A stretch of 52,716 nt of DNA from Escherichia phage BEK12A: sequence record MN158210.1; one strand, written 5' to 3'. How positions within the stretch are numbered: the first letter of the stretch is position 1; every line of letters begins with the position of its first letter. Both the position numbers and the translations under genes were made by a program. This document shows positions 1 through 52,716 of the stretch, piece by piece. The notes below the pieces were generated by a model. That model did not search any database. It had not been told where the DNA came from and saw only the letters and a list, made by a program, of their open reading frames with translations.

Positions 1-528
1 ATGGCTAAAAATGTTGAGCCTGCTGTAAAGGCATTAAATTTCAAAGAGTTATACAATAAAACTTATGGCGATATTGTCACGCTAAACAACCGCCACAAGT
101 ACACGCCGGAACAGGTTTTTGATATGGCGATCCGCTATTTCACTTGGGCCGAAGAGAATCACATCCAGGCGGCTGAAACTGCTTCCTTTCAGGGTGACGT
201 GTACGAGAGCAGAGTTTACAAGCCTCGCGTTTTCACGGTTAACGGATTCAGCTTGTATCTCGGCGTGACTGAGGCTGCCGTAAGCAAATGGCGTAAAGAG
301 CCTGGATTCTGCGATGTGATGGAGTTTGTTGATAAAGTAATTTACGAGCAAAAATTCCAGCTTGCGGCAAATAACATGATTAACGCTGGATTTATCGGTA
401 AAGAGATCGGAGTAGAGAAGCCAGCAACAGTGAGCGTTGAAGCGAGCGCGGCAGCTAATGCAAGCATTGACGCAGTAACTGCCGATGAGGTTAAAGAGGC
501 TGTGATTGATATTCTGGAGAAGATATAA
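1..528 (+). CDS. putative terminase small subunit
   Basis: 175-aa ORF directly upstream of the terL/HNH block; RBS GGAGGA sits at the extreme 3' end of the window (circular permutation); position-based call. Confidence 0.5.
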   Translation: MAKNVEPAVKALNFKELYNKTYGDIVTLNNRHKYTPEQVFDMAIRYFTWAEENHIQAAETASFQGDVYESRVYKPRVFTVNGFSLYLGVTEAAVSKWRKEPGFCDVMEFVDKVIYEQKFQLAANNMINAGFIGKEIGVEKPATVSVEASAAANASIDAVTADEVKEAVIDILEKI

Positions 529-1019
529 TGAACTACTCAGATTACTTTGTCTTATCTGACGAATCGCCAAGCGGCTTGAAATGGAAGGTTAACAAAGGTA
601 GATCTAAGGTTGGAGATAACGCGATAACTGCTATCAGTGGCGGCTACTATAAAGGCCGCCTTAACCAAAAAACTGTATATGCGCACAGAATTGTGTTTGC
701 ACTTTACTATGGCTTTGAGCCTGATGTTGTTGATCATATTGATGGTGATGGTTTGAACAATAATCCGTTAAATTTAAGGGATGGAACAAAAGCAACGAAT
801 AATCAAAACCGCGTGGTGTTTGGGGCTTACTATCACAAAAGGGATGGTGTTTTTTATTCCTCGATATGTGTTAACGGTGAAAGGTATCATTTAGGAACAT
901 TTAAAAGTGAGATTGAGGCAAGGGCTGCGTACATTTCAGCAAAGCCAAAATTTCACGAGTTCGCAAATATGGAGAGGTATAAACATGCTAATTTGGGAAG
1001 ACTTGACGCCAGCGCATAA
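528..1019 (+). CDS. HNH homing endonuclease (HNH plus AP2-like DNA-binding domain)
   Basis: HRIVFALYYG...DHIDGDGLNNNPLNLRDGTKATNNQNR motif; C-terminal AP2-like segment; overlaps terS stop (ATAATGA). Confidence 0.85.
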   Translation: MNYSDYFVLSDESPSGLKWKVNKGRSKVGDNAITAISGGYYKGRLNQKTVYAHRIVFALYYGFEPDVVDHIDGDGLNNNPLNLRDGTKATNNQNRVVFGAYYHKRDGVFYSSICVNGERYHLGTFKSEIEARAAYISAKPKFHEFANMERYKHANLGRLDASA

Positions 1020-2553
1020 AAGAGCAATCAAGGAAATGAGCGAGCACTCATTCGAAAAGATGATCAGAATATGGTTTCCTCTTTTGCAAGGTCAGAAATT
1101 CTTAGGAAACTGGCATTTCAGCTACCTATGTAGCGAAGTTGAAAAAATAATCAAAGGAGAGTCGCAGAATGTGATTTTCAACATTACGCCAGGTAGCGGT
1201 AAGACTGAGATTTTCTCGATCCACATGTCACCCTACGCGTCATTGAAAAGCCGGAAAGTGAGAAACCTTAACCTTTCGTTTAGTGATGGCCTTGTCCAGC
1301 AAAACAGCAACCGGATAAAGGAGATTATTGGTTCTCCTGAGTGGCAAGAGCTATGGCCTGGAAAACTGGCAAAGGCGAGCGCTAAAGATCTGATAGTCAC
1401 CGAAGGCGGCAAGGTTAAATTGCAAGTTAACTCACGTTCTATTGGCGGCCAGGTAACAGGTTTGCGTGGCGGCTATATGGATGATGGTTTTACTGGTATG
1501 CTGGTTCTTGACGATCCAGACAAGCCGGATGACATGCTTTCTAAGGTCAAGCGCGAGGCTATTCACATGCGGTTAAAAAACACAGTGCGATCGCGTCGAA
1601 TGAAAGACACCACGCCAATTGTTATGGTGCAACAGCGACTACACGTTAATGATTCCACCTGGTTCATGCTTAATGGCGGGATGGGTGGTATTGAGTTTAA
1701 AGTTGTGAGCATTCCGGCGCTGGTTACGAAAGAATACCGCGAAACGCTTCCTGATTGGTTAAGGCATGAGTTTGATCGCGATGTTTTGTCCAGCAAGCCA
1801 GTAATGATTGATGGAGTTGCTCATTATTCATTCTGGCCTGCTAAGGAAAGCGCGGAGGAATTACTTGCACTTCGCAATGCTGATCCGTACACGTTCGCTA
1901 GTCAGTACCAGCAACAGCCTGTTGCGCTTGGCGGTAACGTGTTTAAAACAGAGTGGTTTCAGTATTACGGCAGCAGCGAGAAATGCACGCTACCAAAACC
2001 GGATCGCTTTGAATATACATTTATCACGGTTGATACCGCGCAGAAAACAGGTGAGCTTAACGACTACTCCGTGATCTGTTATTGGGGGATGTATAAAGAT
2101 CGCGTTTACTTCATTGATGGTGTTCGCGGAAAATGGGAAGCACCAGACCTTGAGACTAATTTTGTTGCGTTCGTTAATCAGTGCTGGAAGCGCAATAAAG
2201 AATGCGGAACGTTGCGAAGGATTCATGTTGAAGATAAGTCATCTGGTACTGGCTTGATTCAGAGCGCAGCGAAAAAAATCATGATCAAGATCAATCCCGT
2301 TCAGCGAGATAAAGATAAGGTTACGCGAGCAATGGACGCAGCACCAGTAATGCGCGCCGGACGCGTGGCACTTCCAGAATCGCATCCTATGCTGGCTGAG
2401 ATACTCGCTGAAGTTGCGGCGTTTACATTCGATGATAGCCATCCTCATGATGATATTGTTGACACATTGATTGATGCCGTTAATATAGAAATGAACTTGG
2501 CAGACGATCCAGTTGGAAGAATGAAGAAGTTAGCAGGGCTTAGAAAGAGATGA
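985..2553 (+). CDS. terL: terminase large subunit
   Basis: ATG at codon 27 of the 907..2553 ORF preceded by GGAGAGG; Walker A-like NITPGSGKTE; C-terminal nuclease-like acidic residues; size typical. Confidence 0.85.
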   Translation: MLIWEDLTPAHKRAIKEMSEHSFEKMIRIWFPLLQGQKFLGNWHFSYLCSEVEKIIKGESQNVIFNITPGSGKTEIFSIHMSPYASLKSRKVRNLNLSFSDGLVQQNSNRIKEIIGSPEWQELWPGKLAKASAKDLIVTEGGKVKLQVNSRSIGGQVTGLRGGYMDDGFTGMLVLDDPDKPDDMLSKVKREAIHMRLKNTVRSRRMKDTTPIVMVQQRLHVNDSTWFMLNGGMGGIEFKVVSIPALVTKEYRETLPDWLRHEFDRDVLSSKPVMIDGVAHYSFWPAKESAEELLALRNADPYTFASQYQQQPVALGGNVFKTEWFQYYGSSEKCTLPKPDRFEYTFITVDTAQKTGELNDYSVICYWGMYKDRVYFIDGVRGKWEAPDLETNFVAFVNQCWKRNKECGTLRRIHVEDKSSGTGLIQSAAKKIMIKINPVQRDKDKVTRAMDAAPVMRAGRVALPESHPMLAEILAEVAAFTFDDSHPHDDIVDTLIDAVNIEMNLADDPVGRMKKLAGLRKR

Positions 2554-3032
2554 ATTGGCACGATATTTTCTATATAGAAGATGATAAGCTATTCAATAAA
2601 GTTGATAGGGGAGCAAGGGCAATGGCTGGCAAGGAGGCTGGCTGCTTGCATAAGAATAGCGGTTATGTAGTTGTAAGGGTTGACGATAAGCTGCTAAAAG
2701 CGCATAGGATAATTTACGAAATGCGCCACGGTGCAATACCAGAAGGAATGGAGGTTGACCACATAGACCACAATAGATCAAACAACTCTGACAGCAATCA
2801 TAGGCTGGTTACGCATAAGGAAAATACACAAAACGTAACAAGGAGAAAGACAAACAACAGTGGTTGCACTGGTGTTTATTGGTATGAGTCAAGATCAAAA
2901 TGGTGGTCTTTTATTGGAACTGGCAAGGGCAGAAAATCACTTGGCTATTATTCTGACTGGTTTGATGCCGTTTGCGCCAGAAAGAGAGCGGAGTTTGAGC
3001 TTGGTTATCACGAAAACCACGGCAAGAAATAG
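2550..3032 (+). CDS. HNH homing endonuclease
   Basis: HRIIYEMRHGAIPEGMEVDHIDHNRSNNSDSNHRLVTHKENTQN; paralog of 528..1019; overlaps terL stop. Confidence 0.85.
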   Translation: MNWHDIFYIEDDKLFNKVDRGARAMAGKEAGCLHKNSGYVVVRVDDKLLKAHRIIYEMRHGAIPEGMEVDHIDHNRSNNSDSNHRLVTHKENTQNVTRRKTNNSGCTGVYWYESRSKWWSFIGTGKGRKSLGYYSDWFDAVCARKRAEFELGYHENHGKK

Positions 3033-3058
3033 CACGAATCGACAAACCAATATATAAT
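3029..3058 (+). promoter_or_regulatory. variant copy of conserved 20-bp box (ATAGCACGAATCGACAAAC) with downstream TATAAT
   Basis: stop codon TAG of HNH gene embedded in box; same variant as copy near 49296. Confidence 0.35.
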
Positions 3059-3060
3059 CA

Positions 3061-3087
3061 AGGCTGGTAAATCCAGCCTTTTTTTAT
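3061..3087 (+). terminator. rho-independent terminator
   Basis: hairpin AGGCTGGTAAATCCAGCCT followed by TTTTTTTATT, then RBS GGAGG. Confidence 0.6.
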
Positions 3088-3100
3088 TGGAGGAAAGATA

Positions 3101-4381
3101 ATGAGTAAATCACGAATCGTTAAGGCTGACGGCTACAACGAGATCTTTAAAGGCGAGAATTGCAAATCGCGAGTAGAGCAACCATTCTACATGCAGTCAA
3201 TGCCATACAAGACGCTTGCTGACTTTTACGAAAAAGATGGCCTGGCAAAAAGGATTATTGACGTAGTACCAGAGGAAATGGTTTCCCCTGGCTTTACTGT
3301 TGACGGCGTGGCAGACGAGGCAGCATTCCGTTCTTTGTGGGATGAGAAGCGATTGAATGCAAAAATTATTGATGCGCTTTGCTGGTCGCGTTTGTTTGGC
3401 GGATCTGCAATCATTGCTCTTGTTCAGGATGGGCGAGCGCTCAAATCACCTGTAAAGCCTGGAGCTATTCTGGAAGATGTGCGCGTTTACGATCGCTATC
3501 AGATTCGCGTTGAAGCGCGCGAAACTAATCCCCGCAAGGTTCGCTATGGTGAGCCAGTGCTTTACACTGTAACGCCAGGCGGAGACTTGCCGGAATACCA
3601 GGTACACTACACGCGCGTTTGCATTATCGACGGTGAGCGGATAACTAACGCAAAGCGACGCAGCAATGATGGCTGGGGTGAGTCAGTTCTTAACAAGAGA
3701 CTTGTTGAGGCTATTGTTGATTATAACTATTGTGAAACATTAGCGACGCAATTATTGCGGCGTAAGCAGCAGGCAGTATGGAAAGCTAAAGGTCTTGCTG
3801 ACTTGTGTGATGATGAGGAAGGTGTTAGCGCGGCACGACTGAGACTTGCGCAGGTTGACGACGAGGGCGGTGTTGGCAAAGCAATTGGTATTGATGCTGA
3901 GGATGAGGAATATGATGTTCTTAATTCTGACATTAGCGGCGTTGATTCTTTTCTGGAAAAGAAAATGGATCGCATAGTTTCCCTTTCAGGTATTCATGAA
4001 ATAATCCTGAAAAATAAAAACGTTGGCGGCGTTAGCGCAAGCCAAAACACGGCGCTTGAAACATTCTATAAGCTGATTGAACGAAAACGCATTGAGGATT
4101 ACAAGCCTATCCTTGAATTTCTATTGCCGTTCATCATTAGCGAGCAGGAGTGGAGCATTGAGTTTTCACCTTTGAGCGTGCCTAGCGATAAAGATCAGGC
4201 TGAAATTCTGAATAAGAATATCGACTCAATCAGCAAGGCTATTGATGGTCAGTTCCTTGATGTTGAAGAAGCGCGAGACACGTTGCGAGCAATCGCCCCA
4301 AGCGTTAAACTAAAGGACACTAATAAAATCAAGCTGCCGGAGCCAGCGGAGCCGGAGCCAGGCACACAGGGGAATGAGTAA
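3101..4381 (+). CDS. portal protein
   Basis: 426 aa, immediately downstream of terL, acidic C-terminus; synteny with siphovirus head modules. Confidence 0.75.
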   Translation: MSKSRIVKADGYNEIFKGENCKSRVEQPFYMQSMPYKTLADFYEKDGLAKRIIDVVPEEMVSPGFTVDGVADEAAFRSLWDEKRLNAKIIDALCWSRLFGGSAIIALVQDGRALKSPVKPGAILEDVRVYDRYQIRVEARETNPRKVRYGEPVLYTVTPGGDLPEYQVHYTRVCIIDGERITNAKRRSNDGWGESVLNKRLVEAIVDYNYCETLATQLLRRKQQAVWKAKGLADLCDDEEGVSAARLRLAQVDDEGGVGKAIGIDAEDEEYDVLNSDISGVDSFLEKKMDRIVSLSGIHEIILKNKNVGGVSASQNTALETFYKLIERKRIEDYKPILEFLLPFIISEQEWSIEFSPLSVPSDKDQAEILNKNIDSISKAIDGQFLDVEEARDTLRAIAPSVKLKDTNKIKLPEPAEPEPGTQGNE

Positions 4382-5145
4382 TGAAAGTGAAGGGCGTCGT
4401 TAAACAATGGCGCTTTCCTGAAGCAAGCGAGCGGCAACTTAGCCGCTCAATTCAGGAGGCAATTAGAGATCTTGTAATTCTCATGCGCAAGCGAACAAAA
4501 GCGATGAAGTTTGACGCAACGGATAATGAGATCAACAGCGCAGAAGATGAAATTAACAGCCTGGCAACTGACCTTATAGCTGGCATTGTTTCCACTCTTC
4601 CTGCAATCGCGTTGACCATTTATAAATTCAATGCGAAGCAGTTTATCAATGTTGCCAAGTCAACTGGCGGAAAGGATAACACGGCGGTAATTGTTTTGAT
4701 CGCGGTTGGCGCTAACGCTAACGAGGAGTGGTATAAGACGCTTTACGGTCAATGGCACGGACTTACAGAATCATCGCTAAGGAAGTTATTCACAAATATT
4801 GTGTCTGACTGGTCAACAAACATTCGCAATGCAAACTTTCGCGGAAGCAATGATAAACAGGTTAATGATCTTGCAGAAAAGAGATTTGCTGTTTATAGCT
4901 CCTGGGGTAAAACGAGATCAGAAAACATTATCGGCGCGTGGAATAGTCGCCTGATGCGCCAGCGCCTTTATGATGCTAAGGTGACTCATTATTTCTGGCA
5001 TGGAATGTTAGATGATAGAGAGCGCTTGCAGCATGTGTTATGGGAAGGTAAAAGAATAGCGCTTGATGCAATTCATGATTTCCCTGGTGAGCCGTGGGGT
5101 TGTCGTTGCTGGGCGATTCCAGATTGGAATAATAAAGGAGAGTAA
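4381..5145 (+). CDS. head morphogenesis / minor head protein
   Basis: 254 aa after portal, ATGA overlap; position-based call (SPP1 gp7 / Mu F-like slot). Confidence 0.55.
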   Translation: MKVKGVVKQWRFPEASERQLSRSIQEAIRDLVILMRKRTKAMKFDATDNEINSAEDEINSLATDLIAGIVSTLPAIALTIYKFNAKQFINVAKSTGGKDNTAVIVLIAVGANANEEWYKTLYGQWHGLTESSLRKLFTNIVSDWSTNIRNANFRGSNDKQVNDLAEKRFAVYSSWGKTRSENIIGAWNSRLMRQRLYDAKVTHYFWHGMLDDRERLQHVLWEGKRIALDAIHDFPGEPWGCRCWAIPDWNNKGE

Positions 5146-5148
5146 TTA

Positions 5149-6261
5149 ATGAAGGCAAAACAAAGATTTGATAGCGTCCAGGTTAAGGCGCATTTTGATG
5201 ATAATGGCTTTTTAGTGGATCGCCCAATTGTGGCGCGAATTGGTTTGCAGGAGTACCGCACACCGTATGGAATCAGACGAGAGTTCCGACCAGCGTCAGA
5301 GGTGTTTAAGGCTGATTCGCTTGCTACGTTCGCAGGCAAGCCGATCACTATCGGTCACGTCACGGTAACGCCAGACAATGCGGATCAGGTTGTTGTTGGT
5401 TCATGCGCTGGCGCTGGTGTTCCAAATGGGATTGGCGTTGAAGTTCCGTTAAGCATTTACTCAAAGCGAGCAATTGAGAGTGCAAAAAAGAAAGACACGG
5501 CGGAAATTTCAGTTGGTTACACATCGGTTGATATTGACAAGCCAGGCTGGGGTAATAATAAAACTGGTGATTACTTGTTTGAGGAAGACCTCAAGGAAGA
5601 CTGGAAGCCTGATTCTTCTGATTGGGTTAAATTTGACGCCATTCAGACGAACATCCGTGTTAATCACATTGCACTTGTCTTTCGTGGTCGTGCTGGCATT
5701 GCCAAATTAAATCTTGATAGTGAACAGGATTTTCCGTATAGTGACGAGGTTCTAAATGACAAAGGAGATGAGGAAATGACAGTAAAAATTAAACTTGATG
5801 GCGCGGTAGAATTTGATGTTCCAAAGGCCGTTGCTGATCATATTGAGGCGTTAAAGGCAGATGCAAAAGCTGCAACCGAAAAAGCTGATGGCCTTGAGGC
5901 AGAGCGCGACGCCCTGAAAACTAAAGTCGATGGCATTCCGGCGCAGATTGCAGAAGCTGTTAAGAAGGCAAAGACTGACGCAGAAGAACACGCCAAGCTG
6001 GTTGCAGATGCAACTGAAATTGGCATCAAGTGTGACGGATTGGACGCTAAAGCGATCAAGGTTGCTTACGTCAAAGAAGTCACTGGCGCTGATATTTCAG
6101 AAAAAGCCGATGCATATATTGAAACAGCTTTTGACCTTGCGAAGCAGTCTGATAAAATGGCGGCGCAGCGTAAATCTGTTAAGGGCGATTCTTTCGAATC
6201 TGGCAAGAGTGAAAAAACCGACTCCCTTGATCCGACTGCGCGTTTGAAAAAACTTAAATAA
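5149..6261 (+). CDS. putative prohead protease / scaffolding protein
   Basis: 370 aa; N-terminal globular part plus Ala/Lys/Glu-rich coiled-coil C-terminus typical of scaffolds; position between portal and capsid. Confidence 0.5.
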   Translation: MKAKQRFDSVQVKAHFDDNGFLVDRPIVARIGLQEYRTPYGIRREFRPASEVFKADSLATFAGKPITIGHVTVTPDNADQVVVGSCAGAGVPNGIGVEVPLSIYSKRAIESAKKKDTAEISVGYTSVDIDKPGWGNNKTGDYLFEEDLKEDWKPDSSDWVKFDAIQTNIRVNHIALVFRGRAGIAKLNLDSEQDFPYSDEVLNDKGDEEMTVKIKLDGAVEFDVPKAVADHIEALKADAKAATEKADGLEAERDALKTKVDGIPAQIAEAVKKAKTDAEEHAKLVADATEIGIKCDGLDAKAIKVAYVKEVTGADISEKADAYIETAFDLAKQSDKMAAQRKSVKGDSFESGKSEKTDSLDPTARLKKLK

Positions 6262-6273
6262 GGAGAAATAAAC

Positions 6274-6786
6274 ATGGCTACAATTGGAGCAAGTTATTTT
6301 GCTGTAATGTCTCGTGCGTTACCTGGTCAGGTTTCTGACACTTCAGCTTATAATATTGATGGCGCTTGTGTTCTTGAGAATGCGGCAGGCAATCAGAATA
6401 AGTCTGTTTTTGTTGGTGTGGCGGTCCAGCATGGCGGCGTTGATGCTATGGGCAATAAGCTAATTAAGCCGATGGCGGCAAGCGGCAAGGCTTACGGCGT
6501 TGCAATTCGATCTCACTTTCAGACAACTTCGTCTGACGGTCGAATGATTTATGAATCTGGCGGCGGAATCAACGTAATGACTGAGGGGCGTGTTTGGATG
6601 TTGGCTAAAGACGCTTCCGCTCCAGCGTTCGGCGCTGCAATCAAACTTTCTGATGATGGTCAGGTTGATACCGCGTCTGGCACTATCGAAACAAACTGGA
6701 TCGCGACTGGTGATTTCACCGAGTTTCAAGGCTTGAAGCTGGTAGAGGTTCAGGTGCAAAAAGTTCCGGCAGTTTCAGCAGGTTAA
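6274..6786 (+). CDS. structural protein, possible head decoration protein
   Basis: 170 aa; paralogous to the next ORF (shared G-R-x-W-x-L block); location upstream of capsid gene. Confidence 0.4.
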   Translation: MATIGASYFAVMSRALPGQVSDTSAYNIDGACVLENAAGNQNKSVFVGVAVQHGGVDAMGNKLIKPMAASGKAYGVAIRSHFQTTSSDGRMIYESGGGINVMTEGRVWMLAKDASAPAFGAAIKLSDDGQVDTASGTIETNWIATGDFTEFQGLKLVEVQVQKVPAVSAG

Positions 6787-6792
6787 TAAATA

Positions 6793-6816
6793 TGGCGCTC
6801 ACTGAGCGCCTTTTTT
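6793..6816 (+). terminator. rho-independent terminator
   Basis: GGCGCTCACTGAGCGCC hairpin plus TTTTTTAT. Confidence 0.6.
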
Positions 6817-6831
6817 ATATTTGGGGTTATC

Positions 6832-7266
6832 ATGAGTGATTATTCAGTCATTGTTGGCGCTGAGTCGCCAGGGTGCATGGTCGATTCTTCAATAATGGTG
6901 ATTAACGGATCTTTCGTGTGCGGAGATGAATTTATTGCGCCAGGTAAGATTGTGCGACTATCACATATAATAAATGGATACAAAATAGCAAGTGTTAATG
7001 GGGATCTTGTTATTGGCGTGGCAGTAAGGCCGCCGGACTCGTGCATATATGAGGAGGGTGATCCCGTTAATGTGGTTAGTAGAGGTAGTGTGTGGTGCTT
7101 AACTTCTGAGAGCGAAGCGCCAGAATATGGAGATAAAGTATTTGTAACGCAAGATGGAGATGCTGCATACAGTGAAGGCGACTTGCTGAGCGGTTGGATC
7201 TTTACTGGCGAACATGTAAAGGTTGATCATGATTCATATATTGTCGGGGTAAGCATTAGCGCATAA
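6832..7266 (+). CDS. structural protein, paralog of 6274..6786
   Basis: 144 aa; shared motif with the preceding ORF. Confidence 0.4.
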   Translation: MSDYSVIVGAESPGCMVDSSIMVINGSFVCGDEFIAPGKIVRLSHIINGYKIASVNGDLVIGVAVRPPDSCIYEEGDPVNVVSRGSVWCLTSESEAPEYGDKVFVTQDGDAAYSEGDLLSGWIFTGEHVKVDHDSYIVGVSISA

Positions 7267-7284
7267 CACAAAATTATGTTGCAC

Positions 7285-7303
7285 GTTTAACAAAAAATGC
7301 TAT
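7285..7303 (-). promoter_or_regulatory. conserved 20-bp box, reverse orientation, abutting capsid gene leader
   Basis: GTTTAACAAAAAATGCTAT on the plus strand equals the box on the minus strand. Confidence 0.5.
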
Positions 7304-7349
7304 CATTGTGGCGTTACATACTAACGGCCTTTATATATGGAGGAAGAAA

Positions 7350-8324
7350 ATGGAAAAAGAAAAATTTGATCAGCTAGATGCGGATATTGTTTCTAGCTAT
7401 CTGGCTACTCGCGGCGTTAAGGGTGATGCTTCTGATATGGGTATCTGGACGGCGCAAGAGCTTCACAAGATCCGCTCAACTGCTTACGAGAAAGAATATC
7501 CGGCAGGTTCAGCGCTTCGTGTATTCCCTGTAACTAATGAGCTTTCTGATACTGATAAGACTTTTGAATATCAGATGTTTGACAAGGTTGGTTACGCAAA
7601 AATTATCGCTGATTACACCGACGATCTGCCGACCGTTGACGCGCTGATGTCCAGCGAATTTGGTAAAGTGTTCCGCTTGGGTAACGCGTTCTTGATCTCC
7701 ATTGACGAAATCAAGGCTGGTCAGCGCACTGGTAAGAGCCTTTCCACTCGCAAGGCAAACGCAGCGCAAAACGCTCATGATCAGGAAGTTAACCGCCTGG
7801 TGTTTAAGGGTTCAAAGCCGCATAAGATTCTTTCGGTGTTTGAGCACCCTAACCTGACAAAGATCGTGTCAACTGGCTGGTTAAGTGCTGATGAAAACAC
7901 TAAGTTCCCGCAGGCGGCATCTGATGAACTGGAAAAGGCTATTGAAACAATTCAGAACATCACCAATGGTCAGCACCGAGCAACCAACATCCTGATTCCG
8001 CCGTCTATGCGCAAGGTTCTTTCCGTTCGAATGGAAAACACCACTGAAAGTTATCTGGAATACTTCCAGAAACAAAACAGCGGAATCACCATTGACTCAA
8101 TCGCAGAGCTTGAGGATATTGATGGCACAGGAACGAAAGGTTGCCTGGTATATGAGAAAGACCCGATGAACATGTCGATCGAAATTCCAGAAGCATTTAA
8201 CATGCTTCCTGCGCAACCAAAAGATCTGCATTTCAAAGTTCCGTGTACTTCAAAATGTACTGGCCTGACGATTTACCGTCCGTTTACGCTAGTGCTTATT
8301 ACTGGCTTGAAAAAATCAAGTTAA
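7350..8324 (+). CDS. major capsid protein
   Basis: ATG at codon 15 of the 7308 ORF preceded by GGAGGA; about 324 aa; strong terminator downstream; position in module. Confidence 0.7.
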   Translation: MEKEKFDQLDADIVSSYLATRGVKGDASDMGIWTAQELHKIRSTAYEKEYPAGSALRVFPVTNELSDTDKTFEYQMFDKVGYAKIIADYTDDLPTVDALMSSEFGKVFRLGNAFLISIDEIKAGQRTGKSLSTRKANAAQNAHDQEVNRLVFKGSKPHKILSVFEHPNLTKIVSTGWLSADENTKFPQAASDELEKAIETIQNITNGQHRATNILIPPSMRKVLSVRMENTTESYLEYFQKQNSGITIDSIAELEDIDGTGTKGCLVYEKDPMNMSIEIPEAFNMLPAQPKDLHFKVPCTSKCTGLTIYRPFTLVLITGLKKSS

Positions 8325-8336
8325 TCGTATAGCATT

Positions 8337-8366
8337 GGGGAATCCTTAACTGGATTCCCTTTTTTA
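8337..8366 (+). terminator. rho-independent terminator
   Basis: GGGAATCCTTAACTGGATTCCC hairpin plus TTTTTTATT, then RBS GGAGG. Confidence 0.65.
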
Positions 8367-8380
8367 TTGGAGGTTATGAA

Positions 8381-8653
8381 ATGGCTAAAGAAAAAACTGT
8401 AACGCTAAAGGTTTCCGGCGTGTGCCTTATCATTGTTGATGGTGAGCATTATCATCCAGGCAAAGAGTTTGACGTAGAAGAATCAAAATTGAAAACAAGC
8501 GCGTTTGAATATCTAATTGCAAAAGGCGATCTGGAGGTTAAAGACAACTCCGCATTGAACGAAGAAATCAAACAGAGCGCAGCAAGCAAACGTAAAAAAG
8601 ACCCGCGAGAGGGCAAGAGCAAAGCCGAACTTGAAGACGGCGGCATCTATTAA
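8381..8653 (+). CDS. hypothetical head-associated protein
   Basis: 90 aa ORF with RBS, between two hairpins. Confidence 0.45.
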   Translation: MAKEKTVTLKVSGVCLIIVDGEHYHPGKEFDVEESKLKTSAFEYLIAKGDLEVKDNSALNEEIKQSAASKRKKDPREGKSKAELEDGGIY

Positions 8654-8657
8654 TAAA

Positions 8658-8682
8658 GAGGGCGCTATAAGCGCCCTTTGTC
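8658..8682 (+). terminator. possible weak terminator hairpin
   Basis: AGGGCGCTATAAGCGCCCT with a short T-run. Confidence 0.3.
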
Positions 8683-8700
8683 ACATCTGGAGAAAACAAA

Positions 8701-9120
8701 ATGGTAGATGAATTTTACACAGACGCTGAAATCATGCAGCAGATCGTAAAGTTAGCGCCGCCAATGCAACAGGTTGATCCCGATTTAATTGTGGCATGGA
8801 TTGAGCTTGCTAAAGAGTTTGTTTGCAAAAAGCGTTTTAAAAACTCATACCCGAAAGCAGTTGCGCTTTACACTCTTCACCTTATGACCTTAGACGGGGC
8901 AATGAAACAGGAAGGTGAAAGCGTAGAAAGCTATTCCCGCCGCGTCGCCTCGTTCACTCTGACTGGTGAGTTTAGTCAGACGTTTGATCGAATCTCTTCC
9001 GATACAAGCGGAAAGCAGATCCGACAAACGCCGTGGGGCAAAATGTACGAAGTGTTAAACCGTAAGCACGGTGGCGGTTTTGGCCTTGTAACTGGATTGC
9101 GCCGGAGATGTTGCCGATGA
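8701..9120 (+). CDS. putative head-tail connector / adaptor protein
   Basis: 139 aa; position after capsid; overlapping stop/start with the next gene. Confidence 0.45.
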
Positions 9121-9491
9121 ACTACAATGAGATTGCAAGAATGGCTACTGCTGGGATTAACTTTTTCAGCGACGCTAACGGTATGTTTAAGTGCATCACG
9201 CAGCAGGGAGGAGTTGAGATTATCGGCGGAGAGGAAGTTACCAAGCCGGAGATTTCAGTGATGATAAAGGGGCTTGTTAGATCCCCGAAAACTAGAGAGG
9301 TTGACGGTGAAACAATCCGAGTAACCGACAAGTTGGGGATATTCACCAATGAAACTGAGATCAAAAATGGTTATCAGATTGAGATTGATGGCGAACGTTA
9401 TGTTGTCGTTGAAGCAAGACCAGTCAGGCAGACTAACATCACGGCGGCTTATCGTCCGATATTAAGGAGGATTGCTGTGCATGGCGGATAA
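9108..9491 (+). CDS. putative head closure / neck protein
   Basis: 127 aa, translationally coupled in the connector block. Confidence 0.4.
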
Positions 9492-9924
9492 TTATAAGAT
9501 CAGGGAATTTCACGGCGATATAAGCAGGTGGATTGATTCAGTAAGCAGCGGCCTTGTTGATTGCGTTGAAATGTTCGCGACAAACGTCCACGAGGATCTT
9601 GTAAAGCGCTCGCCAGTTGATACGGGCCGATATAAAGCTAACTGGCAGATAACAGCAAACAAGCCGCCGCTATATGCGCTCAACCAATACGATCGCGATG
9701 GTAGTAAAACCATTGCAGAAGGCAAGCGAGCAATATATGCAATCATGCGTGGCGGTGGCGCGGTGCGGTCAATCTATTTTTCAAACATGCTAATTTACGC
9801 CAACGCGCTTGAATACGGTCATTCAAAACAAGCGCCGTCCGGCATACTTGGAATCGTGGCGGTAAAGCTGCGATCTTATATGGCTAAGGCAATAAAGGAT
9901 TCGAGGGCAAAAAATGCACTATGA
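9481..9924 (+). CDS. putative neck / tail completion protein
   Basis: ATG at codon 4 of the 9472 ORF (ORF-track start is TTG); coupled to the upstream stop. Confidence 0.4.
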   Translation: MADNYKIREFHGDISRWIDSVSSGLVDCVEMFATNVHEDLVKRSPVDTGRYKANWQITANKPPLYALNQYDRDGSKTIAEGKRAIYAIMRGGGAVRSIYFSNMLIYANALEYGHSKQAPSGILGIVAVKLRSYMAKAIKDSRAKNAL

Positions 9925-10315
9925 TTTAATGTTGGCGGCAAGAAAGGCGCTGGCGGCTGAATATGAATCACGATTTAAGATAGCCTATGAAAACGTTGAT
10001 TTTGTGCCGCCTGGAGATGGTTCTATGTGGTTAAAATTTAACTACATGGAAGCAGACACGGATCGCATATCTCTTGATAGAAAATGTGTTTCTTATATCG
10101 GTTTGGTTCAGGTTGGGATTGTCATTCCTCCTGGCGGTGGCACTGATAAAGCGCGTTTGCTGGCTAAAGAGATTGCGAGATTTTTCTATGATGGTAGAAT
10201 GATTGAAACTGGCTATATTAGCGAGGGGGCAAACGTCCACACATTACTAAAAAGTGAAACAGGTTGGTTCTTGCCGATCCGTTTCAGTGTTAGGCTTGAT
10301 ACAAAGGAGGAATAA
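9914..10315 (+). CDS. putative tail terminator / completion protein
   Basis: 133 aa, immediately upstream of major tail protein. Confidence 0.4.
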   Translation: MHYDLMLAARKALAAEYESRFKIAYENVDFVPPGDGSMWLKFNYMEADTDRISLDRKCVSYIGLVQVGIVIPPGGGTDKARLLAKEIARFFYDGRMIETGYISEGANVHTLLKSETGWFLPIRFSVRLDTKEE

Positions 10316-10317
10316 TC

Positions 10318-10980
10318 ATGCACTTGCCTAATGGTTCTCAAATTTTCATCGGCGTTAATATGGGCGATCCGATTCAGGCTACGGCTATCACTAACGCTAA
10401 TGAGCCTGTATTTACAGCGACCGACACAAAAAATATCAATAAGGGTGCTTATGTTCTGATTGAAACGTCTTCGTGGGGTAAGTTGGTTAGCCGCGTGTTG
10501 CGCGTTAAGGCCGTTACAGACAATGAAAGTGTTACCCTTGAAGGTGTAGACACAACCGATCAGAGCGTGTTTCCGGCTGGTTCTAATACAGCAACCTTCC
10601 GAGAAGTAAAATCATGGGTAGAGATTCCTTGCGTACAGGATCTTGCGCAGGACGGAGGCGAGCAACAGTATTACACTTATCAGTGTTTGGCTGATGACCA
10701 GGAGCAGCAGTTACCGACCTATAAGAGCGCCGTTTCTCTTACCTACACTTTCGCGCATGAATATGATAATCCGATTTATCCGATCTTGCGCGATGCTGAG
10801 GAATCAGGCGACGTAACCGCTTTGCGTATGTATGTTCCGAAAGCTAAAGAGATGCGTTGCTGGGCTGGGGCGTTGTCTTTTAATGACATTCCACAAACCA
10901 CTATGAACGAAATCGAGACTGTTTCCCTTTCCGTATCCCTGAAAGGTCGATTTACGTTCTTATCTTCCGACATTAATTAA
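10318..10980 (+). CDS. major tail protein
   Basis: 220 aa preceded by AAGGAGGAA RBS and followed by a strong terminator; position before chaperone and tape measure. Confidence 0.6.
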   Translation: MHLPNGSQIFIGVNMGDPIQATAITNANEPVFTATDTKNINKGAYVLIETSSWGKLVSRVLRVKAVTDNESVTLEGVDTTDQSVFPAGSNTATFREVKSWVEIPCVQDLAQDGGEQQYYTYQCLADDQEQQLPTYKSAVSLTYTFAHEYDNPIYPILRDAEESGDVTALRMYVPKAKEMRCWAGALSFNDIPQTTMNEIETVSLSVSLKGRFTFLSSDIN

Positions 10981-10985
10981 AACAA

Positions 10986-11006
10986 GGGGCGTTGCGCCCC
11001 TTTTTT
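10986..11006. terminator. rho-independent terminator (hairpin flanked by T-run; also readable from the minus strand)
   Basis: GGGGCGTTGCGCCCC plus TTTTTTC. Confidence 0.6.
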
Positions 11007-11046
11007 CATTCCTGTAAAATCAATCTATCAAATAAATCAATTACAC

Positions 11047-11064
11047 TTTTAACAAAAAGTGCTA
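11047..11064 (-). promoter_or_regulatory. conserved 20-bp box, reverse orientation, directly before chaperone RBS
   Basis: TTTTAACAAAAAGTGCTA followed by CAAGGAG and ATG. Confidence 0.5.
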
Positions 11065-11079
11065 CAAGGAGAAATTAAA

Positions 11080-11394
11080 ATGGCAAAGATGAAATTAACA
11101 CTTGGCCCACTGCCGGACTTCAAGCTACCAGTAAACTTCGTTATGCCTGACGGGAGCGAACAGAAAATCATTTTCACCGTGAAGCACAAGAAAGCGACGG
11201 AGGTCCAGGAGCTTTACCGGAAAGATGGGATCAAAGATTCCGACTTTATCATGAACATTGCGACGGGTTGGGATCTTGAAGAAGAATTTAACCACGAAAA
11301 CGCAAAACTGTTAGTCGATTATTACCCTGGGTCAGCGTTGGCGCTCGTTCAATCCTACTTAGGCGCTCTGGCTGGTCAGCGCGTAAAGGGTTAA
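11080..11394 (+). CDS. tail assembly chaperone
   Basis: 104 aa directly upstream of tape measure; RBS AAGGAG. Confidence 0.55.
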   Translation: MAKMKLTLGPLPDFKLPVNFVMPDGSEQKIIFTVKHKKATEVQELYRKDGIKDSDFIMNIATGWDLEEEFNHENAKLLVDYYPGSALALVQSYLGALAGQRVKG

Positions 11395-11705
11395 GGCGCG
11401 CGGTTTACCTGTTTTACCAGAAGCCACCGACAGACGCAGAGCTTGAAGCGGTCGGATTAACACGCGCCGACTACGAAGGCGAGGAGCCGCCGGAGGTTAT
11501 TTTCGATGAAAGCATGATGCAATCATGGGATGTTTTTTGTGCAATGCAAACGCAGTGGAGAAGCGCCGGATCTGGCGCTTACGGATTTGACTATAATGTT
11601 TTGCCGATGTTGTTCAGAATCTATAAAATAGAAGATGAAGAAATGGCCTTAAACGATTTGCGAATCATGGAACAAAAAGCATTAGAAATGATGCACCAAA
11701 AATAG
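11292..11705 (+). CDS. possible -1 frameshift extension of tail assembly chaperone (G/GT-like)
   Basis: the -1 frame is open from about 11292 to 11705, overlapping the 3' end of the chaperone ORF; no canonical slippery heptamer identified. Confidence 0.3.
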   Translation, partial: PRKRKTVSRLLPWVSVGARSILLRRSGWSARKGLRRAVYLFYQKPPTDAELEAVGLTRADYEGEEPPEVIFDESMMQSWDVFCAMQTQWRSAGSGAYGFDYNVLPMLFRIYKIEDEEMALNDLRIMEQKALEMMHQK

Positions 11706-11711
11706 CAATCA

Positions 11712-11735
11712 AAGCGCCTACTGGCGCTTTTTTAA
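11712..11735 (+). terminator. terminator-like hairpin
   Basis: AAGCGCCTACTGGCGCTT plus TTTTTAAT. Confidence 0.45.
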
Positions 11736-11753
11736 TATCTGGAGTAAATGAAC

Positions 11754-14678
11754 ATGGCTGATAAATACGCAGGCTTAACACTTGGCGTTGACGTGTCGCA
11801 GGTAACGAATGCTGTTAAATCATTGCAGCAGTTCAAGAAGGCCAACGACGACGCAAAGAGCAGCGTCGAGGGATTCGTTGATACTGAGGCAATCGCACGA
11901 CAGCAGGCTAAACAGCTTGCCGAGGAATTGCGCAGGCAGCGAGCGGAGTTTAGAAAAATTCAGGACTCCATTGATCCTACAGCGGCAAAAATGGATAAGT
12001 TGCGACAAGCGGCATCACAGCTTGATTCCCTTTGGAAAAAAGGCGTAGTGCCGGATGATACTTTTTTTGAGCTTGGCGCCATCTTGGAAACGCAGCAGAA
12101 TAAGCTGATCGCCACAAAGAAAGCATTAACCGAAGAAGGCCGAGCAGCAGCAGAGGAAGCGAAACAGAAAGCCCGTGCAGAGGCTGAGGCGCGTAAATTC
12201 ATCTCTGCATTGCAACAGCAAGCTGAGGCAGCAGGGAAAACCAGGGAGGAATTGCTGGAGATTCGCGCCGCGCAACTAGGGGTAAGTGCTGAAGCAGCGC
12301 CATTTATCTCGCAGATGAAAGCGCAGGATAAGCAAGCCCAAAAATTAGGCATCTCAATGGGGCAATATCGGCATGCTATGCAAATGCTTCCAGCGCAAAT
12401 CACTGACGTGGTTACTTCGCTTGCTTCCGGTATGCCTGTGTGGCTGGTTGCTATCCAGCAGGGGGGGCAGATTAAGGACTCTTTCGGCGGAATCTCTAAC
12501 ACGTTCAAAGTGTTGTTGTCGTACCTTAATCCGGTAAATGTTGGCGTTGGTGCGCTTGTTGTTTCCCTGGGTGCTTTGGTGAAAGCTGGTTATGATTCCT
12601 ACTCTTCGCAACGAAACTTGCATGAGGCGTTAGTCCTGACTGGAGGTTATGCAGGAACTAACGCGGCGCAATTCGAAAAGATGGCGCAGGACATCAACAG
12701 TAGCACGAATGCAACGATTGGAAGTATCCGCAATATTGCAACCGAGCTTGCAAGATCCGGTAAGTTTACGATTACCCAAATCAGGGCAATCACCAAAACG
12801 ACGACGCAATGGTCAGCGGTAACGGGCGAATCAAGCGGAAAGATTACGGAATACTTTAACAAGATTGCTGACGATCCGGTCAAAGGTCTTGCTAAGCTAA
12901 ACGAAGAATTTAACTTCCTGAAACAAGGCCAGCTAACCTATATCGCCGACCTTGAAAAAACCAGCGGCAAAACTGCGGCAGTAACACGTGCGACCGAGCT
13001 ATTCGCCGATGTAATGGAGCAACGCCTTGCCAACCTTGCCGATTCAGCAACGCCGTTAGAAAAGATGTGGGACGACGTGCGCAAGTGGGCTTCTGACGCC
13101 TGGGGATGGGTAGGCGATCACACAATTGGTGCGCTTAACCTGATCACTGACGTTGTGGCGGCAACGGTTGAGCAGGTTCGCTACTTGCTTAATCAGGGTG
13201 ATATTCTGATCGGTGAGTTTGTTATTTCTGCCACTAAAGCAATGCAGAACATCCCAGGACTTAGCGGTGTTGGCGATGAATTTATCAAGCAGCAGCAGGA
13301 AATCATCGACCAGAGCAAGAAGGAAAACGAAGAACTGGCGAAGTCCATCGAAGAACGCGACGCGCGAGTCAGAAATGGCGAGATGGGTTACATTGAAATG
13401 ATGCGTGAACGCGCGGCGACAGAGCAGCAGTATTCCGAGAAGACGCGCGAAGCAATCAGGAAAGAGGCCGAAGAACTGGCGAAGCGTGACAAAGCACGTT
13501 CTCAAAAGGTCAAAGTGTCGGCTGGAGACAGGATTGAGGATCAGTATCAGCGAGACATTGTTGCACTGGAGACTCAATTGCGAGTATTGAAGGAGCACGA
13601 AACTGTCATTGCATCAATCAGCCAGCAGCGCCGTGCGTTATGGACTGAGCAAGCAAAAATCCAGGTCTTGCAGGAAGCATCACAGAAACGCCAGCTTACT
13701 GACGAAGAAAAAAGCATTATTGCCAACAAGGATAAGATCCTTTCGCTGGCAGAGCAGCGGGCTATACTTGGCGACCAGATCCAGTTGCAGGATACATCAA
13801 TTAAATTCTTGCATCGTCAAAAGGAAACGCTTCAATCACTTGAGCTACAGCAAAAAGGCATGAGCGACCGAGAGACGCAAAGGGAGCTTGAACGGCAACG
13901 CATCGTAACTGACTGGCTGGCAAAAGGCGGTCAGCTTACTGATGCAAGACTCGCCGAGATGATTGATAAGATCAACGAAGTCTACGCAATGCAAGATGAG
14001 TTGAGCATGAATTCAATCGCAGGGATTGAACGCTCTACGAAAAACTGGATTGATTCGGCTATGGATTTGGGCGGTCAATTTGGTAACGTAATGACAAACG
14101 CGTTAAACGGAATTAGCGATCAGTTTGTGGAGCTATTGAGCACAGGCAAAAGCAGTTTTAAAGACTTCGCATCTTCAATCATCAAAATGATTATGAACAT
14201 CATTACGCAGTTGAGTATTGCCTACGCAATTCAGGCAGCAATGGGATGGGTTAGCGGAAGTCCTAAAACTGGCGGCGGATCTGGTCAGTCATTCCCCGTT
14301 CCGTCATTCCGTCCTCGCGGCTTCTCTGATGGCGGTTACACTGGCGACGGCGGGAAATATGAAGCGGCTGGAGTGGTTCACAAGGGTGAATTTGTCATGA
14401 CGAAGGAGGCAACGAAGCGGATCGGAGTTGGCAATCTTTACAAGCTGATGCGCGGTTATGCTAACGGCGGCGTGGTTGGTGGTTCCAGCTATAGCGGCGG
14501 TGGCATCAATGCTGGCGCGGCGCAATTCAATATCGGCGGGATTAGCGTTGATATTAACAACGGTAGCGATCCGAAGGGTATCGAAACTGGCGTTAAGATG
14601 ATCTTTACTGATATGATTAGACGTTCATGTATGCAGGGCGGGGAGGTTTACGAATTTGTTATGAGCAAGCGAGGTTGA
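11754..14678 (+). CDS. tail tape measure protein
   Basis: about 974 aa, long coiled-coil Ala/Gln/Glu-rich middle, Gly-rich C-terminal region; position after chaperone. Confidence 0.85.
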   Translation: MADKYAGLTLGVDVSQVTNAVKSLQQFKKANDDAKSSVEGFVDTEAIARQQAKQLAEELRRQRAEFRKIQDSIDPTAAKMDKLRQAASQLDSLWKKGVVPDDTFFELGAILETQQNKLIATKKALTEEGRAAAEEAKQKARAEAEARKFISALQQQAEAAGKTREELLEIRAAQLGVSAEAAPFISQMKAQDKQAQKLGISMGQYRHAMQMLPAQITDVVTSLASGMPVWLVAIQQGGQIKDSFGGISNTFKVLLSYLNPVNVGVGALVVSLGALVKAGYDSYSSQRNLHEALVLTGGYAGTNAAQFEKMAQDINSSTNATIGSIRNIATELARSGKFTITQIRAITKTTTQWSAVTGESSGKITEYFNKIADDPVKGLAKLNEEFNFLKQGQLTYIADLEKTSGKTAAVTRATELFADVMEQRLANLADSATPLEKMWDDVRKWASDAWGWVGDHTIGALNLITDVVAATVEQVRYLLNQGDILIGEFVISATKAMQNIPGLSGVGDEFIKQQQEIIDQSKKENEELAKSIEERDARVRNGEMGYIEMMRERAATEQQYSEKTREAIRKEAEELAKRDKARSQKVKVSAGDRIEDQYQRDIVALETQLRVLKEHETVIASISQQRRALWTEQAKIQVLQEASQKRQLTDEEKSIIANKDKILSLAEQRAILGDQIQLQDTSIKFLHRQKETLQSLELQQKGMSDRETQRELERQRIVTDWLAKGGQLTDARLAEMIDKINEVYAMQDELSMNSIAGIERSTKNWIDSAMDLGGQFGNVMTNALNGISDQFVELLSTGKSSFKDFASSIIKMIMNIITQLSIAYAIQAAMGWVSGSPKTGGGSGQSFPVPSFRPRGFSDGGYTGDGGKYEAAGVVHKGEFVMTKEATKRIGVGNLYKLMRGYANGGVVGGSSYSGGGINAGAAQFNIGGISVDINNGSDPKGIETGVKMIFTDMIRRSCMQGGEVYEFVMSKRG

Positions 14679-14680
14679 TA

Positions 14681-15031
14681 ATGAAGATGGATCAGTTTAA
14701 GTGGTGTACGCAGGTTCAGAACGGCGGCGGGGCAATGACGTCATCGAATAACGATCGAGAGATTGCATTCGGTAACGGATACACACAGGTAGCATCTGGA
14801 GGTTTTAACACAATCCGGCGAGAGTTTAGCATTGTTTACGCTGGGCTTGATTACAGAGATGTTGTCAAGTTCCTGAATGAGCACAGGCTAAAACCTTTCT
14901 TGTGGATCATGCCAGATGGAAGCCCTGGATTGTTTAGGGTGAAAAGCGGTAGCGTCGGGCTTACCCCATTGTCGCCAACCGTTCAGGAAGTAAAAGCCAC
15001 TTTTACGGAACAATTTACATCAATGCAGTAA
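14681..15031 (+). CDS. minor tail protein (lambda gpM-like slot)
   Basis: ATG at codon 19 of the 14627 ORF, 3 nt after tape measure stop; about 116 aa. Confidence 0.55.
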   Translation: MKMDQFKWCTQVQNGGGAMTSSNNDREIAFGNGYTQVASGGFNTIRREFSIVYAGLDYRDVVKFLNEHRLKPFLWIMPDGSPGLFRVKSGSVGLTPLSPTVQEVKATFTEQFTSMQ

Positions 15032-15034
15032 TTT

Positions 15035-15059
15035 AAAGCCGCCTTTGTGCGGCTTTTTT
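15035..15059 (+). terminator. rho-independent terminator
   Basis: AAAGCCGCCTTTGTGCGGCTTT plus TTTTC. Confidence 0.55.
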
Positions 15060-15093
15060 CTTGATGTTACAATGAGCAAAAAGGAGGTAGAAA

Positions 15094-15855
15094 ATGGCTA
15101 ATAAAGAATCAGGTAGAGTTGAATTTGAGAACTGCCTACAAAGTTTGTACCCAGGCGAGATTATAACGCTTGTAGAGATTGACGGGACGAAGTTCGGAGC
15201 AAATATTTACCGATTTCACAATGAGAACATCTCTTATACTGCCGAGGAATTAATGCAAGCGCAGCAAACCGGAGTATTGCCGCCGAAAGATATTATTTTC
15301 CAGGGTGAGGTTTACGGAGCGCGGCCTTTCGGTGTTAGCGGGATTAACTTCACAAGTAACGGCAGGGCAGATAAGCCTCAGCTTATGGTGTCAAACCTTG
15401 ACAGCAGGGTTAGCGCCATGATCAGAAATTACAATGGCATGATGCAAGCAAGGGTGACTTTCTGGATCACGGCAAAGGAATTTATCGGAGAAGGCGGAGC
15501 AATCAAAGATGGCGCTTACAGAAAATTGGTTTATTACATTGAGCGCCCAAGCCAGTATAATAGAGAGGTGGCGAAATTTGATCTGACATCGCCTTACGAT
15601 ATGGATGGATTAATGATCCCGCCGCGCATCACTCAAAGCGTTTGCTATTGGGCGCAAAGGGGGTGGTACAGGAGCGGAAAGGGTTGCTCTTATAACGGAT
15701 CGGCAATGTTCGATAAAGACAATAAGCCAGTAACAGATCCATCGCAAGACTATTGCGCAGGAACTGTAACGGCTTGCAAATTGAGATTCGGTCAGCAAAA
15801 CGAGTTGGATTTCGGCGGTTGCGCGGTGGCGTCACTGCTACGGAGGAATCAATAA
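15094..15855 (+). CDS. minor tail protein (lambda gpL-like)
   Basis: 253 aa; cysteine cluster near C-terminus; synteny M-L-K-I-J. Confidence 0.6.
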   Translation: MANKESGRVEFENCLQSLYPGEIITLVEIDGTKFGANIYRFHNENISYTAEELMQAQQTGVLPPKDIIFQGEVYGARPFGVSGINFTSNGRADKPQLMVSNLDSRVSAMIRNYNGMMQARVTFWITAKEFIGEGGAIKDGAYRKLVYYIERPSQYNREVAKFDLTSPYDMDGLMIPPRITQSVCYWAQRGWYRSGKGCSYNGSAMFDKDNKPVTDPSQDYCAGTVTACKLRFGQQNELDFGGCAVASLLRRNQ

Positions 15856-16586
15856 TGATTAGTGCAAAAATTAAACTTGAAATAATGCAGCACGTTAAAG
15901 AGGAATACCCTAAAGAGGCTTGCGGCGTCATAACTCAAAAGTCACGGGTACAGAAATATCACCGCATAACCAACGTGCATGACGATCCAGAAAATCATTT
16001 TGAAATGGACGCCGTAGAATACGCTGAATCGCTCGACAAAGGCGAATTAATCGCGGTGGTGCATTCCCATTGCGGTGATGGTGCTAGTACGATACCGAGC
16101 GCGCACGACTCATGTATGTGCGATGAAATGGGTGTGTCGTGGATTATAGTGTCATGGCCCGAAGGTGATATGAGAATTGTCGAGCCGCAGGAGAGGCCGC
16201 TTATCGGTCGCCCGTGGTCGCTTGGGTCGTTCGATTGCTGGGGTCTTATCATGGCGTGGCATAAACAGCACGGAGTAGTATTGAATGACTTCCGAAAGCC
16301 TTACGAGTGGTGGAAGTCAGAATATGGTGAAAATCTTTACCAGGATAATTATTTAAAAGAGGGATTTATTGAAACTAACGAGCCTCCAAAGCCTGGCGAT
16401 ATGGTTATCATGCAGCTATCATCGCCAGTCTGGAATCATGCGGGGATTTATTTGGGTAACAACCAGCTATTACATCATGCGTTTGGAAAGCTATCTCGCA
16501 TCGACTTGTATTCTGGATGGTATCAGGAGCACACTGTAAAAATTTGCCGACATAAGGATCTGAAATATGACATTGAAAGTAATTAA
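15855..16586 (+). CDS. tail assembly protein (lambda gpK-like, MPN/JAB plus NlpC/P60 peptidase)
   Basis: ATG at codon 35 of the 15753 ORF; EACGV..HSHCGDGASTIPSAHD (JAMM-like) and C/H peptidase-like residues. Confidence 0.7.
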   Translation: MISAKIKLEIMQHVKEEYPKEACGVITQKSRVQKYHRITNVHDDPENHFEMDAVEYAESLDKGELIAVVHSHCGDGASTIPSAHDSCMCDEMGVSWIIVSWPEGDMRIVEPQERPLIGRPWSLGSFDCWGLIMAWHKQHGVVLNDFRKPYEWWKSEYGENLYQDNYLKEGFIETNEPPKPGDMVIMQLSSPVWNHAGIYLGNNQLLHHAFGKLSRIDLYSGWYQEHTVKICRHKDLKYDIESN

Positions 16587-17163
16587 GCTATCTGGTTCCC
16601 TGGGTCGTAGATTTGGCGTCTTTCACAAAATGGCGGTTGACTCATACCCCGAAGCAATACGCGCGTTATCTTCCCAGGTTGAAGGGTTCAAGGACTACAT
16701 GCAAAGCGAAGTAGGATCGCGAATGAAGTATGCTGTATTCGTTGATGGAAAAAACGTTGGTCAGCATGATGAAAAATCATGGAAGTGCGCGCGAGAGGTT
16801 CGAATAGTTCCTGTTCCAACTGGTTCTAAGTCCGGCGGCCTGTTCAATGTTGTTTTTGGTGCTGTAATTATGGCTACTGCGTTCATTACTGGCGGTGCAA
16901 GCCTGGCGGCTATGGGCGCTTTTGCATCTTCCGCATTTATGATGGGTGGTGCTATCGCGCTTGGCGGTGTCATGCAAATGATCTCTCCGCAGCAGGGCGG
17001 AATGAAACTGCAAAGCCAATCAGCAGAAAACAAGCCTTCTTACGCTTTCGGCGGCGCAGTAAATACCACGGCGGCAGGTTATCCGGTTCCTTTGCCATAT
17101 GGATATAGGACAGTAGGCGGCGCGATCTGGTCGGCTGGCAGCTACGCAGAAGATAAGGCTTAA
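16567..17163 (+). CDS. tail assembly protein (lambda gpI-like)
   Basis: 198 aa with Gly/Ala-rich hydrophobic C-terminal half; synteny. Confidence 0.55.
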   Translation: MTLKVIKLSGSLGRRFGVFHKMAVDSYPEAIRALSSQVEGFKDYMQSEVGSRMKYAVFVDGKNVGQHDEKSWKCAREVRIVPVPTGSKSGGLFNVVFGAVIMATAFITGGASLAAMGAFASSAFMMGGAIALGGVMQMISPQQGGMKLQSQSAENKPSYAFGGAVNTTAAGYPVPLPYGYRTVGGAIWSAGSYAEDKA

Positions 17164-17178
17164 TTAAACTGGCGTTAA

Positions 17179-17207
17179 TTGACTTTTTATTTTAGTTGTG
17201 AATAATA
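17179..17207 (+). promoter_or_regulatory. sigma-70-like promoter (TTGACT-17-ATAATA)
   Basis: consensus-like hexamers with 17-bp spacer in the I-J intergenic gap. Confidence 0.5.
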
Positions 17208-17274
17208 CATGACACGTAGTGTTTTTGCCGAAGTACTACAGTAACATCTCAACTTAACAAATATAAATTACACA

Positions 17275-17304
17275 AAGACCGTGCATTGCACGGTCTTTTT
17301 TTTG
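17275..17304 (+). terminator. strong rho-independent terminator
   Basis: AAGACCGTGCATTGCACGGTCTT plus TTTTTTTT, only about 70 nt downstream of the promoter. Confidence 0.7.
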
Positions 17305-17348
17305 CCCGTATAATTCAACAAATCAAATAGCACAAAAGGTGAAAAAGC

Positions 17349-20300
17349 ATGGCTGAAAATATGATAACTGGCAGTAAGGGCGGAAGCAAAAAGCCATACG
17401 TGCCAAAAGAGATGGAAGATAACCTGATCTCGATAAACAAGATTAAAGTTTTGCTGGCTGTATCTGATGGCGAATGCGATCCAGATTTCACGTTGCGTGA
17501 TCTTTATCTTGATGATGTTCCGGTTATTGCCAGCGATGGCACTGTTAACTATGAGGGGGTAACGGCTGAATATAGACCAGGTACACAGACGCAAGATTAC
17601 ATCCAGGGGTTTACTGACACATCAAGCGAGGTGACAGTTTCGCGAGATATTACAGCAGACAATCCCTATATTATCTCTGTAACAAATAAAAATCTTTCTG
17701 CAATCAGAATCAAGATTCTGATGCCAGTTGGCATAAAACAGGAGGATAACGGCGATCTTGTTGGTGTAAGGGTTCAATATGCCGTAGATATGGCTGTTGA
17801 TGGCGGTTCTTATAACGAGGTTATGAGAGATGTAATTGATGGCAAGACAAGATCAGGATATGACCGCAGCAGAAGGATTGATCTTCCTAAGTTTGATGAG
17901 CGCGTTTTAATCAGGGTCAAGCGACTGACTCCAGACAGCACATCTTCAAAGGTGACTGATAAAATCAAACTGCAAAGTTACGCTGAGGTTGTGGATGCAA
18001 AATTCCGTTATCCTCTGACTGGCCTTGTATTCGTAGAATTTGACAGCGAATTGTTTCCTACGCAAATCCCTAACATTTCTATAAAAAAGAAATGGAAGAT
18101 TATTAATGTGCCAAGCAACTATGATCCAATATCTAGAGAATATCACGGGTCATGGGATGGGACTTTTAAAAAAGCGTGGTCAAATAATCCTGCTTGGGTT
18201 CTTTATGATCTGGTAACTAATCAGCGTTATGGACTTGACCAGCGAGAGTTAGGAATACAGATCGACAAGTGGAGCTTATACGAGGCTGGTGTTTACTGTG
18301 ATCAGAAAGTTCCAGACGGTAAGGGCGGTACAGAGCCTCGCTACCTATGCGATGTGGTGATCCAGAATCAGGTTGAGGCTTATCAGCTAATCCGTGACAT
18401 TTGCTCAATCTTTCGCGGAATGAGCTTTTGGAATGGAGAGAGCTTATCAATCGTAATTGATAAACCGCGCGATCCATCATACGTGTTTACTAATGAAAAC
18501 GTCATCAACGGTGATTTTCAGTACACAGCAGCAAGCGAAAAAAGCATGTACACGCAATGTAATGTGACGTTTGACGACGAACAAAACATGTATCAGCAGG
18601 ACGTAGAGGGGGTTTTTGATACTGAGGCGGCATTACGATTTGGATACAATCCAACAAGCATTACAGCGATCGGGTGTACACGCAGGAGCGAAGCGAATCG
18701 TCGCGGTCGGTGGGTTTTGAAAACAAACCTTAGAAGCACTACTGTAAACTTTGCTACCGGACTAGAGGGGATGATTCCATCCATAGGTGATGTGATTGCT
18801 ATCGCTGATAATTTTCAGAGCAGCAATCTAACGCTAAATCTTTCGGGCCGAGTAATGGAAGTTTCAGGCTTGCAAGTTTTCGTTCCGTTTAAGGTTGATG
18901 CGCGTCCTGGTGATTTTATTATCATCAACAAGCCGGACGGAAAGCCAGTTAAGCGAACGATCTCAAAGGTGAGCGCAGACGGAAAAACCATTGAGTTAAA
19001 TATTGGCTTTGGTTTTGATGTTAAGCCTGATACTGTTTTTGCGATTGACCGTACTGACCTTGCGTTGCAGCAATACGTTGTGACAACTATCAGCAAGGGT
19101 GATGACGAAAACGAGTTTACCTATTCAATCACGGCTGTAGAGTACGATCCGAACAAATACGACGAGATTGATTATGGAGTAAACATTGATGACAGGCCAA
19201 CTTCAATTGTTCAGCCTGACGTGATGGCAGCGCCTGAGAACGTGCAGATCTCTTCTTATTCTCGCGTCGTGCAGGGTGTAAGCGTTGAAACTATGGTTGT
19301 GTCGTGGGAAAAAGTGCCTTATGCATCGCTCTATGAAATGCAGTGGCGTAAAGGTGATGGAAACTGGCTGAATACACCACAGACCGCAAACAAAGAAATT
19401 GAGGTTGAAGGTATTTATTCAGGTAACTACCAAGTAAGGGTGAGATCTGTTTCTGCTTCCGGTTCTACGTCGCCGTGGTCAAAGATTGCAACCGCCACCC
19501 TGACAGGTAAAGTTGGCGAGCCAGGAGCGCCGATTAATCTTACAGCTTCTGATAATGAAGTTTTTGGCATTCGTGTCAAATGGGGTATGCCGGAAGGATC
19601 GGGCGATACGGCTTACATTGAGCTTCACCAATCGCCAGATGGGACGGTGGAAAACTCAAGTTTGCTTACGCTGATCCCGTATCCTCAATATGAGTATTGG
19701 CATAGCACGTTACCAGCGGGTCAAGTTGTATGGTATAGAATCCGTAGCGTTGACAGGATCGGCAACGTTTCCGGCTGGACTGACTTTGTTCGCGGCATGG
19801 CGTCAGATGATGTTGAATCTGTTTTAGGCGACATTCTGGACAAGATTTTTGATACCGAAGCGGGTCAAGAAATCAAAGAGAACGCCATAGACAGTGCAAA
19901 CAAAATCAAAGACCAGGCGCAATCAATCATCCAGAACGCATTGGCAAACGATGCCGATGTGAAGTGGACGCGAGTACAAAACGGAAAGCGTAAGGCTGAA
20001 TATGGTCATGCACTGGAGCTTATTGCTAACGAAACGGAGGCGCGAGTAACTCAAATCGAAGAGTTAAAGGCGTCAATTGATGAAGATATAGTTTCAAGTA
20101 TCAAAACCGTTCAGGAAGCGATTGCCAATGAATCAGAGACGCGAGCTACTCAAGTTCAGCAGCTTGATTCTAAATTTACGAAGGAAATAGACGGCGTAAA
20201 ACGAGATACGGCTGCAAGCATTGGCGAGGTAAGGCAAACCATTACCAATGAATCAGAAGCGCGTGCTCAAGCCGTTCAGCAGCTTGACGCTAAGTTCACG

Positions 20301-20927
20301 AAAGAGATAAACGACCTTGACGGAGTTATCAAAACAGAAGTCGAGGCTAACATCTCAGAAGTGAAACAGGCGATCGCCAATGAGACAGAGGCAAGGGTTC
20401 AGGCTGACCAGGCTTTAACAGCTAAATTCGGAGATGTTGAATCAGCACTAGCCGAAAAACTTGATTCGTGGGCTAACGTTAATTCTGTTGGCGCTAAGTA
20501 CTCTATGAAATTGGGCCTTACTTACAATGGTCAGAAGTACAGCGCAGGAATGATCATGCAGTTGTCGCAATCTTCTCAAGGCTTGATCTCGCAAATCTTG
20601 TTTGATGCTAACAGGTTCGCGATCATGACTAGCTCTACTGGCGGAACGTTTACTTTGCCTTTCGTTGTTGAAAACAACCAGGTTTTCATTAACAGCCTGC
20701 TAGTTAAAAACGGTTCAATTACAAATGCCATGATCGGTAATTATATTCAGTCGAATAACTTTGTTGCCAATCAGCAGGGTTGGAGGCTGGATAAAAACGG
20801 CAGATTTGAGAACTACGGAACTAGAGCGGGAGAAGGAGCTACAAAATTCACTAACGAAGGCTTAAAGGTGAAAGATGCAAATGGACGATTGAGAGTTGAG
20901 ATAGGGAGAATAACCGGAAGTTGGTAA
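17349..20927 (+). CDS. tail tip / central tail fiber protein (lambda gpJ-like host specificity protein)
   Basis: 1192 aa; follows M-L-K-I block; C-terminal coiled-coil repeats (NESEARA..VQQLD.KFTKEI repeated). Confidence 0.8.
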   Translation: MAENMITGSKGGSKKPYVPKEMEDNLISINKIKVLLAVSDGECDPDFTLRDLYLDDVPVIASDGTVNYEGVTAEYRPGTQTQDYIQGFTDTSSEVTVSRDITADNPYIISVTNKNLSAIRIKILMPVGIKQEDNGDLVGVRVQYAVDMAVDGGSYNEVMRDVIDGKTRSGYDRSRRIDLPKFDERVLIRVKRLTPDSTSSKVTDKIKLQSYAEVVDAKFRYPLTGLVFVEFDSELFPTQIPNISIKKKWKIINVPSNYDPISREYHGSWDGTFKKAWSNNPAWVLYDLVTNQRYGLDQRELGIQIDKWSLYEAGVYCDQKVPDGKGGTEPRYLCDVVIQNQVEAYQLIRDICSIFRGMSFWNGESLSIVIDKPRDPSYVFTNENVINGDFQYTAASEKSMYTQCNVTFDDEQNMYQQDVEGVFDTEAALRFGYNPTSITAIGCTRRSEANRRGRWVLKTNLRSTTVNFATGLEGMIPSIGDVIAIADNFQSSNLTLNLSGRVMEVSGLQVFVPFKVDARPGDFIIINKPDGKPVKRTISKVSADGKTIELNIGFGFDVKPDTVFAIDRTDLALQQYVVTTISKGDDENEFTYSITAVEYDPNKYDEIDYGVNIDDRPTSIVQPDVMAAPENVQISSYSRVVQGVSVETMVVSWEKVPYASLYEMQWRKGDGNWLNTPQTANKEIEVEGIYSGNYQVRVRSVSASGSTSPWSKIATATLTGKVGEPGAPINLTASDNEVFGIRVKWGMPEGSGDTAYIELHQSPDGTVENSSLLTLIPYPQYEYWHSTLPAGQVVWYRIRSVDRIGNVSGWTDFVRGMASDDVESVLGDILDKIFDTEAGQEIKENAIDSANKIKDQAQSIIQNALANDADVKWTRVQNGKRKAEYGHALELIANETEARVTQIEELKASIDEDIVSSIKTVQEAIANESETRATQVQQLDSKFTKEIDGVKRDTAASIGEVRQTITNESEARAQAVQQLDAKFTKEINDLDGVIKTEVEANISEVKQAIANETEARVQADQALTAKFGDVESALAEKLDSWANVNSVGAKYSMKLGLTYNGQKYSAGMIMQLSQSSQGLISQILFDANRFAIMTSSTGGTFTLPFVVENNQVFINSLLVKNGSITNAMIGNYIQSNNFVANQQGWRLDKNGRFENYGTRAGEGATKFTNEGLKVKDANGRLRVEIGRITGSW

Positions 20928-20930
20928 AAA

Positions 20931-20952
20931 AAGGGGGCATAGCCCCCTTTAA
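20931..20952. terminator. terminator between convergent genes
   Basis: AAGGGGGCATAGCCCCCTT flanked by A-run and T-run. Confidence 0.6.
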
Positions 20953-20954
20953 TT

Positions 20955-21569
20955 TTAATCATAGTGTGATGAATTTATAACCAAAACAGATGAAGCCGTG
21001 TAAATACCAACAGGACCAGAAGTTTGTGCAACCTGCCTAGATAAAGAATATACCCCGTTGCCATACGCGGCAGCTTGAGACTCAAATATCATGAATCCAC
21101 CTAAAGACGGATTACGCACAGAGTTTAAAGCTGTTAGTGACGGCATGATGGCGCAAGGGTATCCCAAGTTAACGTCAAAAGTGATCCCGCTTACAGATAC
21201 AAGTTTTGCATCTAAAGGCTTCATCTTTCCATGATAAACCATCTCACCATTAGCATTATAAAAAGCTATTCCGTGACTACCAGGAGGAGTAACCATATTG
21301 CTAAAAGCATAAACAAATACCTCACCTTGATTGTCTGACTTTTCTATCTTTATTGCGTGCTTCCCACCATTATTAAATTGAGTAAATGCTATGTATGATT
21401 TTGATGTTAACCTTACAAAAAAGAAGCACGGTATATTTATTGGTATAGAAGTATTAAAAACGGTTCCTGTTTTTGCTGATATTTTACCTTTATCTATAAG
21501 GTTAACAGGAGTGAAATCTGGACTTAACCACAATGATCCGTCTGGTTTTTTTATGCTCATCCCGTACAT
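20955..21569 (-). CDS. hypothetical protein, candidate receptor-binding protein
   Basis: about 204 aa (ORF-track start is TTG; first ATG at codon 5); last gene of lipoprotein-led leftward operon downstream of J. Confidence 0.4.
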   Translation of the reverse strand: MYGMSIKKPDGSLWLSPDFTPVNLIDKGKISAKTGTVFNTSIPINIPCFFFVRLTSKSYIAFTQFNNGGKHAIKIEKSDNQGEVFVYAFSNMVTPPGSHGIAFYNANGEMVYHGKMKPLDAKLVSVSGITFDVNLGYPCAIMPSLTALNSVRNPSLGGFMIFESQAAAYGNGVYSLSRQVAQTSGPVGIYTASSVLVINSSHYD

Positions 21570-21571
21570 TA

Positions 21572-21850
21572 TTACCCCCAAAAAGTATATATATATCTTG
21601 AGTCAGATCCAGAAAGTCCGCTCCATGTAACAGTATCACCGCTTACACCTAAACTTGGAGCGCCTGGATCGCCTCCTCGCCACGAATTCATTCCAACATA
21701 TATTGCTTTCAAAGACTTACCTGGAGGCCTGTTTGAGTAGGTCTTACTGCCGGATGATTGAGTAAATTTATCCAAGAAAAAAACTGGAGTTAAAAGGCCA
21801 GTAACATTTCTACCTTGCTCATCATATATTGCATACCCATATTCAGCCAT
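21572..21850 (-). CDS. hypothetical Gly/Ser-rich protein
   Basis: 92 aa, RBS GAGGTG; 3' end contains (TA)5 tract; coupled to lipoprotein gene stop. Confidence 0.4.
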   Translation of the reverse strand: MAEYGYAIYDEQGRNVTGLLTPVFFLDKFTQSSGSKTYSNRPPGKSLKAIYVGMNSWRGGDPGAPSLGVSGDTVTWSGLSGSDSRYIYTFWG

Positions 21851-22118
21851 TTTTGCACCTCAAATCAATGAATTTTCTTTCATCTTGCCAACGGTTGATA
21901 AATTTAACTTCTTTATTGTCAACGCTCAACCTGTATTGCTTTTGGCTGAATCTGTTTTCGCGGACCGCATTAATTTTAACTTCATGGAATCCGTTAACAG
22001 GGAATGTTTTAACGTTAAATTTTGCCGTGCAATCGATCTCCTTGAAGTTGCCAGTAGGCGAAGAAGAACATCCGGTCAGGGCGGCTACGGTGGCGATAAC
22101 TGCGATTAATTTTTTCAT
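21843..22118 (-). CDS. lipoprotein, candidate superinfection-exclusion (Cor/Llp-like) protein
   Basis: MKKLIAVIATVAALTGCSSS signal peptide with lipobox; RBS AAGGAG; first gene of leftward operon next to tail tip gene. Confidence 0.5.
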   Translation of the reverse strand: MKKLIAVIATVAALTGCSSSPTGNFKEIDCTAKFNVKTFPVNGFHEVKINAVRENRFSQKQYRLSVDNKEVKFINRWQDERKFIDLRCKNG

Positions 22119-22173
22119 CTTCAATACTCCTTAGTTGTTGTTGGCTGTAACTATACACGATCCGGCAAGCCGA

Positions 22174-22192
22174 GTTTAGCAAAAAGTGCTAT
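22174..22192 (-). promoter_or_regulatory. conserved 20-bp box upstream of leftward lipoprotein operon (variant GCTAAAC)
   Basis: minus strand reads ATAGCACTTTTTGCTAAAC, then 18 bp, then TATAGT. Confidence 0.5.
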
Positions 22193-22254
22193 TTGTTATT
22201 TTTTGTTTTCCGGTGTTATCGGATTTAAGACGGCGTAAATTTAGCGCAAATCTT

Positions 22255-22460
22255 AGCCAACATAAGAACAATAAATAATCAATAAAATAGATATATACAT
22301 ATAAAATCAATAGTTTATTTATTTATGTATGTATATTTGTTTTTTCTTGTTATCTGTGTTTCTTGTGGTTTTGGTTGTTTGTGGTGATTTTTCTTTCTGA
22401 GTATCTGTATGTGCCATCATTCATGTGTATGTATATAATCCGGCGTATCTGAGAGAACAA
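22255..22460. repeat. AT-rich noncoding repeat region A (homologous to 43890-44030)
   Basis: TATTTATTTATGTATGTATATTTG..TTGTTATCTGTG..TTGTGG..TTTGG..GTATCTGTATGTG shared with region B. Confidence 0.6.
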
Positions 22461-22561
22461 GGGAACAAGAAAAATAACACATATTAATCATTAACTTACT
22501 CGTCAAATTTGTTTTATTGCCATCTGAGAACGTTTAGAAAACAGAAAAAACAAAACAACTA

Positions 22562-22589
22562 TTGACTAAATCAACCAAATGGCTACAAT
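22562..22589 (+). promoter_or_regulatory. sigma-70 promoter (TTGACT-16-TACAAT) for recombination operon
   Basis: near-consensus hexamers about 30 nt upstream of the 22620 start. Confidence 0.6.
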
Positions 22590-22619
22590 GCACACACAAA
22601 GCAACGAGGAGCATTAAAG

Positions 22620-23675
22620 ATGAGTGATTTTAACGCCTATACTAGCGAAGAAATGAGTAACGAGCTTTATCACGATCCAGAAGCGTGGACGGCTGAATAT
22701 GTCAGCGGTTCCAGCCTGGCGGAGATTTACAGCACTTGCCCGGCGTACTGGAAGTACAAGCCTCGCCAGGAAACTAAGGCACTTGTTTTCGGTACGCAGT
22801 CGCATACCAATTTTGAAAGCAAGGAGTTATTCGAAAAAACATATCGCCGCGCACCGTCGCAGGATGATTTTAAAGATCTGATCACAAGTCAAACGGCGTT
22901 AGCCTCAAAGCTGAAATCTTTTGGCCTGAAAGGTACAACGGGTAAGCAATATCCAGAATTGCTGGAAATGCTGTACAAGTGCGGTGAGGATCTCAATGTA
23001 TGGTGGCTTATCGAAATGATGGCAGAATGCCAGGCCGCAGCGGACGGCGTGCAGTTAATCGACGCGAAAGATTATGATGCCTGTGTAGCGATGCGGCGCG
23101 TACTTGAGGCAATACCTGAGCATAATGCTTGCATGAATAGCCCAACCGCGCAGCGTGAAATGTCAATATTCGGGATCATCAATGGCGTAAAAGTTAAAGT
23201 GCGTCTTGATCACGTTGACGTAAACAAGGATGTAAAGGCCACAATCATTAACGGTTACGACGAAAAAGGCCGACCGATTTATGAAGAAGTCATCTATCCA
23301 GAAGCTGTGATTATCACTGACTATAAAACAACGGTTAGCGCAAATCCGGTTGACTTCCAGCGCCTGGCTTACAATCACGGCTATTATCTCAAAATGGCTT
23401 TGCAGCATGATTTATTTAAAAAGGCTTATCCAGACGAGGAAAGGCCAGTAATTGTGAGATTGCTTGCTCAAGAGAAGAAAGAGCCTTACTTGCCGCTCGC
23501 ATTCCGCATGAACATTGAGCAATTGAAGATTGGGCGTATCCAGTACATGAGCGTGATCAATAAGTTCAATGTTTGCCAGAAGTTAGATGAATGGCCTTCG
23601 TATGCAAACGGGCAGCCAGAAATTGATCTTGATACTCCTGATTGGGTCCGCGCCCAATTCAGGCAGTATCTATGA
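22620..23675 (+). CDS. PD-(D/E)XK family exonuclease (recombination exonuclease)
   Basis: RLDHVD ... VIITDYKT motif arrangement typical of RecB/lambda-Exo-like nucleases; followed by annealing protein and SSB. Confidence 0.55.
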   Translation: MSDFNAYTSEEMSNELYHDPEAWTAEYVSGSSLAEIYSTCPAYWKYKPRQETKALVFGTQSHTNFESKELFEKTYRRAPSQDDFKDLITSQTALASKLKSFGLKGTTGKQYPELLEMLYKCGEDLNVWWLIEMMAECQAAADGVQLIDAKDYDACVAMRRVLEAIPEHNACMNSPTAQREMSIFGIINGVKVKVRLDHVDVNKDVKATIINGYDEKGRPIYEEVIYPEAVIITDYKTTVSANPVDFQRLAYNHGYYLKMALQHDLFKKAYPDEERPVIVRLLAQEKKEPYLPLAFRMNIEQLKIGRIQYMSVINKFNVCQKLDEWPSYANGQPEIDLDTPDWVRAQFRQYL

Positions 23676-23747
23676 CAAACTAAACAAATAGCTAAACTTT
23701 TATAATGGTTGGTGATATAATTCGCCAACCAGATAACGGGAGAATGA

Positions 23748-24404
<657 letters not shown>

Positions 24405-24409
24405 TAAAC

Positions 24410-24428
24410 GGGGCGCTTGCGCCCCTTT
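24410..24428 (+). terminator. hairpin, weak terminator / attenuator before ssb
   Basis: GGGGCGCTTGCGCCCC plus TTTTG, then RBS AGGAGA. Confidence 0.35.
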
Positions 24429-24447
24429 TGTCATAGGAGAAAACAAA

Positions 24448-24900
24448 ATGCACGTTATTACAGGTGAGATCCGAAAAGAGCCAAAAGTAAAGCAAATGCC
24501 TAACGGCAGCACGCTATATGTTGTTGAGCTTTCAGAACGATATAAAGACCGTGAAGGCAATTGGCAGTATACAAACTATGTGTTTTTCTTTAACGCGAAA
24601 ACAGACGGCCTGAATGGTTGGTATGCTGAGGCGTTCCAGGTAGGCAAGGTTATTTCTGTTTCCTGCGAAACCTTGCGAGTTGAAACGCGAGAATACAACG
24701 GAAAGATTTACAGCACCGTGCAGCCTGGCGGATTTGCAAGCCTGCTATTTAGCCAGCGCGGAGAAAGTCAGCAACAATATCAGCAGCGAACGCAAGGAGG
24801 CTGGGGGCAACCACAACAGCAACAGCAACAAAACGCTCAACAGCAGCCGCAGCAAAGCAATCAGCCTCCGATTGACTTTGACGATGATATACCATTCTGA
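24448..24900 (+). CDS. ssb: single-stranded DNA-binding protein
   Basis: OB-fold-like N-terminus, Gly/Gln-rich linker and C-terminal acidic tail PIDFDDDIPF diagnostic of SSB. Confidence 0.85.
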   Translation: MHVITGEIRKEPKVKQMPNGSTLYVVELSERYKDREGNWQYTNYVFFFNAKTDGLNGWYAEAFQVGKVISVSCETLRVETREYNGKIYSTVQPGGFASLLFSQRGESQQQYQQRTQGGWGQPQQQQQQNAQQQPQQSNQPPIDFDDDIPF

Positions 24901-24903
24901 TAA

Positions 24904-24936
24904 CAAAAAGCCCCGCATGTGCGGGGCATTTTTTTA
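24904..24936. terminator. bidirectional rho-independent terminator
   Basis: GCCCCGCATGTGCGGGGC flanked by A-run and T-run between convergent ssb and tail fiber genes. Confidence 0.7.
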
Positions 24937-27333
24937 GTTAAGAGTAGTAGGATTGTTGATTAGCTTTGACAGCAACTCTTTTAACTCTGCAACCTCCTTT
25001 TCAAGTTTTGATATTCTTTCTTTGTTATCAACATCACGAGCGCGAAGCGCTTTTATTGCAGCCAGTCCATCCATCAGCAGCGGATTAGTGTCAAGAGTCA
25101 TAATTCCAGATACAGAATCGCTATGAACATACTCCCTATCTATCATCATGGCATCTTGAGCTATTATTCCGCGTCTTGCACTCCTTTCGTTGCTATCAAA
25201 TGTATACCTAAATAATTTGAAGTTCATCCTTGATATATTATCTAGCGCGCATTCAACATTAAGATTTCCTTTAACATCCTTGAATCTAATATCAGAGGTT
25301 CCAGACTTCTGTAATGTGTTCCAAGGCTTAGTTGTTTTGGCTACCTTCGGATCTCCTGTATCGTTATATCTAGTGTATGCATTCCCAGCCGTGTCAATCC
25401 AGAATTGAAATATCCTGTATTTATCATAGGATGATTGAAAACCACCTCCATTTGCAGGAGCCCACTTAGTACCGCTTAGATTATCACTTATAAACTGACA
25501 TCCGGCGTTTGTTATATCATTAGCAAGGCTTTTTACTTGACCAACTCCATATTTTGATGCTACAGGATGCCAAACCCAACCACTCCACTTCCACGAACCA
25601 GAAGCCTTGTCATAACTCCTTGAATAGTAAGATGGATCGTCAATAGGGTAATAATATTGATTTGCATGTTCTACCCCGTTCGCAGTAGAGCTTGTAACAA
25701 GAAGAACGCCAGCTTTTTGTACTGGATAGTTATTTTGAGGAGTTGCGTTAGCATTTGCACCCTGATAGTAATAACCAAAATTACTATAACCATATAAGTC
25801 ATTTAGGTTTCCGCTTAATGCACCCCTTTGCTGCCTCATTAAATTTAGGTTGTCTCTTGCCGACTCTGCTGATTTTGAACCAGTACCCCCCTTGCTTATT
25901 GGTAAAGCTATATCAGATTTCGATGTAGAATCCCACATTCCCCAATCGCCATTATTTTTTACGAAAATTCGCTTTGTTCCATCAGCACTTGAAACGACGG
26001 TCTCACCGGATGCATCAGTTCCCTGCACCAATCTATCTACGCCAAGATTCACCTTTGTAGTTTTCACATCTGACACTGAAATAGAATTTCCGATGAAATT
26101 ACCGCTAATGCTGAAATTTCCATCAATGTCAAGACCTGCATACTTGTTAACAGAGCTGTCAGCATTTGACAAATGAAGTGTTAACCATTCCTTATTGTCT
26201 CCGCGTATTTCACCATAAAACCTATATCCAAGCCTTTTTTGACCAGATGTATTATTCAGATACCCTGACAATATGCCAGCCGCAGCTTGCGGTGAGTCGC
26301 TTTTCTTAACAAGATTAATGTTTTGAAATTGAGGGGTATTATCATCTCCAAGCCCTATCCTTGTTCTGTATGTGTCAGTTGCCTCCTGAGAATAAAATGC
26401 AGACCATGCTGACCATACTTGTCTTGTTGGATCGTACCATCTCGAATAAAAGTAAGCCTGAGAATTGTAAGGCATGTAAATTTGATGGCAGGCATCGTTA
26501 CCGTTAGCCCTGTTTGAGATAACTTGCAAAGATCCGGCCAATTTTGCTGGATACCCCCTTTCAGGAGTAGCTAAAGCACTATCACCTTGAAAGTAAAGAC
26601 CAGCTTGCTCACCCTTAAGATTATCTATGTTTGTCTCATCAAGATTAACCCATGATTGATAGTATGCGCTTAAATTCTTTCGTGAGACAACCTTATCAGC
26701 AAGATCATTAAGATTTTGAGACTTAACAAGAAAATTACCAGGTTGAATGCTTTCTGCATACTGCTTAGCTTTATCTTCGCTTGCTTTTGCTGCATCCTGA
26801 CTACCCTTAGCGGCTGTTGCAGAATTTGCCGACGCATCTTGACTGGCCTTTGCAGCATTCTTGAATTGCTCGGCGTCATTTCTTGCATTAACAGCATTTG
26901 TTTCGCTTATTTTTGCAGCTTCCGCGCTTTGTTTTGCTGATTCAGCGCCTTGCTTCACCTGATTTACAAGATCTTTCAACCCATCAAGATCGAAATCTCT
27001 AAAAAATTCAAGCGCGTCAGCGATCTCTGTTTCCTTGCTTTGATAGTAACGCAGCGTTTCCGCTACGTCCTGCGCCAGCCCGTCAACCGTTAACGAGTCA
27101 TGAAGCAAGATCAGGTAATTTGTCTTCTGAACTACCGCGCCGCCAGTAGTAATTGCGCGAATGCTTGTATCGCTAATCACTTCTGTAATCACAGCAGCTT
27201 GCAAAGGTTGAGTAAGAAAGAAAATAGTTGCGCCTGGGCGAATCAAGGTTAATTGCTCACGCCATTTTGTGTCGTAACCAGTTACATAACCTTGCGCGTC
27301 CATAGACGCTTGGCCTTGTCTGTAAATTGCCAT
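24934..27333 (-). CDS. side tail fiber with C-terminal intramolecular chaperone (peptidase S74-like) domain
   Basis: 799 aa; C-terminus [21 protein letters not shown]...[12 protein letters not shown] resembles auto-cleaving chaperone domain of T5 L-shaped fiber / endosialidase; RBS AGGAGG. Confidence 0.75.
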
Positions 27334-27350
27334 TTGTAAAATCCTCCTAA

Positions 27351-27370
27351 ATAGCACTTTTTGCTAATGA
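27351..27370 (+). promoter_or_regulatory. conserved 20-bp box (variant), opposite orientation to adjacent tail fiber gene
   Basis: ATAGCACTTTTTGCTAATGA immediately upstream of the fiber RBS on the other strand. Confidence 0.4.
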
Positions 27371-27398
27371 CAATGCAGATAATAGCATTTTCAAATGC

Positions 27399-27422
27399 AA
27401 AAAAAAACCCCGCATAAGCGGG
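27399..27422 (-). terminator. rho-independent terminator of primase operon
   Basis: minus strand CCCCGCTTATGCGGGG followed by TTTTTTTT. Confidence 0.65.
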
Positions 27423-27439
27423 GCAATACTAGCGGAGTT

Positions 27440-28369
27440 TTATAGTAGTGATTCAGGCTTATAGAGTTTTCTTTCTACGCCCTGTTTAAAATTATCGTTA
27501 ACAGGCATCATTATGTCAAGACCTCTTTCCTCTGCTGCGATTATCACATCACGATCATCTTTCCGGCAGACTACGCGCATTCTTCTTTCTCCTTTATATC
27601 TATGCGCAACCATTTCAAGATTTGAAGGAGTAAAGCAGGCCCACACCTCTTGACCAGTTGACAAATGAACATGCTGGGAATCAACCCAATCAAGGCACAA
27701 ATAGATCGTCTTATCTGTGCTACCTGTTTTAACAACAGATCCGCGCGTGTAGTCGCGAGCTAAAAACCAATCCTTTCCATCCTCATCAATGAAAAGCACG
27801 TTACACATTTCATCATCCAGCCCGTCATCATGCACCAGGTGACAAGGTAGCGCGTGAATGTATCGACCATCCTTGACGCCGCAATCATAATAACAATCTT
27901 CCGGCGGATATATCCCCTCATAAACGCTTAAGGGTGTGCGATCGAATTTTAATGTTTTTGCCATCACTTTTTCGCAGCATTCATGACTTGCCTGTTTCCC
28001 GAACGAGTAACCAGAAGAACGCGAAGCGCGCTTGTTTGCTCTGATCCTGTAATCCTGCGGCACTTTTCCGAGGAAGCGGCCCAAAATGTTGATGGCCTCG
28101 CTGTAAGGTTCGCCAGTTAATTTCATTAACCAACCGATCCCCGTGTCGTTACCGCATACGTTGCAGATCGCGCCGCCATCGCCCTCTTCATTTAGCTTAT
28201 CAGTCCATCTAAAACGATCCTTACCGCCGCAGTGTGGGCAAGGCTGATGCTTTTTGTTGAAAACATCGCTATGCAGTCCGCAAATGCTTTGTAGTGCTTC
28301 ACGCCATAACCCCTTCATATATGGCAAAACGTCTTCTTTCTGATAGGTCATAAAGTTTTCAGTATTCAT
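27440..28369 (-). CDS. DNA primase (zinc-ribbon primase domain)
   Basis: CPHCGGKDRFRWTD...CNVCGN zinc-binding motif typical of primase-helicase Zn ribbons; start taken at MNTENF downstream of a hairpin; start uncertain. Confidence 0.6.
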   Translation of the reverse strand: MNTENFMTYQKEDVLPYMKGLWREALQSICGLHSDVFNKKHQPCPHCGGKDRFRWTDKLNEEGDGGAICNVCGNDTGIGWLMKLTGEPYSEAINILGRFLGKVPQDYRIRANKRASRSSGYSFGKQASHECCEKVMAKTLKFDRTPLSVYEGIYPPEDCYYDCGVKDGRYIHALPCHLVHDDGLDDEMCNVLFIDEDGKDWFLARDYTRGSVVKTGSTDKTIYLCLDWVDSQHVHLSTGQEVWACFTPSNLEMVAHRYKGERRMRVVCRKDDRDVIIAAEERGLDIMMPVNDNFKQGVERKLYKPESLL

Positions 28370-28381
28370 GGCAAACCCCAA

Positions 28382-28417
28382 TAAAAAAGCCCAGCAAATA
28401 TTATCATTTCGCTGGGC
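28382..28417 (-). terminator. terminator / attenuator hairpin between HTH gene and primase
   Basis: minus strand GCCCAGC-15 nt loop-GCTGGGC followed by TTTTTTAT. Confidence 0.4.
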
Positions 28418-28424
28418 CTTATCA

Positions 28425-28901
28425 TTAGCTATTCGTGCTGTTATCACCTTTGTAGAATCGTCCGCCTGGTTCGTAGTCTGAATTTTTGACTACGCGCAAC
28501 ATTTCGTATTTGTCGCAACGGGTAGTAAGAGGCTTGCCGTTAGAATCAAACCGCAGATCTGGACGACAAAACGAGGCGCGGTATCCTTTGCATCCATTAT
28601 ATTTGTAGTCGTTATGCACCTTTTGTGCTCCAGCGGCTGAAATCATACCACGCTTTCGCCATTGGTTAACAACTTGCTGAGATACGCGCAGACGTCGAGC
28701 CATAGCAGGAACGCCGCCGTAATACTCGATCAGAATGTCAAGGCGAGATTTCAGGCTTGCTTTTACCTCATCTCGCAGGATAAGAAATCCGGTTCGGTGT
28801 TTTCGTGGCTTTTTGTCTTTACCTCGTCGCGTTCCGTTGTTACCGTTAATAGTGCGCTTGTCGATCTCACCCGTAGACACTGCAATTCGTGCATCTTTCA
28901 T
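28425..28901 (-). CDS. HTH DNA-binding protein (Cro/YdaS-like helix-turn-helix)
   Basis: YGGVPAMARRLRVSQQVVNQWRKRG motif; RBS GAGGTG; first gene of leftward operon. Confidence 0.5.
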   Translation of the reverse strand: MKDARIAVSTGEIDKRTINGNNGTRRGKDKKPRKHRTGFLILRDEVKASLKSRLDILIEYYGGVPAMARRLRVSQQVVNQWRKRGMISAAGAQKVHNDYKYNGCKGYRASFCRPDLRFDSNGKPLTTRCDKYEMLRVVKNSDYEPGGRFYKGDNSTNS

Positions 28902-28913
28902 CTAGTCACCTCA

Positions 28914-28965
28914 TAGCATTTTTTGTTAAAACAGTTTATTGTAATGAGTCTATTATATACTCCAA
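28914..28965 (+). promoter_or_regulatory. conserved 20-bp box plus -10-like TATTAT upstream of helicase operon
   Basis: ATAGCATTTTTTGTTAAAAC, 18 bp, TATTAT; divergent from HTH gene. Confidence 0.55.
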
Positions 28966-28988
28966 ATGGCATTTTTTAAAGGTTTAAG

Positions 28989-30986
28989 ATGATTCCAAAT
29001 ATCGAAAAACAAATATCGGCGTTAGGCGAGGCAGTAATAAAAAGCATCCAAGAGCGATTCACGGTTGGCAATATAGTGCCTTATCCTTATCAGTGCGTTG
29101 CGTATGCCGAGATCGCAAAGCGCATGAAAAACTATGAGCATCCTTTCTTTGTTAAGGCTTCTGTGTCGGCTGGTAAAACATTGATGTTTGCGATGGTTGC
29201 GGCGCAATGCCGCAAGATGGGATTGAAAATGATGGTCCTTGCTCGCCAGGCTGAAATTGTTGATCAGGATTCAGAAGAGATCAGCAATCTTGGCGTGCCA
29301 AACTCAATCTATTGCGCCGGACTGAAAACAAAAAGCGCATACTTTCCGATCGTAGTCGGTTCTGAGGGCACTGTAGTAAACGGATTGTTTAAGTCGTTAG
29401 GTGATTATGTTCCGCACGTTATCGGTATTGATGAATGTCACCAGGTGGATTGGGAGGATCTCGCTGATGCGATAGAAAATAATGAATCTTACCAGCAGAT
29501 GACCACTAAGAAGGATTTGCCTGTACTGATTGGAGAAGAACAGCAATTTGATTCCAATGGCGATCCAATGTTCGGAACAGGGCGCACACAGTACACCGTA
29601 ATAATCATGGAAATGATGCGCAGGTGTCGCGAGGCATACGGGCATGAATTGCGAATATTCGGTATGACTGGATCTGAGTTTCGCGGCGTGGTTCCAATAC
29701 TGGTTGAAGATAAGAACAAAAAGGGATTCTGGCGTGAGCAGGTGACTAACATAGACACAAACTACTTAATCAAATTTGGTTCGGTAGTGCCAACAAATTT
29801 CGGCGACGTAGGCGACCTGGGGTATGACCTTTCAGAGTTCGAAGCCAGTAGCGAGGATGGCGTTTCAGACTTTGACGCTAAAACATTGCGCAAGATGGAA
29901 GAAAAGATCCATCAAGACGCAACAATGACACAGAAAATCATGGCTAAAGTCCATGAGATATGCAAAGACAGGAACGGAGTTTTAGTTACATGCGCAGGGG
30001 AAAGGCACTGCAAGGAGGCCGCCGCCGCACTGCCGCCAGGCGTTGAATACAGGATCATAACTGGCAAGACTGGAGACAATCAGCGTAAAGAGTGGCTAAG
30101 GGAGGCATACGAGGGAAAAGTAAAATACATCTTCCAGGTACAGGCGCTTACCACTGGCGTTAACGTTCCGTTTTGGGATACTTCTGTAATACTGAGAAAG
30201 ATAGGATCTCTAACATTGCTTATCCAGCTTTTGGGGCGCGGTATGCGACTGCTTAAGCAATGGCACATTGAGCAGGGATTCAAGAAAAAAGACCATCTTG
30301 TATTGGATTTTGCCGGTACTATGGATGAGTTAGGGGATTTGTATTTCGATCCAATCCTTGAGCAAGCGCAATTCCAAAAGAGATTTACAAACGGGAAAGA
30401 GCCTAAGACTTGTCCGATATGTGGAACGCTAAACAGCTTTTACGCTCGCCGATGTATGCACGTAGACGATAACGGGAAGAGATGCGAGCATTTTTGGACT
30501 TACAGAATTTGCGAGGACCAGGTAGATCCGAGAACGAAAAAGATAATCAAGCGCGGTTGCGGAACAAAAAATGACGTAGTGGCGAGAGTATGCCGTTGTT
30601 GCGATATTTCTCTTGTCGATCCTAACGAGAAGTTAAGCGGCAAGCACTACACCAAAAACGATTGGTGCAACGTTAAATCTTTCCGCGTTGATATGACGAA
30701 AAACCAGAAAGGAATTGTTTTTTGCTATGAGCTTGAGGCCAACGGCGACACGTTCAAGGCATACGAAAGATTTTTCCCTGAGTCAGAAAGCAACATTTGC
30801 CGGACGATATGGAGAAAAATAGCATTGCAGCACATACCGGATCGCAAGATTGCTGGTATGGTGGCGAGCTATAGAAATGCGCGTAAAATAATGTCATACG
30901 CTCATCACATCATGCCTCCTGTACGCGTAACGCATCGCAAAAACGGCAAAGGTGAGGATAACATTGCAAAACGGGAGTTTGTTTAA
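28989..30986 (+). CDS. SF2 DNA helicase (DEAD/DEAH-box type)
   Basis: Walker A SVSAGKT, motif II GIDECHQ; C-terminal Cys-rich zinc-finger-like region. Confidence 0.8.
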   Translation: MIPNIEKQISALGEAVIKSIQERFTVGNIVPYPYQCVAYAEIAKRMKNYEHPFFVKASVSAGKTLMFAMVAAQCRKMGLKMMVLARQAEIVDQDSEEISNLGVPNSIYCAGLKTKSAYFPIVVGSEGTVVNGLFKSLGDYVPHVIGIDECHQVDWEDLADAIENNESYQQMTTKKDLPVLIGEEQQFDSNGDPMFGTGRTQYTVIIMEMMRRCREAYGHELRIFGMTGSEFRGVVPILVEDKNKKGFWREQVTNIDTNYLIKFGSVVPTNFGDVGDLGYDLSEFEASSEDGVSDFDAKTLRKMEEKIHQDATMTQKIMAKVHEICKDRNGVLVTCAGERHCKEAAAALPPGVEYRIITGKTGDNQRKEWLREAYEGKVKYIFQVQALTTGVNVPFWDTSVILRKIGSLTLLIQLLGRGMRLLKQWHIEQGFKKKDHLVLDFAGTMDELGDLYFDPILEQAQFQKRFTNGKEPKTCPICGTLNSFYARRCMHVDDNGKRCEHFWTYRICEDQVDPRTKKIIKRGCGTKNDVVARVCRCCDISLVDPNEKLSGKHYTKNDWCNVKSFRVDMTKNQKGIVFCYELEANGDTFKAYERFFPESESNICRTIWRKIALQHIPDRKIAGMVASYRNARKIMSYAHHIMPPVRVTHRKNGKGEDNIAKREFV

Positions 30987-31405
30987 TGGCTATAACTGAT
31001 AAAGGCGATTATCTTGAGTTTTACGAAAGGGATCCAACCGACACGAGAAGGGAAGTTAATCACCAGATAGATAGTTTTCAGTGGTTGACTTATGCTCATC
31101 CTTATTTGCTGGCGTGGCATACGGTAAACGAGAATGAGAAGTCTAAAGCAACGGCGATGATTGATCAGCAGTCCGGCTTGGTTAAGGGAGTAAGCGATTT
31201 CATCATCCTGATTGGTTTAAACGGAAAATACCCCTTTGCAGCGATTGAGATCAAACGAGTGAATAAATCAGGCAAGGGGAAAGCATCACCAGTCAGCGAT
31301 GAACAAAAGGCTTTTTTGCGTCGCGTTCGCAGCTTAGGAGGATTCGCTGCGGTAGCCTACGGATTCAATCAGTTTAAGTTGGCTATTGAATACATGCTTA
31401 AATAG
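30986..31405 (+). CDS. VRR-NUC domain nuclease
   Basis: GVSDFIILIG...AAIEIKR arrangement (D..E.K) typical of VRR-NUC. Confidence 0.6.
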   Translation: MAITDKGDYLEFYERDPTDTRREVNHQIDSFQWLTYAHPYLLAWHTVNENEKSKATAMIDQQSGLVKGVSDFIILIGLNGKYPFAAIEIKRVNKSGKGKASPVSDEQKAFLRRVRSLGGFAAVAYGFNQFKLAIEYMLK

Positions 31406-31446
31406 CACTTTTTGTTAAAACTGGCGCGATGGATTGCGCCATAATA
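31402..31446 (+). promoter_or_regulatory. conserved box - hairpin - ATAATA module
   Basis: ATAGCACTTTTTGTTAAAAC, hairpin GGCGCGATGGATTGCGCC, ATAATA; stop TAG of upstream gene inside box. Confidence 0.6.
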
Positions 31447-31474
31447 CAGAAAAACAAAACACGGGGTTACTAAA

Positions 31475-31909
31475 ATGAAACTTAAATCATCTTTACTTAT
31501 CGCAGCTTTGGCATTAACAGGTTGTGGATTTAAAAAGACAGTGCACACTGATTTTAATATCAACTCTTGCACAAACTTAACAATGAATGTTGTGATGCAT
31601 TCAGCATCAAAGGCATACCATGATTCATGGTATAACAAAAACAGAGACACGATCAAATATATCGCTTACAGTGAGTGCAAGTCATCAATCGAAAACAATT
31701 TAATAGAAAACATCGGCACGAAATATAATTTTGTACGCGAAAAGGAAAAGTACATCACCCCATCAAAGCCTAGTGATATTGATATTTCAAATGTTCTTTC
31801 GGAAGTTCCAGAGATAATAACCTATGCTCACGCTGTAGGTTCAAAGCTCGCAACTACATCAAAGGTTGAGACTATCGAGATCTCAAAGAAGGCAAACGAA
31901 GTTTTTTAA
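31475..31909 (+). CDS. lipoprotein of unknown function
   Basis: MKLKSSLLIAALALTGCGF signal peptide with lipobox. Confidence 0.55.
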   Translation: MKLKSSLLIAALALTGCGFKKTVHTDFNINSCTNLTMNVVMHSASKAYHDSWYNKNRDTIKYIAYSECKSSIENNLIENIGTKYNFVREKEKYITPSKPSDIDISNVLSEVPEIITYAHAVGSKLATTSKVETIEISKKANEVF

Positions 31910-31925
31910 TAGCGGAGAAATGAAA

Positions 31926-32651
31926 ATGGCTAAATATATTTTAGATAAAGACACCCATGACGCATTCGTTAGCTTTGAGCAGTTGGAGAGAGAAACGTTT
32001 ATAGGGAATGCCCTTGCAACTGGAGGCCATTACCAGGCAGTAAAGCCAAATCAATATTATAAGGTAAGCGGCAACCGATACGCTGGAAGCACCACGCCGG
32101 ACGTTGTGCGAGATATGTGGAGCACGCCTCAAGAGATCGTGGAGTGGATGGAATCAGAATTTGGTGAATACGATCTCGACGCGGCAGCAAGCCAGGAAAA
32201 CGCAGTTTGCGAGAAGTTCTATAGCAAGGAAACAAACTGCTTAAAGCGTTGGTGGGGTAGCAACAAGCACGTATGGCTTAACCCGCCGTACAGCAACCCA
32301 ACTCCATTTATCAAGAAAGCAATTGAGCAAATGGAGCACAACAACCAAATTGATGTTTTGTTGCCAGCCGACAACTCTACAGCATGGTTTTATGAGTCGC
32401 AGAAAAACGCGGCTGAAATCATCTGGATCACTGGCGAGGTTTACGAAGAGGGTGGAGTAGAATACTCCCGCACCGGAAGAATCGCCTTTGTGTCTGGATT
32501 GACTGGCGAGCCTGTGCAGGGCAACAACAAGGGGAGCGTGATTTTTGTCATGCGCAAACTTAAAGAAGGAGAGGAGCAGAAAACGCGATACGTTAAGATC
32601 AGCGATATTTGCCCTTCTGTAACCGAACGCCGCGCGCGCAAACGGAGCTAA
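31926..32651 (+). CDS. dam: DNA N6-adenine methyltransferase (Dam-like)
   Basis: catalytic NPPY motif in HVWLNPPYSNP; start at second ATG after RBS (first ATG at 31920 possible). Confidence 0.75.
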   Translation: MAKYILDKDTHDAFVSFEQLERETFIGNALATGGHYQAVKPNQYYKVSGNRYAGSTTPDVVRDMWSTPQEIVEWMESEFGEYDLDAAASQENAVCEKFYSKETNCLKRWWGSNKHVWLNPPYSNPTPFIKKAIEQMEHNNQIDVLLPADNSTAWFYESQKNAAEIIWITGEVYEEGGVEYSRTGRIAFVSGLTGEPVQGNNKGSVIFVMRKLKEGEEQKTRYVKISDICPSVTERRARKRS

Positions 32652-32655
32652 CACG

Positions 32656-32913
32656 ATGAAAAAAGAGAGAAGCGTTTATTTAAATGAAACTGGCGAATGG
32701 TTGTTATTTCGCGCTATGGTGTGCGATGCACTTGATAAAAATCCTAACGTGAAAAAGATGATTGATTGCGATCCGTGGGAATTTTCAAGCGCATTAGATA
32801 TGAGCTTTGAGGAGACAAGAAAACTCCCGCTTGAAAAATGGCACGAACAAATCAGAAATGACATGCAAGAGTTTGTCGATTCGTGGAATTTTCAGCACGG
32901 AATGATCCACTAA
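32656..32913 (+). CDS. hypothetical protein
   Basis: 85 aa ORF ending in TAA that abuts the conserved box. Confidence 0.45.
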   Translation: MKKERSVYLNETGEWLLFRAMVCDALDKNPNVKKMIDCDPWEFSSALDMSFEETRKLPLEKWHEQIRNDMQEFVDSWNFQHGMIH

Positions 32914-32957
32914 TAGCACTTTTTGTTAAAACGCCCGGCCTAGTGTCGGGCATAATT
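32914..32957 (+). promoter_or_regulatory. conserved box - hairpin - CATAAT module
   Basis: ATAGCACTTTTTGTTAAAAC, CGCCCGGCCTAGTGTCGGGC, ATAATT; inverted twin at 36135-36173. Confidence 0.6.
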
Positions 32958-32988
32958 ATTTCAACGAAGCAAACATGAGGAAATAAAA

Positions 32989-33168
32989 ATGGTGGTATTC
33001 GATAAACGCGCTTTTAATCTTGCTCAAGAAGTAGCAAAAGGTTCAGTGGATGGCGGTTCAAAGGAAGGATTCCAGTTTGATTGGGAGATCGCAATGTTTT
33101 TACTGAAAGTTGCATACGGTCACGCACCAATTGAACAAGCGGAGGCATATTATAAGCATGAAGGTTGA
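32989..33168 (+). CDS. small hypothetical protein (59 aa, not in ORF track)
   Basis: ATG preceded by GAGGAAAT; stop overlaps next start (ATGA). Confidence 0.3.
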   Translation: MVVFDKRAFNLAQEVAKGSVDGGSKEGFQFDWEIAMFLLKVAYGHAPIEQAEAYYKHEG

Positions 33169-33400
33169 GCAAGGAAGAGATGCGGTATGGAATCACGCTA
33201 AAGAATGCGGTATTGCCGACGATATAAAGAAGATCGCGCAATACTTTGATATTGCAGATGTGAGCATAATTAGCGGCGACAAGATGACTTTCCTCAAGGA
33301 AAGGCCGCGAAAAATGGTAAGAGTTCCAGCAGTTCCAACAAAAATTGATTTCAAAGAGGCAATGGCTAAAATCCGAGAGCCTCGCAAATATTATAAATGA
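33158..33400 (+). CDS. hypothetical protein
   Basis: ATG at codon 17 of the 33110 ORF; about 80 aa. Confidence 0.4.
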   Translation: MKVEQGRDAVWNHAKECGIADDIKKIAQYFDIADVSIISGDKMTFLKERPRKMVRVPAVPTKIDFKEAMAKIREPRKYYK

Positions 33401-33494
33401 GGATAGTTATCATGTGGCGCTTGTTTGTTCTACCGTTACCCGTTATCATCGCTGTTACAGTTATGTACCATATAGTAATGAGATAGGTAGCAGA

Positions 33495-34610
33495 ATGAAA
33501 AATGTAAAAATTACAGATGAGCAATTCAAGATCGAACGGGCGGCAGGTAAGACATATAAACAGATCGCTCAAGAGTACGGAATGAATGTGAGAAGCGTCG
33601 AGCGTCGCGCGGCGCGTCTTGCAAAGCAAGGACAGTTATCGACCATTGGAGCGCCTGGTTTTGGTGTTCATGGTGAGTCAGTAATGACCGACAAAGAAGG
33701 CAACATAATCCTCAAGTGGACCAAAACCAGCAAGGACAAAGAGCAATTAGAAGCATTGATGCGCGCAGCAATGGAGGCGTTTAGCGAGGAAGTGCCGCGA
33801 TTAGATCCAGTTCCATTGCAGGAGCGTGACTATAATGAAACGCTTTCATTGTATCCGATCTTTGACATGCACTTAGGCGCTATGGCCCATAAGCACGAAT
33901 GCGGCGAAAATTGGGATACTGCGACGGCGGAGCGCGTTATGAATAACTTTATCGACTATGCTTTGATGTGCGCACCTGACAGTGAAAAGGCTGTTATCCT
34001 GATTGGTGGCGACATGCTTCATAGCGATGGCCTGGAGGCTGTGACCCCTGCAAGCGGTCACGTACTTGATCAAGATAGCCGATATGCAAAATTGGTTTAC
34101 GTTGCAATACGTGCAATGCGCCGCGCAATTAATAAAATGCTGTTAAAGCATAAACATGTTGAGGTCCAGATCGTTGAGGGCAATCACGACCAATCAGGAA
34201 TGATTTGGCTACGCGCAGCAATGGCGGCAGCATATGAGAACGAGCCGCGCGTTTACGTTGATGTTTCTCCTCGCGTTGTTCACCACACGCAATACGGAAA
34301 AACTTTCCTTGCGTACCATCACGGGCACACAGTGCGCAAACCTGAGACTTTGCTAATGATGTGCGCGTCAGATTGGCGGGAGGACTTCGGAAACTCAAAA
34401 ACGATGTATGCGCACGTAGGGCACTGGCATCACCAGACCGTGACGGAAACGTCGCTTGGGATCGTGGAGGTACATAGCACCCTGGCGGCAAAAGACGCAT
34501 ACGCCGCGCGCGGTGGCTGGAGATCTCGACGCCGTGCAGCGGTTATCATTTACGACAAAGAGCATGGAGAAGTTGGGCGATTTGTTCACTATCCAGAAAT
34601 GATGAATTGA
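33495..34610 (+). CDS. metallophosphoesterase with N-terminal HTH-like domain
   Basis: calcineurin-like motifs DMHLG, GGDMLH, GNHD, HHGH, GHWHH; N-terminal YKQIAQEYGMNVRSVERR helix-turn-helix-like. Confidence 0.6.
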   Translation: MKNVKITDEQFKIERAAGKTYKQIAQEYGMNVRSVERRAARLAKQGQLSTIGAPGFGVHGESVMTDKEGNIILKWTKTSKDKEQLEALMRAAMEAFSEEVPRLDPVPLQERDYNETLSLYPIFDMHLGAMAHKHECGENWDTATAERVMNNFIDYALMCAPDSEKAVILIGGDMLHSDGLEAVTPASGHVLDQDSRYAKLVYVAIRAMRRAINKMLLKHKHVEVQIVEGNHDQSGMIWLRAAMAAAYENEPRVYVDVSPRVVHHTQYGKTFLAYHHGHTVRKPETLLMMCASDWREDFGNSKTMYAHVGHWHHQTVTETSLGIVEVHSTLAAKDAYAARGGWRSRRRAAVIIYDKEHGEVGRFVHYPEMMN

Positions 34611-34658
34611 TGAATTTTTATTTAAATCAATGACAAATTAAATCAAAAACTTGCAAAG

Positions 34659-34686
34659 GGGCGGCGTTTGTCGCCTCTTTTTTTTG
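34659..34686 (+). terminator. rho-independent terminator
   Basis: GGCGGCGTTTGTCGCC hairpin plus TCTTTTTTTTG. Confidence 0.55.
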
Positions 34687-34755
34687 TTTAATTTTTTACC
34701 ATGTGCGTTTATCATGCGGTCAATATATTGACTTTAATTAATATGGAGAATAAAA

Positions 34756-34971
34756 ATGAAAGATTTTATTAACGCAGCTACCGCCGGATCTGGCGGTTCA
34801 TCTATCGCAAGCGCCGCTACAGGGCAGTTAACCATTGCTATTGCCAGCTTTGTTTTAATGGCTGCATTCGGTGCATGGGGCGCTTACCTTCGCTGGCGTG
34901 ATAGTAAAAAATTCCACGAGGCGATCGAAAAAGGTGATATTCAAAAAGCTATTGAAATCAGGGGCAAGTAA
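34756..34971 (+). CDS. holin
   Basis: 71 aa, hydrophobic TM segment and charged C-terminus, immediately upstream of endolysin. Confidence 0.6.
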
Positions 34972-35462
34972 TGAGCATAAAGAACAAGGTAGCGGCTGCG
35001 GCCTTTGGCGTTGCGGTTGCCTTGACTTCTCCACTTCTTGAAGAGATCGAAGGGGTAAGATACAAGCCATACAAAGATATTGCGGGAGTATGGACGGTTT
35101 GCGCAGGAATCACCGGACCTGATGTTATCCTGGGGAAAACGTACACTAAAAAAGAGTGTGATGCTTTGTTGGCTAAGCATATCCAGGTTGCTAAAAAGGA
35201 AGTTGACAAGCAAGTTAAGGTTGACATTCCTGATAGTATGCGTGCAGCAATGTACTCATTCACTTACAATGCAGGTGTGGGAGCTTTCAGAAATTCAACA
35301 ATGCTGAAACTCATCAACCAGGGGAAATTAAACGAGGCTTGCGATCAGCTTTATCGTTGGACGTATTACCATAACCCCAAAACAGGAAAGCGCGAGAAGT
35401 CTAAAGGCTTACTTAACAGGCGCAAGGTCGAATACAAATATTGCACGATGGATCTGAAATGA
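34971..35462 (+). CDS. endolysin (lysozyme, glycoside hydrolase family 24-like)
   Basis: catalytic E in LEEIEG and T4-lysozyme-like [16 protein letters not shown] block; ATGA overlaps. Confidence 0.75.
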
Positions 35463-35854
35463 TGAAGAAATTTTTACTTACACCAATCGCAATGGCGGTG
35501 ATCTTGTCTGGATGTTCAAGCGTTACGCCACTGACCGGATTAATCGGCAGTAAGCCGGAAATAACAGCACAGGCTGGCGCGGAGAACGTTAAGCAGACAG
35601 TTGGCATTACATCAAAGCAGGACGCCAGCACAAAACAGGAAACCACAATAAAGGAATCTGCGGTTGACAAGGTGGACACGTCCAGCAAGAAGGATTTCAC
35701 AACATCAACCATTCAGGCCAATACCATCAAGGCAGACAAAATTCAGGTCGTGCAGGGTAATAACGGCAGATGGTACGATCCAATAATCATATGCGTGGTT
35801 GTGTTCATTGTGCTGATTTGTCTTTACTGGAGGGAAAAGAAAAAGGAGGCTTAA
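35459..35854 (+). CDS. unimolecular spanin (lipoprotein with C-terminal transmembrane anchor)
   Basis: N-terminal lipobox AVILSGCSS and C-terminal [18 protein letters not shown] in a single 131-aa protein; last gene of lysis cassette. Confidence 0.65.
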
Positions 35855-35870
35855 TGCCTCCTTTATTTTT
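35844..35870. terminator. terminator between convergent operons
   Basis: AGGAGGCTTAATGCCTCCT plus TTTATTTTT. Confidence 0.55.
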
Positions 35871-36093
35871 ATGCGTCTGGCCACATATGAGTTTCGTTTG
35901 TTGGCTTGTTCGATTCGTCGTGCTGCCTTACTTCAATGCTGCAAGTGTCGCCGTACAGTTCTGCAATCTTGCGCTCATTTTCAACCGCCGATTGCTCGCT
36001 CCATCCAAAATCCCTGTCGTAAATTGTCGGTATTTCAGCAGAAGATCCGTTGTCATGATTATATACGCGAACTACTAAAAACTTGCTGGACAT
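35869..36093 (-). CDS. hypothetical protein
   Basis: 74 aa; RBS AAAAGG; last gene of leftward early operon. Confidence 0.45.
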   Translation of the reverse strand: MSSKFLVVRVYNHDNGSSAEIPTIYDRDFGWSEQSAVENERKIAELYGDTCSIEVRQHDESNKPTNETHMWPDA

Positions 36094-36129
36094 AATTTTA
36101 CCTTTTGGTTGTTTCGTTTCGATGAAACA

Positions 36130-36173
36130 AATATACCCGACACTAGGCCGGGCGTTTTAACAAAAAATGCTAT
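36130..36173 (-). promoter_or_regulatory. conserved box - hairpin - TATATT module (leftward)
   Basis: minus strand ATAGCATTTTTTGTTAAAAC, GCCCGGCCTAGTGTCGGG, TATATT, then CATCGAAACGAA box. Confidence 0.6.
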
Positions 36174-36364
36174 TCCATACGCTTTACCGTAACCAGTAAT
36201 ACACCATCATCATTGCATAAAACATGTTCAGTGGTGCTAAAAGCGCGCATATCTGAATAAAGTAGCGTAAGTAAAGCATGAATAAAATCCTCATGTGATA
36301 TTGAATTTACGGCGCAGTGCTTCAAGATCTTGTCTATTAGCTTTTGCCTGGAACAATTCATCAT
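36170..36364 (-). CDS. hypothetical small protein (start uncertain)
   Basis: stop TAG lies inside the conserved box like other early genes; 5' end overlaps upstream gene; possible RBS GGGGAGA. Confidence 0.3.
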   Translation of the reverse strand: MMNCSRQKLIDKILKHCAVNSISHEDFIHALLTLLYSDMRAFSTTEHVLCNDDGVLLVTVKRME

Positions 36365-36686
36365 CGCCCATCTCCCCTATTCTCGCCATATCCCTGATCC
36401 AGTCGTTGCGCATACCATCCAGGCTATACAATTCGAATCCGAAAGGCCGCTTTGATGATCCTTTGGACCAGTATTTTCCGCAGACCCCATCTATATAACC
36501 AGCCGTCATCATTCTTGCGCAAAATTCCTTAGATGCAAGGCTGGCGAACATTCGCGGCGTAAGTCCGGCGGCCCGCGCGAGCCGCTCGCATTCTCTATGC
36601 TGATAGATAAATTTGGCTATGTGCTGCCTGTTAAACCAGTCGTATGACTCACACCATTTATACAGATCAAGCAAAAACATAATCAT
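36291..36686 (-). CDS. hypothetical protein
   Basis: 131 aa, start overlaps stop of ATPase gene. Confidence 0.45.
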   Translation of the reverse strand: MIMFLLDLYKWCESYDWFNRQHIAKFIYQHRECERLARAAGLTPRMFASLASKEFCARMMTAGYIDGVCGKYWSKGSSKRPFGFELYSLDGMRNDWIRDMARIGEMGDDELFQAKANRQDLEALRRKFNIT

Positions 36687-38263
36687 CCCAGCAGTATTGG
36701 ATTGACAAAAATAACACCATTAATCACGCAAACATAATTTCTTTCTTCCAGCATTGGCAGCAAGTGCCCCTCTATCCTCTTCATTACGCCAGCCTGACCA
36801 ACGAAAGGTTTTACCTTTCTCGCTGATTCGTACAGGGCGCGAATATTCAGGATCCCTTTGTTAGCCTTGCCGTGCCTCGTGATCAATTCAATCAATTTAC
36901 CCATTTCAGCATCATCACCAGCATAACCAGAAGCATTGGCGGCGCTAATGTATGTTTTGCTCAATTCATGAAACATGATCAGCGCCTCTTGCATTGTTTC
37001 AACGTCGATCTCTTTCGACTTCTGCGGGTATCCAGCAGGATTAAACCAGTTGCGGATAACATGCAGGACGGAAGCAAGCCTGATCACCTGTTTATCCATT
37101 TTACCCAGCGCACCGCGTAACATTGTATGAGAATACTTTCCGCCGTCTGCAAGATGCGGTTCCATATCCTGGCGAGCAATGTTGAGCACTCGCATAGCTG
37201 AACGGCTTATTTTCAGCGATATATTTGATTCGCTCATGATGTTATGCACCAATTGATAATATTGGGCCTTCAATTCAGGATCCACCGCCTCATAGGTAGA
37301 ATCACCATTTTCATCAATGAATGAGCGACGGCCTAAGAATGATTCCTCACGGACCAACAAAAAGCGCTCACTCACACCGATACCGCGCGATCCAGCGTCC
37401 ATGATTCCGCTTATCGTTTCATCCTGGGCTATAACGCTCATACATCCAAGCGCGCGAAAACTCATGTTATTGTCAGCATTAGCACGGGCGATTGATACGT
37501 GACCATTATCCCACGCCTTAAGCACTAGCTCGCTGTTAGTCTTCCTTTCGCTATTGGCATATGTCAAGCCTAACAGGCTGTTAATACTTGTTGCTTCGTC
37601 AGATATTACGGCAAAGTTACCTTGCTTGTTGTTGATTTTCGCCAAGCCTTCTGGAGTTGTATCTGAAACAGGGAAAGTTATATCACACATTTTTTCCAGC
37701 TTCTCCTCCAGATCCTCTTTTTCCTGGTATAGAGATTCCATATCAGCGCCTGATCTTTCGCTTTTCATCTCCTTTGCAAGACCTGCCAACTTTGCCTGTA
37801 TTTTCTTTCTTTCCTTGCGGCGTTGCTCGTTGATCTTCTCAACTTCCGCAATCATCGGAGCAATAGCCATGCTGTTGATCGCAGATTTACCAGTTGACGG
37901 CGGCTGGCTTGTAACGACGTAAAGCGCAGTCGGCTGATCGGTCCCGTGATAGTCAACCGTAAAGCGTCCAAGCATGGCGGCAGAAATGCAGCCGATAAAG
38001 TGCATGTAAGCCGATGATTCAGGGAATTGAATGGATCGCGCAATACTGCGTGATAACTTTCCGACAACATCAATATCATTACCAAGAGAAATGACGGGGT
38101 AGCGATCGTGACCGCTATTTACATCCTTTACGTCGCCCCAAAAGCTGGACGACTGGCGATAGCCGTTAGCCTGAATTGATACGCGAACTGGTGAAAGGTT
38201 CTGGCTTTCAGCCATAGCGATTATTTGCTGTGGAGTTAATTTGTTCGTTTCTAATGAAAACAT
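36683..38263 (-). CDS. P-loop NTPase of unknown function
   Basis: Walker A-like QPPSTGKS and Walker B-like AVISDEAT separated by a charged coiled-coil segment; RBS AAAGGAG. Confidence 0.5.
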   Translation of the reverse strand: MFSLETNKLTPQQIIAMAESQNLSPVRVSIQANGYRQSSSFWGDVKDVNSGHDRYPVISLGNDIDVVGKLSRSIARSIQFPESSAYMHFIGCISAAMLGRFTVDYHGTDQPTALYVVTSQPPSTGKSAINSMAIAPMIAEVEKINEQRRKERKKIQAKLAGLAKEMKSERSGADMESLYQEKEDLEEKLEKMCDITFPVSDTTPEGLAKINNKQGNFAVISDEATSINSLLGLTYANSERKTNSELVLKAWDNGHVSIARANADNNMSFRALGCMSVIAQDETISGIMDAGSRGIGVSERFLLVREESFLGRRSFIDENGDSTYEAVDPELKAQYYQLVHNIMSESNISLKISRSAMRVLNIARQDMEPHLADGGKYSHTMLRGALGKMDKQVIRLASVLHVIRNWFNPAGYPQKSKEIDVETMQEALIMFHELSKTYISAANASGYAGDDAEMGKLIELITRHGKANKGILNIRALYESARKVKPFVGQAGVMKRIEGHLLPMLEERNYVCVINGVIFVNPILLG

Positions 38264-38294
38264 TCGTTAGCTTCTCCTTTGTGGGCCGTAAATT

Positions 38295-38335
38295 TTAACG
38301 GCCCAATACTACCCCGTTTTGTCAAAAAGTGCTAT
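38295..38335 (-). promoter_or_regulatory. conserved box (variant TTGACAAAAC) - hairpin module (leftward)
   Basis: minus strand ATAGCACTTTTTGACAAAAC, then 18 bp, then TAAAAT inside hairpin GGGCCGTTAAAATTTACGGCCC. Confidence 0.55.
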
Positions 38336-38553
38336 TTGATCCGCTCTATTGCAACCAGAAGTCGATCAGGCTGGCGGTCGCTGTAGCATTCTCCTGTAAT
38401 CCCATCCTTAAACGTAAAGTAAAGCGCCTTATGATATGAAAAACCAATCAGCCAACCTACCGACGTTTTTTTGATGGGCCTGACTATATCGCCAGGCTTG
38501 AAGGTTTTTGTTGCTGAATTAGTAACCTTATAGCGATATTCAGTCTTGATCAT
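38332..38553 (-). CDS. hypothetical protein
   Basis: ATG at codon 40 of the 38670 ORF, overlapping HNH stop; about 73 aa; stop TAG in box. Confidence 0.4.
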   Translation of the reverse strand: MIKTEYRYKVTNSATKTFKPGDIVRPIKKTSVGWLIGFSYHKALYFTFKDGITGECYSDRQPDRLLVAIERIK

Positions 38554-39061
38554 AAGGCTTCTCGCTTCCGTGGTTTTCGTGGAATCCGTACTTTTTCCAA
38601 ATAGCATCTCTTGATGATACAGCGCTATCAATTGATGCATGATAACCACCAGAAATACACCTGCCATCAACAGTTACTTGTACGCACCATTTAGACACCC
38701 TCTTATTCCACATCACGCCAGTATAACCAGATTTATTTGTCGATCTCCTTGTGTGGTTTTGTGAGTTTTGTTTTCTTGTGACAAGCCGGAGGTTTTCGAT
38801 TCTATTGTCATCTCTTATGTGATTCACGTGATCTATCTCCATTCCTTTTGGTATTGTTTTTCCATGCATCCACCAAACAATCCAATGCGCCGGATACTCT
38901 CTGCCACCAATACCTATACGTCTATATCCGTTTTTAGTTATATAACCTGCCTCATCGCCAATTTTTGCCCGTCTTCCTGATGGGCTTTTCCATAATAGAC
39001 GACCATTTTCATATATAAATAAATTTAGAAGTACTTGCCTTGAAATTCCGCTATTGCACAT
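38540..39061 (-). CDS. HNH homing endonuclease
   Basis: HWIVWWMHG...EIDHVNHIRDDNRIENLRLVTRKQNSQN. Confidence 0.8.
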   Translation of the reverse strand: MCNSGISRQVLLNLFIYENGRLLWKSPSGRRAKIGDEAGYITKNGYRRIGIGGREYPAHWIVWWMHGKTIPKGMEIDHVNHIRDDNRIENLRLVTRKQNSQNHTRRSTNKSGYTGVMWNKRVSKWCVQVTVDGRCISGGYHASIDSAVSSRDAIWKKYGFHENHGSEKPYDQD

Positions 39062-39252
39062 TTAAATCCCACCTCGCGTCTTTCAAGAGTCCATTGCTCA
39101 CCTTGAGCATCAACAACGTAACCAGCTACAGCGCCTAAAACCCTTCCCATAATTATCTCATAGCGTTTCCCTTCCTTAAAATGCTGACCTGGCTTTACGC
39201 TGTTCATGTGGTGGTAAACTTTTGTGCATTTTATTGTTCTCTTCTTTGTCAT
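39025..39252 (-). CDS. hypothetical protein
   Basis: 75 aa; RBS AAAGGAGAAATAAACG. Confidence 0.45.
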   Translation of the reverse strand: MTKKRTIKCTKVYHHMNSVKPGQHFKEGKRYEIIMGRVLGAVAGYVVDAQGEQWTLERREVGFKCAIAEFQGKYF

Positions 39253-39283
39253 CGTTTATTTCTCCTTTCGTTTCGGTGAAGTG

Positions 39284-39327
39284 ATTATGCCAGGTTTTTA
39301 CACCTGGCTTTTAACAAAAAGTGCTAT
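39284..39327 (-). promoter_or_regulatory. conserved box - hairpin - CATAAT module (leftward)
   Basis: minus strand ATAGCACTTTTTGTTAAAAG, CCAGGTGTAAAAACCTGG, CATAAT, CACCGAAACGAA. Confidence 0.6.
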
Positions 39328-40010
39328 TTTGAGTTTGACTCAAAGACGGCGCGAGCAAATCCGCGCGGAGTGAGGGAGCGTAGTTGCTTTGTTCTGGCAG
39401 ACTTACCGCCTAAAAACTTCCAACCCCAAAAGAACATTACGCCCTCATCATTGGATAACGGCTTGCGTTCCGGTTCTGTAAATCCGTTGCCGCACCAGAT
39501 AGCAGTCCTTTTTGTGTAGCCATCCTTTAGCGGCATCTTGGGGTGAAAAGATCCATCGGATTCGTCCAGGTAGTTACCAAAATCGCGAGGATTGAAATAA
39601 AAATCAGGCTTGCGCCATAGCGTTGATAGTCGGCCTACAGGATTCTCAGCCATCCAGGGAACACCGAAATGATTCCCGACAGTTTCAACCATGATTGCAT
39701 TTTTGAGCGCAACCTGAATATCATCATCGCTTCGCACGTGCTTGATTCCTGATTGGGCAAACATGGTGCAGTCTGGAAATCCAAATACAATATCTGGTTT
39801 TGGAATACCAATCTTACTGATTCTTTCAATGAAATTTTCATCAATCCACATATTCACATAATGCAGATTTTCATGTTTCATCTTGATGAAATATTCGCCG
39901 TGATTGCCTTCATCAGCGTTAAAGCAATAGCATTGATAGCCAGCCTTCGCATATTCAAGCAGCATGATTCCAGATCCATCAAACATTGAGTAAGCAACTT
40001 TATTTCCCAT
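39324..40010 (-). CDS. putative DNA methyltransferase-like protein (divergent C5-cytosine MTase-like motifs)
   Basis: FDGSG (motif I-like), GFPDCTMFAQSG (PC-motif-like with an insertion), ENPVG (ENV-like); divergent, so assignment is tentative. Confidence 0.35.
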   Translation of the reverse strand: MGNKVAYSMFDGSGIMLLEYAKAGYQCYCFNADEGNHGEYFIKMKHENLHYVNMWIDENFIERISKIGIPKPDIVFGFPDCTMFAQSGIKHVRSDDDIQVALKNAIMVETVGNHFGVPWMAENPVGRLSTLWRKPDFYFNPRDFGNYLDESDGSFHPKMPLKDGYTKRTAIWCGNGFTEPERKPLSNDEGVMFFWGWKFLGGKSARTKQLRSLTPRGFARAVFESNSK

Positions 40011-40527
40011 GATTTTTATGATACCCCAATTCATTCTCGGCTTTACGTTTTGCGGCAACAGCATCTCCAAAACTGGAAAAACAACCTATATAAATCCTAC
40101 TTCCTCTCCTTCCGCCTCCAACCCTTACAACCCATTTGCCATGTTTATTTTTATGCACACCTGGTATGCCACTTGTATTGTTTTTCTGCTTTGATGTGTT
40201 TCGCATATTTCCTTTGTGATCTTTTAACTCAAAGTTTATTGCTCTGTTATCAGTCGTAATGTGATTTACGTGATCAACCTCCTTTCCTTCCGGTATAGGC
40301 CCATAGTGCATTTCATAGCATATTCTATGAACTTTCAGGTTATAACGTTTTCCGTTTACAGTAAGTGCAGTTTCTAAATATCTGCCACCACTACCCAAAG
40401 AGCCAACCTCATTACCAGCATTGCAAGCATTCCATTGTTTAACTCTTGATGGGTGAATATCTTTTCTTTCTTTCCAGAACAGCTTTCCAGTTTCTGGATT
40501 GTATGTAAAGTAATCGTGCCAATTCAT
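40000..40527 (-). CDS. HNH homing endonuclease (HNH plus AP2-like)
   Basis: HRICYEMHYGPIPEGKEVDHVNHITTDNRAIN; C-terminal AP2-like segment similar to 528..1019. Confidence 0.8.
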   Translation of the reverse strand: MNWHDYFTYNPETGKLFWKERKDIHPSRVKQWNACNAGNEVGSLGSGGRYLETALTVNGKRYNLKVHRICYEMHYGPIPEGKEVDHVNHITTDNRAINFELKDHKGNMRNTSKQKNNTSGIPGVHKNKHGKWVVRVGGGRRGSRIYIGCFSSFGDAVAAKRKAENELGYHKNHGK

Positions 40528-40535
40528 TCATTACC

Positions 40536-40763
40536 TCAAAACGGAAAACAGCGCGCACAACCAGGATCGAAATCGCATCCACAATCATTAACAATCATAG
40601 TGGGATCTGCAAATATTGCGCTTGATTCAAGATCCATATCCATATCACCTAAAGCCTCATCAAGAGTCTTAATTTTATATGCCACTTCAAGCGCCGCCTC
40701 TTTATTTAGTCCGGCATCTTCTGCCATTTGAAGGCGATCAAAAAAACCGTCCTGACTCATCAC
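40536..40763 (-). CDS. hypothetical acidic protein
   Basis: 75 aa with C-terminal Cys cluster CGCDFDPGCARC. Confidence 0.4.
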   Translation of the reverse strand: MMSQDGFFDRLQMAEDAGLNKEAALEVAYKIKTLDEALGDMDMDLESSAIFADPTMIVNDCGCDFDPGCARCFPF

Positions 40764-40873
40764 ATAACTCCCTTAATAACAGCCAAGATAATAGCCAGAC
40801 CAGCAGCAGTAACCAAAAAACCAACCGCGCCAATAATCGAATAAAAAAAGAAATCAATAGCTTTATCTATCAT
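40762..40873 (-). CDS. small hydrophobic membrane peptide (about 37 aa, not in ORF track)
   Basis: MIDKAIDFFFYSIIGAVGFLVTAAGLAIILAVIKGVM; RBS GAGGTGG; coordinates approximate. Confidence 0.3.
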
Positions 40874-40887
40874 TTTCCACCTCATTT

Positions 40888-40912
40888 AAAAGGCGGCAAA
40901 ACGCCGCCAGAT
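40888..40912 (-). terminator. hairpin with T-run (leftward), attenuator-like
   Basis: minus strand GGCGGCGTTTTGCCGCC plus TTTT. Confidence 0.35.
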
Positions 40913-40915
40913 TAA

Positions 40916-41143
40916 TTAAAGAGCGCGCCAACTTTGAATATAGAAAGCGTTTTCTTCCAGTAATTCTTTTAACTGATCTTTATTGTATTTGCGCACCTTG
41001 CCGCCTGGATGGATACCAATAAGATAGCCGCCTTTGCCCTCTGTGATAGTGATTTGGCTAATTCCGCAGGACTTATCAAGTTTTACAGCCACGCGGTGAT
41101 GAGCGTCAATAGTTGCCATAATGTTTAAAACTTTTGCTTTCAT
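40916..41143 (-). CDS. hypothetical protein
   Basis: 75 aa; RBS GAGGA. Confidence 0.45.
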   Translation of the reverse strand: MKAKVLNIMATIDAHHRVAVKLDKSCGISQITITEGKGGYLIGIHPGGKVRKYNKDQLKELLEENAFYIQSWRAL

Positions 41144-41255
41144 TTAAATATCCTCAATTGAAATATGAATGACGTGGCGCTCTTTTTCCGTCGCCTCCGT
41201 AATGGTCATTTGCAACAGCTACCATCCAGGAATTATGGAATATTATTAGCTTCAT

Positions 41256-41537
41256 CTAATTAATGCCAACAACGTTAAAACTTACAGCTTTTGTTGCGCT
41301 AAATACATACGCTTCAACAGCCTCACCAAATACACGAATTTTACCCTGGCCGTACTGCGCATTCATATTTCGCCAAACCGTTCTATTAGAGCAGAATGCG
41401 CTACCAGTCTTAATAAGCGTATCCATCTCTTTTCTTAGATCGCGATAGTCAAGCCAGAATCTAAAGGCGCGCTGTTTAATTCGCGCCGCCTTGATTTTTT
41501 CTCTTGCGCTATTGAAATCATTCTTTTCGTATGCCAT
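41256..41537 (-). CDS. hypothetical protein
   Basis: 93 aa, basic. Confidence 0.45.
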   Translation of the reverse strand: MAYEKNDFNSAREKIKAARIKQRAFRFWLDYRDLRKEMDTLIKTGSAFCSNRTVWRNMNAQYGQGKIRVFGEAVEAYVFSATKAVSFNVVGIN

Positions 41538-41734
41538 TAAATGATCTCCATGTATGTTTCAAAGCCATTTAACTTGAACAGGCCGTTTTCACATTTGCGC
41601 ACGTTCCAAGTTAGCCCTGAGTGGTACGCCTCCATATCATCAAGGTCAATGGTGATTTCAGCACCTTTCTTAAACAAACCTTTTTCGTGAGACTTGTCGC
41701 GCTTAACAACTTTAACATCAACCTGATTTTCCAT
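41537..41734 (-). CDS. hypothetical protein
   Basis: ATG at codon 18 of the 41785 ORF with RBS GAGGA; about 65 aa. Confidence 0.45.
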   Translation of the reverse strand: MENQVDVKVVKRDKSHEKGLFKKGAEITIDLDDMEAYHSGLTWNVRKCENGLFKLNGFETYMEII

Positions 41735-41764
41735 CTTTAAATCCTCGTTCGTTGTCGATGGGTG

Positions 41765-41809
41765 TAATATACCATTCAGGCGCACATCGTTTTTAACAAA
41801 AAGTGCTAT
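41765..41809 (-). promoter_or_regulatory. conserved box - TATATT - CATCGACAACGAA module (leftward)
   Basis: minus strand ATAGCACTTTTTGTTAAAAAC, then 17-18 bp, then TATATT. Confidence 0.6.
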
Positions 41810-42096
41810 TCAACAACTTTTCCAGTTAAAGAGATAAGTTGCCTTGTAATATTGTGGCGGCGATACTGACGCGCAACAACAGGAAGGCTTTCACCGCTTT
41901 GATGACCAAAACAGATCGGCAATTCACCTTCAAGGGAGCGGAAGCCACCAAATTCAAGATCCCGCACTGGCTTCGTGCGCCAGGCTTCAATAAATCCGCG
42001 CTCGTCACGAGTGATATAGCGGTATATATTTGGGAGGGGCAATTGTATCCCCTCAAAATCCACTGTGTCGGTGTAGCTGTAAAACTTAGAACTCAT
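41806..42096 (-). CDS. hypothetical protein
   Basis: ATG at codon 18 of the 42147 ORF; stop TAG in box. Confidence 0.4.
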   Translation of the reverse strand: MSSKFYSYTDTVDFEGIQLPLPNIYRYITRDERGFIEAWRTKPVRDLEFGGFRSLEGELPICFGHQSGESLPVVARQYRRHNITRQLISLTGKVVE

Positions 42097-42239
42097 AGTC
42101 AACAACTCCAAACTCGTTAACGATTTGCGCCTTGTAGAATCCGCCATTTTTCGCCAGGTTGTAACAAGCGGCTACGGTTTCAAATTCGCGCGCTTCCGGC
42201 TGGCTGTTTTCGTGTTCCCAGGTAATCAGAGTAACCATT
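42087..42239 (-). CDS. small hypothetical protein (about 50 aa, not in ORF track)
   Basis: MVTLITWEHENSQPEAREFE...; first ORF after the 42273-42316 module; coordinates approximate. Confidence 0.3.
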
Positions 42240-42272
42240 TTCAAATCCTCGCATTCGTTGTCGATGCGTGTA

Positions 42273-42316
42273 ATGTACAGGAATGCGAGGATTGAGTTTT
42301 AACAAAAAGTGCTATT
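42273..42316 (-). promoter_or_regulatory. conserved box - TACATT - CATCGACAACGAA module (leftward)
   Basis: minus strand ATAGCACTTTTTGTTAAAAC, then 18 bp, then TACATT; stop TAA of upstream gene abuts box. Confidence 0.6.
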
Positions 42317-42579
42317 TAGTCCAGGAATTCGATTTCACGCTCTCCAGTTAACGGATCTACAAGCCAGAATCCGAGCGGTTCGCCGTGAACACCGCCATAG
42401 AATCCAAGCGCCGTCAGATCTTCACCTTTAACAAATACCAGGTTTCCGCTACGGCTTACGTGAGACACGTTAACGATAACCGGAAATGTGCGATCCTTAA
42501 ATGCGGGCCGCAGGGCGTAGCATCCGTTGTTGAGCAAACGTGCTTTGCGCTTAACTGGAATAGGTGCATTAATTTTCAT
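42316..42579 (-). CDS. hypothetical protein
   Basis: 87 aa; RBS AAGGAG. Confidence 0.5.
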   Translation of the reverse strand: MKINAPIPVKRKARLLNNGCYALRPAFKDRTFPVIVNVSHVSRSGNLVFVKGEDLTALGFYGGVHGEPLGFWLVDPLTGEREIEFLD

Positions 42580-42591
42580 GGTTATTACTCC

Positions 42592-42804
42592 TTATCGTAA
42601 AGATTTAAAGACGTATAGTTTATTGCGGTAACTATATATCCGCATTGTTATTTCTCGCAGTGCAATATATTCCTTCCTGTTTTCCGGCAGACTGGCGAGC
42701 AACAACAGGCAGTATTTATAAGCGCGGTCAAGATTTCTTTCCGTGCCCCTGCAATATCCCTTGTTGCGCCTGGAGCGGTACAGCCATAACAATTTCTTGA
42801 ACAT
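42592..42804 (-). CDS. hypothetical protein (start uncertain)
   Basis: internal ATG chosen to avoid overlap with upstream gene. Confidence 0.3.
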   Translation of the reverse strand: MFKKLLWLYRSRRNKGYCRGTERNLDRAYKYCLLLLASLPENRKEYIALREITMRIYSYRNKLYVFKSLR

Positions 42805-42805
42805 T

Positions 42806-43015
42806 TCAGATACGCCCATACAGATCACAGACTTCGTTGATAAAACAGCGTTGAGACTCTTTATCCTGCTTCTCAAACATCGCAAGGCATTCAAACTTAT
42901 GATTATGCACGATGACTACAACCATGTTTTCAGGCATTGAGCGGTTATAGCGTTGCGCATCACTGATTGAAACGTCCATACCCATTTCATGTGCTTTCTT
43001 GATCACATCCAACAT
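42806..43015 (-). CDS. hypothetical protein
   Basis: ATG at codon 9 of the 43039 ORF (ORF-track start is TTG). Confidence 0.4.
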   Translation of the reverse strand: MLDVIKKAHEMGMDVSISDAQRYNRSMPENMVVVIVHNHKFECLAMFEKQDKESQRCFINEVCDLYGRI

Positions 43016-43269
43016 TTTTTCTTCTCCTGCAATAAGCAAACATCATTGATAAAATCAGCACGGCCCTTAATGTTGCTGATGTGGAACGTCTTTTCAGCGT
43101 ACAGGCCATCACCTTCAATCACGATCATTACGCGAGTCGGTTTATTCACGGGCGCACACGAAAAGAGTGGTCGCGCCGGAAGAAATTTAGTCATCACATC
43201 CAGGTTAGCCCTGGCGGCCCTGCAAAATGCCTCCGCCAGATCCAAATCATTTTCGGTAATCACCGCCAT
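43003..43269 (-). CDS. hypothetical protein
   Basis: 88 aa, ATGA-type coupling to upstream gene. Confidence 0.45.
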   Translation of the reverse strand: MAVITENDLDLAEAFCRAARANLDVMTKFLPARPLFSCAPVNKPTRVMIVIEGDGLYAEKTFHISNIKGRADFINDVCLLQEKKKCWM

Positions 43270-43541
43270 TACTTCTTGATCTCCTCACTGATAAATTTCA
43301 GCACCTGACGTAAGAAAACCTCGTTGTTGATAGTCGCTGGCAATTCTTCTTTCACTTCTTGCGGCAGATAGATATTGCCGTGCCAGGTCAAGCAATCGTA
43401 GTTGATGCGATAAGAGCAAAGCCACTCGCAATCGTTATCTGCTTCCCAAATGCAGAGTTGCAGAACATCGCCAAAATCCTCAACAGTCAGATCCAGACCG
43501 TGACGCTTAGCGAAGTTGAAAGTGGTTTTGCTGATGTTCAT
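43269..43541 (-). CDS. hypothetical protein (first gene of leftward early operon)
   Basis: 90 aa; RBS CAGGAGA. Confidence 0.5.
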   Translation of the reverse strand: MNISKTTFNFAKRHGLDLTVEDFGDVLQLCIWEADNDCEWLCSYRINYDCLTWHGNIYLPQEVKEELPATINNEVFLRQVLKFISEEIKK

Positions 43542-43575
43542 TGCTATCTCCTGAGCGGTTCGTTTCGATGTGTGT

Positions 43576-43619
43576 AATGTACCCGATCAGGTGGTCTGAG
43601 TTTTAACAAAAAGTGCTAT
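43576..43619 (-). promoter_or_regulatory. conserved box - TACATT - CATCGAAACGAA module heading the leftward early operon
   Basis: minus strand ATAGCACTTTTTGTTAAAAC, then 18 bp, then TACATT; no gene upstream, so it acts as operon leader. Confidence 0.6.
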
Positions 43620-43644
43620 TTGACGGTTAGCGCCAGGATTGTGA

Positions 43645-43745
43645 TCGAAATAATCAAAAGTAATCATTCGTAATCAAATCACGTCAAAATGATGATTGCC
43701 TTTGCAAATTTTATGAGAAAAGTAATCACGTTTAATCATTGGTTG
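43645..43745. repeat. phased TAATCA direct repeats (iteron-like)
   Basis: TAATCA at about 43651, 43661, 43671 (10-bp phasing) and again near 43723 and 43734. Confidence 0.5.
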
Positions 43746-43889
43746 CAGGGGAGATAGTGAAACCTTCCCCTCTTGCCTCACTTTTTTGCCTGGCTGTCAG
43801 TGGTTGTTATGTTCCGTTCCCTCCTGTTCTTTTGTTGACCTTCCGCAAAATACGATAACAAAAAATAACAAACAATACCTATATAATAC

Positions 43890-44030
43890 ATTGAAAAATA
43901 AGGATTATTTATTTATATGTATCTATATATTCTCTTTTGTTATCTTGGTTATTGTGGTATTTGGTGGGGGTATATAGTTTTTGTGTATCTGTATGTGTGT
44001 ATGGGTATGTAGGGGCATATATATCTATAT
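43890..44030. repeat. AT-rich noncoding repeat region B (homologous to 22255-22460)
   Basis: TATTTATTTATATGTATCTATAT..TTTTGTTATCTTGG..TTGTGG..TTTGGTG..GTATCTGTATGTG. Confidence 0.6.
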
Positions 44031-44158
44031 GGCGCTTTCCGCGAGAAAACTTCGATAACAGGCAATGATAACATTGATTTATAAGGAAAAATAACTCCTA
44101 TATTGTTATTGTGCCACCATATAAAATTGATAAAACACGCAGGAACAAGAAAAAACAG

Positions 44159-44187
44159 TTGACACATTAAATAGCATTATTGATAAT
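44159..44187 (+). promoter_or_regulatory. consensus sigma-70 promoter (TTGACA-17-GATAAT) for rightward early operon
   Basis: perfect -35, 17-bp spacer, good -10, about 30 nt upstream of 44216 start. Confidence 0.7.
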
Positions 44188-44215
44188 GCCCACACCTAAC
44201 AACCAGGAGGCAGAA

Positions 44216-44680
44216 ATGAGCGAGCAATCATTCACTGACACGCTGCGCCGTGCCGCTATTATGCTGGCTAATGGCGAGGAAGAGACGATCAAGATTCCTG
44301 ACGCGTATTTGCAGGTCCACATGTTCGGCAAGAAGTCGGCAAGCAATCCGGCGGCCTACATTCGCCAGATCATGAGTCGAGTGCCAGAAGTCGCCGAGCG
44401 GGGGCGCGTATCCGTTACCCGTGGCGTTTACGGGCCGGAAGATGAAAACTTCGGTAGCACTTTCTACGAGGTGCGCATTGTTGAAGGCCGTCGCAAGGTT
44501 TACAACAAAGAGGCACTGGAAAGGGCAGTACGCCAGGCTAAGCGCAAGGTTGCAGAGGCGATCATTGATATGTCACCAAACCTGGCAAACTATGCGCCGG
44601 AAGAGTACGAAACATTATCAAAGGCCGTCGCTGACTTTCACGCGATGATCAAAAAAACTTTCCTGGAGGATGAGCAATGA
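44216..44680 (+). CDS. hypothetical early protein
   Basis: ATG at codon 13 of the 44180 ORF with RBS AGGAGG; about 154 aa. Confidence 0.5.
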   Translation: MSEQSFTDTLRRAAIMLANGEEETIKIPDAYLQVHMFGKKSASNPAAYIRQIMSRVPEVAERGRVSVTRGVYGPEDENFGSTFYEVRIVEGRRKVYNKEALERAVRQAKRKVAEAIIDMSPNLANYAPEEYETLSKAVADFHAMIKKTFLEDEQ

Positions 44681-44949
44681 AAAAGGCATTAATCAGCGTT
44701 TTGGTGGCAATGGCATTCCTGACCGGATGTAAAGAGGATGGCGCGCATGTTGGCAATGTGCAGATGGCTAACCCTGGCGATAACTACAGCGTAAGGGAGC
44801 TATTCACCGTTGACGGTTGCACCGTTTACCGATTCTATGACGATCGCACTGTTTACTTCACCAACTGCAAGGGCACTACTAGCTGGGGAGTGTCGAAAAG
44901 CAATGGCAAAGGCACGAAGACAGAACATATGACCGTCGAGACAAAATAG
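44677..44949 (+). CDS. lipoprotein of unknown function
   Basis: MKKALISVLVAMAFLTGCKE lipobox signal; ATGA coupling. Confidence 0.5.
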   Translation: MKKALISVLVAMAFLTGCKEDGAHVGNVQMANPGDNYSVRELFTVDGCTVYRFYDDRTVYFTNCKGTTSWGVSKSNGKGTKTEHMTVETK

Positions 44950-44989
44950 CACTTTTTGTTAAAACTCGAAAACGATAACCAGACATAAT
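44946..44989 (+). promoter_or_regulatory. conserved box - CATAAT module
   Basis: ATAGCACTTTTTGTTAAAAC, 18 bp, CATAAT, then hairpin GGGCGGCACGGCGTCGCCC; stop TAG in box. Confidence 0.6.
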
Positions 44990-45043
44990 AAATCACATAG
45001 GGCGGCACGGCGTCGCCCACAAAACCAATCAGGAGAAAGCACC

Positions 45044-45940
45044 ATGTTAAAACTTGCTGACATTAAATTCCCGATCACCTTCGAATCTCGCGGCATTGGT
45101 CATTACATTTTTACTGATGAAAAAACATGCCATAGAGTTGATTTGCATAGCTACAAGCGTGCGCCATCAATCATGGAGATTGAACACTTCATTGATGCAC
45201 ATAACAAGCACTACAACGCCCTTAAAGACTATGGCTATGCAATGCCAGGCTACACATGTTTGCACTACAAGCCATATAAGGGCCAGGTTCTACCAGTGCG
45301 ACCGATGCAACCATTGCGACCGCAGGACGTAGCAAGCCAGACAACTTACAAGCGATTAGATGAAGTGATCAAGAAATCAGTGAAAGAAGCGACTAAGCTG
45401 ACGGTTGATAAAATCAAGTATCCGATCACGTTCCATACAGTAGGAAACAGTAAGGTAACTTTCACATCGCGCGAAGATGGCAAATACGAAAGCGGTAACG
45501 CGACTGGTTACAAGGTTGATTACTTTGTTGACTGCCACAATGATTACAATCCTGAAAACGAAAAAGGTATAGTTTACTACGTGGAAGACCTTGCAAAGCA
45601 CATTTTTTCGATTCCAGACTACTGGAAGATTAACAAGGTGGGCGACGCTATTCACAACCAGGTAGAGCAATCCCTAAACGACCGTTGCAAGACTTTACGC
45701 ATCGAAAAAGGCGAAGTGGTCACTATTGGGCGCATTGAGTCCATGCCGCTTGGGGCCAAACTCCTGGCTATCCAGGACGACGAGGGCAACTATCAAGATG
45801 TGGTAATGCCGATCGTTAAAATTGAAGTGCACGACGACAACATTTGTCTACTGTCACATTTTGGCGGGTACAAGAGCAAGCGGTTTACGGCTGAGCTAAA
45901 TATCAAGCGCGGAACGTTTGCTAAGTGGAAGTTTGACTGA
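45044..45940 (+). CDS. hypothetical protein with internal tandem duplication
   Basis: 298 aa; IKFPITFESRG...HFIDAHNKHYN and IKYPITFHTVG...YFVDCHNDYN repeat units. Confidence 0.5.
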   Translation: MLKLADIKFPITFESRGIGHYIFTDEKTCHRVDLHSYKRAPSIMEIEHFIDAHNKHYNALKDYGYAMPGYTCLHYKPYKGQVLPVRPMQPLRPQDVASQTTYKRLDEVIKKSVKEATKLTVDKIKYPITFHTVGNSKVTFTSREDGKYESGNATGYKVDYFVDCHNDYNPENEKGIVYYVEDLAKHIFSIPDYWKINKVGDAIHNQVEQSLNDRCKTLRIEKGEVVTIGRIESMPLGAKLLAIQDDEGNYQDVVMPIVKIEVHDDNICLLSHFGGYKSKRFTAELNIKRGTFAKWKFD

Positions 45941-45982
45941 TAGCACTTTTTGTTAAAACTCAAATGTGGGGCCAGATATAAT
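45940..45982 (+). promoter_or_regulatory. conserved box - hairpin - TATAAT module
   Basis: ATAGCACTTTTTGTTAAAAC, GGGCCAGATATAATGGCCC with TATAAT 17-18 bp after box; stop TGA abuts box. Confidence 0.6.
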
Positions 45983-46012
45983 GGCCCTACTTTCAACGAG
46001 AGGGGAAACGCG

Positions 46013-46240
46013 ATGGAAAGTTTAATCATCCAGAAAAAAATGAAGTGTGTCAGTGTAGCGCCAGGTTGCGGCTTTATGTTCACAGTGGGGCATATCTACT
46101 CCGCGCAGAAAATGAGAACATCAACCGGATCGTTTTACGTCAATAACAATCAAGGATTCCGTATGTTCCTGAACGGTCAAAACGGCAACGCAATTTGCGC
46201 TTACGCCGACCTTATCGCAACCTTTGAGGAAGTCAAATAA
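46013..46240 (+). CDS. hypothetical protein
   Basis: ATG at codon 22 of the 45950 ORF with RBS GAGAGGGG. Confidence 0.4.
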   Translation: MESLIIQKKMKCVSVAPGCGFMFTVGHIYSAQKMRTSTGSFYVNNNQGFRMFLNGQNGNAICAYADLIATFEEVK

Positions 46241-46599
46241 TGTTCAAGAGCTACAAAGACGTTGATTTTCGCGTAAGCCATATCATCGAACGCAACCAGT
46301 CAGTAGATCAGATTGGTCACAATGTGGCGATGAAAATCGTAGCGAAAAAGGACGAGCTAACCAAAAAGGCCGTCAAGGAATTTTACGGGATTGACGATCC
46401 CTACTTGGCTGTTTCCCGTGTAGCTCGCATATCAGACAATTGGGGACGCGAGCGATTCATTGATGGCGAAACTGGCGAGGCCATCATTGAATTTAATAAT
46501 CAGCAATCGCGCATTGCAAGCGGCGGCCTGGCTGATTATTGCGTCGCGATTATCAAAGCGAAGGTTAACAGCAAAATTGCTCACGCGTTTAAGGATTAA
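46240..46599 (+). CDS. hypothetical protein
   Basis: 119 aa ORF, coupled. Confidence 0.45.
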   Translation: MFKSYKDVDFRVSHIIERNQSVDQIGHNVAMKIVAKKDELTKKAVKEFYGIDDPYLAVSRVARISDNWGRERFIDGETGEAIIEFNNQQSRIASGGLADYCVAIIKAKVNSKIAHAFKD

Positions 46600-46601
46600 T
46601 C

Positions 46602-46811
46602 ATGGACCAGAACAAAACAGCAAAATATAAATTCACTGACGACTACGGAGACACTATCGACGTTTATCAGCGTGGGAATCAGATCTTTATAGATGGCACT
46701 TTCGAATATGGCCGGATGCCAGACTTTCGGGGAATACTTTCGGCAGAGAGCGCGCGCCGCATGGCGAACGTGTTAAATAAACTGGCGGCAAAGATTGAGG
46801 CGATGCAATGA
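46602..46811 (+). CDS. hypothetical protein
   Basis: 69 aa ORF. Confidence 0.4.
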   Translation: MDQNKTAKYKFTDDYGDTIDVYQRGNQIFIDGTFEYGRMPDFRGILSAESARRMANVLNKLAAKIEAMQ

Positions 46812-47602
46812 AAAAATACACTTTCGAACTGTGGGGCAAGAAGTACGAATTAATGACCAGTAAGCCGATTGTTATCGTTGACCTGGACGGCACACTATCG
46901 GACGGATCGCATCGTTTGCATTTGCTGCCAACTGAAAACTTGCACCTTACGGAATCGTGGCGCGAGTTTAACAGGGCCGCCGCCGGAGATTCACCGATTA
47001 AAAGCACTATCGCGGTTATTAACGGTTTATGGGTGTCGGGATTTGCCATCGTCATCTTGACCGGACGCAGCGACGAGGTTCGCTATGAAACCTGCAAATG
47101 GTTGAATGAGAACGGCGTGAAGTTTGACGAAATCATCATGCGCCGCCAGGATGACAACCGAAAGGATACGGTTATTAAAGAAGAAGCCTTGCGCGCTATT
47201 GGCCTGGGCAACATTGTTTGCGCCTTTGACGATTCGCCGAACGTGGTTAAGCACTTCCGCAGCTTGGGAATCACAACCTATCAGGTCACGGAATACGACA
47301 AGCCACACGCTCACATACAATCTCACGGCGTGGATGAATTGAAGCCAAAAATCGAATGCGAAGGCGAGCACTGTTTTAGTGTGGTTGATGGTAAATGTTT
47401 GCGTTGCGGCGTGGAATCAATCAAGATCACGAAGCGCGCCCGATTCGTTGGCAGCAAAGATAGCCTTGTCAATGCCAACTTTATAAAAGATAAGGTTTAT
47501 GATGTTTGGAGCTACAACGAAACGGCGTTTCTCGTGTGTGATGAGGCAGGAACGGCCTGGCAGTTTAAGCACGACGACGGCGATTTTGTTAATGCGGAGT
47601 AA
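46808..47602 (+). CDS. HAD-superfamily phosphatase with C-terminal Cys-rich domain (polynucleotide 3'-phosphatase / nucleotidase-like)
   Basis: motif I VIVDLDGTL (DxDGT), motif II-like VILTGR, distal DD; C-terminal CEGEHC...CLRCG zinc-ribbon-like. Confidence 0.55.
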   Translation: MKKYTFELWGKKYELMTSKPIVIVDLDGTLSDGSHRLHLLPTENLHLTESWREFNRAAAGDSPIKSTIAVINGLWVSGFAIVILTGRSDEVRYETCKWLNENGVKFDEIIMRRQDDNRKDTVIKEEALRAIGLGNIVCAFDDSPNVVKHFRSLGITTYQVTEYDKPHAHIQSHGVDELKPKIECEGEHCFSVVDGKCLRCGVESIKITKRARFVGSKDSLVNANFIKDKVYDVWSYNETAFLVCDEAGTAWQFKHDDGDFVNAE

Positions 47603-47608
47603 TTATAA

Positions 47609-47800
47609 ATGGCTGACTTTATGCATCAAATGATTGTTGTATTTAAGGGCAGTGAAGATGAAGAGGTTCGCGAATGCTTCACCATTGAGAAATCATACAG
47701 CGCATCTTTAACCAGTTTTGGCAACATATCTATGATTGATGATAATGGCGATCCGTGGATTTTTGAAGATGATACGGATTGCTTTGAGATTAAAGAATAG
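47609..47800 (+). CDS. hypothetical acidic protein
   Basis: 63 aa; stop TAG in box. Confidence 0.4.
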   Translation: MADFMHQMIVVFKGSEDEEVRECFTIEKSYSASLTSFGNISMIDDNGDPWIFEDDTDCFEIKE

Positions 47801-47840
47801 CACTTTTTGCAAAAACAGATTGTCGGGCTTGCGGTATAGT
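47797..47840 (+). promoter_or_regulatory. conserved box (variant GCAAAAAC) - hairpin - TATAGT module
   Basis: ATAGCACTTTTTGCAAAAAC, GGGCTTGCGGTATAGTAAGCCC, then CATCAACAAACGAGGA. Confidence 0.55.
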
Positions 47841-47868
47841 AAGCCCATCAACAAACGAGGATTAAATC

Positions 47869-48132
47869 ATGGCTAACAAGATCGAGTTTTTTAAAGCGGT
47901 AGACATTATTGATGGCGCTCCGAGCTTCTTTGCCATCCATTCTATTGACGGCAAGGATATTGGGTACAATGTTATCCGTCGAGATGGAATCTCAAAACTT
48001 AGTGACCTGGTAGGTCGAGTTGCGTCAGACGGTAAATGCTCATGCCCCGATTCGAAACGAGAGCCACGCCGCCGCGACATGGTAGAGCCTGTTCTGCTTT
48101 ACACCCTGGTAGTAGAAGGAGAAAATAAATGA
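47869..48132 (+). CDS. hypothetical protein
   Basis: 87 aa ORF with RBS CGAGGA. Confidence 0.4.
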   Translation: MANKIEFFKAVDIIDGAPSFFAIHSIDGKDIGYNVIRRDGISKLSDLVGRVASDGKCSCPDSKREPRRRDMVEPVLLYTLVVEGENK

Positions 48133-48370
48133 TTTGATTACTTGCTTTTTTGGTTGTTTTTCTTTACATTTCAGGCTTATTCACGTTCCGCGCGTTTGCG
48201 AAATATTCTGGCGCGACAGACAAGGACGATAAAATAGTTCTCGCTTTCTGGTTTGTTTGGGTGTGGTTAGTAATTTACGAGATCATCAGAGACAAACAGA
48301 AATTTGATTGGTGATTCTTGCTATGGCGCATTCATGCAGTGCGCCATGTTGAGAAAACCTAAAGGGGGAA

Positions 48371-48514
48371 ATGATGCGTAACTTTGAAAAAATCATTACC
48401 AAAAAGAAGCGTCGCGGGTACGATGAGCATGTGGAGTTTGTGAACAAACAGCGCAAGAAGCGCCATAGACGCGAAATGCTGCATAATATCAACTCACGCT
48501 ATGGAGAAAACTAA
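48371..48514 (+). CDS. small basic protein (47 aa, not in ORF track)
   Basis: ATG after RBS AAAGGGGGA; Lys/Arg-rich; stop abuts next start. Confidence 0.3.
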   Translation: MMRNFEKIITKKKRRGYDEHVEFVNKQRKKRHRREMLHNINSRYGEN

Positions 48515-48706
48515 ATGCAATTGCCACCATTTGACAAAAAAAGCGAAGAGATTGCCAAAACTGCATGTCACCTTCGAGAGCTTGCCGACATGATAGAGCG
48601 CGGTCAGGTTATGATTGTCAATATGACGATCAAAAGCGAGAATAGAAATTTCAAGGTTTTAAGCGAGACAACAGAAATTACCGTCTTGAAAGCAAGGGGA
48701 GAGTAA
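48515..48706 (+). CDS. hypothetical protein
   Basis: 63 aa ORF. Confidence 0.4.
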   Translation: MQLPPFDKKSEEIAKTACHLRELADMIERGQVMIVNMTIKSENRNFKVLSETTEITVLKARGE

Positions 48707-48708
48707 TC

Positions 48709-49299
48709 ATGAAACGAGACATTATCATCCTTAATGGGCCTCCAGGTTGCGGGAAGGACACTATTGCAGCTTACCTAACGGGCCATCGTTACCAAGCGGT
48801 TAAGGCATCATTCAAGCAACCTATGTTCGACATTGCTTTTTCTATGCTTGGCCCGACTCGATACGATGAATTTATGGACCTGTACAACGACCGAGAGCAA
48901 AAAGAAAAGCCTCAAGTTATCTTAGGCGGCAAGTCACCTCGACAATTCATGATCTGGATTAGCGAGGATGTAATGAAGCCAGTTTTTGGGGATCACTATT
49001 TCGGGCGTCGAATGGTTGAAGAGATTCACGAGATGTACCGAGATTTGGCGGTTGTGATCAGTGATGGCGGATTCCCCGAAGAAATCAAGCCGCTCGTTAA
49101 GGCGGGGCATGAGGTGCATATTTGCCGATTGCATCGCTACGGCTTCACGTTTGCTGGCGATTCGAGAGACTACATTGACCTGAGCGGTTATCACTATCGA
49201 ATCCATCACTATGATTTCCACTTGCAGGACGGTAAGCCGGAACTGGCTGTAAACGAGATCGTCAATGCTGTCAAATGGAAGCACACACAGATTAAATAG
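48709..49299 (+). CDS. P-loop kinase (nucleotide / polynucleotide kinase-like)
   Basis: Walker A ILNGPPGCGKDT at extreme N-terminus, typical of small NMP/polynucleotide kinases. Confidence 0.5.
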   Translation: MKRDIIILNGPPGCGKDTIAAYLTGHRYQAVKASFKQPMFDIAFSMLGPTRYDEFMDLYNDREQKEKPQVILGGKSPRQFMIWISEDVMKPVFGDHYFGRRMVEEIHEMYRDLAVVISDGGFPEEIKPLVKAGHEVHICRLHRYGFTFAGDSRDYIDLSGYHYRIHHYDFHLQDGKPELAVNEIVNAVKWKHTQIK

Positions 49300-49339
49300 C
49301 ACGAATTGCTAAACGCGGGGTTATCGGCCCCGCTATAAT
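49296..49339 (+). promoter_or_regulatory. variant conserved box - hairpin - TATAAT module
   Basis: ATAGCACGAATTGCTAAAC, GCGGGGTTATCGGCCCCGC, TATAAT; stop TAG in box. Confidence 0.45.
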
Positions 49340-49369
49340 GCTCACATCAACAAGCAAGAGGAAATCACA

Positions 49370-49750
49370 ATGGTTAACATTCGAAAAATCCGCGTCGGCA
49401 CTAAATTCTTAGTTACTTACGCAATTCCAGATAGCGGAATGAAGAAGGGCCAGATTGTTAAGGTTGATAGCAAAAGGTTCGGAATCCCTGGTATCAATGG
49501 CTATCTAATCAATAGAGATCTTGGATTCGACGGCTTCGCTATCCGTGCGCTTGAGGGTATTGTTGCCACTCTTAAGCGAATCACTAATCATCGCGGTTGT
49601 CCAATCAAGACGATTAAAGCGCCAACCAATTACGGCAAACTGGATAATCGTCGAATCCGCCGCCTGGCGCGTAACGCGTTAAAATTCCGTGGCGTAGGCG
49701 ATGATTTCTACTATGGTTACAAGAGGATTGCGCGCAATGCTGGGAAATAA
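49370..49750 (+). CDS. hypothetical basic protein
   Basis: 126 aa ORF. Confidence 0.45.
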   Translation: MVNIRKIRVGTKFLVTYAIPDSGMKKGQIVKVDSKRFGIPGINGYLINRDLGFDGFAIRALEGIVATLKRITNHRGCPIKTIKAPTNYGKLDNRRIRRLARNALKFRGVGDDFYYGYKRIARNAGK

Positions 49751-49849
49751 CAATAACGCAACGAATCCTAAGCCACCTTTTGATTTTCATTCCGCAATGA
49801 TTGCGGTATTATTAATGCTAATTTTTCTTTATAGCATGAGGGCGCTACT

Positions 49850-50098
49850 ATGGTTTTTAACGCATTGAAACGACTGTTTAAGCCGGAATACCGGATCGTA
49901 TTTTGCCGCGACTGTTCTACTTATCATGTGCAGCGACGCAGCTTAGGCGGCAATTGGCACTATGTTACAGACGACTTTTTCGGCATCATTGCCACTGAAT
50001 TTAAGTATTACAGTGATGCTTATATGTACGTCAAGAAGCGCCACCGCTTACGCAAGTGTCGTTTTTCCGTACTGATTCACGTTAATGATTGTTACTGA
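49850..50098 (+). CDS. hypothetical protein
   Basis: 82 aa ORF with RBS GAGGG. Confidence 0.4.
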   Translation: MVFNALKRLFKPEYRIVFCRDCSTYHVQRRSLGGNWHYVTDDFFGIIATEFKYYSDAYMYVKKRHRLRKCRFSVLIHVNDCY

Positions 50099-50105
50099 GG
50101 TGAAA

Positions 50106-50288
50106 ATGAAAACTGGTATTATTATTCTTTTCCTGATCCTTTTCGGCAGCCATTTAACCATTAACTATGAGGGCATTATGGCCTTTTGGGGCAACTTGAT
50201 GATTTTTGCCGCTGGTTCAATTACTGGCTACTCTGACGGGAAAAAGGACGGCGTTCGCAAGATGCTGATGGGACTTAAACAAAAATAA
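50106..50288 (+). CDS. small membrane protein
   Basis: ATG at codon 8 of the 50085 ORF; two hydrophobic segments. Confidence 0.4.
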   Translation: MKTGIIILFLILFGSHLTINYEGIMAFWGNLMIFAAGSITGYSDGKKDGVRKMLMGLKQK

Positions 50289-50299
50289 GGGGATCTGAA

Positions 50300-50590
50300 A
50301 TGGCAAACAAAACTTACCGCAAACTACTGGTTAACGCTTTTGAAAACATCGCGCAGTCTAACAAGTGGAACGACTCTAAACACTCGCCAGTCACAATGAA
50401 GCGCGTCGGATTCAAAAATGCTCGTTCATGGGCGCGAGCTTTCGCAGCTTGCTATATGCCGGATGGTGGGCTAGGAGCGATGAACGATTTTTTGATCAAC
50501 ATGATAGAGGAAGCGGCGCGAGAGGATCGACCGCTGACACAGCGAGATTTTGACGACTTCGCGCGCGATGAGCTTTACTATCTGAGCTAA
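50300..50590 (+). CDS. hypothetical protein
   Basis: 96 aa; stop TAA abuts box. Confidence 0.45.
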   Translation: MANKTYRKLLVNAFENIAQSNKWNDSKHSPVTMKRVGFKNARSWARAFAACYMPDGGLGAMNDFLINMIEEAAREDRPLTQRDFDDFARDELYYLS

Positions 50591-50631
50591 TAGCACTTTT
50601 TGTTAAAACTTCCGCAAGGGCATTTGATAAA
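50590..50631 (+). promoter_or_regulatory. conserved box - hairpin - GATAAA module
   Basis: ATAGCACTTTTTGTTAAAAC, AAGGGCATTTGATAAAGTGCCCTT, then GAAGCGAAACAGAGGA. Confidence 0.55.
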
Positions 50632-50665
50632 GTGCCCTTATTGAAGCGAAACAGAGGAAAGCGCA

Positions 50666-50878
50666 ATGAAAATCAAAATCACCAAAATCGACACTATCAA
50701 CGGCGACGGATCAATCACTCTTGAGCAATGCGGTTTGGTTGTTGGTGATGTGCTGGAGGTTGACGGTCATTTCAGCGACGGATCTTATTGTGTTATTGCG
50801 CCGCGTAACAGCGAGTTTATCAAGGCTGGCGATAATATTAGTGTTAACCATGACGAATGCGAGGTAGTAGAAGAATGA
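50666..50878 (+). CDS. hypothetical protein
   Basis: 70 aa ORF. Confidence 0.45.
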   Translation: MKIKITKIDTINGDGSITLEQCGLVVGDVLEVDGHFSDGSYCVIAPRNSEFIKAGDNISVNHDECEVVEE

Positions 50879-51138
50879 TCACGATTAACCTGTCAGAGCA
50901 GCAAGCGCGCATTATGTTAGCGGCCTTTGGCTGGCGAGATGATGACGGCATCCAGGCAACGGTTAAAATTCCTGAGCCAGTTGCGCGTGAAGTTTTCAGC
51001 CAGCTAGAACACGCATTTGATCCTGCTGGGACTGAGCAAGCGGAAACTGCCGCATGGTTCGGAGAGAACGGATACAGAGATCAGCAAGTCGAAAACTGGA
51101 AGCGCATAAACGAGACTATGGAGGAATCAGGTTTATGA
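50875..51138 (+). CDS. hypothetical protein
   Basis: ATG at codon 7 of the 50857 ORF, ATGA coupling. Confidence 0.45.
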   Translation: MITINLSEQQARIMLAAFGWRDDDGIQATVKIPEPVAREVFSQLEHAFDPAGTEQAETAAWFGENGYRDQQVENWKRINETMEESGL

Positions 51139-51449
51139 TTTACATTCACTACTACCAAATCGGAACTAACGAGAACAAAAAAGAGCATCGTTTCATCCAC
51201 GATGATTTGGACAAGGCAAAGGCACAGCAACAGGTTTTAGGCGGCGTCATTCAGGCTTTTGAGCCTGTAGAAGATATTGAGTACCGCGAGCATTTAAAAG
51301 ATGTTGTTATTGATGAGATCTCTTGCTTGATTGATGATATGACAAATCACGGCCCTGGTTCCCCGTGGGAAGACGCAGGATCTGTAACGTGGGACAAGGC
51401 CAAAATTAAGACGCTAAACAACTTTCGAGAGATTCTCGACGGTTTTTAA
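51135..51449 (+). CDS. hypothetical protein
   Basis: ATG at codon 28 of the 51054 ORF, ATGA coupling. Confidence 0.4.
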   Translation: MIYIHYYQIGTNENKKEHRFIHDDLDKAKAQQQVLGGVIQAFEPVEDIEYREHLKDVVIDEISCLIDDMTNHGPGSPWEDAGSVTWDKAKIKTLNNFREILDGF

Positions 51450-51648
51450 TTAAAAAACGCATAGCCGTTAGAGCGCCTCAATCGCATTCTAACGAGCTAT
51501 TTTTCTGGTAAGGTGATTTAATGGATGAGTACAAACAACCTTCGCAGTGGTGCAAAGAGAAGCAAGAAGAGGCACTGGAGCGCGGAGATGTGGAAGAAGC
51601 TATGAACTATTTCAAACTTGCGGAAGAATGGAAGGGGAGAGGATACTG

Positions 51649-51879
51649 ATGTTCGGCATGAATGAGGCGCAATTCAACGCAGCTAAACGCCAGGCTAAAA
51701 AGTGCGGCGAGGCGATGAAAGCGGATGTGGAAAAGCGCGGGAAGTATGTTGATGAAGTAATGAAGGGCATCATTGCAGAACACTACCAACCAATCGCGCC
51801 AATGTTGACGATCACTCAATTCATTTGGCTATGTGGTTACTTGCGCGGACGCTGGGGGAACGCTTTCGACAGGGAATGA
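51649..51879 (+). CDS. hypothetical protein
   Basis: ATG at codon 35 of the 51547 ORF; preceded by a possible 42-aa ORF at about 51521..51649. Confidence 0.35.
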   Translation: MFGMNEAQFNAAKRQAKKCGEAMKADVEKRGKYVDEVMKGIIAEHYQPIAPMLTITQFIWLCGYLRGRWGNAFDRE

Positions 51880-52150
51880 TTGACAACTCTTTCCTGATTG
51901 GTTAGCATGGCGTCGTTTACATAAGAGCGGCTTAGTCCGAACGCGTGACGCGATAGTCACACAACAACGGCGATATGCAGGAGGTTTTTGCAATGCAAAA
52001 TAATCCGTAAGACGTATCGCCTTTTTTAATGGAGATCCAAAATGATTAAATACAAATTAACCGTTTCTTTCCGTGATACCGTTATTCATCCTTTCTACAA
52101 TAGCTTTGTTAACAGCTTTACAGTAGAAGTTACAGAGGATTAGCTAGACG

Positions 52151-52417
52151 GTGACGAAACTTGCATTTCTATTGGAAATGTTGCTTACCCGATTCACAAC
52201 ATTACCAGCATTAAGCGTGAGGTTGTCGCTGATGAATTACAAAGTGAAGATGACGATCCGGCGAATGGGGCGTAATTGCCAATCATGCAAACAGGAATAT
52301 GAATGCGTAGTTGATGCTCTTGATGAACTGGAAGCAGTAGCAAAAGCAAAAGAGCAATCGGGCGCTAATCCTGAAACACATCAATTTTCAATTAACCTTG
52401 TGAGGGCTTTACAATGA
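52151..52417 (+). CDS. hypothetical protein
   Basis: 88 aa ORF. Confidence 0.4.
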   Translation: MTKLAFLLEMLLTRFTTLPALSVRLSLMNYKVKMTIRRMGRNCQSCKQEYECVVDALDELEAVAKAKEQSGANPETHQFSINLVRALQ

Positions 52418-52638
52418 TCGCATTATCTTTCTTCATTGGTTTTATCATGGCTATCATTATCTTTTCCGTTGTCATGCGCTTTGCTTATAAGTTCGTTATT
52501 AATAAAGGCTGGTACGCTTCTGCAATCTGGAGCGAAAAACAAAAGAAATGGCTTGTACGTGGTCAATACCTGATGATCGGCAGCAAGATCCTAAATTCCA
52601 TTCGAGCCAAAGATGGAAAAGTAAAATATACAGCTTAA
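52414..52638 (+). CDS. small membrane protein
   Basis: N-terminal TM segment ALSFFIGFIMAIIIFSVVM; last gene before terminator. Confidence 0.4.
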   Translation: MIALSFFIGFIMAIIIFSVVMRFAYKFVINKGWYASAIWSEKQKKWLVRGQYLMIGSKILNSIRAKDGKVKYTA

Positions 52639-52644
52639 AAATTA

Positions 52645-52668
52645 CCCGCCGCACGGCGGGTTTTTTAT
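52645..52668 (+). terminator. strong rho-independent terminator
   Basis: CCCGCCGCACGGCGGG plus TTTTTTATT. Confidence 0.75.
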
Positions 52669-52679
52669 TGCCCGTTGTC

Positions 52680-52716
52680 TGGTATAATCAGGCATCTAAC
52701 AAAAGGAGGATTGACA
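52680..52716 (+). promoter_or_regulatory. extended -10 promoter (TGGTATAAT) and RBS (AGGAGG) for the ORF at base 1
   Basis: TGnTATAAT followed by AAAAGGAGGATTGACA at the window end; ATG at base 1 lies 7 nt after the SD when the ends are joined. Confidence 0.55.

What the first reader, a model, noticed from the sequence alone, without database searches (positions are those of the whole stretch)
528..3032. Terminase gene bracketed by two free-standing HNH endonucleases; four HNH genes in total
HNH genes lie between terS and terL (528..1019) and directly after terL (2550..3032), each overlapping its neighbour's stop. Two more sit in the leftward early operon (38540..39061, 40000..40527). Two of them (528 and 40000) share an AP2-like C-terminal domain. 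The arrangement looks like homing-endonuclease invasion of conserved genes, and the terL-flanking copies could also take part in packaging.
Basis: partly seen in the sequence, partly recalled or inferred. Interest (0 to 1): 0.45.

Follow-up and report, generated by a model that had tools for sequence, protein, structure and literature searches.

The report
Four mobile HNH nuclease genes in a T1-like phage
This T1-like coliphage (BEK26) carries four selfish "homing" nuclease genes wedged precisely between essential genes; close relatives with empty sites and a sharp patch of imported flanking DNA show they arrived by gene conversion, which is ordinary, well-known phage biology.

Summary
The window is Escherichia phage BEK26 (MN158216.1; Drexlerviridae, Warwickvirus). 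The four HNH ORFs exist exactly where stated and overlap their neighbours' stop or start codons. GenBank already labels them "homing endonuclease". All four are 28-45% identical paralogues: an I-HmuI-like HNH_3 nuclease with intact catalytic residues, followed by a C-terminal domain. Models show that domain has an AP2 fold in HNH1 and HNH4; for HNH2 and HNH3 this rests on alignment. Each gene is a precise insertion at a gene boundary, and empty-site alleles exist for all four. HNH1 sits in a ~640-bp donor-type patch (457-bp insert, at most 17 bp of left flank, ~170 bp of right flank) inside an otherwise 99% backbone-type sequence. Against a near-isogenic empty-site contig, mismatches run 45/190 inside the patch versus 7/1090 outside. 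dN/dS is 0.05-0.18, so the proteins are maintained. A packaging role is not supported: closest relatives lack the genes, the proteins have no zinc-site HNH signature, and T1-like phages package by headful. terL did not move as a bracketed island, because its middle is backbone-type and no other genome has both flanking genes. Verdict: homing supported, known kind, low interest.

The parts
1..528 (+). terS (small terminase), Warwickvirus/tonijn-type allele
   Evidence: Pfam GP3_package and PHROG 606; 98-100% identical to tonijn and about 75% to Hanrivervirus.
528..1019 (+). HNH1, a free-standing HNH_3 + AP2-fold endonuclease gene. The inserted segment is about 531-987 (457 bp). The last 35 nt of the ORF run out of frame into terL.
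511..1157 (.). Donor-type (EC147-like, about 97%) gene-conversion tract containing HNH1. Crossovers lie between 510|520 and 1155|1158.
   Evidence: Informative sites. BEK26 versus the near-isogenic empty-site contig L018: 45/190 mismatches inside the tract versus 7/1090 in the flanks, Fisher p 2e-32.
985..2553 (+). terL (large terminase), a mosaic: codons 1-58 EC147-type, 59-251 tonijn-type, about 259-480 Hanrivervirus-type, and the last ~30 codons A121-type
   Evidence: Pfam Terminase_6C and PHROG 38; codon-wise comparison; informative sites.
2550..3032 (+). HNH2, a free-standing HNH_3 endonuclease gene inserted at the last codons of terL. It gives terL a new ...KR* end (ATGA overlap) and ends on terL's original stop codon.
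   Evidence: It is 97.7% identical at the same site in 'Campylobacter phage' A120, A121, A127, A131 and A134. Sequence hit to I-HmuI at E 1.6e-4.
2253..3032 (.). A121-type tract: about 300 bp of the terL 3' end plus HNH2, nested in the Hanrivervirus-type block
   Evidence: Informative sites, grams versus A121; junction alignment.
3060..3087 (+). Terminator-like hairpin plus T-run between HNH2 and the portal gene. HNH2 lies upstream of it, in the terL transcription unit.
   Evidence: conserved in empty-site genomes.
1738..8683 (.). Roughly 6.9-kb Hanrivervirus-type (grams-like, 95-100%) block in a Warwickvirus backbone. It covers the terL 3' half, HNH2, portal and head genes. Crossovers lie at 1737|1761 and 8659|8684; the right one is intergenic.
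   Evidence: The related contig L018 crosses over at about 1875-1881 instead.
38540..39061 (-). HNH3 ('EndY' in JK16), a free-standing HNH_3 endonuclease gene
   Evidence: Present in 18 phage records and absent from tonijn and JLBYU07.
39025..39252 (-). 75-aa ORF, a divergent N-terminally shortened allele (51% identity) of tonijn_40 / PHROG 2684. Together with HNH3 it replaces the 128-aa gene of HNH3-less phages.
39324..40010 (-). dcm-like C5 cytosine methyltransferase, the divergent allele linked to HNH4 (50-70% nt identity to the tonijn/JK16 allele). Its true ATG is at 40010.
   Evidence: PHROG 757. A121 carries the same allele without HNH4.
40000..40527 (-). HNH4, a free-standing HNH_3 + AP2-fold endonuclease gene inserted exactly at the dcm start (empty site GAGGTAATGAC; filled site GAGGTAATGAATGAATTGG). 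It overlaps dcm by 11 nt.
   Evidence: The model has pLDDT 91. Foldseek gives I-HmuI at E 1e-4 and AP2 domains 1gcc and 7et5 at probability 1.0. Present in 12 phage records.

Best explanation
The four genes are free-standing homing endonuclease genes (HEGs) of the HNH_3 (I-HmuI-like) + AP2-fold class. Each sits at a gene boundary, takes over the downstream gene's ribosome-binding site and start codon (or the upstream gene's stop), and supplies a replacement. It is therefore co-expressed with terS/terL or with the early dcm operon without disrupting them. The inferred mechanism runs as follows. In a mixed infection with a related phage lacking the gene, the nuclease nicks or cuts the HEG-less allele close to the insertion point. 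Repair copies the HEG, plus a variable stretch of flanking donor sequence, from the HEG-carrying genome. The likely targets are the first ~170 bp of terL for HNH1, the last ~300 bp of terL for HNH2, dcm for HNH4, and the PHROG-2684 gene or the gene downstream of it for HNH3. The HEG-linked flanks carry mostly synonymous substitutions that probably protect the carrier from self-cleavage. Shown here: nuclease and DNA-binding folds, intact catalytic residues, purifying selection, exact insertion sites, empty-site alleles, sporadic distribution, and a sharply bounded donor-type tract around HNH1. Inferred: cleavage activity, target positions, and the direction and timing of transfers. The two terL-flanking genes arrived in separate events, and their bracketing of terL is incidental.
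For: Identity: all four hit HNH_3 and PHROG 99. The D-H...N...N...N residues are invariant across 72 homologues and present in all four. I-HmuI is the best solved match, and the AP2 fold follows it in the HNH1 and HNH4 models. Many homologues carry precomputed PF00847 + PF13392. Selection: dN/dS is 0.05-0.18 in informative comparisons. Free-standing: terL is one uninterrupted ORF and there are no Rfam intron hits. Empty sites. All four presence/absence combinations of HNH3 and HNH4 occur among Warwickviruses. Sporadic distribution: HNH1 is in 2, HNH2 in 6, HNH3 in 18 and HNH4 in 12 of about 185-190 related records. Co-conversion: the HNH1 tract is bounded at 510|520 and 1155|1158 within 99% backbone-type sequence. 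Against L018 there are 45/190 versus 7/1090 mismatches, p 2e-32. HNH2, HNH3 and HNH4 are each linked to divergent alleles of the adjacent gene segment. Hotspots: other HNH lineages occupy the terS/terL junction in JeanPiccard, ES and RCIP0096 and the terL/portal junction in L017 and L018. Literature: the HNH+AP2 HEG family and HEGs clustering next to terminase genes are described in PMC10448857; sporadic HNH genes in Drexlerviridae are described in PMC13164509.
Against: No enzyme activity, cleavage site or transfer has been measured for any of the four. The HNH1 donor tract is 97%, not 100%, identical to EC147, so the true donor is unsampled. The 6.9-kb Hanrivervirus block is much longer than the other tracts and may be ordinary modular recombination unrelated to HNH2. 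Target-site positions rest on very few HEG-plus genomes (two for HNH1). I-HmuI-type enzymes are nickases (my knowledge of the family, not tested here). How a nick would be turned into a recombinogenic break in this phage is not known.
Confidence: 0.85

Rival explanations
1. The terL-flanking HNH proteins are accessory packaging nucleases that work with terminase, like HK97 gp74 and other HNH proteins encoded next to cos sites.
For: They lie immediately next to terS and terL and appear translationally coupled to them. Barth et al. note that homing and packaging roles are not mutually exclusive (PMC10448857).
Against: Closest relatives lack them. tonijn and L018 have a 99-100% identical terS and backbone without HNH1, and grams, EC147 and tonijn lack HNH2. 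Only 2 and 6 of about 190 related records carry them. There is no PF01844 hit and no CxxC/CxxH zinc-site motif, which is the signature of packaging-type HNH proteins (PMC3592412). The same protein family also sits in the early operon next to dcm. T1-like phages use headful packaging (PMC13164509).
Confidence: 0.04
2. terL together with its two flanking HEGs forms a 'HEG island' that moves between phages as one unit.
For: An essential gene bracketed by two HEGs is the arrangement Barth et al. define (PMC10448857). terL is visibly chimeric between genera.
Against: The central 580 bp of terL (1158-1737) is 99-100% backbone (tonijn) type, lying between the two imported ends. No other record carries both HNH1 and HNH2: EC147 has only HNH1, and A120, A121, A127, A131 and A134 have only HNH2. 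The two ends match different donors (EC147-like versus A121-like).
Confidence: 0.03
3. The genes are relics or domesticated nucleases that no longer home. The presence/absence pattern then reflects old insertions plus ordinary modular recombination and loss.
For: Bioinformatics alone cannot show current activity (stated also in PMC10448857). HNH3 and HNH4 are linked to very divergent neighbouring alleles (50-70% nt), which could be old cassettes shuffled by general recombination.
Against: All catalytic residues are intact. There is strong purifying selection. Copies in otherwise different genera are 97-100% identical. The very short, sharply bounded HNH1 tract sits in a 99% isogenic background and so looks recent.
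Confidence: 0.08

Closest known systems
I-HmuI (Bacillus phage SPO1 HNH homing endonuclease, PDB 1U3E)
   Different: I-HmuI is encoded inside a group I intron and has a different C-terminal DNA-binding region (my knowledge of the family). The BEK26 genes are free-standing, and HNH1 and HNH4 end in an AP2-fold domain.
HNH + AP2 homing endonuclease family of phages, cyanobacteria and protists (Magnani et al. 2004 as cited in PMC10448857; 'IPA-HNH' HEGs of ICP1-like phages)
   Same: It has an N-terminal HNH and a C-terminal AP2 domain, and these HEGs are frequently found next to terminase, polymerase and other essential genes. Many homologues of HNH4 carry PF00847 + PF13392.
   Different: The ICP1 IPA-HNH domains are too divergent for the Pfam HNH_3 profile, whereas the BEK26 proteins are canonical HNH_3. 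Their AP2 domains are instead too divergent for the Pfam AP2 threshold.
Free-standing HEGs of T4-like phages (seg and mob genes; intronless homing with co-conversion of flanking markers)
   Same: They are intergenic HEGs that cut a neighbouring conserved gene in HEG-less relatives and spread with a flanking conversion tract. This is my knowledge of the family, and PMC10448857 describes the same association. The HNH1 tract has this signature.
   Different: Seg proteins are GIY-YIG enzymes; the Mob proteins are HNH but not the AP2 architecture (my knowledge). Cleavage is demonstrated there and not here.
Terminase-associated HNH packaging proteins (HK97 gp74, N.phiGamma-type nickases)
   Same: They belong to the HNH superfamily and are encoded next to terminase genes.
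   Different: Those proteins have [CxxC]2 or CxxH zinc sites, lie next to a cos site, and are conserved in their phage groups (PMC3592412). The BEK26 proteins have no such motifs, belong to a headful-packaging family, and are absent from most relatives.
HEG islands (Barth, Dunham & Seed 2023, PMC10448857)
   Same: An essential packaging gene is flanked by HEGs, and HEGs sit at boundaries of inter-phage exchange.
   Different: The bracketed terL was not exchanged as a unit, and the two HEGs have separate tracts and donors.

Membership tests
Free-standing HNH_3/AP2 homing endonuclease genes | HNH_3 beta-beta-alpha-metal nuclease domain with intact catalytic D-H...N...N residues | tested here: met
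   PF13392 above the gathering score in all four. D, H and three N are invariant in a 72-sequence alignment and present in all four. I-HmuI is the top structural match.
Free-standing HNH_3/AP2 homing endonuclease genes | Separate sequence-reading DNA-binding domain (AP2 fold) after the nuclease | tested here: met
Free-standing HNH_3/AP2 homing endonuclease genes | Not inside an intron or intein; flanking genes intact | tested here: met
   terL, terS and dcm are uninterrupted ORFs. There are no Rfam families, including group I/II introns, in the window.
Free-standing HNH_3/AP2 homing endonuclease genes | Same site occupied or empty among close relatives (sporadic distribution) | tested here: met
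   Empty-site alleles exist for all four. Counts are 2, 6, 18 and 12 of about 190 related records.
Free-standing HNH_3/AP2 homing endonuclease genes | Co-conversion of flanking markers with the HEG | tested here: met
   HNH1 has a tract at 511-1157 with crossovers at 510|520 and 1155|1158, and 45/190 versus 7/1090 mismatches, p 2e-32. HNH2-4 are linked to divergent flanks, which is consistent but less sharply bounded.
Free-standing HNH_3/AP2 homing endonuclease genes | Site-specific cleavage of the HEG-less allele and super-Mendelian inheritance in mixed infection | not testable with these tools
   This needs purified enzymes and phage crosses.
Terminase-associated packaging HNH (HK97 gp74 type) | HNH domain with [CxxC]2 or CxxC+CxxH zinc site (PF01844-type) | tested here: not met
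   There is no PF01844 hit at E <= 0.01. None of the four has a CxxC or CxxH pair: HNH1 has one Cys and the others have three scattered Cys. The motif definition comes from PMC3592412.
Terminase-associated packaging HNH (HK97 gp74 type) | Conserved component of the packaging module across related phages | tested here: not met
   Absent from tonijn, grams, L018 and most of about 190 relatives.
Terminase-associated packaging HNH (HK97 gp74 type) | Phage packages from a cos site | not tested
   The literature states that T1-like phages use headful packaging (PMC13164509). BEK26 reads were not available to confirm its termini.
HEG island (Barth et al. 2023) | Essential gene(s) bracketed by HEGs | tested here: met
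   The order is HNH1 - terL - HNH2.
HEG island (Barth et al. 2023) | Bracketed segment shared as one high-identity block between otherwise dissimilar phages | tested here: not met
   The terL middle (1158-1737) is backbone-type and the ends come from different donors. No other record carries both HEGs.

The most novel reading that the evidence does not exclude
Both terL-flanking nucleases target terL itself, at its 5' and 3' ends, in HEG-less relatives. In mixed infections they would then disable the rival's packaging gene and repeatedly drive exchange of terL and head-module segments between the genera Warwickvirus and Hanrivervirus. The different terL crossovers in BEK26 (1738-1760) and L018 (about 1875-1881), and the swap of HNH alleles at the terL/portal site, would be footprints of this. 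BEK26, L018, tonijn, EC147 and A121 would then form a natural near-isogenic series for measuring conversion tracts and mapping targets.
Probability: 0.25. Interest if true: 0.4.

Novelty: new member of a known kind. Interest (0 to 1): 0.2.

Why it matters
It matters little beyond careful annotation. It gives a clean natural example of intronless homing in a T1-like phage. It includes a base-level conversion tract and a near-isogenic empty-site allele. It shows that HEGs mark, and probably cause, some inter-genus mosaic junctions that complicate Drexlerviridae taxonomy, since BEK26 is a Warwickvirus with a Hanrivervirus head module. It also argues against reading every terminase-adjacent HNH gene as a packaging factor. 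The enzymes could become site-specific nickases or tools if their targets were mapped.

Tried and rejected
1. Pfam on the isolated C-terminal domains gave only a sub-threshold AP2 hit for HNH1 and nothing for HNH2 or HNH4. Structure prediction was needed to settle the fold for HNH1 and HNH4.
2. The IMG/VR scan with HNH1 found no relatives, so site-specificity of HNH1 rests on the INPHARED records only.
3. A literature search for 'BEK26' returned nothing.
4. The codon-wise comparison of terL with A121 is invalid after about codon 140 because of an indel in A121. Only nucleotide informative sites were used for A121.
5. The Rfam scan of the whole window gave no hits, so no intron or other structured RNA is associated.
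6. Packaging-factor and HEG-island readings were considered and rejected (see rivals).
7. I considered that the 6.9-kb Hanrivervirus block is one long HNH2 co-conversion tract. This cannot be shown: its right border is 5.6 kb from HNH2, at an intergenic site, which is equally compatible with ordinary modular recombination.
8. The promoter-like scan around terS-HNH2 gave fewer hits than shuffled sequence (4 versus 5.8 expected), so no dedicated HEG promoter is claimed.
Full report
**Source and context.** The window is the complete genome of Escherichia phage BEK26 (MN158216.1, 52,716 bp; Drexlerviridae, Tempevirinae, Warwickvirus), rotated so that window position 1 is record position 30,540. 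The record already annotates all four genes as 'homing endonuclease'. A full-text search found no paper mentioning BEK26.

**Observation.** The four ORFs are at the stated coordinates and strands. All four pass the Pfam HNH_3 gathering threshold (E 1e-11 to 7e-18). All four match PHROG 99 'HNH endonuclease' end to end. terS (1-528), terL (true start 985, end 2553) and portal (3101-4381) are confirmed. The HNH1 ATG overlaps the terS stop (TAATG), and the HNH2 ATG overlaps the terL stop (ATGA). tblastn of the four proteins against the window finds only these four loci.

**Protein anatomy.** The four proteins are paralogues, 28-45% identical, with HNH1 the most divergent.
- In a 72-sequence alignment of homologues, the residues D-H, N, N and N of the beta-beta-alpha-metal motif are invariant, and all four BEK26 proteins have them.
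- The C-terminal region aligns in all four. HNH2 and HNH3 give only weak direct AP2 hits, and many homologues carry PF00847 + PF13392. The AP2-like domain therefore probably occurs in all four, but for HNH2 and HNH3 this is an inference from alignment. By Pfam alone only HNH1 gives a hit, and that hit is sub-threshold.
- The last 13 residues of HNH1 are predicted disordered. About 11 of them are read-through into terL sequence in another frame.

**Insertion sites.**
- HNH1. In empty-site genomes (tonijn, grams, L018) the terS stop and terL start overlap as ATAATG. In BEK26 and EC147 a 457-bp segment sits exactly there. HNH1 uses the former terL RBS and ATG, and its 3' end carries a new GGAGAGG RBS and ATG for terL.
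- HNH2. It is inserted between the ...LR codons of terL and the native NK-stop. terL gains a KR-stop overlapping the HNH2 ATG, and HNH2 ends on the original terL stop codon. It lies upstream of the conserved terminator-like hairpin at 3060-3087.
- HNH4. It is inserted at the dcm start. The empty site reads GAGGTAATGAC and the filled site reads GAGGTAATGAATGAATTGG. The dcm ATG is regenerated at 40010, giving an 11-nt overlap.
- HNH3. HNH3 plus a 75-aa ORF replaces the 128-aa tonijn_40 gene. The 75-aa ORF is 51% identical to the C-terminal 69 residues of tonijn_40, and both match PHROG 2684.
- No intron RNA family is detected anywhere in the window, so the genes are free-standing.

**Distribution.** Among about 185-190 related phage records, HNH1 (at least 97% identity) occurs in 2, HNH2 in 6, HNH3 in 18 and HNH4 in 12.
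- All four combinations of HNH3 and HNH4 exist among Warwickviruses: tonijn has neither, JLBYU07 has HNH4 only, JK16 has HNH3 only, and EC167 and BEK26 have both.
- BEK26 is the only record carrying both HNH1 and HNH2.
- The same junctions are occupied by other HNH lineages. The terS/terL junction holds an HNH gene in the Braunvirinae phages JeanPiccard and ES and in Klebsiella phage RCIP0096. The terL/portal junction holds one in IMG/VR contigs L017 and L018, at 59-61% amino-acid identity to HNH2.

**Mosaic and conversion tracts.** In 250-bp steps BEK26 is 97-100% identical to tonijn over most of its length. There are two exceptions: 501-1250 is EC147-like, and 1751-8750 is Hanrivervirus (grams)-like.
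- Informative sites place the HNH1 tract between 510|520 and 1155|1158. That is at most 17 bp of left flank, the 457-bp insert, and about 170 bp of right flank.
- Contig L018 has the same backbone and an empty terS/terL site. BEK26 differs from it at 45 of 190 aligned bases inside the tract, but at only 7 of 1090 in 1-510 plus 1158-1737 (Fisher p 2e-32).
- The Hanrivervirus block runs from 1737|1761 to 8659|8684, and the right border is intergenic.
- Inside that block, about 300 bp of terL 3' end plus HNH2 is A121-type.
- L018 crosses from Warwickvirus-type to Hanrivervirus-type at about 1875-1881, not at 1738-1760. It carries a different HNH allele, although the last ~75 nt of the two HNH genes are 97% identical. 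Recombination in and around terL is therefore recurrent.
- HNH4 is linked to a dcm allele only 50-70% identical to the tonijn and JK16 allele. A121 carries that allele without HNH4.
- Most terL differences are synonymous.

**Selection.** dN/dS is 0.14 for HNH1 versus EC147, 0.07 for HNH1 versus RCIP0096, 0.05 for HNH2 versus A121, 0.18 for HNH3 versus A121, and 0.17 for HNH4 versus JLBYU07. The proteins are maintained as functional.

**Packaging hypothesis.** Packaging-type HNH proteins carry [CxxC]2 or CxxH zinc sites and sit next to cos sites (PMC3592412). The BEK26 proteins have no such motifs and no PF01844 hit. They are missing from near-identical viable relatives. T1-like phages use headful packaging (PMC13164509). 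The same protein family also sits beside dcm in the early operon. A packaging role is therefore unsupported, though only deletion mutants would exclude it.

**HEG-island hypothesis.** Barth et al. (PMC10448857) describe essential genes bracketed by HEGs that move as units. Here the middle of terL (1158-1737) is backbone-type, the two ends come from different donors, and no other genome has both HEGs. The bracket therefore arose from two separate acquisitions.

**Mechanism.** Shown here: fold, catalytic residues, selection, precise sites, empty alleles, sporadic distribution, and a bounded donor tract. Inferred: each enzyme nicks or cuts the HEG-less allele near its insertion point. Repair from the HEG-carrying genome then copies the HEG and a variable flank. 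The asymmetry of the tracts suggests targets in the first ~170 bp of terL (HNH1), the last ~300 bp of terL (HNH2), dcm (HNH4), and the PHROG-2684 gene or the gene downstream of it (HNH3). HEG-plus-specific substitutions cluster at terL nt 25-45, but with only two HEG-plus genomes this is weak.

**Novelty.** HNH+AP2 HEGs, HEGs beside terminase genes, HEGs at exchange boundaries, and sporadic HNH genes in Drexlerviridae are all described. These particular enzymes are annotated but uncharacterised. This is a new member of a known kind, of low interest.

Noticed in passing
window 40340: The window has T where the GenBank record MN158216.1 (local copy) has G. This is the only difference found in the 13.7 kb compared. 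It changes HNH4 residue 63 from Thr (record) to Asn (window). EC167 and JLBYU07 also have T.
   Followed up: yes
window 1738-8683: BEK26 is classified as a Warwickvirus, but its terL 3' half, portal and head genes (about 6.9 kb) are 95-100% identical to Hanrivervirus grams and only about 75-85% to Warwickvirus tonijn. This inter-genus module swap would affect marker-gene (terL or portal) taxonomy.
   Followed up: partly
L005 (MG065670.1) and the other MG0656xx records: About 20 records named 'Campylobacter phage' (flagged UNVERIFIED, host C. jejuni) are Drexlerviridae/Tempevirinae genomes. They are 90-98% identical to coliphages in terL, HNH2, HNH3 and dcm. The host assignment looks doubtful.
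   Followed up: no
L018:2947-3420 versus window 2550-3032: Two HNH alleles at the terL/portal site are only 51-71% identical in nucleotides over most of their length but 97% identical over the last ~75 nt. This suggests recombination inside the HEG, meaning partial allele replacement.
   Followed up: partly
L017:5509-5985: IMG/VR contig UViG_3300045988_032326 has a further HNH gene between the head-morphogenesis and prohead-protease/scaffold genes. That site is empty in BEK26.
   Followed up: no
window 24934-27357 (-), especially 25001-26000: The distal part of this 807-aa tail-fibre-like ORF has no detectable similarity to tonijn, grams, EC147 or A121. It is probably a swapped receptor-binding region.
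   Followed up: no
window about 31475-31900: A roughly 250-bp stretch absent from the four comparison genomes begins an ORF. Hand translation of its first bases gives MKLKSSLLIAALALTGC..., which looks like a lipoprotein signal peptide with a lipobox. It may be a superinfection-exclusion lipoprotein (sequence printed).
   Followed up: no
window 43750-46750: This accessory early region is largely absent from the comparison genomes. Its ORFs match PHROGs of unknown function: 4841, 7116, 11577 and 9122.
   Followed up: partly
window 11251-14500: This region is only 67-89% identical, or unmatched, in all four comparison genomes, and part of it is closest to A121. It is another non-backbone segment and its ORFs were not examined.
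   Followed up: no

What the first reader, a model, noticed from the sequence alone, without database searches (positions are those of the whole stretch)
17164..17348. Promoter-terminator pair inside the I-J intergenic gap: candidate small RNA or attenuator upstream of the tail-tip gene
Lambda-like tail genes are usually tightly coupled, but here a 185-bp gap precedes J. It contains TTGACT-17-ATAATA, then about 70 nt later a strong terminator (AAGACCGTGCATTGCACGGTCTT plus T8), then a second -10-like TATAAT before the J RBS. A transcript starting at the first promoter would end at the terminator as a roughly 80-90 nt RNA. Alternatively the terminator attenuates read-through into J.
Basis: seen in the sequence. 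Interest (0 to 1): 0.5.

Follow-up and report, generated by a model that had tools for sequence, protein, structure and literature searches.

The report
Terminator–promoter junction plus orphan insertion
The gap before the tail-tip gene of coliphage BEK26 is the usual T1-family terminator-plus-promoter boundary, lengthened by about 105 bases of non-coding DNA found in no other sequenced phage; that extra DNA might make a short RNA, but nothing shows that it has a function.

Summary
The window is Escherichia phage BEK26 (Drexlerviridae, Warwickvirus). The sequence features are there as described: a 185-nt I–J gap, TTGACT-N16-AATAAT, an 11-bp hairpin with T8, and a second TATAAT.

The right-hand ~78 nt is a family-wide module, present in every relative examined:
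- It comprises hairpin, T-run, TATAAT and ATAGCACAAAAGGTGAAAA/RBS.
- Relatives have 74–83-nt gaps, and the 34 unique spacers carry 20 different stems.
- TTG sits in the hairpin loop exactly 17 nt before the -10 in 30 of 34.
- The design recurs at two other tail-gene junctions in BEK26.
- Its terminator and repeat are already listed for phage TLS.

So J is a separate transcription unit, with a terminator overlapped by its own promoter.

The left ~105–115 nt, which holds the first "promoter", is private to BEK26:
- There is no match in phage, IMG/VR, metagenome, GTDB or E. coli collections, apart from a 33-nt piece shared with four small plasmids.
- It lies where relatives carry HNH homing-endonuclease genes.
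- Its promoter-like site arises in 5% of shuffles.
- Its 5' part folds no better than chance.
- No antiterminator pairing and no phage target stand out.

The small-RNA reading is therefore possible but unsupported, and the attenuator reading is not supported. Interest is low.

The parts
16567..17163 (+). Tail assembly gene (lambda I-like), 198 aa. Its stop codon TAA is at 17161-17163.
   Evidence: ORF list. Annotated as 'tail assembly protein' QGH77562.1 in MN158216.1.
17165..17279 (.). BEK26-private non-coding segment. It is a net ~105 nt longer than the Hanrivervirus G29-2 spacer and about 71% A+T. It lies between the I stop codon and the core of the terminator.
   Evidence: No alignment to G29-2 or tonijn. 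No blastn hit covering more than 25% in 50,697 phage records. No exact 21-29-mers in IMG/VR, metagenomes or GTDB genomes. The one metagenome hit is a copy of the plasmid. Composition. No ORF of 30 aa or more on the + strand; the only one overlapping the segment is a mechanical minus-strand ORF (17268-17594) that lies mostly antisense to J.
17179..17206 (+). Sigma-70 promoter-like site 'Px': TTGACT (17179-17184), 16-nt spacer, AATAAT (17201-17206). The predicted start is near 17212-17214.
   Evidence: Consensus scan, 10/12. Chance of such a site in shuffles of the insert is 5.2%. It is absent from all relatives.
17216..17239 (+). Predicted weak 5' stem-loop of the hypothetical RNA: 10 pairs, three of them G-U, with loop UGCC.
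   Evidence: Fold. The 5' part alone gives -6.3 kcal/mol and z = -0.23, no better than shuffles.
17227..17259 (+). 33-nt piece that matches 32/33 with four small ColE1-type plasmids (for example pAMA1167-3). In the plasmids it is the complement of the stop codon and 3' UTR of a 23-aa hydrophobic ORF.
   Evidence: blastn against E. coli genomes and PLSDB, E = 2e-5 to 9e-5. Plasmid sequence, ORF and terminator.
17274..17303 (+). Intrinsic terminator after gene I: an 11-bp stem, loop ATT, and a T8 run.
   Evidence: Scan; -16.6 kcal/mol. A homologous hairpin plus T-run is found in all 34 unique spacers of relatives, with 20 different stems. Covariation score is 0.168 against 0.066 shuffled, 0/500. 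Annotated as a terminator in phages Sip and G29-2 and as T49 in TLS.
17286..17314 (+). Promoter for J embedded in the terminator: -35 TTGCAC (17286-17291, loop and 3' arm), 17-nt spacer, -10 TATAAT (17309-17314). The predicted start is near 17321.
   Evidence: TTGnnn lies exactly 17 nt before TATAAT/TACAAT in 30 of 34 unique spacers. The middle T of TTG and four -10 positions are invariant. The same pattern is at 10992-11020 and 15045-15073: 3 matches against 0.55 expected.
17325..17345 (+). 'A-type' copy of the T1-family 21-nt direct repeat (aaATAGCACAAAAGGTGAAAA). It contains J's Shine-Dalgarno AAGGTG (17336-17341).
   Evidence: Pattern search, 23 matches against 6.6 expected in the window. 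The TLS paper lists DR8 'aaatagcacaaaagggttaaaa' at the homologous place.
17349..20927 (+). Tail-tip / host-specificity gene (lambda J-like), 1192 aa.
   Evidence: ORF list. Annotation in BEK26 and relatives.
15032..15096 (+). Paralogous terminator-embedded promoter junction before the minor tail gene at 15094.
   Evidence: Covariance model built from the I-J spacers scores 35.1 bits, E = 9e-6. TTGTGC-N17-TACAAT.
10979..11048 (+). Second paralogous terminator-embedded promoter junction, before the gene at 11059.
   Evidence: Covariance model scores 21.5 bits, E = 0.009. TTGCGC-N17-TAAAAT.

Best explanation
The gap has two parts of different age.

**Right part, 17274-17348.** This is the ordinary I-J boundary of T1-like phages.
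- An intrinsic terminator ends the tail-assembly transcript.
- A sigma-70 promoter has its -35 (TTGCAC) inside the terminator's loop and 3' arm, and its -10 (TATAAT) 17 nt downstream. It restarts transcription about 28 nt before the J start codon.
- That short leader is a copy of the family's ATAGCAC...AAAA repeat and carries J's ribosome-binding site.

**Left part, about 17165-17279.** This is a non-coding insertion or replacement found only in BEK26.
- It came in with a ~215-nt recombination patch whose edges are Hanrivervirus-like, inside an otherwise tonijn-like genome.
- It lies at the spot where relatives carry homing-endonuclease genes.
- I infer that it is a recombination scar or the remnant of a lost cassette.
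- Its promoter-like site may fire and give a transcript of about 90 nt ending at the terminator. Such an RNA would be a by-product rather than a conserved regulator.

**Shown versus inferred.** The anatomy, the conservation and the uniqueness of the insertion are shown. Terminator and promoter activity, and the lack of function of the insertion, are inferred.
For: **A short spacer of this design is universal.**
- 74-83 nt in nearly all of the 52 other related loci, down to 41% identity of protein I; the five longer ones carry an HNH gene, its remnant, or a doubtful J start.
- Every one of 34 unique spacers folds into a GC hairpin followed by a T-run. There are 20 distinct stems.
- On a model-fitted alignment, 4 of 6 pairs show double changes. 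The covariation score exceeds all 500 shuffles and all slid controls.

**The promoter reading is supported by conservation.**
- TTG sits 17 nt upstream of TATAAT/TACAAT in 30 of 34 spacers, while the stems vary.
- The same design occurs at three tail-module junctions in BEK26.

**Published support.**
- TLS Table S1 lists T49 and DR8 at the homologous place.

**The left part is private to BEK26.**

**The patch is mosaic.** 17296-17369 is identical to Hanrivervirus G29-2, while the bodies of I and J follow tonijn.

**The site is an insertion hot spot.** Two unrelated HNH_3 genes, in opposite orientations, and one deletion remnant occupy it in relatives.

**The insert shows no sign of function.**
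- No structure beyond chance.
- No antiterminator pairing.
- No outstanding phage target.
- No Rfam family.
Against: - The Px site is a good sigma-70 match (10/12). It points towards a strong terminator 70 nt away, which is the layout of a small-RNA gene.
- A 5% chance value is suggestive, and the three G-U pairs make the 5' hairpin specific to the + strand.
- No similarity to any homing-endonuclease cassette was found, so the 'remnant' origin is only an inference from position.
- The 33-nt plasmid match shows that part of the insert has a real relative elsewhere whose role is unknown.
- Promoter and terminator activities were not measured. No transcript map of any Drexlerviridae phage was found in the paper library.
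Confidence: 0.6

Rival explanations
1. The insertion is a true strain-specific small-RNA gene of the moron type. Px starts a ~90-nt RNA (17213-17303) with a 5' hairpin, a 34-nt A/U-rich single strand and a terminator with a U8 tail. This RNA would act in trans, probably with Hfq, on host or phage mRNAs.
For: - 10/12 promoter match in an intergenic, A+T-rich segment.
- The predicted shape is typical of enterobacterial Hfq-binding sRNAs.
- The 5' hairpin relies on G-U pairs, so it forms only on the + strand.
- The segment holds no ORF on the + strand.
Against: - It is found in one genome only, so there is no conservation or covariation.
- The 5' part folds no better than shuffles, z = -0.23.
- The best duplex with phage translation-start regions is equalled by 53% of shuffled RNAs.
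- No antisense match of about 20 nt or more in 5,426 E. coli genomes, except the plasmid piece.
- The terminator and its U-tail belong to the ancestral junction, so they are not evidence for an RNA gene.
Confidence: 0.2
2. The gap is a regulatory leader or attenuator. Read-through of the terminator into J would be controlled by alternative RNA structures, or by translation of a short leader ORF in the insertion.
For: - Weak Rfam matches to Leu_leader (30.7 bits) and Trp_leader (20.5 bits) across 17185-17303.
- An 11-codon ORF (ATG at 17209) lies upstream of the terminator.
Against: - Both matches are below the gathering scores. The Leu_leader alignment shows that the match is carried by the terminator hairpin.
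- The upstream gap sequence forms no pairing with the terminator's 5' arm beyond chance.
- The small ORF has no ribosome-binding site, no run of regulatory codons, and starts at or before the predicted transcript start.
- A conserved promoter lies downstream of the terminator.
- Relatives lack the whole left part yet keep the terminator.
Confidence: 0.05
3. The insertion encodes an antisense RNA directed against a plasmid-borne small hydrophobic-peptide (toxin-like) mRNA. The + strand RNA is 32/33 complementary to that mRNA's stop codon and 3' UTR. It would act as an antitoxin mimic when the phage infects plasmid-carrying hosts.
For: - 33-nt match, E = 2e-5 to 9e-5, to four ColE1-type plasmids of E. 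coli, Enterobacter and Citrobacter.
- In the plasmids it lies on the strand opposite a Shine-Dalgarno-led 23-aa hydrophobic ORF and its terminator.
- The matching piece sits in the part of the putative phage RNA predicted to be mostly single-stranded.
Against: - The plasmid ORF matches no known toxin family, and toxicity is unknown.
- The plasmids are rare: 4 in 72,556.
- The recorded host of BEK26 is the laboratory strain K514.
- The match may simply mark the source of a piece of captured DNA.
- There is no evidence that Px is active.
Confidence: 0.04
4. The extra ~105 nt is an assembly or chimera artefact in the BEK26 record, not part of the phage genome.
For: - It is unique to one record.
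- It sits inside a very short patch from another genus.
Against: - The insert matches no other phage that could have contaminated the sample.
- The hairpin arms on both sides of the junction are mutually complementary, as expected of real, selected sequence.
- The reads are not available, so this cannot be tested here.
Confidence: 0.03

Closest known systems
T1/TLS 'transcripton' boundaries: the rho-independent terminator T49 and direct repeat DR8 between gp49 and gp50 of phage TLS (PMC11447400, Table S1)
   Same: - Homologous position (I-J), with a hairpin of the same type holding TTGCGC in its loop and 3' arm.
- The same T-run and the same aaATAGCACAAAAGG(T)TAAAA element just before the J start.
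- Terminators at this spot are also annotated in phages Sip and G29-2.
   Different: - BEK26's stem sequence is unique (ACCGTGC/GCACGGT) and longer, at 11 bp.
- The TLS authors did not call a promoter here.
- BEK26 carries an extra ~105 nt upstream of the terminator.
Free-standing HNH homing-endonuclease insertions between I and J in Warwickvirus relatives (atuna, mar001J1, JLBYU10, and the remnant in tonn)
   Same: - The same insertion point, between the I stop codon and the terminator.
- Presence or absence varies among near-identical genomes.
- A short co-converted mosaic patch is expected around such sites.
   Different: The BEK26 insert has no ORF and no detectable similarity to these cassettes.
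Phage morons (a promoter-gene-terminator unit inserted between conserved late genes) and short promoter-proximal phage RNAs such as lambda OOP or StxS. The comparison rests on my own knowledge and was not tested here.
   Same: A promoter-like site and a terminator bracket a short segment inserted between two conserved tail genes.
   Different: - No gene lies inside the segment.
- The terminator is the resident one.
- There is no expression data and no conservation.
Lambda I-J intergenic region
   Same: A 60-nt gap holding a GC hairpin (ACCGCC/GGCGGT) followed by TTTT.
   Different: No TATAAT follows the hairpin in lambda. From my own knowledge, lambda late transcription is read-through from pR' under Q antitermination.

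Membership tests
Intrinsic (Rho-independent) terminator | GC-rich hairpin immediately followed by a U/T tract, on the coding strand downstream of a gene | tested here: met
   11-bp stem with 6 G-C pairs, a 3-nt loop and T8, 111 nt after the I stop codon; -16.6 kcal/mol.
Intrinsic (Rho-independent) terminator | Structure kept in relatives through compensatory changes | tested here: met
   20 distinct stems in 34 unique spacers, and all fold. 4 of 6 pairs show double changes. Covariation score is 0.168 against 0.066, 0/500 shuffles. RNAalifold on the plain sequence alignment found no consensus because the loop register differs between lineages.
Intrinsic (Rho-independent) terminator | Transcripts end at the U tract | not testable with these tools
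   Needs 3'-end mapping or a read-through reporter.
Sigma-70 promoter (J promoter, 17286-17314) | -35 and -10 hexamers with a 16-18 nt spacer | tested here: met
   TTGCAC-N17-TATAAT, 9/12 (pattern search).
Sigma-70 promoter (J promoter, 17286-17314) | Hexamers and spacing conserved in relatives | tested here: met
   30 of 34 spacers have TTGnnn exactly 17 nt before TATAAT/TACAAT. The key positions are invariant while neighbouring positions vary.
Sigma-70 promoter (J promoter, 17286-17314) | A mapped transcription start | not testable with these tools
   No transcript map for Drexlerviridae was found in the library.
Sigma-70 promoter (Px, 17179-17206) | -35 and -10 hexamers with a 16-18 nt spacer | tested here: inconclusive
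   TTGACT-N16-AATAAT, 10/12. However, 5.2% of shuffles of the insert give as good a site, and there are 21 such sites in the genome.
Sigma-70 promoter (Px, 17179-17206) | Conserved in relatives | tested here: not met
   The whole segment is absent from every other phage and contig searched.
Trans-acting Hfq-type small RNA | Own promoter, intrinsic terminator with a long U tail, and an A/U-rich single strand | tested here: inconclusive
   The shape is present in the prediction. But the terminator is ancestral, and the 5' part folds no better than chance.
Trans-acting Hfq-type small RNA | Conservation, or a seed with complementary targets | tested here: not met
   No homologue exists. No outstanding duplex with phage translation-start regions. 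Short host targets could not be searched.
Trans-acting Hfq-type small RNA | A discrete transcript that binds Hfq | not testable with these tools
   Needs a Northern blot, RNA-seq, or RIP/RIL-seq.
Transcription attenuator / leader (Leu or Trp leader type) | Leader peptide with regulatory codons, and mutually exclusive antiterminator and terminator hairpins | tested here: not met
   Rfam scores are 30.7 and 20.5 bits, below the cut-offs of 50 and 41, and the Leu_leader match is carried by the terminator hairpin. No antiterminator pairing beyond chance. The 11-codon ORF has no RBS.
T1-family 21-nt direct repeat (aaATAGCACnnnTTGnTAAAA) | Sequence match, orientation with transcription, intergenic position | tested here: met
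   17325-17345 aaATAGCACAAAAGGTGAAAA. There are 23 pattern matches against 6.6 expected in the window. TLS DR8 is the homologue.
Homing-endonuclease cassette remnant | Residual similarity to an endonuclease gene or its flanks | tested here: not met
   No blastn similarity to any phage record. Only the insertion site is shared.

The most novel reading that the evidence does not exclude
The BEK26-private insertion is a horizontally acquired small-RNA gene. Its central 33 nt are antisense (32/33) to the stop codon and 3' UTR of a small hydrophobic-peptide mRNA on ColE1-type plasmids. On this reading, a virulent T1-like phage carries an antitoxin-like antisense RNA that neutralises a plasmid-borne type I toxin-like module. 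It uses the resident I-J terminator as its 3' end.
Probability: 0.04. Interest if true: 0.6.

Novelty: new member of a known kind. Interest (0 to 1): 0.22.

Why it matters
- **Annotation.** In T1-like phages the tail-tip gene J is its own transcription unit. A terminator and a promoter share the same 40 bases, and the design recurs three times in the tail module. This supports the old T1 'transcripton' idea, which the TLS re-annotation left open.
- **The BEK26 extra DNA.** It marks the I-J spacer as a hot spot where foreign DNA, including homing endonucleases, enters and leaves.
- **If the insert makes an RNA.** It would be a rare example of a strain-specific non-coding moron in a virulent phage, but nothing yet points to a function.
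- **For genome scans.** A promoter-like hexamer pair next to a terminator is weak evidence for a small-RNA gene when the terminator is an ancestral feature of the locus.

Tried and rejected
- **Rfam.** Nothing reaches gathering scores anywhere in the window. The Leu_leader, Trp_leader, SorY and MicC matches below threshold look like terminator and low-complexity look-alikes; the printed Leu_leader and MicC alignments are carried by the terminator hairpin.
- **tRNA or tmRNA.** None found.
- **Homologues of the insert.**
  - blastn 'distant' against phages, E. coli genomes and plasmids.
  - Exact 21-29-mers in IMG/VR, three patterns.
  - Metagenomes, two patterns; the only hit is a copy of the plasmid.
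  - GTDB genomes, two patterns.
- **Copies inside the genome.** Only chance-level 10-15-mers.
- **Coding potential.** No ORF of 30 aa or more on the + strand within the gap. The micro-ORFs lack a ribosome-binding site.
- **Phage self-targets of the putative RNA.** Not better than shuffled RNAs.
- **Antiterminator pairing.** Not better than shuffles.
- **RNAalifold on the sequence alignment.** It gave no consensus because of loop-register differences. This was solved with a covariance-model alignment.
- **The plasmid peptide.** No hit in Pfam or NCBIfam.
- **Literature.** Nothing on BEK26 or on Drexlerviridae transcript maps.
- **Terminal repeats of a mobile element.** I looked by eye for terminal inverted repeats or a target-site duplication around the insert. 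There is only a 5-nt CTTAA repeat and a weak TTAAnnTG end similarity, too little to call a mobile element.

Full report
**Identity and anatomy**

The window is the complete genome of Escherichia phage BEK26 (MN158216.1; Drexlerviridae, Tempevirinae, Warwickvirus), rotated relative to the GenBank record. The lambda I-like tail assembly gene ends at 17163. The J-like tail-tip gene starts at 17349. The gap is therefore 185 nt.

- TTGACT at 17179-17184, then AATAAT at 17201-17206 after a 16-nt spacer (10/12).
- An 11-bp hairpin at 17274-17298 with loop ATT, followed by eight T.
- TATAAT at 17309-17314.

The hairpin is the best terminator-like site in 12 kb. Promoter-like sites as a class are no more frequent there than in shuffles, 18 against 21.6.

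**The right-hand 78 nt is a family-wide module**

I collected the I-J spacer from GenBank relatives and from 44 IMG/VR contigs that encode a relative of protein I, down to 41% identity. The spacer is 74-83 nt in almost all of them.

The exceptions are:
- BEK26, at 185 nt.
- Phages with an HNH endonuclease gene in the spacer (615 and 563 nt).
- A deletion remnant of such a gene (292 nt).
- One contig with a doubtful J start (109 nt).

All 34 unique spacers have the same order of parts: GC hairpin, T-run, TATAAT (26), TACAAT (6) or TATACT (2), then ATAGCACAAAAGGTTAAAA and the start codon.

The hairpins use 20 different stems, and each folds at -10.9 to -16.9 kcal/mol. A plain sequence alignment gives no RNAalifold consensus, because loop length differs between lineages. 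I therefore fitted the sequences to a covariance model. On that alignment:
- 4 of 6 pairs show changes on both sides.
- The covariation score is 0.168 against 0.066 in shuffles (0 of 500 reach it).
- All slid controls score lower.

The alignment is fitted to the structure, so these numbers lean in its favour. The list of individually folding stems is the independent support. The terminator is annotated at this spot in phages Sip and G29-2. It is listed as T49 in the TLS re-annotation, with DR8 'aaatagcacaaaagggttaaaa' just before gp50.

**A promoter is embedded in the terminator**

- While the stems vary, the TTG in the hairpin loop does not. Its middle T is invariant, and its neighbours are at least 90% conserved.
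- TTGnnn lies exactly 17 nt upstream of the -10 hexamer in 30 of 34 unique spacers.
- In BEK26 this reads TTGCAC (17286-17291), N17, TATAAT (17309-17314).
- The same pattern, TTGYRS-N17-TAnAAT inside a terminator hairpin, occurs at exactly three places in the genome. All three are + strand spacers of the tail module: 10992, 15045 and 17286. Expectation is 0.55, and 1 of 100 shuffles reaches 3.
- The covariance model built from I-J spacers also finds the other two junctions, at 35.1 and 21.5 bits.

[quoted passage not shown] The TLS authors themselves left that question open.

My inference is that the host polymerase terminates after I and re-initiates near 17321. The J mRNA then has a leader of about 28 nt that is the A-type copy of the family repeat and holds the Shine-Dalgarno AAGGTG. 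Activity was not measured, and I found no transcript map for this family.

**The premise of tight coupling does not hold**

A gap with a hairpin before J is the norm here. Lambda itself has a 60-nt I-J gap with ACCGCC-TGCG-GGCGGT followed by TTTT.

**The left-hand ~105-115 nt is private to BEK26**

- blastn at low stringency finds nothing covering more than 25% of 17160-17285 in 50,697 phage records.
- Exact searches with five different 21-29-mers find nothing in IMG/VR, JGI metagenomes or GTDB genomes.
- The only relative is a 33-nt piece (17227-17259, 32/33) in four small ColE1-type plasmids and one metagenomic copy of them.

Alignment with Hanrivervirus G29-2 shows that 17296-17369 is identical to that genus, and that the last bases of gene I are also G29-2-like. 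The bodies of I and J follow the Warwickvirus tonijn. BEK26 thus carries a ~215-nt mosaic patch. Inside it, about 115 nt (17165-17279) replace about 10 nt of the G29-2 spacer. The hairpin's two arms have changed together relative to G29-2.

The insertion point is the one used in relatives by two unrelated HNH_3 genes in opposite orientations, and by a decayed copy.

**Tests of the small-RNA and attenuator ideas**

| Test | Result |
|---|---|
| Fold of RNA from ~17213 to 17303 (5' hairpin, 34-nt A/U-rich strand, terminator) | z = -3.2 |
| Fold of the 5' 61 nt alone | -6.3 kcal/mol, z = -0.23 |
| A 10/12 promoter-like site in dinucleotide shuffles of the insert | 5.2% of shuffles |
| Best duplex between the RNA body and phage translation-start regions | matched by 53% of shuffled RNAs |
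| Rfam across the window | nothing at gathering score |
| Rfam Leu_leader match | 30.7 bits (cut-off 50), due to the terminator hairpin |
| Pairing of the upstream gap sequence with the terminator's 5' arm | best duplex -6.2 kcal/mol, matched by 38% of shuffles |

The fold significance therefore comes from the terminator. There is no ORF of 30 aa or more on the + strand, and the 11-codon ORF at 17209 has no ribosome-binding site. Host targets with short seeds could not be searched.

The small-RNA reading is therefore not excluded, but it has no support beyond the hexamers and the layout. The attenuator reading is not supported.

**The plasmid piece**

In the plasmids the 33 nt lie on the strand opposite a Shine-Dalgarno-led 23-aa hydrophobic ORF (MLEDYLQALIALLTLLSIILKYC). 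They cover its stop codon and 3' UTR, just before its terminator. A + strand RNA from BEK26 would therefore be antisense to that mRNA. The peptide matches no Pfam or NCBIfam family. This is the basis of the most novel reading I cannot exclude. A simpler view is that the piece marks the source of some captured DNA.

**Verdict**

- Most of what was seen is an ordinary feature of T1-like phages whose terminator and repeat are already described: a terminator overlapped by the J promoter.
- The unusual part is a unique non-coding insertion at a known insertion hot spot.
- I rate the scar or remnant reading at about 0.6, a true strain-specific small RNA at about 0.2, and the other readings at 0.05 or less each.
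- Interest is low. The modest gain is comparative support for terminator-embedded promoters at three tail-gene junctions.

Noticed in passing
window, about 16 sites, e.g. 31404, 32915, 39325(-), 44948, 45942, 49298, 50592: The repeat ATAGCACTTTTTGTTAAAA (the TLS 'DR', function unknown) is followed 18-19 nt after TTAAAA by a -10-like hexamer (TATAAT, CATAAT, TACATT and similar). There is often a GC hairpin in between. It looks like the -35/UP half of a phage promoter class used in the early and replication half of the genome.
   Followed up: partly
window 10979-11048 and 15032-15096: Two more tail-module junctions have the same design as the I-J spacer. A terminator hairpin holds TTGCGC or TTGTGC in its loop and 3' arm, 17 nt before TAAAAT or TACAAT. 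They are homologues of TLS T42 and T46.
   Followed up: yes
L003 1223-1699 (+), L032 2106-2609 (-), L004 1165-1456: The I-J spacer of relatives holds two unrelated HNH_3 homing-endonuclease genes in opposite orientations, and an internally deleted remnant in phage tonn. The site is an insertion hot spot.
   Followed up: yes
L010 (plasmid pAMA1167-3) 1053-1200, minus strand: There is a Shine-Dalgarno-led 23-aa hydrophobic ORF with a strong terminator. Its 3' UTR motif CTGTAGT is complementary to ACTACAG just upstream of the Shine-Dalgarno sequence, which resembles a hok-like fold-back. It is a possible unannotated type I toxin-like module, with no family match.
   Followed up: partly
window 17153-17370: A ~215-nt patch has Hanrivervirus-type edges (identical to G29-2 over 17296-17369) inside an otherwise tonijn-like Warwickvirus genome. 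This is very short-tract mosaicism, exactly at a gene boundary.
   Followed up: yes
L057 (lambda) 1446-1505: Lambda's 60-nt I-J gap contains a GC hairpin followed by TTTT, with no obvious -10 after it.
   Followed up: no
L016 2097-2206: One Hanrivervirus-like IMG/VR contig has the T-run shortened by four T, which breaks the 17-nt promoter spacing. It also has a different sequence at the J start. This may be a sequencing error in a homopolymer or a real variant.
   Followed up: no

What the first reader, a model, noticed from the sequence alone, without database searches (positions are those of the whole stretch)
21560..21606. (TA)5 tract at the junction of two adjacent leftward ORFs: a 2-nt slip would fuse them
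The 92-aa ORF (21572..21850) ends just after a TATATATATA run, and the downstream 204-aa ORF is in the frame reached by deleting one TA unit; that frame is already open across the junction (the ORF track extends it to a TTG at 21581). This is therefore either a translationally coupled gene pair, a frameshift-split gene, or a slipped-strand switch producing short and fused forms of a candidate receptor-binding protein.
Basis: seen in the sequence. Interest (0 to 1): 0.6.

Follow-up and report, generated by a model that had tools for sequence, protein, structure and literature searches.

The report
Coupled gene boundary, not a switch
The TA repeat is real, but it is just the codons for a conserved Tyr-Ile-Tyr at the end of a small phage tail gene that sits directly before, and is translated together with, the gene for the phage's receptor-binding protein, so it is an ordinary gene boundary and not a genetic switch.

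Summary
The window is Escherichia phage BEK26, a T1-like Warwickvirus. In detail: (TA)5 lies at 21586-21595. It is 11 nt before the TAA of a 92-aa gene, whose stop is followed by TA and then the ATG of a 204-aa gene. Deleting one TA unit would give a 297-aa fusion.

The switch reading is not supported.
- The tract encodes Tyr-Ile-Tyr of a conserved C-terminal motif (YIYTF/YWG). It is broken by other codons (ATT, TTT) in more distant orthologs.
- Its length is unchanged in all 60 listed phage records and in four metagenome or viral contigs.
- Orthologs in six phage lineages are always two genes. The gaps are 2, 1, 5 or -1 nt, so the frame relation is not conserved.
- The downstream gene has its own ATG, a conserved MYG N-terminus, and a Shine-Dalgarno (GGGGGU) made by the upstream Trp-Gly codons.

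The parts
21586..21595 (-). (TA)5 tract. In the 92-aa gene's frame it reads TAT-ATA-TAT-A(CT), that is Tyr86-Ile87-Tyr88-Thr89.
   Evidence: It encodes the conserved motif YIYT(F/Y)WG.
21572..21850 (-). 92-aa gene (PHROG 557, named 'outer membrane protein' in databases). I infer it is the small N-terminal or tail-proximal module of a split receptor-binding protein.
   Evidence: PHROG hit E 6e-21. Annotated as a separate CDS, QGH77565.1. pN/pS 0.07 against FritzSarasin. hhalign to residues 15-79 of the ~320-aa fused homologs gives probability 93.8%, E 1.7e-7.
21574..21579 (-). GGGGGU. This is the Trp-Gly codons plus the first base of the stop, and it doubles as the Shine-Dalgarno for the downstream gene, 4 nt before the ATG.
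   Evidence: Read from the sequence. TGGGG(G/A) before the stop is conserved in BubbaBully, PTXU06, VT2-Sakai and JenP2. Pairing with the 16S 3' end ACCUCC is established knowledge, not tested here.
21567..21574 (-). Stop-start junction TAA-TA-ATG, with a 2-nt gap.
20955..21569 (-). 204-aa gene (PHROG 425, named 'membrane associated protein' in databases). I infer it is the receptor-binding module, probably for BtuB.
21843..22124 (-). Cor-like lipoprotein gene with lipobox LTGC, the likely superinfection-exclusion factor. Its stop overlaps the 92-aa gene's start by 8 nt (ATGGCTGA).
   Evidence: PHROG 1119 (Cor) E 6e-8 and a weak LPAM_1 hit. GenBank starts this CDS two codons later.
20923..20950 (.). 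GC-rich hairpin AAAGGGGGC-TAT-GCCCCCTTT, followed by a T-run on the minus strand. It is a shared terminator between the convergent J gene and the 204-aa gene.
   Evidence: The scan found the hairpin at 20930-20950. The minus-strand T-run is read.
17349..20927 (+). GpJ-like tail tip protein (1192 aa), convergent with the three-gene locus.
   Evidence: Annotated as tail fiber / J-like in BEK26 and its relatives.

Best explanation
The tract lies at an ordinary, translationally coupled boundary between two genes of the phage's receptor-binding locus. Three genes are transcribed leftward as one unit, convergent with gpJ and ending at a shared terminator: a Cor-like lipoprotein, the 92-aa gene and the 204-aa gene. 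Ribosomes finishing the 92-aa gene stop at TAA. A new initiation takes place 2 nt later at the ATG, using the GGGGGU that the last two sense codons (Trp-Gly) provide as a Shine-Dalgarno. The (TA)5 run is simply Tyr-Ile-Tyr (TAT ATA TAT) in the last beta-strand-like motif (YIYTFWG) of the 92-aa protein, written in A/T-ending codons. The AU-rich stretch just 5' of the Shine-Dalgarno may additionally favour initiation, but that is inference. Functionally, the 204-aa protein is the receptor-binding module, probably for BtuB. The 92-aa protein is most likely its partner, corresponding to the N-terminal part of single-chain relatives. The pair therefore looks like an anciently split receptor-binding protein made in roughly equal amounts by coupling. 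What is shown: the anatomy, conservation as two genes, tract invariance, purifying selection, the fold match and the existence of fused homologs. What is inferred: actual coupling, physical association of the two proteins, BtuB binding and the virion location.
For: Anatomy:
- The junction TAA-TA-ATG with GGGGG 5 nt upstream is read.
- The cor-like stop overlaps the 92-aa start by 8 nt.
- No stable RNA structure forms at the junction (z = +1.38).

Orthologs are two genes:
- They are annotated or readable as two genes in Warwickvirus, Hanrivervirus, Henuseptimavirus, Dhillonvirus, Nonagvirus, Stx-converting Sepvirinae and SSU5.
- Gaps are 2, 1, 5 or -1 nt and the downstream N-terminus MYG is conserved.
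- All eight 90%-cluster homologs of the small protein are 91-93 aa.
- Most of the 80 representatives of the large protein are 200-235 aa and match from residue 1-5.
- The literature describes the same two genes next to cor in T1, HK022, N15, ES18 and phi80 (PMC13164509).

The tract is a coding by-product:
- The motif YIYT(F/Y)WG is conserved, while the codons vary: ATA or ATT for Ile, TAT or TTT at the first position.

No length variants:
- All 60 listed phage records align the 60-nt junction to exactly 60 nt in one piece.
- Two IMG/VR and two metagenome contigs carry (TA)5, and a pattern allowing 4-18 nt found no other length.

Both genes are functional:
- pN/pS is 0.07 and 0.15 at pS of about 0.5.

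Receptor-binding role:
- The locus is the 'bona fide RBP locus' downstream of gpJ (PMC8594841).
- FritzSarasin, whose locus is 86.5% identical in DNA, uses BtuB.

Split-protein reading:
- Six representatives of 315-325 aa are collinear fusions. hhalign gives 93.8% probability for the N-terminal part and 99.6% for the C-terminal part.
- One of these genes lies directly after a GpJ-like gene.
- The fused model matches 9rpt_C over 205 residues, against 149 for the 204-aa protein alone.
- Oekolampad has one 321-aa gene in the slot that the two genes occupy here.
Confidence: 0.85

Rival explanations
1. Slipped-strand (phase-variable) switch. Replication slippage in (TA)5 deletes one unit at a useful frequency. 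This fuses the two genes into a 297-aa single-chain receptor-binding protein, so a lysate contains two tail-tip types.
For: A -2 slip does give an open 297-aa fusion. The tract is the longest dinucleotide repeat in the genome and is unexpected by composition. Single-chain versions of this architecture exist in nature, so a fusion could plausibly fold.
Against: Tract length is identical in all 60 listed phage records (roughly 48 distinct isolates by my count of duplicate records) and in four contigs. In BubbaBully and PTXU06 the same deletion does not fuse the genes, because the gap is 1 nt and a gain of one unit would be needed. The repeat is interrupted in PTXU06, VT2-Sakai and JenP2 while the peptide is kept. 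Five units is short compared with known dinucleotide contingency tracts, for example about 9-11 TA units in the Haemophilus hif promoter (my own knowledge, not tested). A +2 slip gives only a truncated 116-aa product.
Confidence: 0.03
2. Programmed -1 ribosomal frameshift, as in lambda G/GT. The downstream frame is also the -1 frame, so a fraction of ribosomes could slip near the end of the 92-aa gene (for example on G GGG before the stop) and make a fusion alongside the two separate proteins.
For: The downstream ORF is in the -1 frame, and that frame is open for 33 nt before the stop. The run GGGGG followed by a stop codon could in principle allow P-site slippage; this is inference.
Against: I read no X XXY YYZ heptamer in the zero frame of the overlap. 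The downstream gene has its own ATG, Shine-Dalgarno and conserved MYG N-terminus. The frame relation is +1 in BubbaBully and PTXU06. No stimulatory RNA structure is present, since the junction folds less stably than shuffles (z +1.38).
Confidence: 0.02
3. Recently frameshift-split (degraded) gene. BEK26 or its lineage carries a broken version of a single ~300-aa gene.
For: Single-chain homologs of 315-325 aa exist, and Oekolampad has one 321-aa gene in the same slot.
Against: The split is shared by every relative down to about 25% identity in at least six phage lineages. Both parts are under purifying selection. The downstream part keeps a conserved start and ribosome-binding site. The fused forms share at most about 31% identity and carry an extra linker. 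An ancient fission or fusion event is likely; a recent lesion is not.
Confidence: 0.03
4. The two proteins are not virion receptor-binding parts. They are host-membrane proteins that assist Cor-type superinfection exclusion, as the database names and the KanT1 paper suggest. The boundary is still an ordinary coupled one.
For: [quoted passage not shown] The genes are consistently linked to a Cor-like lipoprotein. The KanT1 authors propose a role in exclusion.
Confidence: 0.1

Closest known systems
Translationally coupled adjacent genes in phage and bacterial operons (stop and start within a few nucleotides, Shine-Dalgarno inside the upstream gene)
   Same: The junction is TAA-TA-ATG. GGGGGU lies 4 nt before the ATG, inside the upstream coding sequence. 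The next boundary upstream overlaps by 8 nt. SSU5 has the classic TAATG overlap.
   Different: Nothing unusual. The one special point is that the Shine-Dalgarno is made of conserved Trp-Gly codons of the upstream protein.
The cor cassette / 'bona fide RBP locus' next to gpJ in T1-like and related siphophages (T1, phi80, N15, HK022, ES18; BASEL Drexlerviridae, Dhillonvirus, Queuovirinae)
   Same: The protein families are the same (PHROG 557 and 425 plus a Cor-like lipoprotein). The position beside gpJ is the same, and so is the two-gene organisation.
   Different: The gene order here is lipoprotein, then the small gene, then the large gene, convergent with J. In T1 and SSU5 the lipoprotein comes last. 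The probable receptor is BtuB rather than FhuA.
Receptor-binding protein of phage Oekolampad (Bas18), PDB 9rpt chain C, bound to LptDE
   Different: It is one 321-aa chain instead of 92 + 204 aa. No sequence similarity is detectable. The receptor is different (LptD).
Simple-sequence contingency loci (slipped-strand phase variation in Haemophilus and Neisseria; phase-variable phage tail-fibre systems)
   Same: A short tandem repeat lies inside a coding region of a host-recognition gene, and a unit change would alter the product.
   Different: The tract has only five units. It shows no length polymorphism in 60 listed records. The repeat is not conserved as such, and the effect of a slip differs between orthologs.
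Lambda G/GT-type programmed -1 frameshift in tail genes
   Same: Two adjacent tail-region ORFs, with the second in the -1 frame of the first.
   Different: There is no slippery heptamer and no stimulatory structure. The second ORF has its own start, and the frame relation is not conserved.

Membership tests
Translationally coupled gene pair | The upstream stop codon lies within a few nucleotides of the downstream start codon | tested here: met
   The junction is TAA-TA-ATG (2-nt gap) in BEK26. Gaps are 1, 2, 5 or -1 nt in orthologs.
Translationally coupled gene pair | A Shine-Dalgarno for the downstream gene lies inside the upstream coding sequence at the proper spacing | tested here: met
   GGGGGU lies 4 nt before the ATG. 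TGGGG(G/A) is conserved in five lineages.
Translationally coupled gene pair | Downstream translation depends on translation of the upstream gene | not testable with these tools
   This needs reporter fusions with an upstream premature stop.
Slipped-strand phase-variable (contingency) locus | A simple-sequence repeat is placed so that a unit change alters the reading frame or expression | tested here: met
   (TA)5 lies 11 nt before the stop. A loss of one unit gives a 297-aa fusion.
Slipped-strand phase-variable (contingency) locus | Repeat number varies among isolates or relatives | tested here: not met
   All 60 listed phage records show no length change in the 60-nt junction. All four contigs have (TA)5. 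Scans allowing 4-18 nt found no other length.
Slipped-strand phase-variable (contingency) locus | The repeat is conserved as a repeat, beyond what the protein sequence requires | tested here: not met
   The sequence is TTT ATA TAT in PTXU06 and TAT ATT TAT in VT2-Sakai and JenP2, with the peptide motif kept.
Slipped-strand phase-variable (contingency) locus | Length heterogeneity within a single population | not testable with these tools
   This needs raw reads or amplicon sequencing of lysates.
Programmed -1 ribosomal frameshift (G/GT type) | A slippery heptamer X XXY YYZ in the zero frame within the overlap | tested here: not met
   The zero frame reads TCA AGA TAT ATA TAT ACT TTT TGG GGG TAA, and I found no such heptamer in it.
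Programmed -1 ribosomal frameshift (G/GT type) | The frame relation is conserved among homologs, and the downstream ORF lacks its own initiation signals | tested here: not met
   The relation is +1 in BubbaBully and PTXU06. The downstream ORF has an ATG, a Shine-Dalgarno and a conserved MYG.
Programmed -1 ribosomal frameshift (G/GT type) | A downstream stimulatory RNA structure | tested here: not met
   The minimum free energy is -16.6 kcal/mol against -21.0 for shuffles, z +1.38.
cor cassette / RBP locus beside gpJ (PHROG 557 + PHROG 425 + lipoprotein) | Sequence membership of both proteins in the two families | tested here: met
   E 6.2e-21 for phrog_557 and 2e-50 for phrog_425.
cor cassette / RBP locus beside gpJ (PHROG 557 + PHROG 425 + lipoprotein) | Position directly beside the gpJ homolog, with a small lipoprotein gene adjacent | tested here: met
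   J lies at 17349-20927 (+). The locus lies at 20955-22124 (-). The lipobox is LTGC, and the Cor PHROG hit is E 6e-8.
cor cassette / RBP locus beside gpJ (PHROG 557 + PHROG 425 + lipoprotein) | The protein binds the terminal receptor (BtuB) and is part of the virion | not testable with these tools
   This is inferred from FritzSarasin's BtuB dependence and the fold match to the Oekolampad receptor-binding protein.
Oekolampad-type siphophage receptor-binding protein fold | Structural similarity to the solved receptor-binding protein well above background | tested here: met
Oekolampad-type siphophage receptor-binding protein fold | Detectable sequence homology | tested here: not met
   Profile searches of the PDB and hhalign against bas18_0025 found nothing.

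The most novel reading that the evidence does not exclude
The split point of a two-chain receptor-binding protein coincides with the genome's only (TA)5 tract. Rare -2 slippage there could regenerate a single-chain, Oekolampad-like 297-aa protein in a minority of progeny. That would give a lysate a low-frequency second tail-tip form with altered receptor binding or stability, a bet-hedging device built on a gene fission.
Probability: 0.03. Interest if true: 0.6.

Novelty: already known. Interest (0 to 1): 0.15.

Why it matters
The feature as flagged has little significance. It removes a false lead, because the repeat is a coding by-product at a normal coupled gene boundary.

The follow-up adds modest value for phage receptor biology:
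- The 'membrane associated protein' of the widespread cor cassette has the fold of a solved receptor-binding protein. This argues for a role in host recognition rather than in exclusion.
- The small upstream gene appears to be the detached N-terminal module of that protein.
- If this holds, the BtuB/FhuA-type and LptD-type proteins of small siphophages, which a recent preprint treats as unrelated families, belong to one structural class. Engineering of receptor specificity in T1-like phages should then move both genes together.

Tried and rejected
- Pfam gave nothing for either protein.
- Sequence searches of the PDB gave nothing. This covers the single proteins and the family profiles A1 and A7.
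- The search for related loci in IMG/VR found only two relatives.
- My first loose flank pattern gave 24 chance hits and only those same two true loci. A tighter pattern found two metagenome contigs and none in GTDB genomes.
- BLASTP of the two proteins against each other (E 0.28) and hhalign of the two families against each other (probability 2.4%) were not significant. A shared N-terminal motif is therefore only a weak hint: 1 of 2000 shuffles reached the HMM score.
- hhalign of the 92-aa family and of the fused family against the Oekolampad protein found nothing.
- MAFFT placed the 92-aa family on the wrong domain when mixed with the fused and 204-aa proteins. I left those rows out of the alignment used to model the fused homolog.
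- I considered a -1 frameshift on GGGGG before the stop. I rejected it for lack of a heptamer, of a structure and of a conserved frame relation.

Full report
**Identity of the window.** The 1.3-kb region around the finding is 100% identical to Escherichia phage BEK26 (MN158216.1, 52,716 bp; Drexlerviridae, Tempevirinae, Warwickvirus). It is 86-99% identical to about 70 other T1-like coliphages. GenBank annotates the two ORFs as separate hypothetical proteins.

**Checking the observation.** On the minus strand the sequence reads ...TCA AGA TAT ATA TAT ACT TTT TGG GGG TAA TA ATG TAC GGG....
- (TA)5 occupies 21595..21586.
- The 92-aa ORF runs from 21850 and stops at 21574-21572.
- The 204-aa ORF starts at 21569.
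- The downstream frame is +2 (equivalently -1) relative to the upstream one and is open from 21602.
- Simulated loss of one TA unit gives a 297-aa fusion. Gain of one unit gives a 116-aa product.
- The decamer occurs once in the window against 0.01 expected. It is the longest dinucleotide repeat in the genome.

**What the tract encodes.** In the 92-aa protein's frame the tract is Tyr-Ile-Tyr, inside a C-terminal motif YIYT(F/Y)WG. That motif is nearly invariant in 13 family members. I aligned the junctions of seven diverse orthologs:
- Drexlerviridae and the Henuseptimavirus BubbaBully keep TAT ATA TAT.
- The Dhillonvirus PTXU06 has TTT ATA TAT (Phe).
- VT2-Sakai and JenP2 have TAT ATT TAT.

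So the peptide is conserved and the repeat is not. Given Tyr-Ile-Tyr, BEK26's own codon usage yields TAT-ATA-TAT about 5% of the time. That is uncommon but not remarkable.

**Are orthologs one gene or two?** Every relative with recognisable close or middle-distance similarity has two genes. This covers Warwickvirus and Hanrivervirus records, BubbaBully, PTXU06, the Stx-converting podovirus VT2-Sakai (orf63/orf64), the Nonagvirus JenP2 and Salmonella phage SSU5.
- Gaps between stop and start are 2, 1, 1, 5, 2 and -1 nt. The frame relation is therefore +2 in some orthologs and +1 in BubbaBully and PTXU06.
- In those two phages the same TA deletion would not fuse the genes.
- The downstream protein always begins MYG.
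- The upstream gene always ends ...TGG GG(G/A) stop, except in SSU5, which has a TAATG overlap instead.
- The Trp-Gly codons supply GGGGGU, which can pair with ACCUCC of the 16S rRNA, 4 nt before the ATG.
- All eight 90%-identity clusters found for the small protein are 91-93 aa long.
- A recent paper describes the same two genes beside cor in T1, HK022, N15, ES18 and phi80 (PMC13164509).

**Tract length in populations.**
- A 60-nt query centred on the junction matched 81 phage records. In all 60 records listed it aligned positions 1-60 to exactly 60 nt in a single piece, so none has a length change. By my count of RefSeq and GenBank duplicates, these are roughly 48 distinct isolates.
- A flank pattern allowing 4-18 nt in place of the tract found only (TA)5, in two IMG/VR contigs and two metagenome contigs. 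It found nothing in GTDB genomes.

Consensus assemblies cannot show minority variants within one lysate, so that test remains open.

**Other mechanisms.**
- A programmed -1 frameshift is geometrically possible, but I found no X XXY YYZ heptamer in the zero frame.
- The junction RNA folds less stably than shuffled controls (z +1.38).
- The frame relation is not conserved.
- A recent gene-breaking frameshift is excluded. Comparing BEK26 with FritzSarasin, pN/pS is 0.07 for the 92-aa gene and 0.15 for the 204-aa gene at pS of about 0.5.

**What the genes are.**
- PHROGs places the proteins in families 557 and 425 (E 6e-21 and 2e-50). The gene just upstream is a Cor-like lipoprotein (E 6e-8; lipobox LTGC).
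- The three genes abut or overlap. They are convergent with the 1192-aa GpJ-like tail tip gene and end at a shared hairpin terminator.
- This is the 'bona fide RBP locus' of small siphophages, whose alleles track receptor use (PMC8594841; bioRxiv 10.64898/2026.04.02.716166).
- FritzSarasin (Bas04) has a locus 86.5% identical in DNA and uses BtuB. BtuB is therefore the probable receptor of BEK26.
- An AlphaFold2 model of the 204-aa protein, built on 54 sequences, is all-beta with pLDDT 95.4.

**Single-chain relatives.**
- An exhaustive HMMER search with the 204-aa protein found 80 representatives. Most are 200-235 aa and match from residue 1-5.
- Six are 315-325 aa and match only from residue 94-114 onward.
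- Profile comparison shows these six are collinear fusions. The 92-aa family matches their residues 15-79 (probability 93.8%, E 1.7e-7). The 204-aa family matches residues 109-315 (probability 99.6%, E 1e-24).
- One of them lies directly after a 2162-aa GpJ-like gene in a chromosomal prophage, with its start overlapping the J stop. Others sit next to tail-fibre genes.
- In Oekolampad, a single 321-aa gene preceded by the exclusion lipoprotein gene occupies exactly the slot that the 92-aa and 204-aa genes occupy in BEK26.
- No sequence similarity to the Oekolampad protein is detectable.

I conclude that the pair is best seen as an anciently split receptor-binding protein. Translational coupling would be a natural way to keep the two parts in step. 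This part is inference.

**Verdict.** The feature is real, but it is an ordinary, already annotated, translationally coupled gene boundary within a known locus type. The TA run is a by-product of conserved codons. The slip-switch, ribosomal-frameshift and broken-gene readings each fail tests run here. I give the coupled-pair reading about 0.85 and the switch about 0.03.

Noticed in passing
window 20955-21850 (-); L045 8001-8963; L047 6655-7620: The 92-aa and 204-aa proteins together correspond to single-chain proteins of about 320 aa. Six distant prophage homologs are collinear fusions. The solved Oekolampad LptD-binding protein (321 aa) occupies the same genomic slot and shares the fold. This suggests that the BtuB/FhuA-type and LptD-type receptor-binding proteins of small siphophages are one structural class, although a 2026 preprint calls them unrelated families.
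   Followed up: partly
window 21802-21850 (-) and 21527-21569 (-): The N-termini of the two proteins resemble each other: YGYAIYDEQGRNV...TPVFFLDK against YGMSIKKPDGSLW...TPVNLIDK. A similar stretch recurs at residues 99-111 of the 204-aa protein (HGIAFYNANGEMV), and by eye at the N-terminus of the Oekolampad protein. An HMM of the 204-aa family's N-terminus scores the 92-aa proteins at 4-12 bits, and 1 of 2000 shuffles reaches the score. hhalign and BLASTP are not significant. It may be a shared docking hairpin or it may be chance.
   Followed up: partly
window 21843-21850 (-): The Cor-like lipoprotein gene's stop overlaps the start of the 92-aa gene by 8 nt (ATGGCTGA). All three genes of the locus are therefore packed for coupled translation.
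   Followed up: yes
window 20923-20950: A perfect GC-rich hairpin sits between the convergent gpJ gene and the 204-aa gene, with T-runs on both sides. It is probably a bidirectional terminator. It starts 3 nt after the J stop and 5 nt after the stop of the 204-aa gene.
   Followed up: partly
L003 (OR896831.1 BubbaBully) 1501-2115; L005 (VT2-Sakai) 2217-2495; L007 (SSU5) 2501-3109: There are annotation slips in relatives. BubbaBully lacks the 204-aa CDS and has two short opposite-strand ORFs called in its place. VT2-Sakai orf63 is started 51 nt too late. SSU5_024 is started 42 nt too late, which misses the conserved MYG start that overlaps the upstream stop.
   Followed up: partly
phage records MG065657.1 and four others: Five records named 'Campylobacter phage', with C. 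jejuni given as host, carry this T1-like coliphage locus. The 204-aa protein is 62% identical and the genome is about 50 kb. The host assignment looks doubtful.
   Followed up: no
L010 (BEK7, filed as Hanrivervirus) against the window (Warwickvirus): The locus is 99.1% identical between phages filed under different genera. This fits either horizontal exchange of the receptor-binding module, as reported for these phages, or inconsistent taxonomy of the BEK records.
   Followed up: no
L005 (VT2-Sakai) 2217-3118: Homologs of both genes (46% identity for the large one) lie in short-tailed Stx-converting phages between the tail fibre gene and lom, and no lipoprotein gene is annotated beside them. 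The module is therefore not restricted to siphophages with a GpJ tip.
   Followed up: no

Follow-up and report, generated by a model that had tools for sequence, protein, structure and literature searches.

A lipoprotein-led leftward operon beside the tail-tip gene of Escherichia phage BEK12A as a probable BtuB-type receptor-binding and superinfection-exclusion module

We analyzed a 52,716-nucleotide stretch of DNA from Escherichia phage BEK12A (MN158210.1), hereafter the window, whose sequence is a 100% match to Escherichia phage BEK26 (52716 bp). The phage belongs to the Tempevirinae of the Drexlerviridae (T1-like phages of E. coli). Beside its J-like tail-tip gene lies a leftward operon of three genes, encoding in order a lipoprotein of 91 aa and two proteins of 92 and 204 aa. 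The features used in this study are as follows.

22192..22180, minus strand: conserved promoter box ATAGCACTTTTTG, then CTAAAC (22179..22174), 18 nt and TATAGT
22155..22150, minus strand: −10-like hexamer TATAGT, preceded by TG; read from the sequence, with the box spacing of the other copies
22118..21843, minus strand: 91-aa lipoprotein gene; N-terminus MKKLIAVIATVAALTG followed by C; lipobox LTGC; Ser at +2
21850..21572, minus strand: ORF of the 92-aa virion protein (phrog_557); its ATG overlaps the lipoprotein stop codon (ATGGCTGA)
21569..20955, minus strand: ORF of the 204-aa candidate receptor-binding protein (RBP; phrog_425), BtuB type; junction with the 92-aa ORF, TAATAATG
17349..20927, plus strand: J-like central tail fibre/tail-tip gene, 1192 aa; Pfam FNIII-A_GpJ, Phage-tail_3 and Phage_Tail_Tip; 67% identical to T1 gp33
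20709..20924, plus strand: last 72 codons of J, a probable docking module for both small proteins; 71–73% identical to T1 and to an otherwise divergent J-like protein
20930..20950, bidirectional: terminator hairpin common to J and the leftward operon; nine-pair stem AAAGGGGGC/GCCCCCTTT
24934..27333, minus strand: lateral tail fibre gene, a second host-range determinant

The sequence-only reading had described a box-driven leftward operon led by a 91-aa lipoprotein with the lipobox LTGC and converging on the end of J, and all of these elements were found where it placed them. The lipoprotein gene is preceded by a Shine-Dalgarno sequence, AAGGAG, 8 nt upstream of the start codon. The mechanical list of ORFs offers a longer TTG start at 21581 for the 204-aa ORF; we took the ATG at 21569 as the start because homologues keep an invariant M1-Y2-G3 there. 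J and the 204-aa ORF converge with a gap of 27 nt, which holds the hairpin, and on the minus strand a T-run follows the hairpin. The dN/dS values against FritzSarasin were 0.14 for the lipoprotein, 0.04 for the 92-aa protein and 0.10 for the 204-aa protein, and all three genes are under purifying selection. The Rfam search of the window returned no match.

The promoter box occurs 17 times in the window with one geometry (box, TTAAAA(C), approximately 18 nt and a TATAAT-like hexamer), and nearly all copies precede non-structural genes. The T1 genome contains 15 copies, and FritzSarasin keeps the box upstream of the same gene. A generic sigma-70 scan found no minus-strand promoter at the locus and did not flag TATAGT; thus, the promoter was called from the repeated box. 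The placement of virion genes behind a promoter of the non-structural type is unusual and counts against the explanation that we prefer below.

The lipoprotein carries a Sec/SPII signal peptide (MKKLIAVIATVAALTG, cut before CSSS), the lipobox LTG with Cys17, and a non-Asp residue at +2, as in lipoproteins of the outer-membrane type; a weak match to Pfam LPAM_1 was also obtained. The whole protein matched phrog_1119, the PHROG of Cor, with E = 6e-8, the mature part alone gave no match, and BLASTP against T1 Cor aligned only residues 1–32. We considered the Cor match as an artefact of the signal peptide and dropped this idea after the family-level evidence. The lipoprotein family comprises 46 clusters, in all of which Cys17, Cys30 and Cys88 are invariant, and 33 of the 46 members match phrog_1119 (best, 6e-16). 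Alignment of the mature lipoprotein with Cor by hhalign ran end to end and matched both Cys residues (E = 8e-4, with a probability of only 24%). The protein therefore appears to be distantly linked to Cor, and it is not a close homologue of Cor or Llp. A Cor-based search for such loci in viral contigs recovered copies of the T1-like and Stx types only, which did not suffice to build a good Cor profile. The structure model of the lipoprotein is a small beta-barrel (pLDDT 75).

The two downstream proteins matched phrog_557 (92 aa, E = 6e-21) and phrog_425 (204 aa, E = 2e-50) over their full length, and the T1 proteins match the same two PHROGs. In 80 of the 80 related loci, the phrog_557 gene directly precedes the phrog_425 gene, and the pair adjoins the 3′ end of the J-like gene in the same order at every locus examined; the 92-aa protein is an obligate partner of the candidate RBP. 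Both proteins had been called Gly-rich, which is correct for the 92-aa protein (15.2% Gly) but not for the 204-aa protein (9.3%, compared to 7.3% in J). Neither has a predicted signal peptide or transmembrane segment, a Pfam search with the two gave no match, and PDB sequence searches with all three proteins of the operon yielded nothing meaningful.

Published mass spectrometry of purified vB_EcoS-95 virions detected vBEcoS95_84 and vBEcoS95_85, the latter with 55% sequence coverage, and did not detect the lipoprotein vBEcoS95_86. The 204-aa protein is identical to vBEcoS95_84 at 203 of 204 residues and the 92-aa protein to vBEcoS95_85 at 92 of 92. On the basis of the virion proteomics of this 99–100% identical relative, both small proteins are structural, the opposite of the outcome (non-structural downstream proteins) that the sequence-only reading had named as evidence against itself.

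The structure model of the 204-aa protein is confident (pLDDT 87) and shares its fold with a solved RBP from the same type of locus, RBP-Oeko, so the search for an RBP-like fold that had been proposed gave a positive result for this protein. A partial and weak match to phrog_1265 (E = 0.0099) maps to the same region, and by sequence the protein did not join the phrog_1265/RBP-Oeko family (hhalign, E = 0.24; BLASTP, no match). Two further ideas were rejected. A correspondence between the 92-aa protein and the N-terminal region of the single-chain RBP of Oekolampad found no support in hhalign, and domain paralogy of the 92-aa protein with the two halves of the 204-aa protein gave only short, weak signals (pairwise E = 8.6e-4 to 0.36, probability ≤ 24%). 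The 92-aa protein and these halves share an N-terminal motif, YG.xI.D..G, which we mention as a motif noticed and not as a result.

Drexlerviridae and related small siphoviruses carry an RBP locus for receptor specificity downstream of gpJ, and in two papers receptor specificity is tied to the allele found there (PMC8594841; 10.64898/2026.04.02.716166). FritzSarasin/Bas04, JK16 and Kalemo carry the same three genes downstream of J. Gene content, order, orientation, promoter box and terminator are shared with these phages, and the loci differ in sequence divergence only. The Bas04 and JK16 proteins are 85–94% identical to those of this phage; for Bas04, identity is approximately 93% for the lipoprotein, approximately 93% for the 92-aa protein and 86% for the 204-aa protein, whose differences are scattered and not concentrated in the variable C-terminal half. 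Bas04 and JK16 require BtuB, and Kalemo is likewise among the BtuB-needing phages. The RB-TnSeq hits for Bas04 were btuB, sdaC and dcrB; the published AlphaFold3 model of BtuB with the Bas04 RBP reached an ipTM of only 0.47. The lipoprotein family is also present in Bas06 (a 56% identical member), SaltyDalty and PTXU06. Bas06 was shown to need BtuB, and for SaltyDalty BtuB is a computational prediction. The family thus occurs in phages of different genera shown to use BtuB (Bas04, JK16 and Bas06), and relatives with the lipoprotein use BtuB, not FhuA, the receptor inactivated by Cor.

These comparisons suggest that the likely receptor of this phage is BtuB and not the FhuA of T1. The divergence of its RBP from the Bas04 protein is 14%, so that its own receptor is inferred. 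The two virion proteins most likely recognise BtuB, the 204-aa protein being the candidate RBP. The lipoprotein is a candidate superinfection-exclusion factor that would probably block BtuB after infection, by analogy with Llp-FhuA and Rtp45-LptD, and its position in the operon is that of the proven exclusion lipoprotein Rtp45/SE-Oeko. The proposal that this is a receptor-binding and exclusion locus is supported by its position, the BtuB-dependent relatives, the RBP fold, the virion proteins and the Rtp45/SE-Oeko position; it can be regarded as a BtuB-type module of a kind already described in close relatives. The locus had also been put forward as the most likely host-range determinant, which fits the terminal receptor, with the lateral tail fibre gene as a second determinant.

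The last 72 residues of J are 73% identical to T1 and 71% identical to L066, an 881-aa J-like protein that is otherwise only 25–30% identical, and the motif V.D.NG.LRV.IGR also ends the J-C-terminal-like protein of Stx phages. The phages sharing this terminal segment or motif (T1, the phage with L066 and the Stx phages) all carry the phrog_557/phrog_425 pair; in these sequences, the pair and the terminal 72 residues of J go together. Conservation across BtuB-type J, FhuA-type J (T1) and an otherwise unrelated J fits a docking surface and not a determinant of specificity.

The layout of an exclusion lipoprotein followed by an RBP and converging on J is shared with the LptD-type locus of Oekolampad/Rtp, which encodes RBP-Oeko (PDB 9RPT) and the lipoprotein Rtp45 (PDB 9RPS) (PMC12685063). 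That locus differs in its receptor, LptDE, in having a single 321-aa RBP in place of the 92-aa and 204-aa pair, and in the PHROG of its lipoprotein (phrog_4281 versus phrog_1119 here); sequence comparison with it gave no significant similarity. The FhuA-type cor cassette of T1, found also in N15, HK022, phi80 and ES18, consists of ST32 (phrog_557), ST31 (phrog_425) and Cor (PMC13164509); the N15 counterparts of the phrog_425/phrog_557 pair are gp23/gp22. T1 shares the PHROG families of the pair, the Cys topology of the lipoprotein and J (67% overall, 73% over the last 72 residues), but its pair is only approximately 22% identical and runs in the same direction as J within the late operon, cor is set apart on the opposite strand and lacks a box, and the receptor is FhuA. 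T5 (pb5/Llp, FhuA) and BF23 (BtuB) follow the same logic, an RBP plus a lipoprotein that faces the periplasm and inactivates the cognate TonB-dependent transporter. In short-tailed Stx phages, gp27/gp28 of Stx2-86 and H0142/H0143 of Sp5 correspond to the pair (48% identical) and follow a J-C-terminal-like protein that ends in the same motif, whereas the tails are of the podovirus type and no lipoprotein of the same family is adjacent. The known receptor of Stx phages, BamA, is attributed to another protein, and Sp5 ORF72/73, homologues of the pair by gene position, fall outside the set of genes required for infectivity on K-12.

We consider a BtuB-type terminal-receptor module of a Tempevirinae phage the best explanation of the whole locus, with a probability of roughly 0.8. 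In this model, the operon would be expressed early, as a single transcript from the box-type promoter that also serves non-structural genes to the hairpin common with J. The lipoprotein would be exported and lipidated at Cys17, its Ser at +2 would direct it to the inner leaflet of the outer membrane, and a Cys30-Cys88 disulfide would lock it. It would most likely bind the periplasmic side of BtuB and make the receptor unusable from outside, so that the infected cell would be protected from superinfection and progeny would not be wasted on debris. The 92-aa and 204-aa proteins carry no export signal and become part of the virion. The conserved N-terminal part of the 204-aa protein, probably with the 92-aa protein, may attach to the conserved final ~70 residues in the J trimer, and its more variable C-terminal half would contact BtuB directly.

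Other assignments of the virion proteins were weighed against this model. That the two small proteins are membrane-associated exclusion helpers and not virion RBPs is suggested by their PHROG names ("outer membrane protein" as well as "membrane associated protein"), by the KanT1 paper, which assumes a Sie-related role for the pair, by the operon shared with the lipoprotein behind a promoter of the non-structural type, and by the apparent non-essentiality of the Sp5 homologues. We regard it as very improbable: proteins without a signal peptide or transmembrane segment are present in purified virions of a 99–100% identical relative, where the lipoprotein was not detected, the 204-aa protein has the fold of a solved RBP, and the T1 and Stx pairs sit in the tail operon with no adjacent lipoprotein of the same family. 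Scarcely more probable is that the J C-terminus binds the receptor, as in lambda and TolC-type Drexlerviridae, with the small proteins as decorations or assembly factors that play no role in specificity. The Phage_Tail_Tip domain of J, the specificity-associated k-mers in the GpJ tip (10.64898/2026.04.02.716166), and the Sp5 data, in which the pair is dispensable and the J-C-terminal-like ORF71 is essential, agree with it; the J end, 73% identical between the BtuB type and FhuA-type T1 and 71% identical to an otherwise unrelated J, does not, nor does the cryo-EM structure that shows direct contact of the RBP from the analogous locus with its receptor.

The identity of BtuB as receptor and as target can be questioned separately. 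A different receptor despite the BtuB-type cassette would be in keeping with an RBP only 86% identical to that of Bas04 and with the occurrence of the 204-aa family at 42–48% identity in Stx and Queuovirinae-like phages. This is improbable, as the differences from Bas04 are scattered rather than grouped within the variable C-terminal half, the lipoproteins of the two phages share 93% identity, and the more distant Bas06, with a 56% identical lipoprotein, still uses BtuB. Somewhat easier to entertain, though still unlikely, is a lipoprotein target other than BtuB, such as a later step (SdaC/DcrB-dependent DNA entry) or another envelope function: Bas04 needs sdaC and dcrB besides btuB, so other periplasmic targets exist, and AlphaFold-type predictions of such complexes are unreliable. 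The presence of the lipoprotein family in BtuB users of different genera (Bas04, JK16 and Bas06), an operon position matching that of Rtp45/SE-Oeko, which bind the cognate receptor, and the apparent distant relationship to Cor argue for BtuB as the target.

A broader and rather doubtful idea is that the 92-aa and 204-aa proteins are two subunits of one receptor-binding unit. With the final ~70 residues of J, this unit would make up a portable module swapped between unrelated tails. Those tails would be the ones of T1-like and Queuovirinae-like siphoviruses, 45-kb giant-J phages, SSU5-like plasmid-prophages and short-tailed Stx phages. Because the 48% identity of the Stx pair to the BtuB-type pair exceeds the 30% identity used as a receptor-family cut-off in a preprint (10.64898/2026.04.02.716166), short-tailed Stx phages could carry an unrecognised second module for receptor binding, used conditionally and directed at BtuB or a similar TonB-dependent transporter. 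The same idea would have the BtuB-, FhuA- and LptD-type RBPs share one ancestral fold, whereas the preprint calls them "unrelated" (10.64898/2026.04.02.716166).

The shared fold of phrog_425 (BtuB/FhuA type) and the LptD-binding RBP adds to the literature an argument that RBP families so far called unrelated have a common origin, and existing virion proteomics argue against both the database names of the pair and the suggestion of an exclusion helper. With the candidate exclusion lipoprotein of the BtuB type, one could well examine if the "reverse allostery" of Llp-FhuA extends to other TonB-dependent transporters. The locus decides which outer-membrane protein is used for irreversible adsorption and hence allows prediction of receptor use and of cross-resistance and exclusion between phages. 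For this phage, it predicts a need for BtuB, probably together with SdaC and DcrB, and an exclusion lipoprotein directed against BtuB.

The sequence-only reading had proposed a box-driven leftward operon, headed by a 91-aa lipoprotein gene, that converges on the J-like tail-tip gene (J; 1192 aa, plus strand, 17349-20927). Both points were borne out: three tightly packed minus-strand genes follow the box, and a hairpin is shared with J.

Features of the operon
22192..22180, minus strand: promoter box ATAGCACTTTTTG, then CTAAAC, 18 nt, and TATAGT
22118..21843, minus strand: lipoprotein gene, encoding MKKLIAVIATVAALTG/CSSS; Shine-Dalgarno AAGGAG upstream
21850..21572, minus strand: 92-aa gene, ATG overlapping the lipoprotein stop codon
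21569..20955, minus strand: 204-aa gene; junction with the 92-aa gene, TAATAATG
20930-20950, between J and the 204-aa gene: GC-rich hairpin, T-run on the minus strand

The stop codon of the 204-aa gene lies 27 nt from that of J at 20927. The dN/dS values against FritzSarasin (BASEL Bas04) were 0.14, 0.04, and 0.10 for the lipoprotein, 92-aa, and 204-aa genes, respectively, indicating purifying selection on all three. The earlier description of two Gly-rich proteins held for the 92-aa protein (15% Gly) and failed for the 204-aa protein (9% Gly).

The box occurs in 17 copies in the window, equally spaced from a -10-like hexamer, with the consensus ATAGCACTTTTTG, TTAAAAC, ~18 nt, and a TATAAT-like sequence. 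Nearly all copies precede non-structural genes (27-51 kb).

Box copies in the window
Minus strand: 7303, 11065, 22192, 36173, 38335, 39327, 41809, 42315, 43619
Plus strand: 27351, 28913, 31402, 32913, 44946, 45940, 47797, 50590

The T1 genome has 15 copies, so the box looks family-wide. FritzSarasin retains it before the lipoprotein gene. A generic promoter scan did not flag the box at 22192..22180. We infer the promoter timing of the operon from where the box occurs. The copies at 7303 and 11065 have one mismatch each and lie antisense within the structural gene block. The plus-strand copy at 27351 (region 27351-27430) reads rightward, beginning a short way upstream of the point where the lateral tail fibre gene starts (minus-strand ATG near 27333, Shine-Dalgarno AGGAGG). 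It leads directly into a terminator hairpin and into the 3′ part of the minus-strand ORF 27440..28447, which comparison with FritzSarasin marks as probably the primase gene. Transcription from this box could yield an antisense RNA or a short one; the same arrangement is present in FritzSarasin (locus L001, 13115).

Escherichia phage BEK26 (MN158216.1) matched the 204-aa and 91-aa proteins of the window at 100%. Over the 1.8-kb region, identity was 96-98% with BEK7, JLBYU10, vB_EcoS-95, and tonijn and ~87% with FritzSarasin, tonnikala, JK16, and Kalemo, all of which are Drexlerviridae, Tempevirinae. The neighbouring genes (tail assembly protein I, J, PDDEXK exonuclease, Erf, SSB, and lateral tail fibre) match the T1-like map. 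J contains the Pfam domains FNIII-A_GpJ, Phage-tail_3, and Phage_Tail_Tip, and the lateral tail fibre contains a Peptidase_S74 chaperone domain. The 500-bp intergenic stretch between the lipoprotein and exonuclease genes (22119-22625) was 95% identical to FritzSarasin and Kalemo, whereas the neighbouring 92-aa and 204-aa genes were just 84% identical. It contains an A/C-rich tract and ATACATA repeats, three tiny ORFs are annotated there in Kalemo, and an Rfam search of it gave no match; the conservation suggests a regulatory region beside a recombining cassette. This E. coli T1-like cassette is also present in at least 11 'Campylobacter phage' records (host Campylobacter jejuni; e.g. MG065657 C4 and MG065649 A143; those listed are 49,946 bp), with the 204-aa protein 62% and the lipoprotein 53% identical to those of the window. 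These records look like Drexlerviridae coliphages, and their Campylobacter host label may be wrong.

Virion proteomics bears on the function of the two small proteins, which have no signal peptide and no hydrophobic segment of membrane-spanning length. Mass spectrometry of purified vB_EcoS-95 virions (Topka et al. 2019) listed vB_EcoS-95_0083 (132 kDa, J), _0084 (22.0 kDa, 2 peptides), and _0085 (10.0 kDa, 3 peptides, 55% coverage). In the GenBank record, _0083 is J, _0084 the 204-aa gene, _0085 the 92-aa gene, and _86 the lipoprotein gene, whose product was absent from this virion list. The window proteins are identical to those of vB_EcoS-95 at 203/204 and 92/92 residues. On the proteomics of this near-identical phage, both small proteins are structural. 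The same detection means that the 92-aa protein cannot be purely a chaperone, and it argues strongly against the pair assisting exclusion in the membrane.

The lipoprotein is predicted to reside in the outer membrane because it has a lipobox and Ser at +2; under the E. coli Lol sorting rule, a non-Asp +2 residue directs a lipoprotein there. In a library of 1.8 billion proteins, its family formed 46 clusters at 50% identity. Member lengths span 80-118 aa, and three cysteines are invariant: the lipidation site, a second ~13 residues on, and a third close to the C-terminus. T1 Cor and Stx Cor share this cysteine topology. The whole lipoprotein matched phrog_1119 (E=6e-8), as did 33 of the 46 family members (best E=6e-16). 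The mature part alone did not match phrog_1119, and BLASTP against T1 Cor aligned the signal peptide region alone. A mature-part profile aligned end to end with mature Cor, matching both cysteines (E=8e-4 pairwise, probability 24%). From this mixed evidence we conclude that the lipoprotein probably branches distantly within the Cor group and is no close homologue. Three phages with a measured receptor carry the family (Bas04, JK16, and Bas06), and each uses BtuB; further carriers are SaltyDalty (BtuB assignment computational) and PTXU06. By analogy with Llp-FhuA and Rtp45-LptD, it would act in exclusion against the cognate receptor.

The 204-aa protein and T1 ST31 both fall in phrog_425 (E=2e-50 for the former). 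The AlphaFold2 model of the 204-aa protein (18 homologues) was all-beta and confident, with pLDDT 87 and pTM 0.82; residues 1-20 were disordered in it, yet conservation within the family peaks there. Conserved across the alignment are the N-terminal ~120 residues and the final ten, and residues ~125-195 occur in clade-specific versions. Such a pattern is usual for a receptor-binding protein (RBP), in which the attachment part is conserved and the binding part varies. As in the window, Oekolampad has J on the plus strand and a minus-strand exclusion lipoprotein gene, then the RBP gene, converging on J. For the Oekolampad/Rtp type, cryo-EM demonstrated that the RBP binds its receptor directly and that the related lipoprotein Rtp45 acts in exclusion (PMC12685063).

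We compared gene order at 80 related loci taken from viral contigs. Each has the phrog_557 gene (92-aa type) directly preceding the phrog_425 gene, and in each this pair adjoins the 3′ end of a gene for a J-like protein. Four arrangements were found.

Arrangements of the pair
Tempevirinae type: converging on J, lipoprotein first
45-kb contigs whose J proteins span 1700-1800 aa: J, lipoprotein, 557, 425, all co-directional
Stx podoviruses: co-directional, without lipoprotein, following a 422-aa homologue of the J C-terminal quarter
Queuovirinae-like (JenP1 and BRET among tblastn hits): converging on an 881-aa J-like protein

The T1 pair runs in the direction of J, with cor by itself on the opposite strand; the window pair is therefore inverted and fused into the lipoprotein operon. 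Over its last 72 residues, the window J is 73% identical to that of T1 and 71% to the 881-aa protein, which elsewhere shares just 25-30% with the window J, and the terminal motif V.D.NG.LRV.IGR is retained in the Stx J-C-terminal-like protein too. The pair is ~22% identical to T1 ST31/ST32. Thus, phages of the BtuB and FhuA types have the J C-terminus in common and differ in the pair. On this reading, docking would take place at the J end, and the pair would confer specificity.

Most short-tailed Stx phages carry a pair 48% identical to that of the window directly after the J-C-terminal-like protein, as in Stx2-86 (L004, 4431-6618) and Sp5/VT2-Sakai (L005, 3434-5618). The pair also occurs in ~100-kb SSU5/Cyrano-like elements, Queuovirinae-like JenP1/BRET, and 45-kb giant-J contigs (loci L013, L066, L081). 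The lipoprotein family was absent beside Stx-type and Queuovirinae-type pairs. Nine Sp5 genes are essential for infectivity on K-12, including the J-C-terminal-like ORF71 and not the next two genes, which by position and gene numbering would be the pair. J residues ~880-1000 form a coiled-coil of imperfect repeats (…NETEARVTQIEELKA…, NESETRATQVQQLDSKFTKEI, NESEARAQAVQQLDAKFTKEI…) of variable length among relatives (J = 1141, 1192, 1209 aa); there, identity to FritzSarasin falls to 45%, with a 51-residue gap. A beta-hairpin-like motif, [YWH]G-x-x-[IF]-x-[DN]-x-x-G-x-x-[VL], starts every locus protein (92-aa, 204-aa, T1 ST31/ST32, and the N-terminus of RBP-Oeko, the solved LptD-binding RBP of Oekolampad; L097). 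It recurs at residues 98-118 of the 204-aa protein, and a similar form ends J (residues ~1170-1185, LKVKDANGRLRVEIG). Profile comparisons of the motif were weak; it may be a common hairpin pattern only, or could mark contacts chaining the locus proteins together.

The allele at the gpJ-downstream locus tracks the terminal receptor (FhuA, BtuB, LptD, or YncD), and an exclusion factor is usually encoded there too (PMC8594841; preprint 10.64898/2026.04.02.716166). The cassette of the window is also that of Bas04, JK16, and Kalemo, which are recorded as using BtuB. It is therefore the BtuB allele of this known locus type; by extension from these relatives, the receptor of the window phage itself would be BtuB. 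The RB-TnSeq hits of Bas04 were btuB, sdaC, and dcrB, and its published AlphaFold3 BtuB-RBP model had an ipTM of 0.47. Bas04 requires sdaC and dcrB as well as btuB, not tonB (preprint supplement), probably as a DNA-entry requirement of the phage group; this dependence means that an exclusion protein could have other targets. A 2026 KanT1 paper described a T1 'cor cassette' (Cor, phrog_557, and phrog_425), homologous to the window locus, and noted a Cor-like protein in BtuB-using Tempevirinae. The proposal of a receptor-binding and exclusion locus was supported; the window locus is one more example of a type that had been described before. Added here are a fold link to a solved RBP, existing proteomics that makes both small proteins structural, and a modular link to the J end.
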